A DNA stretch of 64,000 nt from Felis catus. Lineage: Eukaryota. The notes below the pieces were generated by a model. It was not told the origin of the DNA and did not search any database. It saw only the letters and a list, made by a program, of their open reading frames with translations. The stretch covers positions 1,612,001 to 1,676,000 of the forward strand of contig NC_058368.1 of the NCBI RefSeq assembly GCF_018350175.1, given 5' to 3'. The number at the start of each line of letters is the position of its first letter. The first letter of the stretch is position 1. This document shows positions 1 to 64,000 of the stretch, in pieces. A program made the translations under genes and the position numbers.

Positions 1-530
1 TATTGAAGAAATAGAAAATATAATAAAGTTCCAAACAGAAGTCACAGGACGGAAGAATACAGTAGCTGAACTGAAAAAAATACCCTAGAGGGGTTCAACA
101 GTAGACTAGGTGAAGCAGAAGAAAGGATCAGTGAACTCAAAGACAAGGCAGGGGAACTTACCCAATCAGAGGAGCAAAAAGAAAACAAAACAAAAAAAGG
201 ATGAACAAAGAGTAAAGATAGTGTAAGGGACTCATGAGACAACACCAAGCAGGCTGCATTCCTATACATTAGAGGAATTCCAGAAGGAGAATAGAGAGGA
301 AGGGGAAGAAAACTGAAGAAATAATGGTTGAAAACTTCCTTACCTGAGGAAAGAAATGGACATTTAGATTCAGAAAGCCCAAAGAGTTCTAAATAAGAGG
401 AATCCAAAGAGACACACACCAAGACAAAATACAATTAAAATGCTAAAAGTTAAAGACAAGGAGAGAATCTTGAAAGTAGCAAGAGAAAAACTTGTTACAT
501 ACAAGTGAGCCCCCATAAGAATATCATCAA
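1..530 (+). mobile_element. Degenerate L1 ORF1 fragment
   Basis: A-rich L1 ORF1-like coding remnants (…AEERISELKDK…, …IRGIPEG…, …KVKDKERILKVAREK…) with stops. Confidence 0.75.
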
Positions 531-539
531 ATTTACATT

Positions 540-2517
540 GAAAACTAAAGAAAGCTTATGAAAAAAATTGAAGAAGTCACAAAAAAATGGAAGAATATTC
601 CATGCTCCTGGATACGAAGAACAAATATTGTTAAAATGTCAATACTACCCAAAGCAATCTACATATTCAATGCAATACCTATCAAAATAGCACCAGCATT
701 CTTCACAGAGCTAGAACAAACAATCCTAACATTTGTATGGAACCAGAAAAGACCCAAATAGCCAAAGCAATCTTGAAAAAGAAAACCAAAGTTGGAGACA
801 TCACAACTCCAGACTTCAAGCTGTATTACAAAGCTGTAATCATCAAGACAGTATGGTATAAAAACAGACACATCAATGGAACAGAATAGAGAACCCAGAA
901 ATGGACCCACAAACGTATGGCCAACTAATCTTTGACAAAGCAGGAAAGAATATCCAATGGAATAAAGACAGTCTCTTCAGCAAGTGGTGCTGGGAAAACT
1001 GGACAGCAACATGCAGAAGAATGAACCTGGACCACTTTCTTACACCATGCACAAAACTAAACTCAAAATGGATGAAAGGCCTAAATGTAAGACAGGAAGC
1101 CATCAAAATCCTCAAGGTGAAAGCAGGCAAAAACCTCTTTGACCTGGGCCACAGCAACTTCTCACTCGACACATCTCCAGAGGCAAGGGAAACAAGAGCA
1201 AAAATAAAAAATTGGGACCTCATCAAAATAAGCTTCTGCACAGGGAAGGAAACAATCAGCAAACCTAAAGACAACTGACAGAATGGGAGAAGATATTTGC
1301 AAACGACATAACAGATAAAGGGCTAGTATCCAAAATGTATAAAGAACTTCTATAAAGAACAGATGAAGGGCTAGTATCCAAAATTTATAAAGAACACCGA
1401 AAAACAAAAAATCCAGTGAAGAAACGGGCAAAAGACATGAATAGATACTCCTCCAAAGAAGATATCCAGATGGCCAACCAAAACATGAAAAAATGCTCCA
1501 CATCACTCATCATCAGGGAAATACAAATCAAAACCACAATGAGATACCACCTCACACCTGTCAGAATGGCTAACATTAACAACTTAGGCAATAGCAGATG
1601 ATGGCGAGGATGCGGAGAAAGAGGATCTCTTTTGCATTGTTGGCAGGAACGCAAGCTGGTGCAGCCACTCTGGAAAACAGTATGGAGGTTCCTCAAAAAA
1701 CTAAAAATAGAACTAACCTATGACCCAGCAATTGCACTACTAGGTATTTATCCAAGGGATACAGGTGTGCTGTTTCAAAGGGACACAGGAACCCCCATGT
1801 TTATAGCAGCACTATCAACAGTAGCCAAAGTATGGAAAGAGCCCAAATGTCCATCAACAGATGAATGGATAAAGAAGATGTGATATCAGATATATATGCC
1901 ATGGAGTATTACTCGGCAATCAAAAAGAATGAAATCTTGCCATTTGCAACTATGTGGATGGAACTGGAGGGTATTATGCTAAGCGAAATTAGTCAGAGAA
2001 AGACAAATACCATATGACTTCACTCATATGAGGACTTTAAGATACAAAACAGATGAACATAAGGGAAGGGAAGCAAAAATAATATAAAAACAGGGAGACA
2101 AGGGGCGCCTGGGTGGCGCAGTCGGTTAAGCGTCCGACTTCAGCCAGGTCACAATCTCGCGGTCCGTGAGTTCAAGCCCCGCGTCAGGCTCTGGGCTGAT
2201 GGCTCAGAGCCTGGAGCCTGTTTCTGATTCTGTGTCTCCCTCTCTCTCTGCCCCTCCCTCGTTCATGCTCTGTCTCTCTCTGTCCCAAAAATAAATAAAC
2301 GTTGAAAAAAAAATTTAAAAAAAAATAAATAAAAACAGGGAGACAAAATATGAGATACTCTTAAATATAGAGAACAAACAGAGGGTCATTGAAGGGTTGT
2401 GGGAGGTGGGATGGGCTATGGGTAAGGGGCATTAAGGAATCTACTTCTGAAATCATCGTTGCACTATATGCTAACTAGCTTGGATATAAAAAAAAAAGAA
2501 TTAAAAAAAAAAAAAGA
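540..2517 (+). mobile_element. 5'-truncated carnivore L1 (ORF2 C-terminus, 3' UTR, poly(A))
   Basis: ORF-track fragments [35 protein letters not shown]-rich 3' UTR and A-tail at ~2487-2517. Confidence 0.92.
2102..2328 (+). mobile_element. Young Can-SINE (SINEC_Fc-type) inside the L1 3' UTR
   Basis: GGGGCGCCTGGGTGGCGCAGTCGG head, CT-rich body, A-tail; TSD ATAAAAACAGGGAGACAA. Confidence 0.93.
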
Positions 2518-2814
2518 ATGTTCAGGTCCAGAAATTTTGAGTTGTCTGCAATTCCCTACAAGTAAAATTTTTTATTTGAATATTTTAAAAAACCTTTCAA
2601 TTTTCTTTTTATAGTTGAAAAAGCTAAGATGAAAATCAAATTTATTCTACACATCCATGGAGGATATGGAGGATGCCAAGAAATATAAGGCATGGCCCCC
2701 ATGTCCAGAAGCTTACAATGATACATTAGTATGATGATGATGGTGACGATGGTGATACCACCTGAGGGGTTGGAGGCAAAATGCAGACTTGATTTCTTTT
2801 AAAATGACAGCTGA

Positions 2815-3002
2815 GGGGGCACCTGGGTGGCTCAGTCGGTTAAGTGACTAACTTGGCTCAGGTCACGATCTCGCCGTTCACGGGTTTGAGCTGACAGCGC
2901 AGAGACTGTGTCTCCCTCTCTCTCTACTCCTCCCCCACTCACACTCTGTCCCTCTCTCTCAAAAATAAATAAACATTTAAAAAATAAAAAAAGTAATAGT
3001 AA
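2815..3002 (+). mobile_element. Can-SINE with internal deletion
   Basis: tRNA-derived head; TSD TAAAATGACAGCTG. Confidence 0.9.
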
Positions 3003-3186
3003 TAAAATGACAGCTGGGATTCCATAATCCTGGAACAGCAAGGACAACTGAGGCACCACTACCCTGAAACAAGCACTTCACACCCACAGTAAAGACTGCC
3101 TTCTGACAACACACAGAAATCTGCTTACATGACACTTAGCCAGTTAGCCTGGATATCTCCACGCCTCAGAGACTCTGCTTTCTTTT

Positions 3187-3379
3187 ACTTTTTTAATTTT
3201 TTAAAAATGTTTCTTTTTTCGTTTTGAGAGAGAGAGAGAGAGAGAGAGAGAATCCCAAGCAGTCCCTGCACTGTCAGCGCAGAGCCCAATACGGGGCTCA
3301 GTCTCACCAAACCTGAGATCATAACCTGAGCTGAAATCAAGAGCCAGACACCCAACCGACTGAGCCACCCAGGTGCCCC
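3187..3379 (-). mobile_element. Can-SINE
   Basis: Reverse-complement head ...CCACCCAGGTGCCCC, (GA)n tract, T-tail. Confidence 0.9.
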
Positions 3380-4920
3380 AAGACACTCTTCTTTCTTAAT
3401 AGACACCTAGTTCTCTGAGTCTCATCCTTGGAGCCACATCAGTGAACTCAATTATTAGGCTCTTGTGTGTTGTATACATCAAGAATTGTTGGCAGGCATG
3501 AGATTTTAGAGGTAGACTTAAAGCAGAAAGAATGACCCAAGACCAGAGAGAGAAAGAGAGAGAGAGACAGAGAGAGAGAGATTGATTTAAAAGGGAAAGC
3601 AGCAAAAGCAAACAAATGCTTTATACCAGCTGTATGAGTAGCATACTTGAGTGATATGCAGCCAGTGTTATTAATTTTATTTTTATGTGTGCCTTTGAGT
3701 TGGGTTGCTTTACCATTAGAAGGCCAAGAGCTTGCCTTTTTCATCCTTGGAAAGTCATCAGTCATGATAATGTTCAGTCATTATTTATTTGGCTGATCCC
3801 TCTTTGGCAAACAACATAGTACAAAATTAATGGTTGGACTTTAGTGAGCGCTCCCTAGTTATAAATTAGAGTCTCTTACTTGAACTGTGCTTTGTTCATG
3901 CTGCCATTTATGATACCCACACTCTCACATCCCCCAGTGCTACCATTAGTGTGGGCACAACTTGAAATACCTCATGCCTCCTTGTGTGTTACACATTAAT
4001 TTCAACTTGTTAATGACTGTAGGTTTTGTGTTGTGAATGGAATGGGACTCTTTCATTAGGGTAATTTATAATCCAACATCCATGTATTTTAGACAGATTG
4101 AAATTATTGGCAGGCTAAAGTTAATTCGTAACTTGCAAGTAAGAGATCTTACAGCTTTAAGCACAAAGTACGATAACTTCTGTTAAACTGTGAGTGTGGG
4201 GTCTGTCTACAATTTGTTATCCAAAGATCCTTCCAAAGGCCAAGATGATGACTTCTCCAGACCGGATTGGTGCCAGTTGGAAAAACAGTGTTTTTTTTGT
4301 TTTTTTTTTTTTTTTTATTAAGAAATATGAATCTTTTAAGTGGCTCTAAAAGGGGAGAGTACAATATATTTGATGTAGAATATGCAAATTAGGGCTATTC
4401 AGTCTTTCTTGCACTTTTCAACACAAAGTGAGCCCCTGAGAAACATCCAGGTAGGAGTATAAATTGGTGCTGTGTCATACAAACAGTAAAAGAAAAGAAG
4501 GTTGGAACTTCAGTGATCATATTTTCACAATATTGAGTGGTGATTATCCTCCCAATAAGTAGAAAAAGTATTATAACTGGTTTGTTATTTTAAAGATGAG
4601 AAAAAAATTTGTCACTCTGTATTTTCAAGCTAATTTGCTTTTCACTTTTAGGTAGAAAAGAATCATGATACTTTTAAATATGCAACAGACAATGACTGCA
4701 TTTCATGGTATTTTTCTGGGAAGCTTAGGGGGAAGGTTTTCACAGTGTCTAAATTACTTATTAGAGAAATCAAGTTGTGTCATACTGGGGTGGGAGCCCA
4801 GTGGTGAGCAGGACTTGGGTAAACTTTTACAAATAAGTAATAACTATAAAATTGTGCTGTGCGTACTCATAGTGGAAGGTCAACATACTCCAGGCATGCA
4901 CAGGACCTAACATGAGCTGG

Positions 4921-5312
4921 GTGTTACGGAGCGAGCTATGTCCCCTCAAATTCATATATTCAAGCCCTAACCCCTAGTGCTTTAGAATGTGACTGTATCT
5001 GGCTAAAGAGGTAAGTGGGTTAAAATGAAACCTTTAGGGTGGGTCTTAGTCTAATCTGACTGGTGTCCTTATAAGAAGAGATTAGGACCCACAGAGAGAG
5101 ACCAGGGGTCTCCCATGCACAGAGGGACATCCCTGTGAAGCCGCAGCCAGGGGCAGCCATCTGCAAAACAAGGACAGCAGCAGCAGGAACCAACCCTATG
5201 GGCACTTCGATCATGGACTTCCAGCCTCCAGAACCGTGAGAAAATCCATTTCTGTAGTTTAAACCACCCAGGTTGTGCTATTTTGTTCTTGCAGCCCTAG
5301 CAGACGAATACA
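4921..5312 (+). mobile_element. MaLR solo LTR (MLT1-like)
   Basis: Typical MLT1 motifs (CCCCTCAAATTCATAT...GGTGTCCTTATAAGAAGAG...GGACTTCCAGCCTCCAGAACCGTGAG...GCAGCCCTAGCAGACGAATACA). Confidence 0.8.
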
Positions 5313-5867
5313 CCAAGGATTAAGGAAGGCAGCCTGGAGGGAGGGGTGGCTAGGCTAAGAGGATGATAGGAAAGGCCCTTTTAGGAAAAGAAAAGGGGCC
5401 TAGAGGTAAGAGAGATCATGATACCTGCCAGTGTCTTGAAAGTCGTTAAGTATACCTGGGGCACAATGTGCAAGCGAGGAGGGCAAAAGAAGAAGTGTCA
5501 TGGACATTTGTCATTTAGGGCTGTCTAACATCTGAACACCCTTTCCATTTTACAAGAATCCCAAAATCGGCGGGAGGAAGCTTAAGGACAAAACATACCC
5601 TGTCTTTAAGCTCCCTGGAAGCCAGAACATGTACTGACCTCAACCTAGTCAGCTCATGTTCCCATCTGGGACTTTGACTCTGGATGGAGAAAAATGAAGG
5701 ACAGGACGGCTAGAAATTGCACACGGGGTCTGTGGTAGAAACTAGTGTCCAGTGGCAAGGAAGAAAGTGCCAGAAACAACAGAGTACAGCTCTGTGGCAG
5801 CAAGAGTTCAATGACAAGATGACAGCTATCAAGGCGAGGGCAGGTGATACCAGTAGCAGCAGACTCA

Positions 5868-5980
5868 GTAAGGTGACCAACTTTCCCAGGCTTGCCCGGG
5901 ACTTTCCTGGTTTTATAATTAAAAATCCCTCATCCTGGGAACTCCCTAATCCAGAGCAAACCAGGAGGGTTGATTTTGAC
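5868..5980. mobile_element. hAT-Blackjack MITE (MER81/MER94-like)
   Basis: GGTGACCAAC...GCTTGCCCGGGAC...GCAAACCAGGAGGGTTG, imperfect inverted ends. Confidence 0.55.
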
Positions 5981-7180
5981 TGTGACTTATTCCCTGTGAC
6001 TGTGTCTTATTCCCTGGGCTTCTTTTGTTTTTCCAAGCCTCATTTCTTAACCTCTCTGACAATTCTGCGAGTTGCCTGGTATCTTTCCAAAAAAATTCTT
6101 TTCTGCTTGTTAGCATGAATTGGTTTTTCTTGGCTGCAGCAAAGAATCCTGAGTACTCAGACTATGAAGGGCCTTATAAACAACGTTGTGAGTTTAGACT
6201 TTGTCCAGAGATCAAGGCAGAGTGGCGAGTGAGGACACCCAAATGTTCTAAGCAGGGAATCCTGTGATCAGATGGTCACTTAAGGATGATCGCTTTGGCT
6301 ACAGTGTGACAATACATTGAACGAGAGCAAGATGGAAGAGTAAAGAGGAAGCGGAGAGGAGAATTAGGAAGTTACGGTAACCAGACAGACAAGAGAAGAT
6401 GGCTGCCCAGACGCTCTAGGTGGTAGGGAGATGGAGACCGGGGGAATGCTGGAGAGAAATGTGGCAGGCCAGACAGAATTATTGATGGATGACACACAAC
6501 ACAGACCTTTGAGACAACTGACCTTGAGATCACGAGAGCATCAACCCAATGTCGAAAGCCAGACTGAACATACCCACCCTCCACCACCTTCCACGGAATA
6601 AATAATGTCCACAACGCTGGTGCTCATTTGCTGCTGTGCCAGCCACTGCCGATGACCTGAAACTGCCATCAACAGCTGACCATGAAGAAAGGGAACATGG
6701 CATTTCTTGCAGCTCCAGCGGAATTCTGTGAGGACTATGTGCCCAAGCCCTCCCAGAGAGGGTCTGGTCTACATCCATCCCCTCTCACATTCCTGTTTTC
6801 CTTGGGCCAGTCATTCCAGTCAGCAGCCATACCCTGGCCCACACTGTCCCCAAGTCCACTGGAATTTTCGTCCTGCGCTTGATAGTGTCCCCACATCTTA
6901 AAACTCTTTTCCCAGTGCTCTCCCGCCTCTCTGCTTTAATGGGGAAAACTGGCCGTCCTCTGAGGACCATGCTTCCTGTGAAGGCCCGTCAGGTCACTCT
7001 CTCACAGCTCAGGGATCTCAGAGTCAGAAAGTAGAGTTAGTAAGTAGCTTCTCCTTGCCTTCCCCACACTGCTTCCAGACCATCAGTTGCCCACCCTCTT
7101 GCAAACCTTCTGTGGCTGTGAATCTCAGGCCATACTTTTTTTCAAACCTCTTCCGACTTTCTCCTTCCTTTGCCTCTCCA

Positions 7181-7205
7181 CCCCCCCCCCCCCCCCCCCC
7201 CCCCC
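7181..7205. repeat. Poly(C)25 homopolymer
   Basis: Uninterrupted run of 25 C. Confidence 0.95.
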
Positions 7206-7879
7206 GCCGCCACTGGCTCAGTATATATACCTTATTCCAGTGACTTCAACTCTGGACTCCTAATCCCGGATGGCTTCCTCCCGATCACACCTATCATCGA
7301 ATCCTGGGCCTCGTTACCATCTCAACACTGCACTACTTCCAGAATGGCTTGCTCAGAAAGCCTACTCTCCAACCTGTTGCAATTGTTCCTCCAACCCCAT
7401 CAGCACTTCTGACCTGACTGCTCAACTTTTTTCTTATTCATTAGTTCCCTTCAGTTTGGTTCCCTTATTATTCGTATTCAATTTCACATCTACCATTATA
7501 ACTCGTTTTTCCCTCTGCCCTTTCTTTGCAACTGACTAATGAATTCCAACCCTGGATGAATCCTGCCATTGCCTTTTTCTATGTCTGTACTTAATGAAAA
7601 TCCAATGGAGAAAATGGGACTGGGAGAGTACCAGACAACAGGGTAGATGAGCATCAATACCAATTCATGATCATCAAGGTCGACAGAGCACACACACTTC
7701 CTAAGCAGTATTACTGTATTTCTCTAGTTAGTGTGTTCTCTTTTCTGCTCACTCTATACCTTCTCCCCTTTTTGCAAAAGTCCCAGTCCCCTTAGTCTCA
7801 GCTACCTCTCCTGCATCCTCAAACTCTTTCTACTGGATTATTTCCATTAGCAATCAGGCATGCTCTAGTATCTTCCATT

Positions 7880-7923
<44 letters not shown>

Positions 7924-8125
7924 ATGTTTATTTATTTTTGAGAGAGACAGAGACAGAATGAGAGTGGGTTAGGGGCAGAGAGAGAGGGAGACACAGAATC
8001 GGAAGCAGGCTCCAGGCTCTGAGCTGTCAGCACAGAGCCTGACGCGGGGCTTGAACTCACGAGCCGTGAGATCATGACCTGAGCCGAAGTTGGACGCTCA
8101 ACCAACTGAGTCACCCAGGTGCCCC
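7880..8125 (-). mobile_element. Can-SINE with (TTTA)n tail
   Basis: Imperfect TSD AGTAT(C/G)TTCCATTTTA; the tail has become a tetranucleotide microsatellite. Confidence 0.92.
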
Positions 8126-8229
8126 AAGTATGTTCCATTTTAAAAAACAAACCAACAAAAACTCTACTTGGCCTCCGAAACCCCTTGCCGTCCAGTACTG
8201 CCTTACCTCTCTCTTCCCATTCACAGTCA

Positions 8230-8950
8230 GGCTTCCTCAGTTTCAATAACCAGTCACTACTTTACCACCAGTGACCATTAAATTTGGCCCAGTCTTCTAT
8301 ACTACCATTCGCTGAAAGGGCTCTTGCTACATCAACAGTGACCTTCATACTGCCAGATACAACTGGCTTGATCTCTTATCAACATGGAACATCATTGTCC
8401 ATCCCTTCTTTTTGACTCAGTTTCTTTCTTAGCTTCTCTTGCTTTCATTTTCCCGGTTTTGCTTCAATGTGTCAGGACACTAACGAGAATCATTAGGGGA
8501 TCCTTTTCTATAAAACCATTAAATTGTAAGTTTCTAAGCCTAAGTTCTAGGCTCTCTTTTCTTGTCCCTCCACATGCTCCTCCCCAGTAACAACCTCACC
8601 CACTCCCAGGCTTCAAATCCATCAATTTTGGGAGGCTGTGAATACCACATGTATACCTCCAGATGGAATCTCTTCTCTGAGCTTTATGTCTATATATACA
8701 CTTGCCCACTCAAACACCTCTATTTGCACATTTTACAGATATCTGAAACTCAACATGTTCATGTTCAAAATTAATTTCCTTTCTCAAATTTGCTTCTCCC
8801 CTAGTGTTCTCCACATTAATAAGTGGCACTGGCTTTTCCCCTGTTGCTTATGCCGAACATAAGATTCATGCTTGTTGTTCTCATTCACCCCTGCCTCTAT
8901 ATGTGATTCATTACAAGCCCTGGCAATTCATTCAATAAATATTATCGACA
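8230..8950 (+). mobile_element. Old L2 fragment
   Basis: Pyrimidine-rich L2-like motifs (CAGTGACCTTCATACTGCCA..., ATCTGAAACTCAACATGTTC...). Confidence 0.55.
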
Positions 8951-9787
8951 GCCAACTACTTTCAGGCACTTCCCTGGGCACTAGGGTATAGTCTACAACA
9001 AAAAAGACAAAATCTCTGTCCTCTGGAGCTTTGAGATATACAAGCTACGTGACCCTAACATTTTGTCTGGCAATATAGGTGTACGTGCAATAAGTACACG
9101 TGCAATAATGAACGAGATGATTGACCACTCTCTGGGTAAGTAACTGTATCATGCTTAAAGAGCAGCCAAATATAAAGGAACTTGAATTTGTTTCCAATAG
9201 GTTGTGTGTGTGTGTGTGTGGGAAGGCTAGAAATGTATAGCCTGGAGACCTAAAGAGATAACAAAAATTGTCTTATATACAACAACTTGAGCAAAGGGTT
9301 ATACAGTGTTCACTAATTAATTCAACAAATATATAATAAACATATGCTTTAAGCTAAACATTGCAGCTTGATGAAAAATTGTGTAAGAGTTTACCCTCTT
9401 TCCAGGCTAACAAGCTAACACAGCTTCCTAAGTGCTGGCAGAAAGTACTGGGATCAGAGACAGAGGACTTTGATTATTCACAGCACAGCAAGCAGCCTGA
9501 GCTTCGTATTCTCTTCAGTTCTCCTTGCCTCCCAGGTCCCGTGATGGTAGTCCAGGCGGGTGCTGCACATGCGATGGGTTTGTATCACTGCTGAGGAAGC
9601 CTGAGCTTAGGAAACTTCAGTCTTTCATCATGGACTTCAGGCCAAAGTGTCTAGGCTTTGCCTCAGAGGGCGACATTAAATCTTCAATATACTTGACAGC
9701 AACAAATCTGGCTTTGGCATTGGAGGGAGACGGTCATCTCATTCTTCCAAAGCTGTTTCCTTTACAAATATCCTTGAAGAAATAGTT

Positions 9788-10177
9788 CTATTGGTCAGAG
9801 TGCTCCACAGAAAGAGAACCCAAAGAATGCATATATAAAGACTTATTTTAAGGAATTGACTTCTGTAATCGTGGGACTGACAAGTCCAAAATCTGCGGGG
9901 CAGGCCAAAACGCTGCAGACCTAGGGAAGAGATGATGTGGCAGCTGGGGTCTGAAGGCATTCCAGAGGCAGAATTCCCTCGTCCTCCAGGGACCTCAGTC
10001 TTCTCTTGAGTCTGCCAACGGATTAGGTGAGGCCCACCTGCATTTCAGAGGGTAATCTGCTGTATCCAAAGTCTAGTACATCTTAAAAAATCCTCACTGC
10101 AACACCTCCACTGCTGTTTGACAAAAAAACTAGGTACTACGGACTAGTCCAGTTGACTCATTAAATTAACCGCCACA
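9788..10177 (-). mobile_element. ERVL solo LTR (MLT2-like)
   Basis: TTATTTTAAGGAATTG...AAGTCCAAAATCTGC...GTTGACTCATTAAATTAACCGCCACA. Confidence 0.75.
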
Positions 10178-10699
10178 GTAGTCCAGAGATGATCATTAAA
10201 AAATTGTCTCCCAACGTATACTTAATGTTTGAAATTCATTAATTACAGTGTCTACATTTCCCCTGCATGATCCCCATTAATCTTCAAAATTTAAAACTAA
10301 TGATATTAAACAATTATGAATTTCTCATTCATACTGTGCCTTATTAAATTTTACTACGAACCTGGTTCTGGGTAGTTGGGACACAGAGTTTCAGTTCTTA
10401 CCCTTTAAGGCACTCATCAGACAAGAGTACATTAAGAGCTTGGATAAGGTGTGCACAGCACGCTGTGGGAACACCTAATGCGGACATCAGGAAGGAGAAA
10501 AGGAAGGAGCCGAGGCCTCGAAGACAGGCATCTGATCTGAGTCACTTCACAGGGTGACCAAAGGGAGCCCATGATGACACGGAACACTGGCTTCCGAGCT
10601 CACAACATCTGCGTGGTGGCTCCAGCAGATATTTTATAATAACCTCGTCTCATCCCTGGGTAATCCTTCCGGCTGATTTCATCAGGCTTTACAGACTGT

Positions 10700-11420
10700 G
10701 GACTTCTTTCCTCCCAAGTACTCCAAGCAGAGGCGGCGCAACGGAGGCCCCCTCCTACCCCTTCCACGCCCGCTGCCCGCGCCTCTACCCGCGTCCGGCT
10801 CCCGGCGGCCACGCCCCTTTCCGCCCCCGCCCCTCCTCGCTCCTCTCCGGTTCCGCCCCCTCCTCCTCCTCCCCCGCCCTGGCGCGGAGGATTGTGGGAG
10901 CCGCTTCCTTGGATTCCGCGCGTGGCAACGGCTTGGCGCCGAGCTCTGGCCTACGCGGCTTAGTAGGTTGTCGAGAAAGCCGCGTCGTCCCCGCTAGACT
11001 CGCGGCCGCCCCGCTCCCCCTCACCGCGAGGTAGGAGAAGGGCCTCGGGACTAAGAGCGCCAGGGGCCGGCGCGGGCGGCGAGGCGCGGGGCCCGCGGCG
11101 GGCGGCTGTCCCGAGGCCGGCCCCTCGCGGCACGCCCCCGCGCGGGTCACCGCGCGCGGCGCGGGGAGGGGGCTTCGTTTGCGGAGGGGCTCTGCCCCGC
11201 CCACCGGCTCTTCCTCCCGTCCCGGCCAGTCCAGGCCTTTGCAGGCCCCGCAGAAACGCGGCGGTCGGTTCGCGGACGTGGATTCCCGTGGCGGGCGAGC
11301 TTGTGTTGCCCCCCTTAGCGGGGCGGGGCAGTGCCGCCCCGCGCCGGATGGCTGTCCCGAACCGCAGTCCCACGGCAGCCGGGAGATTCGAACCCAGATT
11401 AGACCTGGCTACTAGCTGTT
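10700..11420 (+). promoter_or_regulatory. IFT88: CpG-island promoter of IFT88
   Basis: Only strongly GC/CpG-rich stretch in the window. Several GC boxes (CCGCCC) at ~10770-10880, a ZNF143-like GGATTGTGGGA at 10889-10899 and an RFX half-site GGCAAC at 10924-10929. Lies ~6 kb upstream of the IFT88 ATG exon. Confidence 0.85.
10880..11030 (+). other. IFT88: Probable non-coding exon 1 (5' UTR) of IFT88; TSS approximate
   Basis: Donor-like GAG|GTAGGA at 11030/11031 inside the CpG island, no ATG in this segment, and the ATG exon has its own acceptor at 16786/16787. Confidence 0.6.
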
Positions 11421-11453
11421 GAGTTTCATAGCGGATGACACCGCGAACGTTCC

Positions 11454-11488
11454 TGTGTGTGTGTGCGTGTGTGTGTGTGTGTGTGTGT
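11454..11488. repeat. (GT)n microsatellite at the 3' edge of the CpG island
   Basis: About 17 TG units with one interruption. Confidence 0.9.
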
Positions 11489-12121
11489 TGTGCAAAGCTT
11501 TTGAGATTTTCTCATGCAAGGTTTAATTCGTGAAATAATAACACACCAGAAGGCGTAAACCTGTACTCAGTCGCACAAAGATGAAACAGAATTCCAGAGA
11601 CTTGAAGGATTGTTTTTCCAAGATTCTTTCTAGAGCTAAAATTCCACTTTTCCTTTTACCGGGTGGATTTTCTGGTTGTGAGCTTTTGCGGAACTACAGC
11701 AGGCATCTTGGATGTAGACTGTTCGGCATAGTCAATAGAAGAGCATCATAAAAAAAATAACTTCAACATTAAAAAAAAGGGGTGTTACTGGCATTTAATG
11801 TGTATCCCCAGATTGTTTCAACACGAATAGCTTGTTACGTGTGCACACTGCTTTTGAAAACCCTAAATTGTATTTGTTCTGCCACCCCCAGCTATATCAC
11901 CTATGGGTGCTTCACTTCATCTTTCCTGGCCTCACTTTCTACATCTTCAGAATTAATTTGCTCAATCGAGGTCTGTTCAGCAAAAGTCTCAGATGTAAAC
12001 CAATTCCAGTGTGGTTGCAACCCAGCAAGAAGGATATCTGCTTCTGAAAGTTGCTTGTTTTCATGACATGCATGTAAGCTGAACTGACCTAAATAGGGCT
12101 CATAATCAGCCCTCCTTTAGC

Positions 12122-12318
12122 GTAGTAGTCCTCAGAACAGCGTCATCAGCAGCACTTGGGAACTTGCTGGAAATGCACATCGCCAGGGATAAAGGCCGTG
12201 GTGATGACTCCCACCCAGGACTTAAGGAATCTCAAACTCTGCTGGTGGGGGAGTAACAATGTGTATTTTAACAAGCCCCTAGGTTTGTCATGCATGTTAA
12301 AGTTGGAGAACCACTGGT
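12122..12318. mobile_element. hAT-Charlie MITE (MER5A-like)
   Basis: CATCAGCAGCACTTGGGAACTTGCTGGAAATGCA...TGTATTTTAACAAGCCC...AAAGTTGGAGAACCACTG. Confidence 0.75.
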
Positions 12319-12379
12319 TTAGCATTATCTAGTTAAAATATTTTCTATATCTTATACCAGTGACTTTTATTTAAAAAAA

Positions 12380-12686
12380 TTTTTTAAGTGTGTGTTTTTT
12401 TTTAAACTTTATTTATTTTGAAAGAGAGAGAGAGTGAGGGCGGGGTAGAGAGAGAGGGAGAGGAAGAATCCACACTGTCACTGTCGGCGCTGAACCCCAA
12501 GATGATGATTTGAGCGGAAATCCAAGAGTTGGAAACTTAACCAACTAAGCCACCCATGCACCCCTATTTTTAAAACTTTTATTTACTGAAGTATAGTCAA
12601 CATACATATTATATTAAAAAATTTTTTTTAATGTTTATTTTTGAGAGAAAGGGAGAGGGAGAGAGAGCACACATAAGCGGGGGAGG

Positions 12687-12726
<40 letters not shown>

Positions 12727-12845
12727 ATCTGAAGCAGGCTCCAGGTTCTGAGCTGTCAGCATAGAGACTCGAAATCACAGACTGTGCAAGATCATGACCT
12801 GGGCTGAAATCCGACGCCCAGCCAGCTGAACCACCCAGGCGCCCC
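12380..12845 (-). mobile_element. Two antisense Can-SINEs (~12380-12565 and ~12620-12845)
   Basis: Two reverse-complement heads, (GA)n tracts and T-tails. Confidence 0.85.
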
Positions 12846-13099
12846 GTGACACTTTCATTTGAAATTTGCATGCATTGCAGAATGATCACCGCAATCTAAT
12901 TACCATCTGTCACCAGAGTTACTACAATATTATGACTATGGTCTGTATGCTGTAATTTACATCCCTATGACTTATTTATTTTAGGACTGGGAATTTGTAT
13001 ACCAGTGACTTTTAATACCTTTGATGGTATTTGGAATAAACGTTTCTATCTGATATTTTTTCTCCCATAGTAGTGAATTTTCATCTTTAAAAAGTAATG

Positions 13100-14200
13100 A
13101 AAAATTAACTCAAGACCTAAATGTAGGAGTTAAACCATAAAATTGTTAAAACAAGTGTAAATCTTCTTAACCTGGGGTTAGGCAGTGGTTTTTTCAGATG
13201 AGACACTAAAAGCACGAGCAAAGAGAAAATGGATAAATTATACATCATCAAAATTCAAATGACACTTCAAAGGGTGGTATCAAGAAAATGAAAGATAAAA
13301 TATTTGCAAATCATAAATCTGGTAAGGGCTAGTATCCAGAATATATAGCTTTAATAACATAGATAAGACAACCCAATTTTTAAAAATGGGCAACGCATCT
13401 GAGAAGACATTTCTCCAAAGAGGTATACAATTGTCAATAAGCATATGAACTGATGCTCAACATCATTAGTCATCAAGGAAACGAAAATCAAAACCATAGA
13501 GATACCGTTTCATACTCATTAGAATGGCCATGGGGACATTAGCAAGTGTTAGCTGGGACATGGAGAAATCTAAACCTTCATACATTGCTGGCAGAGTGTG
13601 AAATGTGCAGCCACTTTGGAAAAGTCTAGCAGCTCCTCCAAGAGTTAAACGTAGAGTTGCCATATGACTCAATGCCATTCCTAGGTATACACTCAATATG
13701 AATAGAATTGAAAATTTATGTTCGCACTAAACGTACACACATGTTCATAGCAGCATTATTTATAATAGATATAAAGTGAAACAATCCAGCTGTCCATTAA
13801 CTAATAGATAAAATATTGTATATGCATACAATTTAATATTATTGAGCCATAAAAAGGAATGAAGTACTGATGCATGCTACAACACGGATAAACCTTGAAA
13901 ACATGCTAAGTGAAAGAAACCAGTCAAAAGGCTACATATTGGATGATTCCATTTGATTGATGAAAAAAATTTGATTGATGATTCCATATGAAATGTTCAG
14001 AATTGGCAAATCCATAGAGACAGAGTAGATTAGTGACACAGGCTAAGTGGGAGGGAGGAGGGAGGAATGGAGAGTGGCTGCTAAAAGGGTCCCAAATTTC
14101 TTAATGGGGTGTTGAAAATGTTCTGGAAGTAGTGGTGGTAGTTGCATACTAAAAAAACACTGAATTGTACACCTTTAAGTTTTATAGTATGTGAATTATA
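13100..14200 (+). mobile_element. Old L1 (L1MB/MC-like) ORF2 end and 3' UTR
   Basis: Degenerate ORF2 C-terminus and L1M 3' UTR motifs (GAAGTACTGATGCATGCTACAAC, GGCAAATCCATAGAGACAG). Confidence 0.8.
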
Positions 14201-14229
14201 CAAAATTGATAATTTTATATTTCACATAA

Positions 14230-15533
14230 AAATATTTTTTTTAAGTTTGAGAGAAAGTTCATGCGCATGTGCGTGAACAGGGGAGAAGCAGAGAGAGAGG
14301 GACAGAGAGAATCCCAAGCAGACTCCGTGTTGTCTTAACGGAGCCCTACACAGGGCTGGAACTCACCGTGACATTGTGACCTGAGCCAAAATCAAGAGTT
14401 GGACACTTAACTGACAGCCACCCAGGCACCCCCACATAAAAATAATTTTTAAAAGGTTACAAGTAGCCATATATGTTTGGCCTCATACTGAGCAATAAGA
14501 TTAAGCTGAAATTTTTGTAGGAATTTACTGGCACACTTAAAATTGTACCAACTTAAAAAAAGCACGTATTTAGTTTTTCTTTTTTGTGTGTGTTTTTTTA
14601 ATTTAAGAGAGAGAGACAGCATGTGTGCCTGCACGTGGGGGAAAGGGGCACACAGAGAGAGAATCTTAAGCAGGCTCCATGCTAGCATGGAGCCTGACAG
14701 GGGGCTTGATCCCATGACCCTGGGATCATGAAGTCAAGAGTCGGATGCCCAACCGAGCCACCCAAGTGCCCCTAAAAATATGTATTTCAAGGTAAAGTAA
14801 TTCAATACTACATTTCTTGGGTACCTAGCCTGACCCCTCCCCTAAATTGCCTAAAAGATTACTCAGTTTGAATGATTCTTTGTCTGAGAATTCTTCCCAA
14901 ATTCTCTAGTAATCACTGCATTTACAGTATATGTATACAGTAATTAAATTTCCCGCTTCTATTTTACTTTGACATCTGTTTTATTCTGTCTTGCATTTTT
15001 CTCAATATTTTATTATGAAAATTTTCAAATGTACAGTAAAGCTTAAAAAATTTTACAGCGAACATCATACCTGCTACATAGATTCTACCATTAACATTTT
15101 CATGTACTTGCTTTATCATGTATCTTTCATTTATCCATGTTATTTTTATTTATTTATTTCGAGAAAGTGCACACACATGTGTGCGTGAGCACAGGTGGGG
15201 CAGAGGAAGAGGGAGAGAGAATTTTAAGATTCTCTGTTATTTTTATGCATATCAAACTGAATTACAGATATTAAGCTTTCCCTTAAATACTTAGGTATGC
15301 ATATTATAGTTTGATATTTATTTACAGTTTTTTCTTTCAAGAAAAAACGTATAATGAAAGGAAAAATCGTAAGTATATGTTTGTTGACTTTTTACAAGTG
15401 TGATTACCAGTCTGACCCAAACTATTGTCAAGATATAGAATATTCATCACCCTAGAAAATTAAAAAAAAATTTAATGTTTGTTTATTTTTGGGAGAGAGA
15501 GCAAGTGAGAGAGCAAGCCGGGGAAGGGCAGAG

Positions 15534-15575
<42 letters not shown>

Positions 15576-16233
15576 CAGAATGGCTCCAGGCTCTGAGCTT
15601 TCAGCACACAGCCAATGTGGGGCTCGAACCCACAAATCGTGAGATCATGACCTGAGCCAAAGTCAGACACTTAACTGACTGAGCCACCCCCAGGCGCCCT
15701 ACCCTAGAAAATTCTATAATCTGCCCTTTTTCATTCAATCTCTAGTCTCCCACGCCTAAACAGCAACCACCTTTCTGATTGTTTTCTACAATAGTTTAGT
15801 CTCTTCTAGAACTTTAAATCAACAAAGCAATATATAAGGTTCAGTTTTGTGAGGCTTCTTTCACTTAATTGAGATTCTTCCATTTTATGTATGTCATCGG
15901 TGCATTTTTTTTTCTGAATAATACTTTGTTGCATAAATATGCTTATCCATTCTGTTGATGGGCATCTGGTCTGTTTCTAGTTTTTGACTATTATGAATAA
16001 ACCTCCTGTGAACATTCTTTTTTTTTTTTTCAACTTTTATTTATTTTTGGGACAGAGAGAGACAGAGCATGAACGGGGGAGGGGCAGAGAGAGAGGGAGA
16101 CACAGAATCAGAAACAGGCTCCAGGCTCTGAGCCATCAGCCCAGAGCCTGACGCGGGGCTTGAACTCACGGACCGCGAGATCGTGACCTGGCTGAAGTTG
16201 GACGCTTAACCGACTGCGCCACCCAGGCGCCCC
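14230..16233 (-). mobile_element. Cluster of antisense Can-SINEs (~14235-14432, 14575-14772, 15465-15699, 16018-16233) among old L1M fragments
   Basis: Four reverse-complement SINE heads with T-tails. The 16018 copy is the CpG-rich young subfamily with TSD AACATTCTT. Confidence 0.88.
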
Positions 16234-16792
16234 AAACATTCTTATATATCTGTAGACCTATGTATTCACTTCTCAGGTAAATACTTGGGAGTGGAATTGC
16301 TGGTTTGTAAGAAATATATGTTAATTTTATGAAAGTGCCAGACTTTTTTTCCAAAATTGTACTATATTACCCCCCCCAACAACAATGTAGGACTCTGGAT
16401 TACTCCATATCATTGCCGACCTTTTGCGTTGTTGGTTTTTTAAATTGAGCCGTTCTGGTAAGTGTGTGGTGGTTCCTGCCTTGCTTTGCACTTGACTCTT
16501 ACATCCCCTGTTCTGCGCTTGATGCTAAGCTCTTTGACACTCAGGGCAACTAACTCGTACCTGTGTCTAGTGCCTTTCAATGCAACAGGTGTGGAATAAA
16601 TGTAAAATGAGAGCAATGAACGAGTGTTTTGACACCTAGTTTTGAGAATTTGACGTGAAAAAAATTAAGTCGTAAAAATATGTGGCAATAAACTTGACCA
16701 GAAAGGTTGTTAAGTAGTTCTACTTTATTTCAATTAAGGATTATTTTATATAGCAAGAACATATTTACACTGCCAATTTTTCATAGGTACAA

Positions 16793-16882
16793 ATGATGCA
16801 AAATGTACACCTGGCCCCAGAGACAGATGAAGATGATCTTTATTCTGGTTATAATGACTACAATCCAACCTATGACACTGAG
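16793..16882 (+). CDS. IFT88: IFT88 coding exon 1 (exon begins 16787): MMQNVHLAPETDEDDLYSGYNDYNPTYDTE
   Basis: Acceptor tttttcatag|GTACAAATG, donor GAG|gtaaaa. 90 nt coding, ends phase 0. Matches the recalled IFT88 N-terminus. Confidence 0.96.
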
Positions 16883-17559
16883 GTAAAAAAATAAAAATAA
16901 AAATAAATCTAGTTTTTCTGTTGGTCTTTGCTAACCAGCTGGTTCATGAAAACTTTGGATTTGAGGGTTCTGCTTTATTATCTTTAAATTAAGTAAACTG
17001 ATTAAAAGCCTGGAAAAGTGCTACTTCTGAAGTCTGTACTAACTTCCACTAATAATACTAATTGCAGCAAAAGGGAAAATCATGAGAAAGGTTATAGAAA
17101 CAAATTAGGGTCGATTATATACTTGTATTTTCCAGCACTAGCTATCTGAATGTGTAAGTAAAAAGACTTAAATCACTTGAGGTACCTAAAATCAGTTTTT
17201 TTTTTTTTTTAATTTCCTAAATTTGAAATGTCATGTAGTGATTTTTTTCTTTTAATTAAAATATACAAATATTTTATAGAAAACTTAGGAAATAGAATCA
17301 CAGAAACTATTACCACCCAGAGGTAAACATTAACTAGCTTATAATGCTTATGTCACCAAACATTTCCCTATGCAAATATATGTGTATCTCTATTTTTGGA
17401 TAAAATGGTATCCTACTGTGTGTACTGTTTTGTAACCTGCTTTTTGTCTTTTATAAACATTCCTTTATGTCAACAAATCTATATCTACTTAGTATTTAGT
17501 GGGATAGTAAACTAAAAGATGAAATTGTTAAGACAAATAGTTGAATTAAACTGGAATAT

Positions 17560-17798
17560 TTTATTTTTATTTATTTATTTTTTAAGATTTTTCTCTTAAA
17601 TTTATTTATTTATTTTGAGAGAGAGAGAAAGCGTATGCCGAGGTGGAACAGAGAGAGGGAGAGAAAGAGAATCCCAAGCAGGCTCTGCACTGTGAGTGCA
17701 GAGCCCAAAGCAGGGCTCGAATTCACAAACCGTGAGATCATGACCTGAGCTGAAATCAAGAGTTGGCCACTTAACTGACTGAGCCACCCAGGTGCCCC
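17560..17798 (-). mobile_element. Can-SINE
   Basis: Reverse head; TSD-like GAATATTTTA. Confidence 0.9.
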
Positions 17799-18633
17799 AA
17801 TACTTGAATATTTTAAATCTGTTTATATCATTGTGAGACTTTGAGTTTCCAAACTGTAAAACAAAACAAAACTTTTTTATAAAGTTACCTTGAATTAGTG
17901 TGTGAAAAGAGTGAGGATGAAAGACACGATTGTTAATTTATTTGCTAGTATATAATAATCAAATATTAGCATTTATCGGACTTTATATGAATTTAGGAAA
18001 ATCTTATATTCTAGAGTTTTTTATATAGCTTTCAGTCATTTTTCAATTGTTTTTTCCTCTGGAGAAAAATGGTAGTCTGTGAATGTAAGACCTGGAAAGA
18101 AAATAGAAACCATTCACTTACTCTATATGAAATAAAGATCTAGGCGATGTGATCATTTAACAGAAAATTTGAAAACTACAGAAGACTGGGGAAAAATGAT
18201 GTAAATCCTGTCACTCAAAGATCACCTATATTAAGTATATCTATCACCTGACATTGTGGTGCATTCCCCGTCTTCTAATATACACAAGTGTTTCCCTCCC
18301 TGTGTGTACTGTGTATACACACAGTATGATTATATAGACTCCTTTTTAAAAATTTGTATTAAAACATAGATGTTCTCCTAGGTTTGTACAGATTTTGAAA
18401 ACTACTGTGTTTTCAAAACACAGTGTTTTTCAGTGTTGAAAACTAAATTACCCATAATTCCGTCACTCTGAAATAACTATTGTTAACATTTTGTTGCTTT
18501 GTTTTTCTTTTATGCATATATTTACAGTTTTCTTTTAACATGTTTGGAATTGAACTAGGATTTACTTTTCTGTTTGCTTTTTTACATCCAACTACATTAC
18601 AAGTAATGTCTCATGATACTAAAGATTTAAATA

Positions 18634-18981
18634 CAGTTGACCCTTGAATTGACCCACCTCCCTCCCCCCCATGTAGTCAAAAATCTATATACAACTTTTA
18701 ACTCCCCCCAAACTTAGCTGCTAATAGCCCACTGTTAACCAGAAGCCTTACCAATAACAAAGTCAATTGGCACATATTTTGTATGTTATATATGTCATAT
18801 ACTGTATTGTTACAATAATATCCTTTTTCTTAATTTTTTTAGCTTATTTAGACTATATGGTTTGCGAGTTTTTTCAAGTTGTCACAAATCTTCAAAGAAT
18901 TTCCCAATATATTTATTGGAAAAGAGTCATATATAGGTAGACCAATGGCAGTTCAAACCTGTGTTGTTCAAGGGTTAACTG
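18634..18981. mobile_element. TcMar-Tigger MITE (Tigger2a-like)
   Basis: TA|CAGTTGACCCTTGAA ... TTCAAGGGTTAACTG|TA terminal inverted repeats with TA TSD. Confidence 0.85.
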
Positions 18982-19265
18982 TATAATTTAATTGCTACAT
19001 TTTATTGAGTATGTATAGTTGATTAGAACTAATTTCAGATCATAGGATATTTATTTTCAGTTTTCTGTTGTAAATAACAACTATGCAATGAACAATTTTA
19101 TACATAAACAGTTTTCTCTATTTTTAGCAACATTTCCTTGCCTAAAGTCTCAGAAATAGAATTAATAGATAATGAATATGATCACTTTTAAAGCACCAGA
19201 GAAACTTCCTAACTTCTCAGGTCATCACAATGTGGCTTCATTATTTAATTGAAAGTGAATATTCA

Positions 19266-19493
19266 GGGGCACCTGGGTGGCTCAGTTGGTTGAGCGTCCA
19301 ACTTTGGCTCAGGTCATGATCTTGTGGTCTGTGAGTTCGCGCCCTGTGTCAGGCTCTGTGCTGACAGCTCAGAGCCTGGAGCCTGCTTCCGATTCTGTGT
19401 CTCCCTCTCTCTCTCTCTGCCCCTCCCCCATTCATGCTCACTCTCTCTCTCTCTCTCTCTCTGTCAAAAATAAACAAACATTAAAAAAAAAAA
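19266..19493 (+). mobile_element. Can-SINE
   Basis: TSD GAAAGTGAATATTCAG. Confidence 0.92.
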
Positions 19494-20660
19494 GAAAGTG
19501 AATATTCAGAATGTCAGACACAAAAATAAATAGTAAGATAAAAATGACATTTGCTTTACGCATGATTTTCTTATACCTTAATTAATTGGACTAATAACAA
19601 GCTTAATATATAAGTGAATTAATTGAAATAATTGTTCAGATGTTCACAGATTATGGAAATTGCTAGTAAAATCATGAACAAAGAAAAATTACAAAAGTTG
19701 TGGTAGTTTGGTATTTGTAGGCGGAGAGTTTGTTGACAATTTTAGTTTGTCAGTTAGAATTCATTGAATTGATTAATCAAATTTTACTAATCGTATAGGA
19801 ATATTAGAAGACTTCCTTTTCCTAAAGGATCCACCAGAATCGTATAATTAATGATGCTGAGGGTTACCTTTGGCTTTATACTTCATATGAAAGTTGCCTA
19901 GTTTCCATGGCCAACTGAGAATTGTGTACTTATTAGATTTATGTAATTGATGTGGAAGGTTATAAAGATTATTTAAGGTAAAAATTAAAGAAGGTTTAGA
20001 CATAATAAAATCATGTTTAAAGTGCATCACATTAGCATCTGGTTATATAAACATTTTACTTTAATTGTTTGCAGAGTTTTTAGAAGTTGATCAATAGTGA
20101 TTGTTTTTTGATTTATTGTATTTTTTTTAATCATCAGCAAGTATATTTTTGTGGGACATAGATTGAAATAAATCAGAGGCAAGTCTGACAATTGCCCATA
20201 AGATGTATGGGAAGGCTTACAGCCAGATTTTGTGTTGGTGAAGGAATAGGAGATAAAGGCTGGTTAGAAGGTTGGTAGTTGCTAAGATTGGGTGCTTTTG
20301 AGAGAGTCAAAAAACGACCTTTGTCCTGGAAACCCAGGAACATTTGTATCTTGCTCTTGACTAATACCTTCCTCACGTTTCCTGATGAAGAATAGAAGTA
20401 TAGGCCGGAATCAGCAAAGCACAGTGACATTTCATTTCAGCTAAGGCTTTGGTTCCAAATGGCACAGCAGGTTGGACCCCATGGAGCTTTTCCACGGGGA
20501 AGCTTTTCTTAGCTCCAGTCTGAATTCCAGACTTCGCTCCTCCAGTGAAATGAAATGTCCTGCGGTGTTTTCACCTGGGGCTGGTAGCCGTGATCGCAGC
20601 ATATGGAAGGATAGAAGGGAGGGAGAGAGGACAGAGAGGAAGGGAGAGGAAGAGTTGCAG

Positions 20661-20710
20661 CTCTCAATTCTTACTGTTCCAGCTACTCTCAATTCTTACT
20701 GTTCCAGCTA
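20661..20710. repeat. Perfect 25-bp tandem duplication
   Basis: CTCTCAATTCTTACTGTTCCAGCTA x2. Confidence 0.95.
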
Positions 20711-21050
20711 CTTGGAAGAAAGGAACAGAAGAAAGGCCATATCCTTGTGTACTTGATCTTTTCACCAGGCATAATGATACCACACATTTAAACAGTGGCC
20801 AGTAAAATACCCTTAAAGTTGACTGACATTACCAAGTACTCCCCTTCCTAGAAAAGGAAGGAGCCTTATATTTTGGGTAGTGTTATGGGGGAGCTTTGAG
20901 GACAGGAGTCCTTGAGCCACTACCTGGATGTCAGCAGGTGGGGTAAGTTGAATCATAGAGGATCATGAATACCAAACAGAAGACATTAAACTTATTATTG
21001 TTTTCAATTCTCACTTCACATTGAATGTTAAATTTGCCTTTTCACTTTAG

Positions 21051-21113
21051 GAATTAGAGAACGACATAGCTTTTCAGGAAGCCGTGAGAACTAGTCATGG
21101 CAGAAGACCTCCA
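21051..21113 (+). CDS. IFT88: IFT88 coding exon 2: ELENDIAFQEAVRTSHGRRPP
   Basis: ttcactttag|GAA...CCA|gtaagt; 63 nt, phase 0-0. Confidence 0.96.
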
Positions 21114-21180
21114 GTAAGTGCACGTTTTTTGTTGTGGTGAAAAATACATGACATAAACTTAGCCATCGTAACCATTTTTA

Positions 21181-24100
21181 TTTATTTTATCTTATTTTTG
21201 AATTCCGGTTAGTTAACAGTGTTATATTAGTTTCAGACATACAATATAGTGAATCAACAATTCCGTACATCACCTGGTGCTCATCACAGCAAGTGTACTC
21301 CTTAATCCCCGTCACCTATTGATCCCGTCCCCTTACCTCCCCTCCCGCCCTCCCCCCTCCCTGGTCACCATCAGTTTGTTCTCTATAGCTAAGAGACTGT
21401 TTCTTGAGTTTTCTCTTTTTTTCCCTTTGCTCTTTTATTTCTTCAATTCCACATATGAGTGAAATCCTACAGTATTTGTCTTTCTCTGACTGACTTATTT
21501 TGGATAGCATTTTATTCTCTAACTCCATCCACATCTTTGCAAATAGAAAGATTTCATTTCATTCCTTTGCAAATAGAAAGATTTTATTCCAATATCCTAT
21601 TATATACATATAAATATACATATATATACATATATGTATGTATACATACACACACACACACCCACACACTACATCTTTAATCCATTCATCAGTCGATGGA
21701 TACTTGGGCTGCTTCTGTAATTTGGCTATTGTAAATGATGCTGCTATAAACAAAGGAGTGCGTGTATCCCTTTGAATTAGTGTTTTTGTATCCTTTGGGT
21801 AAATACTCAGTAGTGCCATTGCTGGATCATAGAGTGGTTCTATTTTTAACTTTCTGAGGAACCTCCATACTGTTTTCCACAGTGATTGTACCAGTTTGCC
21901 TTCCCACCAACAATGCAAGAGAGTTCCTTTTTCTGCACATCTTTGCCCACACCTGTTGTTTCTGGGGTTGGTGATTTGAGCCATTCTGACAGGTGTGAGG
22001 TGATAGCTCATTGTAGTTTTGATTTGCATTTCCCTGATGGTAAGTGACAATGAGCATCTTTTCATGTGTCTGTTGGCCATCTGGATGTCTTCTTCGTAAA
22101 AATGTCTATTCATATCTTCTGCCTGTTTTTTAACTGGATTGTTTGTTGTATGGGTGTTGAGTTTTATAAGTTCTTTACATATTTTGGATACTAATCCTTT
22201 ATTTGATAAAACATTTGCAAATATTTTCTCCCATTCCATAGGTTGCCTTTAATTTTTTAGATTGTTTCCTTTGCTATGCAGAAGCTTTTTTTTTAAATGT
22301 TTGTTTATTTATTTTTGAGGGAGGGAGCAGGGGAGAGGCAGAGAGAGAGAGAGAGTGTCCCAAGCAGACTCTGCACTGAGAGTGAAGAGCCCGATGTGGG
22401 GCTTGAACTCACGAACTGCGAGATCATGCCCTGAGCTGAAGTCAGAGGCTCAACCAGCTGAGCCACAGGCACCCTGCTGAAGCTTTTTATTTTGATGAAG
22501 TCCCAACAGTTTATTTTTGCTTTAATTTCCCTTGCCTCAGGAGACCTATCTAGAAAAAAAGTTGCTATGGCTGATGCCAGAGAAAATAACTGCCTATGTT
22601 TTCTTCAAGGACTTTTAGGGTTTCAGGTCTCAACATTTAGGTCCTTAATCCATTTTGAGTTTATTTTTGTGTATGGTGAAAGAGGATGTTCCAGTTTCGT
22701 TCTTTTGCATGTGGCTGTCCAGTTTTCCCAACACCGTTTGTTGAACAGACCGTCTTTTTCCCATTGGCTATTCTTTCCTGCTCTGTTGAAGATGAATTGA
22801 TCATATAGTTGTGAGCTTGTTTCTGGGTTTTCTATTCTGTTCCACTGATCTATGTGTATATTTTTGTGCCAGTACCATACTGTTTTGATTACAGCAGCAT
22901 TATAATATAACTTCGTGTCTAGAATTGTGGTGCATCCAGCTTTCCTTTTCTTTTTCAGGGTTACTTTGACTGTTTGGAGTCTTTGGTACTTGCATACAAA
23001 TTTTAGGATTGTTTGCTTTAGTTCTATGAAAAATGCTGTTGGTATTTTGATAGGGTTTGCATTAAATGTGTAGATTACTTTGGGTCATATAGACATTTCA
23101 ACAATATTTATGCTTCCAAGCCGTGAGCATGGAATGTCTTTCCATTTCTTTGTGTCGCCTTCAGTTTCTTTCCTCAGTGTTTTATAGTTTTCAGAGTACA
23201 GGTCTCTCACCACTTTGGTTAGGTTTATTCCTAGGCATCTTATTATTTTTGGTGTAATTGTAAATGGGATTAGTTCCTTAATTTGTCTTTCTGATGTTTC
23301 ATTATGGGTAGTTAGAAACAACACATTTTTGTGTTGATTTTGTGGCCTGTGACTTTACTGATTTGTTTATCAGTTCTAGCAGTTTTTTTGGTGGTCTTTT
23401 GGGTTTTGTACATAGAGTATCATGTCATCTGCAGATAGTAAAAGTTTTACTTCTTCTTTGCTGATTTGGACACCTTTTATTTCTTTCTCTTTTCTGTTTG
23501 CTGTGGCTAGGATTTCCAGTACTATGTTAAATAAAAGTGGTGAGAGTGGACATCCCTGTCTTATTCCTACTGTAGAGGAAAAGCTCTCAGTTTTCCCGCA
23601 TTTAGGATGATGTTAGCTGTGGGTTTTTCACATGTGGCCTTTATTACATTGAGGTTTGTTGCCTCTAAACCTACTTTGTTGAGGGCTTTTGTCATGAATG
23701 GATGTTGTACTCTGTCAAATTCTTTTTCTGCATCTATTGAAATGATCATATGGTTTTTATACTTTCTCTTATTAATGTGATGTATCATGCTGACTGACTT
23801 GCAAATATTGGACCACTCTTGCAACTCGGGAATAAATCCCACTTGATTGTTGTGGATGGTTAGTTTAAATGTATTATTGGATTGCTTCTCGGCCTTTTGG
23901 CTAAGATCAAGTGTAGTTTAAATGTATTATTGGATTCAGTTTGCTACTATTTTGTTGAGTACTTTTGCATTTATGTTCATCAGAGATATTGGCCTGTAGT
24001 TCTCTCTTTTAGTGTTGCCTTTATCTGCTTTTAGAATCAGGATAATGCTGACCTCATAGAATGAATTGGGAAGTTTATCCTTCTGGTTCTATTTTTTGGA

Positions 24101-27100
24101 ATAGTTTGTGTTTTAAATATATGGTAGATTTTGCGTGTGAAGCCACTTAGTCCTGGAGTTCTGTTTGTTGGGAGTTTTTTCTTGGCTGGTTATTGGTCTA
24201 TTCAAATTTTCTATTTCTGACTGTTTTCAGTTTTGGTAACTTACATGTTCCTAGGAATTTCTTTTAGATTGTCCAATTTATTGACATATATCTTTTCGTA
24301 ATATTCCCTTATAATTGTATTTCTGTGGTATTGGTTGTTATTTCTCCTCTCTCATTTGTGATTTTATTGATTTGAGTCCTTTCTCTTTTTTTCTTTATAA
24401 GCCTGCTATGGTTTCATTGATCTGATCTATTGTTTTTTTAGTTTCTGTATCATTTAGTTCCGTTCTAATCTTTTTTTTTTTTTAATTTTTTTTTCAACGT
24501 TTATTTATTTTTGGGACAGAGAGAGACAGAGCATGAACGGGGGAGGGGCAGAGAGAGAGGGAGACACAGAATCGGAAACAGGCTCCAGGCTCTGAGCCAT
24601 CAGCCCAGAGCCCGACGCGGGGCTTGAACTCACGGACCGCGAGATCGTGACCTGGCTGAAGTCGGACGCTTAACCGACTGCGCCACCCAGGCGCCCCTCT
24701 AATCTTTATTATTACTTCCTTCTGCTGGTTTATTCTTTATTGTACTTTTCCTAGCTCCTTTAGGTGTAAGGTTAGGTTGTTTATTTGAGACTTTTCTTGC
24801 TTCTGCTTTTGAGAAAGAAAGTTCTTTTTGAAAAGAACTGCTTTTGCTACACCCCAAAGGTTTTGGACCCTTGTGTTTTCATTTCATTTGTTTCGACGTA
24901 CTTTTTTATTTCTTTTTTTATGGCCTGGTTGACCCATTCATTGTTTATATAACCTCCATGTAGTTATGGTCTTTCCAGATTTTTTCTTGTGGTTGGCTTC
25001 GACTTTTGTAGCATTGTGGTCAGAGAAGGTGCATGGAAGACTTCACTCTTCTTGAATTGGTTGAGAACTATTTTGTAGCCTAATACATGATCTGTTTTGG
25101 AGAATGTTCTGTGTATACTTGAAAAGAATGTGCACTCTGCTGTTTAGGATGGAATGTTCTGAATATATCTGTTAAATCCATCTGTTCTAGTCAGTCATTC
25201 AAAGCCATTGTTTTCTTGTTGATTTTCTGTTTATATAACCTACCCATTTATGTGAAGTCCTTTAATATTATTGTATTATTATTGATGAGTTCCTTTATGT
25301 TTGTTATTATTTTATGTATTTGGGTGCCTCCATTTGGGTGCATAAATATTTACAATTGTTGTATCTTCTTTTAGATTGTCCCCTTTATTATTAGATAGCG
25401 TCCTTCTTTGTCTCTTGTTATAGTCTTTGTTTTAAAGTCTAGTTTATCTGATATAAGCATTGCTACTCTGGCTTTCTTTTGACATCCATTTGCATGATAG
25501 ATGTTTCTTCATCACCTCACTTTCAATCTGCAGGTGGCTTTAGGTCTAAAATGAGTCTCTTGTAGGCACCATGTAGATGGGTCTTGTTTTTTTTTTTTAT
25601 CCATTCTGACACCCTGTGTCTTTTGATTGGAGTGTTTAGTCCATTTACATGCAAAGTAATTCTTGATAGGTATGTATGTACTGCTATTTTATTACTTGTT
25701 TTGTGATTGTTTCTGAAGATTTTCTCTGATCATTTATCTTCCTCTCTTTCATGGCTTACTGGTTTTCTTTAGTGATATATTGGGATTTCTTTCTCTTGTT
25801 TCTTTTCATTAGGTTTGTATATAACCTTTTCTGCATATAGCAGTCTGTATTAAGTTGTTGATCATTTGGGTTTGAATCCATTCTTTACTTCTGCCCTTTA
25901 CACGTTTTAAGTATATCGTTCATATTTTACGTCCTTTTATTTTGTGAGTTCTTTGACTGATTTTTTATAGAAATACTCATTTTTACTGCTTTTGTGTTTT
26001 CTAATTTCTTTCTGTTGCCTTTTGTTTTTCCTTTCCACTCAAAGAGGTCCCGTTAGTATTTCTTGCAGGGTTGGTTTAGTGGTCATCAGCTCGTTTAGTT
26101 TTGTTTGGGAAACTCTTTATCTCTTCTCCTATTCTGAATGATAGCCTTGCTGAATAGAGTATTCTTGGCTGCAGATTTTTCCCATCCAGCATTTTGACTA
26201 TATCATGCCACTCCCTTCTGGCTTGGAAAGTGTCTTCTGAAAAATCTCTAGCTAGCCTAATTGGTTTTCCCTTGTAAGTTATTGTCTTCTTTGTTTGCGG
26301 CCTTTAATATTTTTTCTTTATCACTATATTTGCCATCTTGATTACAATATGTTTTGGTGTGGGTCTGCTTTTGTCAGTTTTGATGGGGGTTTTCCGTGCC
26401 TCTTGGATCTGGATATCTGGTTCCTTCCCCAAATTAGGGAAACTTTCTGCTTTATTTCTTCAGATAAATTTTCTGCCCCCTTTTTACTTTCTTCTTCCTA
26501 TGGGACTCCTTTAATACAAATGTTATGTTTAATGGAGTCACTGAGCTTCTTAAGTCTATTATTGTTTTGCATCATTCTTTTTTCTCTCTTTTGTTTGGCT
26601 TGATTACTTTCTACTACTTTGTCTTCTAGGTCATTAATTTATTTTCTGTGCTTCTTCCAGTCTGCTGTTCCTTCTATCAAACGTGTTTCTCACTTCATTT
26701 ATTGTACCTTAAAAAAGAATTTTTTTTAATGTTTATTTTAGAGACAGAGAGTGCCAACGGGGAGAGGGGGCCGGTGGGGGGGGGGGGTGGGTAGGGACAG
26801 AGAGAGAGGGAGACACAGAATCCGAAGCAGGCTCCAGGCTCTAAACTGTCAGCACAGAGCCTGATGTGGGGCTCAAACCTGTGAACTGCAAGATCATGAC
26901 TTGAGCCAAAGTCAGATGCGTAACCGACTGAGCCACCCAGGTGCCCCTCATTTATTGTACCTTTTATCTCTGGTGTGTAATTTTTTATCTCATGTTAAGG
27001 GTCTCATTCATTTCTTATACCCTTTTCTGAAGCCTAGTTGAGTATCTTTATGATCATTGCTTTAAATTCTCTGTCAAGCATATGACTTATATCTGTTTTG

Positions 27101-29080
27101 CTTAGATCTCTGGCCATGGCCTTGTTCTGTTCTTTTATTCGAGATGAATTCCTCTGTGTTTTCATTTTGTCTAAGTCTCTGTGCCTGTTTCTGTGTGTTA
27201 GGAACGTCAGCTATGTCTCCTATTCTTGAGGGTAATGACCTTACAAAGAAGAGGTCCTGTAATGCCTTGTTGTGTAGCTTCCCTTGTTCCCCAGACCCGG
27301 ACACTTCTGGAAGTGTTTCCAGTGTGTGATGTGTGCACTTCCTGTTGTGTCCTGGCTGCTTTATCCTTCACACCAGTCATTTACAGAGGCTCTCTTTGCC
27401 TGTTGAGGTCAGTTTTTGTCCCTGGCCTGAATGTCGCGAGTTTTAACAAGGTGTGCTCTGCTCTGTTTCTAAAGTGAGACCTGACACTACCACGGCTGGA
27501 ATCGAGATTCTGCAAAACTCCCTGGTTGGTTCTAGCCTCCCTTGAAGCTAACTAAGGGCATGTCATTAAATTCTGGCCAATGGAATTTAGCAAATGTGTC
27601 CTGTATGATTTCTAGGAAATGTCCTTAAAGGGGAAAAATGTGTTCTGTCCCTCATCTTCCTTATTGTTGGCTGGAACATGACTGGAACCTGAACAGTCAT
27701 CTTGAAAAGCCAGGTATTGAGGATAGCGAAGAAATTATCCAATTCTGTCTTGTTTAAACCACTACTTTTTTGGTTTTCCTATCACTTGCAACCAAACCTA
27801 ATCTTCAGAATTAATATTGTTCTAGATCTTAAACATTTTCATCCCAAGAAAAAAAATGTTTTGTAACTATGTTTGGTGAGGAATGCTAACCAGACTGATG
27901 GTAGTTATCAGTATATACAAATATATATTGTCATGTTGTACTCTTGAAACATATATGATGTTATATGTCAATTATACCTCAATTAAAAAGAAAGAATAGA
28001 ACTAATAAGGATAAGGGCTGGCATAATGGAAAGAATGCTGGGGTGGGGGTCGGGAGAACAGGGACTTATCCAATTTACCGACTGTTTAAGTTTGGCCAAA
28101 TTTCTTAACTTTTTGGTGTCACTCATACCCTTATAAAATGGCACTATTGGTCTTTGTCCCTGCTTTAAATTTGAGTGTAAACTAAGGATTAAATGGAATT
28201 ATAGCTATTAAAAAAACAAAAAGACAAAAACAAACTCCCTGGTTGGGAGACCAGGGACATCAGGGAGTGTTGACAGGGGTTTGGGCCAGTCTTCTGGGGG
28301 GAGGGGTCTGTGGTGATGCATCTTACACAGCCTGACTACGAAATGCAGTTTTACAGGAGTGTGGGGGGCAAGGCTTAGTGTAGGAACGTTAAGTAGCAAA
28401 TGTCTGTGCTGTGCTGGTTCCTACAGGTGGCCCTATGTTTATGCCAACGGGCTAGGGAAGGAAATGGCAACAGCCGGTTTGTTTGTTCCCAGAAGGGCCT
28501 CTCTGTGAGCACTGTCTCTCTGGAGTACACTCTGAGATGACCGAATAACCTCCCCACTGTGTGCCCCAGGCACTCTTCAGATCACTCTTTCCATGCCTTG
28601 TGTCCACAGGTTGTTTACCCGCCTTCTCTCCAAGAACAGCGCAGTGTCCTCCCGGCTCTATCCTAGCCAAGCCTCCTAACTTTTAAGACTCCAGGCTTTA
28701 AGCCCTGCTGCTGCCAGAAGTCATGAAATTTGGCCCTTCTTGCTTTCCAAGCCAATTTCTATGGGAATTCGTTTTCCCCAAGCACTCCCCTCTGTGTTAG
28801 TCTGTCTCTTACCCTTCTCTGCCCCCACAGCTCCTTTCCCACAGCAGTGACCACTGTCCCTCCATCCCTCCATCCTCCCTTTCTCTCCCAAACTGCATCT
28901 CCACACTTCTGCCTTCTTTGATGTGGCCTCTTCCCTACCTTTAGTTGTGGAGCTTGTTCTGCTAGTTTTCAGGTCAGTTTCTGGAGTATTTAGGATGATT
29001 GGACAGTTATCTTGTGTTTGTGGGACAAAGTGAGCCTAGGGTCCTCTTACTTTGCCACCGTCTTCCTGAATCCCTCCCCT
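21181..29080 (-). mobile_element. Apparently full-length, inactivated carnivore L1, antisense to IFT88, with nested SINEs (~22285-22474, 24470-24697, 26720-26947), the U2 fragment and a 700-bp insert
   Basis: TSD TCGTAACCA(T/G)TTTTA at 21166-21180 and 29081-29095. G-rich 5' end AGGGGAGGGATTCAGGAAGACGG. ORF2 remnants ([27 protein letters not shown]) with stops and frameshifts. Confidence 0.9.
23881..23917 (+). pseudogene. RNU2: 3'-truncated, tailless U2 snRNA retropseudogene (U2 nt ~1-37)
   Basis: ATTGCTTCTCGGCCTTTTGGCTAAGATCAAGTGTAGT matches the U2 5' end with one mismatch. Flanked by the direct repeat TAGTTTAAATGTATTATTGG(ATT) at 23861-23883 and 23914-23936. Confidence 0.92.
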
Positions 29081-30600
29081 TCGTAACCAGTTTTAAATCA
29101 TGGTTCAGTATGTTAAATGTATTCTCATTCTTGTGAGACAGATCTCCAGGAGTTTTTCATCTCCCCAAACGGAAGCTCTATACCGATTAAACAGAACTGT
29201 GCATTCTCCCTCTAGCCTGTGGCAGCTTTCTACCTTCTGCCTTTAGGAATTCGACTACTCTAGGTACCTCATACAAGTGGAATTCTGCAGTCTTTGTCTT
29301 TTTTGTGACTGGCTTAGTTCACTTAGCATAATGTCTTCAAGGTTCATCTGTGTTGTAGGATGTGACAGGATTTCCTTCCTTGTTAAGGCTAATAATCCTG
29401 CGTGTGTGTATCATACTGTGTTCCATGAACACGTGGGTACTCCTACCTCTGGGCTCTTGTGAATAGTGCTGCTGTCAACATAGGTAGGCAGATGTGTCTT
29501 TGCAACCCTGTTTTTAGTTCTTCGGATGTATACCCAGAAGTCGGATTGCTGCGTCCCACAGTAATTCTGTTTTGAATGTTTTGAGGAACCTCCATACTGT
29601 TTCCACAGCAGTTGCACCATTTTATAATCCTGCTAACAGTAACAGGGTTCCAGTTTCTCTGCATCCTCATGAACACTTCCTTTCTATTGTTTTGATGGTA
29701 GCAGTTTTAATGGGCATGCAGTGATTCTTGATTTTGATTTCATTTCTCCTATGATTAGTGATGTTGAGTATCTTTTTGTAGGCTTCTTGGCCATTTGTAT
29801 ATCATCTTTGAGGAGATGTCTCTTCAAGTCCTTTGCCCATTTTTTAACTGGGCTATCCTGATTTTTTTGTTGTTGAGTTGTAGGTGTTGATATATTCTGG
29901 ATATTAACCCCTTATCAGATACATGATTTGCATATTATTGTCTCCCATTTTGTAGTTTGCCTTTGCGTCCTGTTGATTATGTCCTTTGACGCACGCAATT
30001 TTTTAAGTTTGATGTAGCCCCATTTTTATAGCTTCACTTTTGTTGCCTGTGCTTTGGGCATCAATTCCAACAAATCATTGCTCTGTCCAACGTTATGAAA
30101 TTTTTCTGCTATGCTTTCTGGGAGTTTTGTAGTTTTAGGTTTTATATTTAGACCTTTAATCCATTTTGAGTTAATTTTTTGTGTGTCGGCTCTAATTTCA
30201 TCCTTTTGCAACAGATATCCAGCTTTCCCAGCACCATATGTTGGAGAGACTGACCTTTCCCTATTATGTGGTCTTTGCATGCTTATGGAAGATCACTTGA
30301 CCATATGGAAGGTTTTTTTCCTGCACTTTTTATTCTGTCCCATTGGTCTGTTTGTGTTTATGCCAGTACCACACTGTTTACATATAGTAGCTTTGTAATC
30401 AAATGAATTTCAGGATGAATTTTCTATTTCTTAAAAAATGGACATTGATATTTTGGTAGCAATTGCATTGAATCTGTAGACTGCTTTGAGTAGTATTGAC
30501 ATCATAACAATAATTAAGTTTTCTAGTCCTTTAACGTGGGATGACTTTTTTATTTGTGTCTTCTTTAATTTCTTTCTGCAGTGTTTTGTAGCTTTCAGTA
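29081..30600 (-). mobile_element. Older L1MA/MB-like host element; its 3' tip lies at 21125-21180
   Basis: L1 3' UTR and ORF2 remnants that continue from the 21125-21180 piece across the TSD. Confidence 0.8.
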
Positions 30601-31086
30601 TATCCAGTAAGTGAATTTTAAAGTATTTTAGATCAAAAAGTTTCTTTATACTCTTGAGAATATAAATATTATTAGTTATGTAAGGCATTGGAATATATTT
30701 ACCTAAAATACTCATTGTTTAAAAAATATTTGCCTTTCTGATTTTTAAAGTTACATAAATATTGATCCTCAAAACACTGGCGCTTAGTTTACAAATTACT
30801 CCTTCCTTGGATTAATGCCCTTCAGTTAGTTAATTAATGTTTTACCAATGCATAAATTGCTAGAGTGATTTTTTCAATAGTATTAATAAAATTTATGTGT
30901 CATGCAAAGCATAGGCATCTGGCCTTCTGCAGTGCATGAAATCTGTCAAGTTTTTTTTTGTAGTTGAAAATAAACGAGGTTGGCACAAAGTAAAATAGCA
31001 AAGAACAGAAAGTTCTACCCCTAATGTTCTATGTCTAATATTCCTTTTTTTGAACTACTCTTCTCCACTTGCTCACTCCTATATAG

Positions 31087-31293
31087 CAGTGGATCTCAGT
31101 CCTCCTCTACAACTGTCCCAAGGGACATTTGGCCTGGAGATATTTTTGGTCGTAACAACTTGGGCGAGTGCCACTGGCATCTACTGGGTAGCAGGCAGAG
31201 ATGCTGCTAAACATTATATAATTCACAGGGTACCCCCCCCACCATAAACATTATGTGGTGAAAGGTCAGTGGTACCAAAGTTGAGCAACTCTG
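31087..31293. mobile_element. hAT-Charlie MITE (MER20-like)
   Basis: CAGTGGATCTCA...GGGACATTTGGC...GCCACTGGCATCTACTGGGTAG...GTTGAGCAACTCTG. Confidence 0.8.
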
Positions 31294-31499
31294 ATGTATA
31301 GCAACCTCTCTGCTTTACATGAAGTGTCCTTTTGCTTTCATCTTGCCTCACTTTGTTACTTTCTCTCTTTCCTCTCTGTCATGTGTATTATTTAGCAAAA
31401 ATAAGTTATTAGTATTAAACAACCACTTACAGTGGAAATTATCTTGTGAGTAGCCTTCCCATCACATTTATGTAAGTGAATTTAGTGTAGTTCCCTGCA

Positions 31500-32395
31500 A
31501 TGAGGTTTGCCAACTATACAGTTAGAGGACACAGAGGACTGTGTGCTCTACAAGACTATTTTCACTTTTTTTTTTCCCTCAAGTTTATTTATTTATTTTG
31601 AGAGCGAGAAAGAAAGCGTTCAGGAGGGAAAGGGGCAGAGAGAGAGAGAGAAAGTGCGAATCCCAAGCAGGCTCCCCGTGGTCAGCACAGAACCCGACAC
31701 AAGGCTTGATCTAATGAACCATGAGATCATGACCTGAGCTGAAATCGAGTCAGATGCTTAACTGATTGAGCCACCCAGCCATCCCTGGACAATTCTCATT
31801 TCTGATACCAACTGCAAGTTTAGGGGATTCCCAAAACCACCTTCAGGTTCAATTATTCTTTGAAAGGGCTCACAGAACTCACTGAAGGCTATTATACTCA
31901 TGACTTACTACAGGGGAAGGATACAGTTAAAATCTGCAAAGGAAAGTGATATATAGGACAGAGGCTGGGGGATCTAAACACAGAATATCTGGTCATTCTT
32001 ATCGTGTGGAATCCTGCATGACATTAACTCCTCCTGGCCCATCTGTGTGATGACAGTACTTACGGAAAGAATATTGCCAACTAGGGAAGACCACTCACAA
32101 CTTTGGTATCCAGGGTTTTTACTGGGACTCTATCACATATTGTTAACATGGCTGACGTTTAGTCTCCAGCCCCTTCTGGAAATTTGGACTAATACCTCTG
32201 GAAGTTAAAACTGATAATATGTTGTCCCAAAGCTCCCATCATAAATCACATTGTTCAGTTTTCTGGTGGCCAAAGCCCCTAGGCAAACAAAGAAATACAT
32301 ATCAGGCAGGACATTCCAAGGGCTTACAGATCACTCCCAGTAGCCAAGAGCAGAGCCAGACCTCTCCTTGGATAAAACTAATTCTTGACTACACA
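31500..32395. mobile_element. MER21-like LTR interrupted by an antisense Can-SINE (~31567-31786)
   Basis: CCACCTTCAGGTTC...CTCACAGAACTCACTGAAGGCTATTATACTC...GGAAGGATACAG motif. Confidence 0.65.
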
Positions 32396-34443
32396 TTTCA
32401 TAATCAGTGTTTTAATTTTAAGGTTACCTTCATCATGGAAAGAAAAATCATATGTTCTTTCAGTAAGCTGATGACTAGGCTATAAGCTTTTTGAAGAAGC
32501 TGACTGTCTTATACAGTGTTCTTTTCTTTGCTACTGTAGCTGCTTCATAAGTCTTTATTCCATGACTTAGTAAATAAACAAACATTTTCTTCAGTTTAGT
32601 GATTTCAGGTATCAGACATCAAGTGATAATTTTACCATGCTGGCCTTTCAGTGATGTTTAGAAGTGACGTTAGGGATCCTTATTTTATAGATGAGAAAAC
32701 TGAAGCCTAGAGAGGCCAAAAGTCTCACAGCTAGCCATAGCTGGGTTAGAGCTTAAGTCTCTTGACCTCCTATTGAATGGTATTTTCATCACAGTCTACT
32801 TATTATGTTAAACAGAGAGAAATTGTATAACTTCTATGTGAAAGGTATTAGTTTACTCGTGGGATAAAATTCTAACTAGTTCCAAAGGACTTTATAATCT
32901 TAGGGAGGGAAATAAAATGGATACATATGTTCAAAGCATAATGTAATAAGCATTGTACAAAAAAAAGTGCAAATTGCTATGGGATGTCAAAGAGATTACT
33001 TGTCACTAGTTGGGACGATCAGACAAGGATGCTTAGAATTTAAATTTACAGTTGAATATTAAAGGGTATGTACAATTAAGATTGATCTTAAGATATGGGA
33101 GGAAAGGCATTGCAGATGAGGGTGTAAAGCAAATAAAGGAAGAGACTGTTGAATCTACTGTATCTGAAGAGATCAGTCTTATGCTTAAGAAAAAAAAAGA
33201 ACATGGATTTAGTCATTAGTAAGTAGTTAAAAGAATAATAGTCTCTTTCCTTCAGTTTGTTCTCATGGAAAAAATTGCTGAGACCCATATCCTTTCTTTT
33301 CAGCATTTTCTAAGATATGTCAGATCAAGTTTGTTAATGATTTTGTTTAAGAGTTCTGTATTTTTACTGATTTTTTGGGTTGGGGAGGCTACTGGTTCAT
33401 TAGAAAGATGTCAAAATTTACACTATGTGGATTTATTTCTTTTTTTAGGGTTTTGCTTTATTTGGAGAAAAAATATTTAGAATTATTATATTTTCAGTAT
33501 AAATTGAGCCTTTTATTGTTTTTGAAATGTCCTATCTCTAGTAATACTGTTTGTCTCTTTTGCCAGATATTAATATGGCTACTCAAGCTCTCTTTTATCT
33601 AGCATTTGCATGATATGTCTTTCCCATCTCTTTACTTTCAACTTTTCCATCCATATATTTAAGATGTATTTCTCGTTAGCAGAATGTAACTGAGTTCTGT
33701 TTTTGAAATGCAGTCTGAGAATCTTAGTCTTTTAGTGAAGTATTTAGTCCATTTATATTTAATGAAATTACTGATTTGGTTTTAATTTATTGTTTTATTT
33801 GCTTTTTGTTTTTTCCTGCCTCTTTTATATATCATCTCTCTCATTTCTTGCCTTCTTTTGTTTGTTTTTTATTATTCCATTTCCCCCCAATGTTATCTTG
33901 GGAATTTACATTCTTTAACCATTCTTTTAGTGTTTTCCTAAAGATTACACTACTTATCTTCAAATTATTAAAGTCTAGTATAACTTTGTATTTTACTACT
34001 TCCTAGACAATGCCAGAATTTTACATTTTTTAGCAATTTTTCAGTTCTGTAATTTCTATTTATTCCTTTTTTATAGTTTCCAATTCTCCGCTGAAATTGT
34101 GTCTTGTCTTTTAATTCATTGATCATATTAAGAAGCATAGTTATGTTAAAGTCTGTATCTGACATTTCCATTATATATATCCTTTTCTGAGTTTTTGTTC
34201 TTTTGTTCTCTTGGCTTTTAGTTAGGTAGTCTTGCCTCCTGTAAGTCTGGTTGTTTTTTGTTGTTGTTTTTAAGATTTTCTTTTTAAGTAGTCTCTATAT
34301 CTAACACAGGGCTTAAACTTACAACCCTGAGAGCTGCACACTCTACTGACTCAGCCAGCCAGGCTCCCCTGTCTGGTTGTTTTTGATTCAGTGCCAGGCA
34401 GTGTAAATGAAAAAATTCAGAGATAATTCAAGGCCGTATGTCT

Positions 34444-36060
34444 GAGCTGTCCGGTATGATAACTACTAGCTACATGTGGCTATTTACATTTAAATGATTT
34501 AAAATAAAATGTAAAAATTCAGATCCTTATTATACCAAACACATTTCTTTTTTTATATATATATATGAAATTTATTGACAAATTGGTTTCCATACAACAC
34601 CCAGTGCTCATCCCAAAGGTGCCCTCCTCAATACCCATCACCCACCCTCTCCTCCCTCCCACCCCCCATCAACCCTCAGTTTGTTCTCAGTTTTTAAGAG
34701 TCTCTTATGCTTTGGCTCTCTCCCACTCTAACCTCTTTTTTTTTTTTTTCCTTCCCCTCCCCCATGGGTTCCTGTTAAGTTTCTCAGGATCCACATAAGA
34801 GTGAAACCATATGGTATCTGTCTTTCTCTGTATGGCTTATTTCACTTAGCATCACACTCTCCAGTTCCATCCATGTTGCTACAAAAGGCCATATTTCATT
34901 TTTTCTCATTGCCACGTAGTATTCCATTGTGTATATAAACCACAATTTCTTTATCCATTCATCAGTTGATGGACATTTAGGCTCTTTCCATAATTTGGCT
35001 ATTGTTGAGAGTGCTGCTATGAACATTGGGGTACAAGTGGCCCTATGCATCAGTACTCCTGTATCCCTTGGATAAATTCCTAGCAGTGCTATTGCTGGGT
35101 CATAGGGTAGGTCTATTTTTAATTTTCTGAGGAACCTCCACACTGCTTTCCAGAGCGGCTGCACCAATTTGCATTCCCACCAACAGTGCAAGAGGGTTCC
35201 CGTTTCTCCACATCCTCTCCAGCATCTATAGTCTCCTGATTTGTTCATTTTGGCCACTCTGACTGGCATGAGGTGATACCTGAGTGTGGTTTTGATTTGT
35301 ATTTCCCTGATAAGGAGCGACGCTGAACATCTTTTCATGTGCCTGTTGGCCATCCGGATGTCTTCTTTAGAAAAGTGTCTATTCATGTTTTCTGCCCATT
35401 TCTTCACTGGGTTATTTGTTTTTCGGGTGTGGAGTTTGGTGAGCTCTTTATAGATTTTGGATACTAGCCCTTTGTCCGATATGTCATTTGCGAATATCTT
35501 TTCCCATTCCGTTGGTTGCCTTTTAGTTTTGTTGGTTGTTTCCTTTGCTGTGCAGAAGCTTTTTATCTTCATAAGTTCCCAGTAATTCACTTTTGCTTTT
35601 AATTCCCTTGCCTTTGGGGATGTGTCGAGTAAGAGATTGCTACGGCTGAGGTCAGAGAGGTCTTTTCCTGCTTTCTCCTCTAAGATTTTGATGGTTTCCT
35701 GTCTCACATTTAGGTCCTTTATCCATTTTGAGTTTATTTTTGTGAATGGTGTGAGAAAGTGGTCTAGTTTCAACCTTCTGCATGTTGCTGTCCAGTTCTC
35801 CCAGCACCGTTTGTTAAAGACGCTGTCTTTTTTCTATTGGATGTTCTTTCCTGCTTTGTCAAAGATGAGTTGGCCATATGTTTGTGGGTCTAGTTCTCGG
35901 GTTTCTATTCTATTCCATTGGTCTATGTGTCTGTTTTTGTGCCATATACCAAACACATTTCAAATGCTCAACAGCCACATGTGGCTAATAGCTATCTTAT
36001 CAGACAGGGCAGATATAAAACATTTTCATCACTATAGGAAAGTTCTGTTGGATAGCACAG
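34444..36060. mobile_element. MER3-like hAT MITE split by the young L1
   Basis: Halves at ~34444-34547 and 35945-36060 (CTAGCTACATGTGGCTATT ... CAGCCACATGTGGCTAATAGCTA ... GAAAGTTCTGTTGGATAGCAC). Confidence 0.75.
34548..35944 (-). mobile_element. Young 5'-truncated felid L1 (ORF2 C-terminus, 3' UTR, tail)
   Basis: Perfect 17-bp TSD TATACCAAACACATTTC (34531-34547; 35945-35961). Open 329-codon ORF2 C-terminal frame (34784..35773). Confidence 0.95.
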
Positions 36061-37119
36061 CTCTAGATGATCTTATCTTTCTTTAGAGAATTTACTTTTG
36101 CAAATAGCCCTAGAGGCAGTAGGAGTCCTGGCTCACCCTAATTCAGTTAAGTTTGGGGTGATTCTAAATTGGACGTCGGTGTTTATGAGAGGTAGTATAC
36201 TTCTCATTTACTTTTCAATTGTAGAGTGTAGCCTTTAGAGGTCACAGTCTGAAGCCTGGAGGACTACCAGGGCTCCAGTGTTTTATCTCTTCAGACCTGT
36301 AAGTCTGTGGAAAGCTGTGTTCAGCTTCTCAGCCATGCCTCTGAATTGAGCAGATGCCTGTTGGAGAAAAGCAGGCTTAAATGCAGGAGTACCTCTCAAG
36401 CCTTCCCTTTTCCTTATCTTGGGACCTTGTAATTTTTCACTTCCTTCTTGGTTTTCTAACGTATTCAAATTGATTTTTCCTAAAAATATTTTTGTCCCCT
36501 GCTTTTTTAGTTGTTCTTATTGGGAAAGTTGTTTAAAACACAGTCCATCATAGCCAGAAGTAGAGCTCTTCTACTAACGATGTTTTAACCAAATACTTCA
36601 AACAAATATGCTTAACAACTAACATGCATAGAACATTTCCACCTACACGGCCCTATTTGATTCCAACTATAATCTTGTGATCAAGATATCCTTATTTCAA
36701 AGATAAGAAAATTTAGGTTCATAAAGATACGAATAAAAACAGCTGGTAGTAGGAGAGCTGAGAATCAAACCCAGATTCTCTGATGCCAAGTCGTATGTGT
36801 TTTGTTAGGCCTAGTGGCTGGCAGTAATAAGTATGCATAATGAATGATAGATACAACCATGAATACTAATCTTTCGTGTTGGTGCCTCAGGTCATTCTAA
36901 AGCCCCCTTTTTCCTTTAAAATGAATTCTAGAATAAGTCTCCCTCTTAATACTTTAAAATACCTAGGCCCCTTAATATTTAGGATAATTAAAGGGAAGTT
37001 ATCCTAAATATTATATACTACTTCTTTACTGATGAGTCTATATTTCCCATTGCTTTTTTAGGTTTCAATTGTGTAGCTTAATCTGAATTCCATTAATTAT
37101 GTCTTTTTTCCTCCCCAAG

Positions 37120-37176
37120 ATAACTGCTAAAATACCAAGCACAGCAGTTACTAGACCTGTAGCTACTGGATATGGG
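37120..37176 (+). CDS. IFT88: IFT88 coding exon 3: ITAKIPSTAVTRPVATGYG
   Basis: ctccccaag|ATA...GGG|gtaggt; 57 nt, phase 0-0. Confidence 0.95.
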
Positions 37177-37953
37177 GTAGGTTTTCTTAAGCTAAAAATA
37201 TTAAGGTGCTTTTTCTCATCCATAAGTTGACTTTAGGCACTTCTAAATAATTTTGGCTATCTTTTCAGTCCATGACCCAGGTATGTTTTCCATTTAGGAT
37301 AGTTACAAACATTGTGAAAGTCTAATTTGATTAATAGCTTTTACTATTCTAGTCATTCTGATTGTAAATTTATCAGAAAATATTTTCTTATCATTTCTTA
37401 TTTGTAAACCTTATGTTTATTGATTGACTTCCTTTCATTTTCTGTGTAATATTACCAAGTCTCGTGTATTCCATTCATATTTTATGTGGAGTTAAGTGTT
37501 ATATAAATGTAATGATGTTTATAATTTTTTTAAACCTACCAATTCATACATGAAAAACATAAAGTTTGAAAAAAACTTCAGAAGCATATATTTGGGTCTT
37601 TTATTTGAGATCTTCAGAGGAAAGATGGTATATAAAAATCCATAAAGGAAAATTTTTAGGTCTTGCCCAAATATGGATGTTAGCATACATGCAATAAAAG
37701 GGGAATGGGAGAAAAATGGAAGAATGAGGTGGAATAGCATTTCCTAGTCCTTATTATAATATTTCTTCGGGGTCAGAAAAATGGTTTTAGTACCTAGCTA
37801 GAGGTCCAGGAAACTTGACTTTATACTGTTCCTTTAGATGAATAAGGAAAGCAGTCACACACATAATGTGTGTGTCAAATGAAACATGCTCTTATTAATC
37901 AGCCTAAGCATGTATTACTCATAAATTTGATTTTTTTTGGTGGTGTTTTAGAA

Positions 37954-38100
37954 CAGGAGACTGCAAACCTTTTCCGTGAAGAGCCAGGCAATTTAGGCTT
38001 TGCGGGTCAGATAGTCCCTATTGCAGTTACCAGCCTCTGTGTTTGTAGTGCGGAAGCCGCCTAGACAGTGTGCAGACCAGTGGGGTGTAGCTGTATTTCA
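37954..38100. mobile_element. MER58A-like MITE fragment
   Basis: GCAAACCTTTTCCGTGAAGAGCCAG...TTTAGGCTTTGCGGG...GTAGTGCGGAAGCCGCC. Confidence 0.7.
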
Positions 38101-38305
38101 GGCTGAGGGTTGTGCTTCACGGAAGCTTGTTTTAGACTTTTATTGTTTAATCTTGTATCTTCAGGTTATAAATGGAAAAAATTAAGTTTACTTGCCAATA
38201 GAATGAGGAAAAAAAGTTATGAAGGAAACTTTTATAACTTGGTTTTTATTAAATTAAATGTAGATATTTTTTGGAACCATTTTAATTTAGTTTTCTGTTT
38301 ACTAG

Positions 38306-38359
38306 TCCAAGACATCCCTGGCATCATCGATGGGAAGACCAATGACAGGGGCTATTCAG
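38306..38359 (+). CDS. IFT88: IFT88 coding exon 4: SKTSLASSMGRPMTGAIQ
   Basis: gtttactag|TCC...CAG|gtatct; 54 nt, phase 0-0. Confidence 0.95.
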
Positions 38360-38994
38360 GTATCTCTGTCATGTGCTTGTTCATTTTGGGCCTCTCTTGT
38401 GACTTAGAATATTCTTACCAACTTTTTTTATTGCATTATTTTAAAATGTTAAAGAAAGTGTTTCTTACATAATAACCCGGATTCTTTAAATTATGGGCTA
38501 AAGGTTGGCCTGTTCAAAATCTTTGGAGGTAAAATCTCTTTGGCTTTACTCAGGTCTCAAATGAAATCCCACTGGGGAGTGGACATAGGACTGATAATTG
38601 GCTTGTGTGGTAACTCTGGGTCCCATTTTTCCTATGCTATCACTTACAACAATTCCTGAAATTTCTCTCATAGGCTTATAGGAGGCCAACAAAAGTAGAG
38701 GAGTAGCCAGCTGATAACCTGTATAACTTACATGAGATCCTACATAAAAATCCATGAGTATTTCTTTTCAAACTAGGAGTAAGCCCAGTTAAAGCAAGGA
38801 ATTGAAATGTTGTGGAGGAAAGGCAAAATAGAGACAGGACTGACATGGATAGGCAGAGGTGAGGAATAAGCAGGTAGTCATGAAGAAATCTGTTAAAAAT
38901 TAAGACTACTTTAATGTATGTGCTTGTGCAGAACTACAAATAAGAGGTAAATCTTATTTAAGAATACTTTTTAAATGACTGTTTTTCTTTCAAG

Positions 38995-39058
38995 GATGGA
39001 GTTACTAGACCAATGACAGCAGTGAGAGCAGCTGGTTTTACCAAAGCAGCTGTAAGAG
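38995..39058 (+). CDS. IFT88: IFT88 coding exon 5: DGVTRPMTAVRAAGFTKAAVR(G)
   Basis: tctttcaag|GAT...AGAG|gtttgt; 64 nt, phase 0-1. Confidence 0.95.
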
Positions 39059-39797
39059 GTTTGTTATATTATCTCTTCTAATCATTTTTTTCAGGTATTT
39101 TCACTTTGTTATTTTCTGTGTGTAAATGTTATTACCGTTTTAAAGGAAACCTGACATACCGTTGATTGTAAGGTGTGTCATTCTTTAGGTACCATTAAGA
39201 AAGGAAAGGGGTAATGAAAATGTTCTGCATCTTAATTGGAAGAGTGGTTATACTGGCATGGGATTTGTCAAAATGTACTGAATTGTACATTAAAATATGT
39301 GCATTTTTTTAAAAACTAAAAAGTGTATAAGTTATTTTATATAAGTTAGAGCTCAGTTAAAAAATTGTAGGTGAAAACAGTGCTTAAAGATGTAAGTTAA
39401 GTCATAATTTTAAAATGAAATTATTATGAAAAAATTAATGTATAGTATACCAACAAAGAAAATTAAGAACCCAATAGCAAGTCATTACTCACATGATTGA
39501 TAATTTAGAGCTCACAAGAGGATAGATTACTGTAGGGGAGAAGTGAACACTGACAAGAGTTCGCTCATTTTTGTTTTCACATTTTATTCACATAGTTTTA
39601 TGTATATAAAAAATCTCGCCAATTTCTTGATACATAAAATACTTACATAGGCATAATAAAATGTCCTGGCCATTTAATAAATAGGTAACTTAAAGCATTT
39701 AATAAATAGGTAGATTAAATAACTTGTGCAAGTTTTTATGTTTTCTTCAATTATGCTGTGTCACAAGTTCACTATGAACTCTTGAATTGTGTCTCAG

Positions 39798-39867
39798 GCT
39801 CTGCATTTGACCCCCTTGGTCAGTCAAGGGGCCCTGCTCCTCCTTTGGAAGCCAAAAATGAAGATAG
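39798..39867 (+). CDS. IFT88: IFT88 coding exon 6: (G)SAFDPLGQSRGPAPPLEAKNED(S)
   Basis: gtctcag|GC...AG|gtatgt; 70 nt, phase 1-2. Confidence 0.95.
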
Positions 39868-40959
39868 GTATGTAAATCGTTATGCTGTTGTTTTGTTGTT
39901 GCTGCATATTTTTAATTTTTATTTTCCAAATACATAATTCTCAGTTATTTTAAAAGTTCTTGTCAGAAGCGCCCCTATGTTTATGGCAGCATTGTTTTTA
40001 ACAACCAAGATATGGAAGCAGCCCATAATCGTAGCTCTTAAACTCCGTATTTGGGCTGTTGAATAAATTACACAATTTCTCTTTTTCACTAACAAGGAGC
40101 CTCTACAGAAAATATGTTCACTTTATATCCTAGTTAATAACAACATGTTTGCTAATAAAAGTATGTTAGTTTATTTAAATTGCAGGTCATTTAGGATCCT
40201 TTCAGCTGCCAACAACAGAATACGTATCAGAAAAATACACACACAATAAGAACGTTTAGTGTGTAATAGGAAGTCTGGAGGAAGGGCATTTCTAGGTATG
40301 GTTAATTTCACTGCTCAGTAACATCACACCTGGTTCAGCTTCTGTGTGATTCCCTTGGCCGTTTTCAAGAGCTTGCCCATCCTATCATGCCTCAAGAGCC
40401 CCGAGAGTTCAAAATCTACATGTAGTTAATAATGCCTAGAGTCAGAAAGTTCCCAGTCTTGGATCCCTTTTAAAAAGCAAAGAAAATCTTCCCGGGAGTC
40501 CCCGACCCCAAGTAAACCTGTCCTCATTTCTCACTGGTCAGAATGCATCACGTGCACATGACTGAACCAAACATTTGGTAAGAGAATGAGCCTCTTGTTG
40601 ACTAGCTGAGATCCTGTATGCAAGGAGGAAGGCTGGTGGTAGGTTCTGGTGTGAGTAGGTATCTAGCAGTGTGCACGTAGAGTTCATTTTCCTGGCATTT
40701 AATAGGACAGGGTAGTTACTTTTAGTGTCTTCATACAGTTCTCTTACAGGTTTTTCACTTTAAATTTTTATTTTCACATTTTAGGCTAATAATCTGTAAG
40801 CAACATTTATTAGACATTTATTAAGAGTGTTTCAGAATAGATAACAGAGTTCTGTACTTCGTTGTAACCTTTATAAAACCACATCTCTTATGCTCATTGC
40901 TCCAAATTTTGTAGATTTTTAGTAAACTAATAAAATTTGTATCCTACCTGACTAAATTT

Positions 40960-41165
40960 ATTTTTAATTTTTTAATGTTCGTGTATTCTTGAGAGAGACA
41001 GAGACAGAGCGTGAGGGAAGAGGCAGAGTGAGAGAGACACACAGAATCTGAAGCAGGCACAGGCTCTGAGCTGTCAGCACAGAGCCTGACGTGTTGTTCA
41101 AACTCACAAATTGTGAGATCATGACCTGAGTCAGACACTTAAGCAAGTGAGCCACCCAGGCGCCC
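40960..41165 (-). mobile_element. Can-SINE
   Basis: TSD TACCTGACT(A/G)AATTTAT. Confidence 0.9.
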
Positions 41166-41639
41166 TTACCTGACTGAATTTATAGTCAGATTCCACCAAA
41201 GAATATGCTTCTATAGACAAAGCTATACTATTAAACTTATTCCTGTATTTTTTTTAAAGTCCATTTGTAGAGAATTAAGTGAACTACCGTGTATTTGGAA
41301 ATATTCATAGTAAAATTTTATTTAGGTACTAATGTGCTTTCAGAGTATTGTGATATTTTGCTGGATGACAGTGGTAGCAAAATGACATTAGTGTTATTTT
41401 TGAAATTATTTGGGAGTACTGTGTTTGCTATAGTGGAGTCAGGATTTTTAAACTTCTTCCCATTGTTGGAAATATTCTCTAGAATTCCTATCTGGTAGTA
41501 GTCAATAATCATCATGATCATCATCTCTTTTATGGGGGCTTCAGTTTTCCTCACCTTAAGATAAAGTTTTCATTTGTCATAGGATCTGAAGAAAGGATCC
41601 ACTTTCTTTTAGGGATGATACTGTAATCTCATGGGTCTT

Positions 41640-41850
41640 TGAATGACCTTATTTGGGTTTAAATCCTAGCTCTGTAAACTAGCTGTGTGATTTTGGACAT
41701 AATACTTAACTTTCTAAACCTCAGTTTCCTTCTCAGTAAAATGAGAATAATGATAGTATTTATATCAAATGTTATTGTGAGGATTAAATGACATAATTAG
41801 GGAAGAGCATCTGGTTTAGTGTTAAATTACTAATTACTGTGCTCAGTGTG
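41640..41850 (+). mobile_element. MIR fragment
   Basis: MIR core CTGTGTGATTTTGGAC...CCTCAGTTTCCT...GTAAAATGAGAATAAT...GTGAGGATTAAATGA. Confidence 0.75.
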
Positions 41851-42059
41851 TATTTTTATTAACTAAAATATGTTATTTTTGCTGTTATCATTATATAATT
41901 ACTAAAAACTGTTCATTTGCTTTTTAACACTATTTATACATTTATCTTATCTGTGACCTATTCTTATAAAAGCGCAAAATGGACAATAAGTACATTAAAT
42001 TTTAGTTTATATTATTAGTGCTTGAATGAATCAAAGTATACCTGCTTTTTCTTTAATAG

Positions 42060-42150
42060 TCCAGAAGAAAAGATTAGACAATTAGAGAAGAAAGTAAATG
42101 AATTGGTAGAAGAAAGCTGTATTGCTAACAGTTGTGGAGACTTAAAATTG
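42060..42150 (+). CDS. IFT88: IFT88 coding exon 7: (S)PEEKIRQLEKKVNELVEESCIANSCGDLKL
   Basis: ctttaatag|T...TTG|gtaagt; 91 nt, phase 2-0. Confidence 0.96.
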
Positions 42151-42241
42151 GTAAGTTCATAAACTCCTAGGACTCGAGATGATGAAGTGTGCGTATGTAT
42201 GTGTGTGTACTTTTATATATGCACAAATACAAGCACATGTA

Positions 42242-42711
42242 CAGGTTTCCCCCACTATCCGAAAGTAGAGCGAAACCTTTCATAAGTCGAAATGGCATCA
42301 AGGAAGCGATTGCCATTAATTTACACTGAAAATGGTTTGAGCTTTCCCAGGCCCCAAAACTAACCTCTCTTAGGCTTTTCTGATACCTGAGGACACATCT
42401 TGCCAACCGATGCACAGACTAAATCAAGGTCAAACACAGATGCTCACAGACAGGTCAGAGCTCTGGTGGCTTGATGCTGAGATGCCCAGGGTAGCTTCCT
42501 GAAGGGAGCGTGGGGGGGCTACTCTCGCTGCTGGGGGTCTGTATTGCCTCTGAAGGGTTTGATGCAAAACGGATGTTGCTTCACTTCTTTTTTTCGTAAA
42601 AGCCAAAAGCCTCTTCAGGTTTCTTTTAGTTAGCGAAAACAGGTACTAATGTAGGTCTTTCGTTAAAGCAGAATGGCGTCCTGCAACCTTTTGAAAAGCG
42701 GGGGATACCCG
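42242..42711. mobile_element. TcMar/Tigger-like MITE
   Basis: TA|CAGGTTTCCCCCACTATCCGAAAG versus the reverse complement of the right end CGGGTATCCCCCGCTTTTCAAAAG (18/24 identity). Confidence 0.7.
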
Positions 42712-43748
42712 AACAGATAAACATGTTTGTCTTGCTGTTGACTGGCTTAGAGTTTTTACTGAAGCAGTTATTTTGAAAACGTAGGCAACTGCTTCATACA
42801 TAAGCTCTGATGTCAGAAATAGTTGATCGATTTTGTAATTTGTGATATTGGTCATTTCAATAGGAAACCAAATTCTAATGGATCAATTGATTGAAATTGG
42901 CAGCCTGATGGACTGTTGGATTAGACTCAGCCTCTCGAAAGGCGTAGCTATCACGGTCCACATGCAGTACTGAGGGCTGTTTTCTTATTTAAAGCCTCAC
43001 TACCCTAAAATATTTTTTCCTATGTAAACTGCTACAAAATCATAGTTTGCTTTGCAGAATTCTAACTCTGTTTTTTTGTGTTTTTTTTAAATTAAATACT
43101 TGCTCTTAATTTGCTTTGTTCTCATTACTTTGATTGTCATACTATATAAATGTAATTTCTGTGACTTAGTTATTAGATTAATGAATACCATTAGAAAGAA
43201 TTATTCATATAAAAGCTGTTTTTATTGCTCATAGAACCGGTACTTTTTTATCTAGCTCTAAAATAAAATCCCACGGTGAGTTAATCTGTCTGTGGTTGTC
43301 TCTAGGGGAAATTAACAAAAGGTTCTTAGCATTCTGAGCAGGATATAAAAGCCAGACTAAGCATCTGTTGTAATATTGAGTAGCATTCATTCTGTTGCAT
43401 GAGATGGAATTAAAATACCCAAAGTTTCAGGATTGGGAGGGAAAAGGAAGGAAAGAGGTTGTCAAATCTAAATGGTGGTGGAAGGGATGGTGATAAAGAA
43501 ACTTGACTTGGGGCTAATAAACTCTCCATTTTATCTGTCACATACTTCTTTTGAGGGCAGAAGGGAAGATACATGACATTTTTATTAGGGTGAGCTCCAC
43601 TTTAAACAAATACTCTGGGTTCTTTTGTTTTCAAAAGAGTACAGCAGGGCCTCCTGGGAATCCCAGTTTTGTGCAGATACCTCCCAAATGCATAAAATAC
43701 TCATAATGAATGCTTAAAGGAATTGACAAAGTATCAACTTGATTTCAG

Positions 43749-43853
43749 GCCTTAGAAAAGGCAAAAGATGCAGGAAGAAAGGAGAGAATCTTGGTGAGAC
43801 AACGAGAACAAGTTACAACTCCAGAAAATATCAATTTGGATTTAACTTACTCA
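43749..43853 (+). CDS. IFT88: IFT88 coding exon 8: ALEKAKDAGRKERILVRQREQVTTPENINLDLTYS
   Basis: gatttcag|GCC...TCA|gtaagt; 105 nt, phase 0-0. Confidence 0.96.
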
Positions 43854-44299
43854 GTAAGTATGAGAAATACCTATTGAGTGAAATTATTTTGGCTAGGATT
43901 TGTAGATTCCAAAAGTCTTTTTCCTTTTGTCTTTAGGTTTTTTTTTTTCCCCTGTGTTTTAAATCTTATTGGACCTCAGGTGCCCAGAGTTATATTAATA
44001 ATAATCTTTATAAAGTTCATGAGGCACTCTTACTCTTGTCTTAGGTTTGTGCAAAGATCTTTTTTTTATTTATTTAGTTAATTAGTTGTTTTTAGTAACT
44101 TAGTACCCACAGGCTTACCACCCAATGACTCTGGAAGATTGCTAATATTTATGCTCTGTATTTTGTGTGGTTATTTTAATGAGATTTTAATGTGGACTTT
44201 TGGTCTATGATTCTTAAGAACTTCCAACTAGGCAAATAATACAATGTTCTGTGAGGGTAGTGAAAAACAACAAAAACTTAATTTCTTACAAGATTAAAA

Positions 44300-44538
44300 A
44301 AAATTTTTTTTAATGTTATTTTTTGAGAGAGAGCGCGAGAGAGAGAGAGAGAGAGAGAGAATGTGAATGGGGGAGGGGCAGAGAGCGAGAGAGAGAGAGG
44401 GAGACACAGAATCTGAAGCAAGCTCCAGACTCTGGGCTGTCAGCACAGAGCCTGATGCGGGGCTCGAACCCACGAACCGTGAGATCATGACCTGAGCCAA
44501 AGTCAGATGCTTAACTGACTGAGCCACCCAGGTGCCCC
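44300..44538 (-). mobile_element. Can-SINE
   Basis: Reverse head, (GA)n tract, T-tail. Confidence 0.9.
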
Positions 44539-45245
44539 AAGATTGTTTTAATTCTTAAAAGACTTCCTTGATGTTTATACCACTATTTTAAAAGGGTGTA
44601 TTTTTAGTGGGAAAAATGTTCATTTGCCAAACATATGAAAAAAAAGGACATTTGAAACTGAATAAGAATTTTTAGATGTTCGTTCTTGATAGCCAATATT
44701 TTTAAATTTCATGAAATCTTTGATGGGGGAGTAATTTCTAGTGATTTTTTTTACCTGTGGGAAAATAATTTTGTATAACTTAGTGACTTAAATTATAATT
44801 TTGCATACAGAGAAATACTTTTTACAGTTTTGCGTATAAAGAAGTGCACAAACGAAGGTTTAAGATATTTCCACATAATGTTTAATTTTTATTTACGAAG
44901 AAAATTTGGCTCAATACCTTGCTTATTCCCTTTATTACCAGCAACATTAACAATACATGTTTATTCTTTGTAGGTCTTCCTGAGATTAATGGATGGCAAA
45001 TACTACCTAAATTAGAATACTTAGAAAATTAAGGTGCAGTTTGGAGGACAGTTATGCTTATCTTAATGTTCTCGTTCATTTGGAATGCAAGATATTTCTC
45101 TGTATGCTTTACTTCCTCACTAGTGGAGTATCTTGATATAGGCATCTAGTTTTGTTAGGTATAGGATGTTAATCTCTTAAAAGATTATAGGCAAAAGGGC
45201 CTAAAATGGTCATTATGTGTCTTTTTGCCTTGTTTTTTTCCTTAG

Positions 45246-45348
45246 GTTCTTTTCAACTTGGCCAGTCAATATTCAGCGAATGAAATGTATGCTGAAGCAC
45301 TAAATACATACCAAGTTATAGTGAAAAATAAGATGTTTAGCAATGCAG
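45246..45348 (+). CDS. IFT88: IFT88 coding exon 9 (TPR region): VLFNLASQYSANEMYAEALNTYQVIVKNKMFSNA(G)
   Basis: ttttccttag|GTT...GCAG|gtgggt; 103 nt, phase 0-1. Confidence 0.96.
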
Positions 45349-46181
45349 GTGGGTGTGTATAGTCAGTTTGCCCAATAAATATAGTTCTTTTTCTTTGAGT
45401 TTGTCGAAGTAATTTCTGCACCCAACATGGGGCTCAAACTCACAACCTCGAGATCAAAAGTCATGTGCTGCACTGACTGAGCCAGTCAGGCACCCCAAAT
45501 ACAGTTTTTTTGTAGTGTTAATTTACATTTCCCCACTTTATGTTTCCTTATATAATCTATGCTCTAAACAAATATGTTTTTATAAAGAAGTGTCCTACTT
45601 AAAGATACTACTTACATGAAAATCTACAGAATCTACATAAATACAAATGAAGAAATACGGTTGGTATAAGATAGATTGCCTAATAGTAAACAAGAAATAT
45701 ATTCTGTCATCACAGGTAGAATGAGCCAGGGCAATCCCATCAAACATGCTTTCACTTATAAATTTATCCCCAAGAGACTATAGTTTAGTAGCATATATGT
45801 GTAATTTTTTGGTAGTTGTATTAAAGTTATCAGAATATCAGAATATCGTTTTCTTTAATATATTAAAATGTGTGTGGCATTAGTGAGTTTAATTTTAAAA
45901 TCCCACTTTTTACAAAATAACACAATTCCAGTTTTACAATGTAAATCACTTGTTCTCCAGCCATATTTTCAGGGCTCCATCTGTCTTAAGTTCCATTTCC
46001 TCACAGAAGATTGGTGTGTAGGTATACGAAAATAGTGTAACTATTTTAAAGTGAGAATTTTAGGTAGTGTCTGAAGCTTCACAACTTGAGAAAAACTTCA
46101 AAGAACATGAATTAAGGTCATCTTAAATAGAGAAAAAATTAAGAAAATAGAATATTACATATTCATTATTTTTTTAATTAG

Positions 46182-46296
46182 GAAGATTGAAAGTGAATAT
46201 GGGAAATATTTATTTAAAGCAAAGAAATTATTCCAAAGCCATTAAATTCTACCGAATGGCACTAGATCAAATTCCAAGCGTCCATAAAGAAATGAG
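46182..46296 (+). CDS. IFT88: IFT88 coding exon 10 (TPR): (G)RLKVNMGNIYLKQRNYSKAIKFYRMALDQIPSVHKEM(R)
   Basis: tttaattag|GA...AG|gtaagt; 115 nt, phase 1-2. Confidence 0.96.
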
Positions 46297-47344
46297 GTAA
46301 GTTTACATAGTGATGACTTGGTGAAATTTAAGTGTTATTTTCAGAAACAAGATAACTCTAATGACCTGTTGTCAGTGGGTTGAATATTTTGAGGTGTTTG
46401 TACATGTGAGGTGTTAGATTTATGTTGTATCTGTAGTATTTTGGTCTATTCCCCTTCTGACTATTTGTACACATTTGTGTAATGACAAGTTAAAGGTTAA
46501 AGATATAATATGTAATCAACTGAAATAAAACTGAGCTAATTGGCCTATATAGTGGGTAACCCAGCAGGCCATTAGCAGCAAATAAGTCACTGCCAACACA
46601 GAATCAAAACTCTGCTTTAGAATATAATAGACTTTAGAATGTTTTAATTTCTAAAAGGCTAGAAATTAAGACCACCATATATTCTTGCTGTAGATTGCAA
46701 ATGAAACAATGAAAGGAAGAGATTGCATTTGAATCTTAGAAGAGGGGATAGGAGGAGGAAGCTGAGATATATTCTATTCCTACCATATTTCAAGAGCAGA
46801 AACAGTAAATTACCTTATGGTCTGGTAATAACCTTGAGAACATAGAAGGTTTCCAGGATATTTACTGGTCATAATTGTCCCTAGGCGCTTAGTACAGTTC
46901 CTCTGTGAAAGTTAATTTATTTGTAAATGCCACCTTTAATGATTATTTGTTTCTGAACAGTACATCATTATCATTGGGAAATATCTAACTTCTAGGACAC
47001 AATGCCCGTAGGCACTTTTAACACAAGTGAGCCCAAGGCTTTGAGCATTGTAGGATAGCTTATGTCAAGTGCTTAATTATCAATAATCAAGAGGTGCTGT
47101 AGTAACTAAGTTAAGGAACTGATGGTAAGAACAAGAGCGCTCAAGAAAGGTGTACTTGTGACAGGTTATTTAAGTGAGGAAGAGAAAAAGGGTAATATTC
47201 CAGACAAAGGGAAAATCGAGAAGAGTCAAGGAAATAACAGTGTTCATGATCTGATCAGAATAAATGAATTTAGTTGAAACAGAGATATTATGTTGAGGAG
47301 TAGTTAGAAATAAGATGGGATTACATTCATAATCCCATCTACAT

Positions 47345-47990
47345 CCCTTTGAAGAGGATGTAGAGAAATTGGAAACCTCATACATCGGGGTATATAAAAT
47401 AGTACAGCCAGTTTGGAAAATAAGTATGGAATTTCTTAAAAAGTTGAACACAAATTTACCAGTGGACCAGTAATTCAACTTCCAGGTATATATCCAAGAG
47501 AAATGAAAACATGCTGTTACAAAGGATTGTATGTGAATGTTCATAGCATTATTCCTAATAGCCCAAAAGTGGAAACAGTCAAATGTCTGCCGAGTAGGCA
47601 ATGGGTATATAAAATGTGGTGTATTCATATTATGGAATACTATTTGCAAATATAAAAGGAATGGAGAACTGATAGATGCTAAGAATGGAGGAACCTTCAA
47701 AAGATTATGCTAATTAAAAGAAGCCAGGTATAAAATACTGTATATTATATGACCCCCATTTATACGCAATGTTTAGAAAAGGCAAATCCAGAGAGAGAGA
47801 AAGTAGGTTAATGATTGCCTAGGGCAGGAAGTGAGAATGGGAAGTGGCTGCTAATGAGCACAGATTCTCTTTTTAGGGTAATGGAGATAAGTTAATATTT
47901 TCACAGCTGTGTAGATATAGCAGCAATCACTGACTTGTATAGTTAAAACAAGTGAACTTAGGTAAGTTAAACTTCAGTAAAGCTTTAACA
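47345..47990 (+). mobile_element. Old L1M 3' fragment
   Basis: GAGGATGTAGAGAAATTGGAAACCTCATAC...GGCAAATCCAGAGAG...; 3' UTR motifs. Confidence 0.75.
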
Positions 47991-48096
47991 AAACAAAGCA
48001 AAAGTGGGAAAGAAAAGGATACTATCTGTGGAGTGTCTTGACTACTGTACTAAACACATTGGACTTTTAAACTCATCCATGTTTCTTTTTCTTTAG

Positions 48097-48328
48097 GATT
48101 AAAATCATGCAGAACATTGGTGTTACATTTATTAAAACTGGTCAATATTCAGATGCCATTAATTCATTTGAGCACATAATGAGTCTGGCACCAAATCTGA
48201 AGGCAGGCTTCAACCTGATTCTTAGTTACTTTGCTGTTGGAGATCGAGACAAAATGAAGAAGGCGTTCCAAAAATTGATTGCGGTTCCATTAGAAATTGA
48301 TGAAGATGATAAATATATCTCACCAAGT
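48097..48328 (+). CDS. IFT88: IFT88 coding exon 11 (TPR): (R)IKIMQNIGVTFIKTGQYSDAINSFEHIM...EIDEDDKYISPS
   Basis: ttctttag|G...AGT|gtgagt; 232 nt, phase 2-0. Overlaps ORF-track 48107..48355. Confidence 0.97.
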
Positions 48329-49615
48329 GTGAGTATGAAGATAACTGCTGTGTAGCTAGCTGTTAGTTGTCCGTGCTTTTCTGTTTCCAGAAATGAGAGT
48401 TAGATGGATGACTTTTTAGGTTTCTCCTAGCCCTATATTAATGTGTTTTAATTAATCAAATTTAATTAATGTGCTTTTACCAGTTTCATTTGTTACTTAA
48501 GTTAAATGGTTGAGAATGGGACTCTGTTGAAATAGGGCTAGAGATTACGGTTAAAACTGACTTTACAATTTTATTGAGAAAAGGGAAAATCTAACAAAAA
48601 TATGATTAGATGTCATTCCTTAAGTATAATATCTTGACCAAGGAACCCCTAAATCCTTGTTTTTTTTACTATTTTTTTCAGTCATTTATGAACAGAGGAA
48701 GCTCAAACTATACTAAATATGTCACAAATGAAAAGAAGTAGTTCCTTATCCTTATGCATAGGGTAGAGCATAATAAAAAAATCATATTTTCAAAGACCTG
48801 AGGAAATATTATATAATGTTAAGTGAAAAACCAAATGAAAAAAAAAGATATGCACACACCCATACATGAACACAAACTGAAAGGAAATACACCAAAATAG
48901 AAACAGTAGTTTCCAGGGAGTGAGATGATTTTTCTTAATGTTTTTAAAATATTTTCCAGAGTTTTACATATAAATTATTGGTATGCTGCCATATTATTTT
49001 CTATTAAACCAAACAGTATGAAATTGCCTATATTTATAGATCAAAAATAAGAGAATAATGCCAATTTCATAAATTGAATTAATAGATTGTAAGGGTATTA
49101 CCGCCTAGCTGTTGGCTGCACCATACAATACTTAACTCTTCTTATGCCTCAGTTCTTTATATACAATACAGGAATTTATAATAACCTACTTTATAGGGTT
49201 GTGAGGATTAAGTGAGATAATGCAAGTGAAATGCTTAAAACAGTACCTGGAACATAGCATGTGCTATGTAAACATTAATTATATATATTGTTTTTATTGA
49301 GAGGAAATTTATGTTGTGAAAAAATCTATTTTTAATAAAGAGTAGAGATATGGATTACTAAGTAATTTGATGATCATTAAATCATTTACATTTGAGTTTA
49401 GAATTTATAATACCACACAGCTTCTGTGTACTTGGTCCTGTTCTATCCGGCCTGACCTTTTATCAGCTGCTCAGAATCTGTTAGTTCAAGGAGAATGTGA
49501 TAGATAATCAGGAATAAGAAAAGTTCTACTTTACATAAGGGAAAACAGTTTAGAAAGATTAATTTACTCTACTAACTAACTTAGTGGTGTGGTTGATTAG
49601 AAATCCAAGCTCTTA

Positions 49616-50095
49616 GGGGCACCTGGGTGGCTCAGTCGGTTCGGCTCTTAGGGGCACCTGGGTGGCTCATGTCCGACTTCGGCTCGGGTCATGATCTCAC
49701 GGTTCGTGAGTTCAAGCCCCGCCTCGGGCTTGTGCTGATAGCTCGGAGCCTGGAGCCTGCTTCGGATTCTGTGTCTCCCTCTTTCTCTTGCCCCTTTCCC
49801 GCTCATGGTCTGTCTCTCTCTGTCTCTCAAAAATGAATACACATTAGGGGCACCTGGGTGGCGCAGTCGGTTAAGCATCCGACTTCAGCCAGGTCACGAT
49901 CTCGCGGTCCGGGAGTTCGAGCCCCGCGTCAGGCTCTGGGCTGATGGCTCTGAGCCTGGAGCCTGTTTCCGATTCTGTGTCTCCCTCTCTCTCTGCCCCT
50001 CCCCCGTTCAAGCTCTGTCTCTCTCTGTCTCAAAAATAAATAAACATTGAAAAAAAAAAATGAATACACATTAAAAAAAATAAAAAAAAAAAAAA
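49616..50095 (+). mobile_element. Compound Can-SINE: duplicated head plus a second young SINE (49847-~50055) in its tail
   Basis: Outer TSD AGAAATCCAAG(C/T)TCT, inner TSD AAAAATGAATACACATTA. Confidence 0.9.
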
Positions 50096-50159
50096 GAAAT
50101 CCAAGTTCTCAGTATTTGCTTCTGAATTAATCACTTTTTTCCCAATTTTATTTTCCCAG

Positions 50160-50230
50160 GATGATCCACATACTAACTTAGTAATTGAAGCTATAAAAAA
50201 TGATCATCTAAGGCAAATGGAACGTGAACG
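50160..50230 (+). CDS. IFT88: IFT88 coding exon 12: DDPHTNLVIEAIKNDHLRQMERE(R)
   Basis: ttttcccag|GAT...CG|gtaata; 71 nt, phase 0-2. Confidence 0.96.
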
Positions 50231-51294
50231 GTAATATTTTGCACACTTTAGTAACATAGGTTTAATTTTTATGAGTTAAATATACATTCTGATTATTTCT
50301 CTCAAGACTTGTTATATTCAGTATATTAAATAGTGCTATTGTTTCACCAATTCTGTACATTACTAGATTCTCTTTTCTCCTGAGTAATCACAGTCCTCAG
50401 GCTGACCCCAGTTATTCTTAGCCAGTTACTCTTACTATTTTCTTGTAATTCGCTTCTCCTCTGCATTTGGTGCAATGTTGCAACTTTGTTTATACTACCT
50501 TTCTTTAAAAAATTGTATCTTTATGTATTTTTGTCCAGCTTCCCAATTAAATTTCAACTCCCAAAGACAAAATTGTACTTTTTTCTTCCTTCCTCCAGTA
50601 TGGTACCTAGACTCTGCCAACTATGGTTTGAAAGTTCTAATATGTATTGAACATGCAACAGGTATATTAGAAGTATATCACACAATAGAGAGCCTTTAAT
50701 TTTTTAAATTGTGGTAAAATACACATAGCATAAAATTTACCATCTTAATCATGATGCATAAGAAAGACTTCATGGTTTGGTAGTGTTAAATGCATTCACG
50801 TTTTATAACCAGTCTTCAGAACTCGTGTGTGTAGGTATTGGGTCATATGCTAAATCTATTTTTTAATTTTTTAAATTATTTTTATTTATTTATTTGTAAT
50901 TCCAGTGTAATTAATGTTATATTAGTTTCAGGTATACAATATAGCGATTCAACAATCCTGTACATTCCTCAGTGCTCACCACGATAAGTGTACTCTTAAT
51001 CCCCTTCACTTATTTCACCCCAGAACTCTTTGTATCTTCGTAATCTACATCTCTACCCATTGAACAACATTTCTCCAGGTCCTGCCCCCAGCACCAAACA
51101 CCCACCATTCTCCTTTCTGTTACTATGAATTTGCTTTATTTTCCTCATGTAAATGAAATTATAGTACACTTATAATGTCTACAAGGTCCTTCCATGTTGT
51201 AGCATGTGATAGGATTTCCTTCTTTTATAAGGCTGAATAAGATTTCATCATATGCGTGGAAGGCCCTTAATTTTTAGAAATTAGTTTAATTAAA

Positions 51295-51760
51295 AAAATT
51301 TTTTTATGTTTTTATTTTATTTTTAAGAGAGAGAGACAGAACATGAGGAGGCTAAGGAGCAGAGAGAAAGGGAGACACAGAATCCGAAGCAGGCTCCAGG
51401 CTCTGAGCTGTCAGCACAGAGTCCGATGCGGGGCTCAAACTCACAAACTGTGAGATCATGACCTGAGCCAAAGTCGGACACTCAACCGACTGAGCCACCC
51501 AGGCACCCCAGAAATTAGTTTAACTTTAAAAATTAGTTTAGGGGTGCCTGGGTGGCTCAGTTGGTTAAGCGTCTGTCCGACTCCTGATTTCAGCTCAGGT
51601 CACGATCTCACAGTTTGTTGAGATTGAGCTCCATATCAGGCTCTGCACTGACAGTACAGCTGCATGGAAGTCTTTTTCTCCCTCTCTCTGCACCTCCCCC
51701 TCTCACACATGTATTCTCTCTCTCTCTCCCCCTCTCTCTCTCACTCTCGAACTTAAAACA
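51295..51760. mobile_element. Head-to-head pair of Can-SINEs (51295-51509 minus; 51541-~51757 plus)
   Basis: Opposed heads about 30 bp apart, each with an ATTAGTTTA-containing TSD. Confidence 0.9.
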
Positions 51761-51782
51761 TTAGTTTAGCATTAAAAATAAG

Positions 51783-54700
51783 TGACTTCTTCTGGGAAGA
51801 TGAGTAGACACAGTTTTCCCTGTTATTCCCACTAAATACAAATGAAAACCTTGGAAATTATGTATAAAACAAATACAAGAAAGGTGGAGAGAAGAGGGCA
51901 GATCAGCAAAGGACCTCAGGACCTGAGGAACAACATGGCAGTGAGTCCCCTCATCTTTCCCGGACTTGTATGTGAAGAAATTGTCAGTTAGAAAACATCA
52001 GTGGGTATATTTTTAAAAACAAACAAAAAGCCCCAAGAAAAGCCCAATTTTCTAGCCAGAGGACAAGGAAAGGAATAGTCTATCGAGACTGAAAACTTTT
52101 AGACAAATACTGCGCACACAAACTACGGCCCCACTCCTGTGCCTGCCAACAAAAGTCAAGTGGGAGCCTGGCTTCCCACTCTGAAAAGGCTGTAAGGAGA
52201 CACTCCATATCCCAAAAGACCAGGTAGGGAGCCAGGACTTTAATCTCCACAGACCCTTGATGAGTCCCAGCAGTCTTTGGTGTCAGCAGATAGCACATGG
52301 GGAGCGTGGAATTCTACTCCATCAGAGTAATGAAGCACTCCTTCCCCTCTCTCTGGTATCGGAGAAAATGGTGGAGAATCAAAACTTTCATCATCACTCA
52401 GTGGTAACAAGGCCACCCCACTATGGTGTCAATAGGGACCGTGGTAGAAGCAGGAACTCCTACCCCATCCAGCAGAAACAAGGACTTCTTCCTGCCTCGA
52501 GTATCAAAAAAGGCCATGTGGGGAAACCTGGACATCTGTTATCTGGCACTCATAAGGTGGTGTCTCTTCTCCCCCCTGCTAGAGCAGTGTCAAGAAAGCA
52601 GCTAAAACAGACTTAAATAAAAATTCAGAGTATTATAATATAGAAATATCCAAGCTTTTTTTTAATGTTTTAATTTTTGAGAGAGACTGAGAGTGTGAGT
52701 AGGGGAGAGGCAGAGAGAGACAGAGGATCTGAAGCGGGCTTCGCACTGACAGCAGAGAGCCTGATGTGGGGCTCGAACTCACAAAGCACAAGATCGTAAC
52801 TTGAGCCAAAGTTGGACACTTACCTGACTGAGCCACCCATGCGCTCCATGTAATGTCCAAGTTTTGATCAAGAATCACTCATCATAAGGAAGTAGGATGA
52901 TTTCAAACCAAATGAATGAAAAATCTAATCAATAGATGCCAACATTATTAGACAAAGATGTTAGAATTATCTGGCAAAGCAAACGTGATACAAATGCTTC
53001 TGCAAGCAACTATGAGCATGCTTAAAGCAAATTTAAAAGTAAAAACCCTCAGAAAAGAAGTCTCTGCAAATATAAAGAAGCACCAAATGGAAAATTTTAA
53101 CTTTTTTGAAAAATACAATAATTCAAATAAAAAGCCTGGTGGATGGGCTCCACAGGAAAATAAAAGGGAAATGGAAAGATTCAGTGAACTGGAAGATGAA
53201 AAATGGAAATTACCCAGTCTGAACAACAGAGAGAAAATAGACTAAAAACCAGAAATGAAGAGAGCCTAAGTGACATTTGGGACTATAACAAAAGACCTGC
53301 CATTCGCATTATCTGTGTCTTGGATGGAGAGGAGAAAGAGATTGGACTAAAGAAATAGTGGCTGATAAAATTCCCCAAATTTGATGAGAGAAATAAATAT
53401 ACAATACAAAAAAATGATTAATACCAAAAAGAGTAAACCCAAGGAAATCCATGTGAAGATACATTATGATTAAACTTCTGAAAATTAAAAAGGCTTGAAA
53501 GAAGACAAAAACAACACATAAGGGAAAGCAATTAGAATGATAGTGGAAAAGCCTTAAATTAATACTCTAAGCTGTCAGATTAATAAACTAGAAAAAGAAA
53601 AGCAAAATCAGCCAAAGGAAGAAATAATAACAGAAATCATTAACATTGAAAAAAAGAAATACCAATGAAACACAGAGCTGATTCTTTGAATAGATCAATA
53701 AAATTGAGAAACTTACAGCAAAACTGACAAAAAATAGAGAAGACACAAATTACCAGTATCAGGAACAAAACAGGATCTATCTCTACAGACTTAGCAGACA
53801 TCAAAAAAGATAATAAGGGAATGCTACAAGCAACCCTGTACCCATAAAGTTGACAGCTTGGACAGAATGGGACCACTCTCTGGAAAAACACAAATGACCA
53901 CAACTCACCTAATGTGATTTAATTTGTAATTTTGAAACACCCCAAAAAGAGATCTCCAGGCCCATATGGTTTTACTAGGGAGTTCTAGGAATTAACATCA
54001 GTTCTATACAGTTTATTCCAGAAGATAGTTCATTTTATGGAGCTAGTATTCCACTGATACCAAAATAAGACAAAAAGAAAGAAAGAAACAAACAAACAAC
54101 AGATCTAAAAAACAATGAGTATAATAAAGGATATCAATAGAATAGAGGACAAAACCACATCATCATCTCAGTTTAAACCAAAGAAAAAGATCAAGTGGGA
54201 TTTATTCCTGGGCTACAGGGCTGGTTCAATATTTGCAAATCAATCAATGTGATATACCACATTAATAAAAGAAAGGATAAGAACCGTATGATCCTCTCAG
54301 TAGATGCAGAAAAAGCATTTGACAAAATACAGCATCCATTCTGGATAAAAACCCTCAAGAAGGTAGGGATAGAAGGAATATATCTCAACATTCTAAAGCC
54401 TATATATGAAAGACCCTCAGATATTATCCTCAGTAGGGAAGAACTGATAGCTTCCCCCCTCAGGTCAGGAACACAACAAGGATGTCCGCTGTCACCACTG
54501 TTGTTCAACATAGTCCTGGAAGTCCTAGCCTCGGCAATCAGACAACAAAAAGAAAAGGCATACAAATCGGCAAGAAAGAAGTCAAACTTTCACTCTTGAC
54601 AGATGACATGATACTCTATGTGGAAAACCCAAAAGACTCCTAGAATTGAGACATGAATTCAGCAAAATTGCAGAATATAAAATCAACGTACGAAAATCAG

Positions 54701-57700
54701 TTGCATTTCTGTACACCAATAATGAAGCAGCAGAAAGAGAAACCAAGGAATCGATCCCATTTACAATTGCACCAAAAGCCATAGAATACCTAGGAATAAA
54801 CCTAACCAAAGAGGTAAAAGATCTGCACACTAAAAACTATAGAAAGCTTGTATAAGAAATTAAAGAAGACACAAAGAAATGGAGAAACATCCCATGCTCG
54901 TGGATTGGAAGAACAAATATTGTTACATTGTCTATACTACCAAATGCAATCTACACACTCAATGCAATCCCTATCACAGAAACACCAGCATTCTTCATGT
55001 AGCTAGAACAAACCTAAAATTTGTATGGAACCAAAAAAGACACCAAATAGCCAAAGTTATGTTGAAAAAGAAAACGCAAACTGGAGGCATCACAATTCTG
55101 GACTTCAGATTGCATTACAAACCTGTAATCGTCAAGACAGTATGGTACTGGCACAAAAACAGATGCATATAGGTCAGTGGAACAGAATAGAGAACCCAGA
55201 AATGGACCACAATGTATGGCCAATTAATCTTTGACAAAGCAGGAAAGAATATCCAGTGGAGTATTTTCAGCAAATGATGTTGGGAAAACTGGACAGCGAC
55301 CTGCAGAAGAATGAATCTGGACCACTTTCTTGCACCATAGACAAAAATAAATTTAAAATGGACGAAAGACCTAAATGTGAGACAGGAAACCATCAAAATC
55401 CTACAGGAGAAAACAAGGCAACAACCTCTTTGACTTTGGCTGCAGCAACTTCTACTAGACCTGTCTCTGGAGGCAAGGGAAAATGAACTACTGGGACCTC
55501 ATCAAGATAAAAAGCTTCTGGAGGTGCCTGGGTGGCTCATTCAGTTAAACATCCGACTCTTGGTTTCTGCTCAGGTCATGATCTCACAGTTGTGAGCCTT
55601 ACATTGGATGCTGTGCTGACAGCACTGAGCCTGCTTGGGATTCTCTCTCTTTCTCTCTGCCTCTCCTCCACATGTGTACAAACTCTCTCTTCAAATAAAT
55701 TTTCAAAAAGTTAAAAAAGCTTCTGCACAGTGAAGGAAACCAACAAAACTAAAAGGCAACTGACGGAATGGGAGAAGATATTAGCAAGAATATGGGAGAA
55801 GATATTAGACACACCAGATACAGGGTTAGTATCAAAAATCTATAAAGAACTTACCAAACTCAACACCCAAAAAACAAATAATCCTGTCAAGAAATGAACC
55901 AAAGACACGAATGAACACTTTACCAAAGAAGACGTCCAGATGGCTAGCAAACACATGAAAAGATACTCAAGATCATTCATCATCAGGGAAACACAAATCA
56001 AAACCCCAATGAGATGCCACCTCACACCTGTGAGAATGGCTAAAATTAACTCAGGAAATAACAGATGTTGGTGAGGATGCAGAGAAAGGGGAACACTTTT
56101 GTGCTGTTGGTGGGAATGCAAATTGGTGCAGCCACTCTGGAAAGCAGTATGGAGGTTCCTCAAAAAATGTGAAGTAGAACTGCCCCTTAGGGTAGCAATT
56201 GCACTACTAGGCATTTATCTAAAGGATACAGAAATGCTGATTTGAAGGGGCACCTGCACCCCAGTGTTTATAGCAGTGCTATCAACAATTAGCCAAATTA
56301 TGGAAAGAACCCAGTGTTTATCGACTGAAGAACAGATAAAGAAGATAAAAAAAGAATGAAATCTTGCCATTTGCAGCAATGTGGATGGAACTAGAGTGTA
56401 TTACGCCAAGCAAAATAAGTCAGTCAGAGAAAGACAAATACGATTTCATTCGTGTGGAATTTAGGAAATAAAACAGGTAAACATAGGTGAAGGGAAGGAA
56501 AGATAAAAACAGAGAAGCGCCTGGGTGGCTCAGTCGGTTGAGCATCCGACTCTTGATTTCCACTCGGGTTATGATCTCATGGCTTGTGAGTTCAAGCCCT
56601 TCATTGGGAATCCCTGCTTGGGATTCTCTCCTCCCTCTTGCTGCCTGTCCCCTGCTTGTGCATGTGCTCTCGCTCTCTCGCTGTCTCAAAAGAAATAAAC
56701 TTAAAAAAAAAAACACAGGAGGAGGCAAACCTTTAGAGACTCTTAAAAACAAACTGAGGGTTGCTAGAGGGTGGGTGGGGGGGCTGGGCTAAATGGGTGA
56801 TGGGCATTAAGGAGGACATTTGTTTGGATGAGTACTGGGTGTCGTATGTAAGTGATGAATCACAAAATTCTACTCCTGAAACCAATACTACACGGTATGT
56901 TAACTAACTTGAATTTAAATAAATAAATTTTAAAAATGTTTTTGATAAAATCTAGTGTGCTTTGATGCTAAACAAACAAAACAAACCTCAAGAGGCTAGA
57001 AGTAGAAAGGAAGTTCCTCAATCTGATAAAGGACATTTACAAATAACCCACAGTTTGACATAATATTTAATGGTGAAAGACTAAATGCTTTCCCCCTTAG
57101 ATCAGAAACAAGATAAGGAAACAGAAACAAGATATTATTCACTCTTACCAATTCTATTCAACATCGCACTAGGGGTTCTAACTATGGAAATTAGGCAAGA
57201 AAATGAAGTAAGAGACATCCAGATTGGAAAGAAAAGTAAAACTATGTCTGTTTAGAGACCACATGATCTTATACATGCAATATCCTACATAAAATTTTAG
57301 AATCCACTAAAAAACAATTACAACTAGTAGGTTCAGCAAGCTTGCAGAGTAAGAGATCAAAATATAAGCATCAATACTACATTGATGTACGATATACTAC
57401 CAGTGAAGTATCCAAAATTAAACTCGTCATTGCATTTACAGTAGCATAAAAATAATTAGGAATAATATTAACAAATGAAATGTAAAATTTATGCTCTGAA
57501 AACTATAAGACATTGTTGAAGGATATGCTAGGTCAATGGGAAGACTCCCATTTTTGTGGGGAGGCACTTAATGTTATGATGGCAGTCCTCCCCAAATTAT
57601 TTTATAGATGCAGTGTCATCCATAGCAAAATCCGAGCATTGGTTTTTAGAAAGTGACAAGTTGATCCTAAAACTCATATGGAAATATAACGGATCCAAAC

Positions 57701-58920
57701 TAGCCAAAACAGGTTGAAAAATGAAGAGCCAAGTTGGAGGGCTTATACTACAAAGCTACCCCAATCAAGCGTGGTAGCACTTTATGCTAGTTAGCGTAAA
57801 GATAGACATAGAAATCAGGATAGAATTGAGAGTCCAGAAATAAGCTCTTGTATTTATAATTAACAAAAGTGCCAGGACAATTCGATGGGGGAAAAGATAG
57901 TCTTTCCAACGAATGGTGCTGGGACAATTGAATATCCTCATGGGAGAGAATGAAGTTGTGCCTCTCTCACACCATACACAAAAATTACTTTAAAATAGAT
58001 CATAGACCTAACTATAAGAGCTAGAACTGTTAGGAAAAAACAAGTAATTATTGATCTTGTGTTAGGCAGTGACTTCTTAGATACGACACCAAAAGCACAC
58101 CAAAAGGAAAAAAAATAGGTAAATTGGACTTCATCACAATTAAAACTTTTGTTCTTCAATGGACACCATCAAGAAAGTGAAAGACAGCCCACTGAATGGG
58201 AGAAAATTTTTGCAAACCATCTATCCAAGAAGGGACTTATTTCTCCAATATAAAAAGAACTCTTCTAACTCAATAATAAAAAGGCCAATAACCCAATTAA
58301 AAACATACAAAGGATCTGAGTAGACATTTCTTCAAACTAGGTATGCAAATGCCCAGTAAGCACTTGAAAAGATGTGTTAATTTCTATACTTAGGAAAATG
58401 CAATTCAAAACCTCAACCAGGTACCAATTCATACCCACTTGTATGACTGTAATCAAAAGACAGATAATAGCACATGTTGGTGAGGATGTGGAGAAATCGA
58501 AATCTTGCATGCTGGTGGCAGGAATGTAAAATGCTACAGCCGCTTTGGAAAACAGTTTGGAAGTTCCTGCAAAGGTTCTTCAGCAAAAGTTCCTCATACT
58601 TAACCCAACAGTTTCTCTTCTTAGGTGATTAGAGCATACATTCACACAGTAACTTCACACAAATGTTTATAGAAGCAGCATTTATAATATCCAAAAAGCA
58701 GAAACAACCCAACGTCCACAACTGTTAAGTGGATAAAGAATATATAGTCTATCCATACAATGGAATATTATTTGGCCACAAAAAGAAATGAAGGACCAAT
58801 ACATGCTACAATAAACACGAACCCTGAAAACATGATAAATAAAGGAGGCAGTCACAAAAGACTGTATATCTATGATTCCATTTATATGAAAGGTACAGAT
58901 TAGACAAATCTATGGAGACA
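51783..58920 (+). mobile_element. Large old L1 (5' region, ORF1 and ORF2 remnants, 3' UTR) with a nested younger carnivore L1 (~54190-56930) and SINEs (~52655-52847, 55520-55710, 56515-56712)
   Basis: ORF1-like remnant at ~52950-53500; RT fragments [15 protein letters not shown]...[21 protein letters not shown]; a second RT/3' region resumes at ~56940. Confidence 0.82.
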
Positions 58921-59088
58921 TGTAGTAATTCAGTTTTACCATTTACCATACACACTCTTCTTCAGTGGTCATTTTTACCCTCTCATGTCCATGGACAGTG
59001 CAGTTATATAGCTTCAGCTGCAGAGCTTTGTGCTCCTCCAGTGTTTCTTTCTGATTTGTCGGCATGCACTGAAAAAAAAGAAAGAGTT

Positions 59089-59317
59089 GGGGCACCTGGG
59101 TGGCTCAGTCGGTTGAGCGTCCGACTTCGGCTCAGGTCATGATCTCACGGCTCGTGAGTTGGAGCCCTGCGTCGGGCTCTGTGCTGACAGCTCAGAGTCT
59201 GGAGCCTGCTTCGGATTCTGTGTCTCCCTCTCTGCCCCTTCCCCACTCATGCTCTGTCTCTCTTTCTCTCAAAAATAAATAAACATTCAAAAAAATTTTT
59301 TTTAATTAAAAAAAAAG
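59089..59317 (+). mobile_element. Can-SINE
   Basis: tRNA-derived head, CT tract, A-tail. Confidence 0.9.
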
Positions 59318-59527
59318 TTAAATTTGGTCCAGAAGGCAGTCATGTCTTGCTAATCCCATTTCCTAGCCATGGTTGTCAACCTGACTTATGGACAGATTTC
59401 TAGTGTAGCTGTCCATCTAGTAGACTTTGATGGTATGTTAGCTTTGACAGACAATGTTTATGCTTAAAAAAATCCAAGCTCTCTATACCATGTTTCTAAA
59501 CAATACTTTTTTGTTTCTTTGATACAG

Positions 59528-59614
59528 GAAAGCTATGGCAGAAAAATACATCATGACAGCTGCAAAACTCATTGCTCCTGTAATTGAAACATCTTTTGCC
59601 GTAGGTTATGATTG
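59528..59614 (+). CDS. IFT88: IFT88 coding exon 13: (R)KAMAEKYIMTAAKLIAPVIETSFAVGYD(W); gene continues beyond the window
   Basis: tttgatacag|G...TG|gtaaga; 87 nt, phase 2-2. Confidence 0.96.
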
Positions 59615-60249
59615 GTAAGAGAGAAGAAATTCAGTATAACTGGATGCTATGTTGTTTTTATAATACATACTTTTATTGATTTTAAAATTTTATTAGAAGG
59701 GTGAGTAATTATGAATGTTTATTTCTACTTATCAGGCAAATAATATTATATGACAAAATCTATATAGGGCATCCTAAAAGTAAAAGTTTTCCTTATTGTG
59801 CATGCCATTTCTTAAGTAAAACTTTCTATCCTGAGGAATAGCTCTCACATGTAAAGGGGCTGTTGTCTCCTGGTGTAACCTGTTTTGTAAATAGAAGTGA
59901 AGAGTTGGAAAAGTCTTAGATCATTTGCTGAATAAGTAGTGAATCTTCCACCCAGTACAAGAATCCCTTTGTAGCATCCCATATAGGTAGCCATTTAATC
60001 TCTGCTTGGAGTCTTCTGGTATTCAACTCATTTGTTTCATTTCTGAACATCTTTAAGGGGTAGAACATCTTTCTTTTGAACCCAAAGTTACCTCTCATGG
60101 AACTTTTTTCTGTGTTCTTTCAAGCAATCATGGACTCAGTCTGTGACCTCTTCTATATTGTGTCTTAGAGAATTTTAAAAATTCAAGATACATGTACCTA
60201 ATTACAGAGTCGAGTACAGAAGTATTACTGTCTTAGCTTGCTTGCTTTC

Positions 60250-63200
60250 TGTTTTTGTTTTATTTTAATTGAGATATAATTTACATGTAACATTACATCA
60301 GTTTCAGGTATATAACATAATGATTTGAAATTTGTGTGTATTGCAAAATGATCACAATAAGTCTGGTTAACATTTGTCATTGTACATAGTTATGATTTTT
60401 TTTCTTACGATGAGAACTTTTGAGATCTTAGTAACTTTCAAACATGCAGTACTGTATTATTAACCATGATCACTATGCTATGTGTTATATCCCATGTCTT
60501 ACTTTATCTTATAAACTAGAAATTTGTACCTGTTGAGCCCCTTCATCCATTTCACACTCTTCCTACTTCCACCCTGGCAACCACCAGACTGTTCTCTGTA
60601 TCTGTGAGCTTGGGTTTTGTTTTTTAGTTTTCTAATTACTTTTCATGTTTTTCCTTCCTAGATGTAACTTATGTTTTCTGCATATTTTTATCATCTCTTA
60701 GATGTTTACCCATTCTGTTTCTTACTTGGAGTCCATTTGATTCCTTGGAATACATTGTCTTCCTGGTTTAATTTGTACTGGAGGCTTCACAGGTGATCCA
60801 TGATGTTTTGTTTTTATTGGTATTTCCAGTTGCCTGGCTCTCTTTTTTTGCATTGTTTGTTTCTGTTGAGGACTCAGGTTTTTCTTGGGAGTTCTCCCTT
60901 ACAGAATCTCTCTCTCTCTGCTCCATTTTCTTTTTTTTTTTTTTTTTTTTATTTAAAAAAAATTTTTTTTTTTTGTCAACGTTTATTTATTTTTGGGACA
61001 GAGAGAGACAGAGCATGAACAGGGGAGGGGCAGAGAGAGAGGGAGACACAGAATCGGAAACAGGCTCCAGGCTCCGAGCCATCAGCCCAGAGCCTGACGC
61101 GGGGCTCGAACTCCCAGACCGCGAGATCGTGACCTGGCTGAAGTCGGACGCTTAACCGACTGTGCCACCCAGGCGCCCCATCTGCTCCATTTTCTGTATG
61201 ATGGTTACTGTCCTGGCCTGGTGTTAAATGTCATCTTGGGGATTATGGTCATTTCTCTCTGCTTTTTCTGCATCTATTGAAATGATTGCATGGTTTTTAT
61301 CCTTTCTCTTTTTGATGTGATGTATCATGTTGATTGATTTGCGAATATTGAACCATCCTTGCAACCCAGGAATACATTCCACTTGAACATGGTGAATGAT
61401 TTTTTTTTAATGTTTGTTTATTTTTGAGAGAGAGAGAGAGGGAGAGAGAGAGAGAGAGAGAGAGACAGAGGGCGAGCAGGGGAGGGGCAGAGAGAAAGGG
61501 AGGCACAGAATCTGAAGCAGGCTCCAGGCTCCGAGCTGTGGGCACAGAGCCCATTGTGGGTCTTGAACCCACGAACTTCAAGATCATGACCTGAACTGAA
61601 GTCAGACTCTTAGCTGAGCCACCCAGGCATCCTAAATGATTTTTTACTGTGTTGTTGGATTGGGTTTGCTAATATCTTGCTGAAGATTTTTGCATCTATA
61701 TTCATCAGAGGTATCAGCCTGTACTTCTCTTTTTTTGTGATGTCTTTATCTCGTTTTGATATCAGGGTAATGCAGACCTCATAGAACAAATTTGGAAATT
61801 TTCCTTCATCTTCTATTTTTTGGAATAGATGTTGGTGATAAGGATAGATATTAACTCTTCTTTAAATGTTTGGTAGAATTCACCCGTGAAGCCATCTGGT
61901 CCAGAACCTTTGTTTGTTGGGAGTTTTTTGATTACTGATTCAATTTTGTTTGCTGGTAATTGGGCTGTTCAAATTTTGTTTCTTCCTGATTCAGTTTTGG
62001 GAGGTGCAGGTTTCTATGAATTTATCCATTTCTTTTAGGTTGTCCAACTCGTTGGCATATGATTTTTCATAATATTGTCTTAATCCTTTGTAGTTCTGTG
62101 GTGTTGGGTTGTTATTTCTCCTTTTTTCATTTCTGAATTTGTTTGAGTACTCTTTTTTTTTTTTCCTTAGGAGTCTGGCTAAAGGTTTATCAGTTTTATT
62201 GATCTTTTCAAAGAACTAGCTCCTAGTTTCATTGAACTGTTCTATTGTTTGTGTGTGTGTGTGTGTGCATTTTTTTGTTTTGTTTTTTTTTTTTTTAGTT
62301 TCTATTTCATTTATTTCTGCTCTAACCTTTATTATTTCCTTTCTTCTACTGGTTTTGGGTGTTGTTTGTTGTTCTTTTTTTTGGCTCCTTTAGGTGTAAG
62401 GTTAGGTTGTTTATTTGAGATTTTTCTTCAGGTAGGTCTGTATTCCTATAAACTTCCCTTTATAAACTTCTGTTGCTTCATCCCAAAAATTTTGGATCAT
62501 TTTGTTTTTATTTTTATTTATCTCCCTGTAGTTTTTGATTTCCTCTTTGATTTCTTGTTTGACCTATTCACTGTTTAGTAGCATGTTATTTAACCTGCAT
62601 GTATTTGTGTTCTTTCCAGATTTTTTTTCTTGTGGTTGATTTCTAATTTCATAGCACTGTGGTCAGAAAAGATGCATGGAATGACTTTGATCTTTTTGCA
62701 TTTGTGGAGACCTGTTTTATGGCGTAATATGTGATCTGTTGTGGAATATGTTCCATGTCACTTGAAAAGAATGTGTGTTCTGCTGTTTTAGGATGAATAT
62801 GTCTGTTAAGTCCATCTGGTCCAGTGTGTCATTCAAAGCCATTGTTTCCTTGTTGATTTTCTGTTTAGATGATCTGTCTGTTGATGTAATTACTATCAAT
62901 TATTTCTTTTTTATGTTTGTTATTAACTGTTTTATGTATTTGGGTACTTCTACGTTGGGTGCCTAAATATTTACAATTGTTATATCTTCTTTTTTTTTTA
63001 ATTTTTTTGTAATGTTTATTTATTTTTGAGACAGAGAGAGACAGAACATGAATGAGGGAGGGTCAGAGAGAGAGGGAGGCACAGAATCTGAAGCAGGCCC
63101 CAGGCTCTGAGCTGTCAGCACAGAGCCTGACACGGGGCTCGAACTCACCGACCATGAGATCATGACCTGAGCCGAAGTCGGTCGCTTAACCGACTGAGCC

Positions 63201-63393
63201 ACCCAGGAGCCCCTACAATTGTTATATCTTCTTATTGGATTGTCCCCTTATTGATTATTTAGTGTACTTGTTTGTGTTATGTTACAATCTTTGTTTTAAA
63301 ATCTGTTTTGTCCGATATAAATAGTATTGCTATCCCGGCTTTCTTTTCACATCTATTTGAGTGGTAAATGCTTCTTCTCTATCTCTTCACTTT
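60250..63393 (-). mobile_element. Antisense L1 fragments (3' end ~60250-60630; ORF2 RT/EN region ~61260-63393) with SINEs at ~60925-61179, 61400-61632 and 62988-63213
   Basis: ORF2 EN remnants (DRSSKQKINKETMALNDTLDQMDLTDI) on the minus strand; three reverse SINE heads. Confidence 0.85.
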
Positions 63394-63394
63394 C

Positions 63395-64000
63395 TTTTTT
63401 TTTTTTCTTTTCAGGTTTTGAAACTTTTTATTTGCATATTTAAAAAATTGTGCATTCCAGTAATTAAAATCATTTGAGCAAAAAAAAATGGCACTCTGAT
63501 TAAACTACATTTTACAGCCTGCAGGATTCCTTGGGCCAGATTGATTTATGCCCTAGATTTCACTGTTGTTTTACACAGCTTCTTCCTTACCAGAATGCAA
63601 ACTCTTTTCCTTCCCTGCTAGCCAGATAGACAGATGGGAGAGGCAGGCATGGCCTTCATTGTCAGTAGTTCTCTTCTTTGATATGGAAAAAGGCAACACA
63701 GTCATTTAAACTTGATCCCACCTCTTTGTATTTTACAAAGTTAAACAGCTAAAAGAAGTAAAATAAGAAGGCAGTGCTTGTGGAATGCACAGTGCAGATT
63801 GGTGGTGCATGCCTCATGATTCACCTGCTAGCGTCTCCTGTTTAGCTGTTTCTTTTGAAGGCTGTGGAGTTTTCTCTTGCGTTTATCTTCTTCAATTTTG
63901 ACTTATTGAATTTCTCAATCTCAGTCATACTGGGTTTGTCAGACATGGTTGCAGAGAGGCTGAGCAAGGTGCACGAACGAGCAAAGTCCAGTCTCCACAG
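63395..64000 (-). pseudogene. TMSB4X: Processed pseudogene of thymosin beta-4 (TMSB4X-like); 5' end runs off the window
   Basis: Minus strand: 5' UTR, ATG at 63946 giving MSDKPSMTEIEKFNKSKLKK, then a 2-nt deletion frameshift. The downstream frame still resembles QEKNPLPSKET...AGES* (stop equivalent ~63814). Full 3' UTR, AATAAA (63427-63432) and poly(A) at ~63395-63411. No introns. Confidence 0.93.

What the first reader, a model, noticed from the sequence alone, without database searches (positions are those of the whole stretch)
27515..28246. Orphan ~700-bp A-tailed, TSD-flanked insert made of ancient repeats, nested inside a younger L1
Seen: the 15-bp direct repeat AAACTCCCTGGTTGG (27515-27529 and 28232-28246) brackets 27530-28231. 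The insert ends in ATTAAA (28188-28193) followed 16 nt later by an A-rich tail (28210-28231), and is oriented opposite to the host L1. By recall of consensus motifs it is a mosaic of an old LTR piece (MLT1/LTR16-like, ~27530-27800), an L1M 3' tip (~27820-27990) and a MIR piece (~28020-28200). Established: these families stopped moving long before carnivore-specific L1s existed, so they could not have inserted here one by one. Inference: a single polyadenylated RNA (3' UTR or lncRNA end, or an orphan L1 3' transduction) was retrocopied from another locus. It would record an otherwise unannotated transcript that uses a MIR-derived poly(A) signal, and repeat masking would hide it completely.
Basis: partly seen in the sequence, partly recalled or inferred. 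Interest (0 to 1): 0.7.

Follow-up and report, generated by a model that had tools for sequence, protein, structure and literature searches.

The report
Old L1-copied fragment, source not found
A 700-base patch of old repeat debris was copied from an RNA and pasted by LINE-1 machinery into a dead LINE-1 inside an intron of the cilia gene IFT88; this is a real but familiar kind of event, and its source locus was not found.

Summary
An exact 15-bp repeat (27515-27529, 28232-28246) brackets 702 bp that end in ATTAAA, 16 nt and an 18/22-A tail. The insert sits in the 5'UTR of a full-length, minus-strand L1 with its own target-site duplication, in an IFT88 intron. In one genomic run the flanks are covered by many L1-family contigs, some matching both sides, while the non-L1 parts of the insert are single-copy. 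So it is a true insertion, not part of the L1 family. The ATTAAA lies in a block shared with a MIR-like copy in the window. No source locus at 80% identity or more was seen in that run, and two RNA runs showed no reads over the last 180 bases; both tests are weak. Best reading: L1-mediated copy of a polyadenylated RNA (about 0.83), more likely an orphan 3' transduction (0.5) than the end of a cellular mRNA or lncRNA (0.33). Known kind of event; low interest.

The parts
27515..27529 (+). 5' copy of target-site duplication (15 bp exact; may be 16 bp if the preceding A is counted)
27530..27816 (+). 3' part of an old MaLR-type LTR (MLT1-like, name recalled), 5'-truncated, sense to the insert; contains a CCAAT-box word at 27571-27582
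   Evidence: short matches from contigs of X1 and X20, e.g. 71 bp with 9 differences at 27561-27631; no relative in window; family name from recall
27807..27816 (+). candidate 5' TSD of the nested L1 tip (9 of 10 identical to 27998-28007); tentative
   Evidence: 119 of 20,000 random left flanks do as well
27824..27997 (+). 5'-truncated L1 3' tip with its own ATTAAA (27982) and short A-run; high-copy family different from the host's 3' end
   Evidence: 71% identity to L1 3' end at 60255-60428; depth up to 5051 in X1 and 1167 in X20; only a gapped match to host 3' end
28008..28209 (+). decayed MIR piece, sense
   Evidence: local alignment to MIR-like copy 41591-41828, 2 of 1000 shuffles reach score; not detected by profile
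28188..28193 (+). ATTAAA poly(A) signal inside an 11-nt block shared with the MIR-like copy, 16 nt before the tail
   Evidence: PMC2553571 passages (MIRb carries ATTAAA on its plus strand)
28210..28231 (+). decayed poly(A) tail, 18 of 22 A
28232..28246 (+). 3' copy of target-site duplication
21181..29081 (-). host full-length dead L1 (about 6.4 kb without nested inserts); ORF1 start at about 27165, insert 350 bp upstream of it in the 5'UTR
   Evidence: ORF1 Pfam PF02994 and PF17490, RVT_1, translation, ORF2 alignments
21167..21180 (+). TSD of the host L1, left copy (13 of 14 identical to 29082-29095)
29082..29095 (+). TSD of the host L1, right copy
21116..37175 (+). IFT88 intron holding the host L1 and the insert (bounds approximate); insert is sense to the gene
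   Evidence: plus-strand exons near 16800, 21053, 37180, 38306 and on; exon 45246-45359 matches IFT88 in PDB 8bd7_A, E 3.4e-05

Best explanation
An orphan L1 3' transduction. Shown: a 702-bp sequence with poly(A) signal, tail and 15-bp TSD was inserted into the 5'UTR of a dead full-length L1, antisense to it and sense to IFT88. Inferred: at another locus an LTR remnant, a short L1 tip and a MIR lay side by side; RNA polymerase II read through from an active L1 upstream (past its weak signal, past the tip's ATTAAA) and was cleaved and polyadenylated 16 nt behind the MIR's ATTAAA; L1 ORF2p nicked the target, primed on the tail, and reverse transcription stopped after about 700 nt, before reaching the source L1. 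The insert begins upstream of the LTR's CCAAT word, so the RNA did not start at this LTR's promoter (inference). It has since decayed and probably does nothing.
For: TSD, tail, signal spacing. Flanks draw L1-family depth (122-1128 left of 27485, 25-193 right of 28250) while 27620-27709 and 28025-28249 are single-copy (8.68, 8.83) in X1; 8 of the 15 joints shown (26 in all) link left to right flank across the insert. About 670 of 680 bp are repeat-derived and no Pfam family in three sense frames, as expected of intergenic or intronic DNA. No reads over 28070-28249 in oligo-dT (X24) or single-cell (X21) runs, so no commonly expressed parent 3' end was seen. Orphan transductions are known in the germline: 48 among 1,019 humans (PMC12350158 passages); germline orphan insertions of this size range and PAS 10-30 bp before 79% of transduction ends (PMC13009371 passages); 3' transductions occur in dogs (PMC13141329 passages).
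Against: No source locus was found: no second contig at 80% or more covers the unique parts in X1, and no source L1 can be pointed to. The hallmarks do not separate a transduction from a host-gene retrocopy. In the same human data monoexonic processed pseudogenes (216) outnumber orphan transductions (48). The nick site reads TTTT/GC on the bottom strand, not the canonical TTTT/AA (consensus recalled). The joints across the insert are 'between: not known', so exact contiguity over one TSD copy is not shown.
Confidence: 0.5

Rival explanations
1. 5'-truncated retrocopy of the 3' end of a cellular mRNA or lncRNA that uses the MIR ATTAAA as its poly(A) signal, mobilised in trans by L1.
For: Same hallmarks. 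MIR plus-strand ATTAAA gives real poly(A) sites in human genes (PMC2553571 passages). Monoexonic processed pseudogenes are commoner than orphan transductions. Retrocopies of non-coding genes are documented and under-searched (PMC7692494 abstract and Introduction). All three pieces are sense to the RNA.
Against: Almost wholly repeat-derived, unusual for an mRNA 3'UTR (inference). No parent-like reads in 12.9 million records each of X21 and X24, and no parent contig in X1; these were only about 1-2% of the runs, tissue unknown, human-like reads filtered.
Confidence: 0.33
2. Composite event: the L1 tip, its A-run, the MIR piece and the second tail are a partnered 3' transduction of a tip-type L1, and the LTR piece was added at the 5' end by template switching.
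For: The order L1 3' end, A-run, other sequence, signal, tail, TSD is the pattern used to call partnered transductions (PMC12350158 methods passage). The tip family is abundant, not ancient.
Against: The tip has a candidate TSD of its own (9 of 10; 119 of 20,000 by chance), which places it as an older insertion between LTR end and MIR. Run X20 holds the tip family (depth 1167) but none of the host-type 5'UTR (depth 0), so the tip family probably predates the host and was likely dead when the insert landed.
Confidence: 0.08
3. DNA-level capture or duplication of a genomic fragment at a staggered break (no RNA step); the A-rich end was already in the donor.
For: No splice junction can be shown; nick site is non-canonical; tail is impure.
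Against: Tail plus signal at the right spacing directly against the TSD is unlikely by chance (0.08% and 4.1% of positions); TSD length matches the SINE and L1 TSDs in the window.
Confidence: 0.07
4. The mosaic is old native IFT88 intron and the two flanks are separate L1 insertions, the repeat being chance.
For: No second copy found; 8 of 500 simulations give some 15-mer repeat.
Against: One TSD encloses the whole L1; contigs of other L1 copies match both flanks in order; a lone L1 5' end without a 3' end is not a product of target-primed reverse transcription (established knowledge).
Confidence: 0.02

Closest known systems
Orphan L1 3' transductions (PMC12350158, PMC13009371; passages read)
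   Same: Non-L1 sequence with poly(A) signal 10-30 nt before a tail, TSD, no source-L1 body, several hundred bp.
   Different: Old and decayed rather than polymorphic; source not mapped; made wholly of repeats, which pipelines that demand 25 bp of unmasked sequence or 70% L1 content discard (PMC13141329 passages).
L1-mediated processed pseudogenes, including monoexonic and non-coding retrocopies (PMC12350158 passages; PMC7692494 abstract and Introduction)
   Same: TSD, tail, 5' truncation, insertion in trans.
   Different: No exon, ORF remnant or parent gene identified here.
MIR-derived polyadenylation sites (PMC2553571; passages read)
   Same: ATTAAA on the plus strand of a MIR, upstream of an apparent cleavage site.
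   Different: Use is inferred from a fossil tail, not from cDNA or 3'-end reads.
Canine L1 3' transductions, many 'parentless' (PMC13141329; passages read)
   Same: Carnivore L1 machinery moving flanking DNA.
   Different: Those are partnered, recent and dimorphic, with the source sequence mapped at 95% or more.

Membership tests
L1-mediated (TPRT) insertion | Target-site duplication flanking the insert | tested here: met
   15 bp exact
L1-mediated (TPRT) insertion | 3' poly(A) tract next to the TSD | tested here: met
   18 of 22 A, decayed
L1-mediated (TPRT) insertion | L1 endonuclease-type nick site | tested here: inconclusive
   Bottom strand reads TTTT/GC if the TSD is taken as 16 bp; fits a looser pyrimidine/purine pattern, not TTTT/AA (consensus recalled)
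L1-mediated (TPRT) insertion | Empty site exists (related target sequence without the insert) | tested here: met
   At family level: L1 contigs cover both flanks, not the insert; 8 of 15 listed joints cross it; exact spacing not given
Orphan 3' transduction | Poly(A) signal 10-30 nt before the tail | tested here: met
   ATTAAA ends 16 nt before tail
Orphan 3' transduction | No body of the mobilising L1 at the 5' end of the insert | tested here: met
   5' end is LTR-like; the internal L1 tip differs from host 3' end and has a candidate TSD of its own
Orphan 3' transduction | Insert maps to a source locus outside exons | tested here: inconclusive
   No second contig at 80% or more over unique parts in X1; run holds 1893 million letters, human-like contigs filtered, sensitivity near 80% unknown; no genome held
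Orphan 3' transduction | Full-length L1 upstream of the source, same strand | not testable with these tools
   Needs the source locus
Processed pseudogene / non-coding retrocopy | Aligns to exons of a parent gene; introns removed | not testable with these tools
   No parent, no annotation available
Processed pseudogene / non-coding retrocopy | Remnant of a coding frame (for mRNA parents reaching the CDS) | tested here: not met
   0 Pfam families in 3 of 3 sense frames; does not exclude a UTR-only copy
Processed pseudogene / non-coding retrocopy | Parent RNA polyadenylated at the same position | tested here: inconclusive
   No reads over 28070-28249 in X21 or X24; about 1-2% of each run read
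MIR-derived poly(A) site | Hexamer lies in MIR-homologous sequence, plus strand | tested here: met
   Shared 11-nt block with MIR-like copy, 2 of 1000 shuffles; 1 of 3 copies tested gave this
MIR-derived poly(A) site | Site used by transcripts today | tested here: inconclusive
   Only pile of read ends was at 27989 in X24, within the high-copy L1 tip

The most novel reading that the evidence does not exclude
The insert transplanted a working MIR poly(A) signal from a germline transcript that is now lost or strongly diverged into an early IFT88 intron, in sense; in some tissue (testis, ciliated cells) of cat-family animals it acts as an intronic cleavage site that yields a short IFT88 RNA lacking the TPR exons. 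It would then be both the only record of a vanished transcript and a lineage-specific regulator of a core cilia gene. The milder form (fossil of an unannotated lncRNA or 3'UTR, no function) has a probability near 0.3 and would deserve about 0.4.
Probability: 0.04. Interest if true: 0.6.

Novelty: new member of a known kind. Interest (0 to 1): 0.24.

Why it matters
Little on its own. It shows that repeats annotated as three ancient elements inside a younger L1 can be one later RNA-mediated insertion, a class that transduction pipelines discard when the moved DNA is fully masked (PMC13141329 passages). Such inserts can mislead nesting-based dating of repeat families, and a genome-wide search for 'old repeats inside young repeats with TSD and tail' would count ancient transductions and non-coding retrocopies. 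If the parent proves to be a gene end, the insert dates the use of a MIR poly(A) site.

Tried and rejected
No genome is held, so the decisive BLASTN could not be run. In-window searches for a parent: only the L1 tip matched. Earlier findings by sequence, by relatives and by words: nothing. Metagenome scans for an empty-site word and for host ORF1 relatives, meant to fetch an intact 5'UTR: 0 loci; 195 pattern matches, none confirmed. Viral contigs and plasmids: nothing, as expected and without weight. Profile from window MIR-like copies did not detect the MIR piece; one of its three seeds (near 4588) may not be a MIR. Run X20 (share 0.04) was laid in the hope of a parent in another species: it gave only L1-tip and short LTR matches (longest 71 bp of a 430-bp contig), read as other family copies. 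A 27-aa N-terminal exon found nothing in PDB; a later exon did. Rejected: insert as part of the host L1 family; LTR-initiated full-length transcript (insert includes the CCAAT word, inference). Rfam: no RNA family in the insert. Supplements of the papers were not opened.

Full report
Observation. An exact 15-bp direct repeat lies at 27515-27529 and 28232-28246. In 500 third-order Markov simulations of the surrounding 2131 bp, 8 gave any exact 15-mer repeat. The 22 bases before the second copy hold 18 A; 49 of 64,000 window positions are preceded by so many. ATTAAA at 28188-28193 ends 16 nt before this tail; 4.1% of positions have AATAAA or ATTAAA 10-30 nt upstream. Three more ATTAAA lie in the insert. 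Together these are the marks of an L1-made insertion and well beyond chance.

Setting. The insert lies in a full-length dead L1 on the minus strand, 21181-29081, about 6.4 kb once three SINEs, a U2 fragment and this insert are removed. The L1 has its own TSD (13 of 14 identical), ORF1 domains PF02994 and PF17490 and reverse-transcriptase remnants (2 of 6 host frames tested). ORF1 starts near 27165, so the insert is 350 bp upstream of it, in the 5'UTR. The host differs by 18-23% substitutions from other L1 copies in the window (5 comparisons). The L1 sits in an intron of a plus-strand gene whose exon at 45246-45359 matches IFT88 (PDB 8bd7_A, E 3.4e-05; other exons located with recalled motifs). 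The insert is thus antisense to the L1 and sense to IFT88. The genome is probably of the cat family (SINE type recalled; a 'feline metagenome' run holds half the words; unchecked notes).

The three pieces. The L1 tip (27824-27996) is 71% like another L1 3' end in the window and only loosely like the host's 3' end. It is flanked by a 9-of-10 repeat (27807-27816, 27998-28007) that 119 of 20,000 random flanks match as well, so it is tentatively an independent older insertion between the LTR end and the MIR. But run X20, from an organism with depth 0 on the host-type 5'UTR, also holds the tip family (depth 1167), so the tip family probably predates the host. The MIR piece aligns to a MIR-like copy at 41591-41828 with a score reached by 2 of 1000 shuffles; two other copies gave nothing (185 and 508 of 1000), nor did a small profile. 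The ATTAAA lies in an 11-nt block shared with that copy, and MIRb is reported to carry ATTAAA and AATAAA on its plus strand and to supply poly(A) sites (PMC2553571, passages). The LTR piece has no relative in the window but draws short matches from both X1 and X20; the name MLT1 is my recall. No Pfam family in 3 of 3 sense frames, no Rfam family.

Is it an insertion into one L1? No genome is held, so I used public runs. Of 24 runs listed, 14 of the same organism, from 9 studies, hold 0.93-1.00 of the insert's words; these are the best holders, so they do not show fixation. I laid 4 of the 24 on 27215-28546 at 80% likeness. In X1 the left flank has depth 122-1128 up to 27484 and the right flank 25-193 from 28250, from many L1 copies, while 27620-27709 and 28025-28249 stay at 8.68 and 8.83, the depths of the two contigs that span the left and right junctions. 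Of 15 joints shown (26 in all), 8 link left to right flank across the insert, the closest 27487 to 28275; the letters between are not given, so contiguity over exactly one TSD copy is not shown. The insert is therefore not part of the host family, and the flanks are one element.

The parent was not found. No second contig covers the unique parts in X1. A near-identical parent should also have broken the contigs at the junctions, and it did not. This makes a young, highly similar parent unlikely but does not exclude an old one: X1 holds 1893 million letters, short of a whole mammalian genome; human-like contigs are filtered without notice; and sensitivity near 80% is unknown. Age is loosely bounded. 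Among window SINEs, an exact TSD of 14 bp or more survives in 3 of 5 copies at 95% or more identity to a young copy, 4 of 9 at 79-88% (one 59-bp partial hit left out) and 0 of 10 at 69-77% (crude finder). With a decayed tail and a perfect TSD, the insert fits the middle class, so a parent could be 80-90% alike. In RNA, the oligo-dT run X24 shows depth 1-2 of plus-strand RNA over 27575-27799, which fits IFT88 pre-mRNA, and neither X24 nor the single-cell run X21 has a read over 28070-28249. No parent 3' end and no cleavage at this ATTAAA were seen, but only about 1-2% of each run was read, tissues are unknown and there is no positive control.

Mechanism. Shown: insertion with TSD, tail and signal into an L1 5'UTR. 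Inferred: an RNA running through LTR, tip and MIR at another locus was cleaved behind the MIR's ATTAAA, and L1 ORF2p copied its last 700 nt. The insert starts upstream of the LTR's CCAAT word, so the RNA began further up and the copy is 5'-truncated. Two sources fit. An orphan 3' transduction (0.5) fits the wholly repeat-derived content and the lack of parent RNA; such events are known in the germline (48 in 1,019 humans, PMC12350158 passages), have a signal 10-30 bp before 274 of 349 ends (PMC13009371 passages), and L1 transduction occurs in dogs (PMC13141329 passages). A truncated copy of an mRNA or lncRNA end (0.33) has the higher base rate (216 monoexonic pseudogenes in the same human set), and non-coding retrocopies are documented (PMC7692494 abstract and Introduction). 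The split between the two is my judgement, not a measurement. A template-switch composite (0.08), a DNA-level copy (0.07) and native intron with two L1s (0.02) are less likely.

Comparison and verdict. It works like an orphan transduction or UTR-only retrocopy; membership in either needs the source locus, which these tools did not give. Seven literature searches (listings only, apart from the five papers named) showed no paper on this locus; the library lacks most subscription journals. Earlier notes on this genome describe other retrocopies nested in repeats (unchecked) and none on this insert. The finding is a real, neatly spotted, new member of a known kind. The claim that it records an unannotated transcript is unproven. 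Interest 0.24.

Noticed in passing
window 23861-23936: A 5' fragment of U2 snRNA (about 35-38 nt from 23881, plus strand, no tail) flanked by an exact direct repeat of about 18-23 nt, inserted in ORF2 of the same host L1; looks like a 3'-truncated 'tailless' U2 retropseudogene (class recalled). Rfam hit RF00004.
   Followed up: partly
window 21140-21180 and 29082-30600: The host L1 itself interrupts an older minus-strand L1 whose 3' end continues on both sides of the host's TSD, giving three levels of nesting (old L1, host L1, this insert).
   Followed up: partly
window 22286-22474, 24471-24698, 26711-26963: Three SINEs of different ages (70%, 97-98% and 80% like other young copies) are nested in the host L1, the last with a 16-bp exact TSD.
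   Followed up: partly
window 12353-13014 and 34531-35961: Exact 17-bp direct repeats 645 and 1414 bp apart; the second brackets a 5'-truncated minus-strand L1 with a 349-codon open stretch; the first was not examined.
   Followed up: no
window 27730-27745: Against my recollection of this LTR family the copy seems to lack an internal stretch of several dozen bases near here and its own poly(A) signal looks mutated; could be a deletion or a splice in the source RNA. Untested.
   Followed up: no
window 10500-11600: GC-rich CpG island, probably the IFT88 promoter.
   Followed up: no
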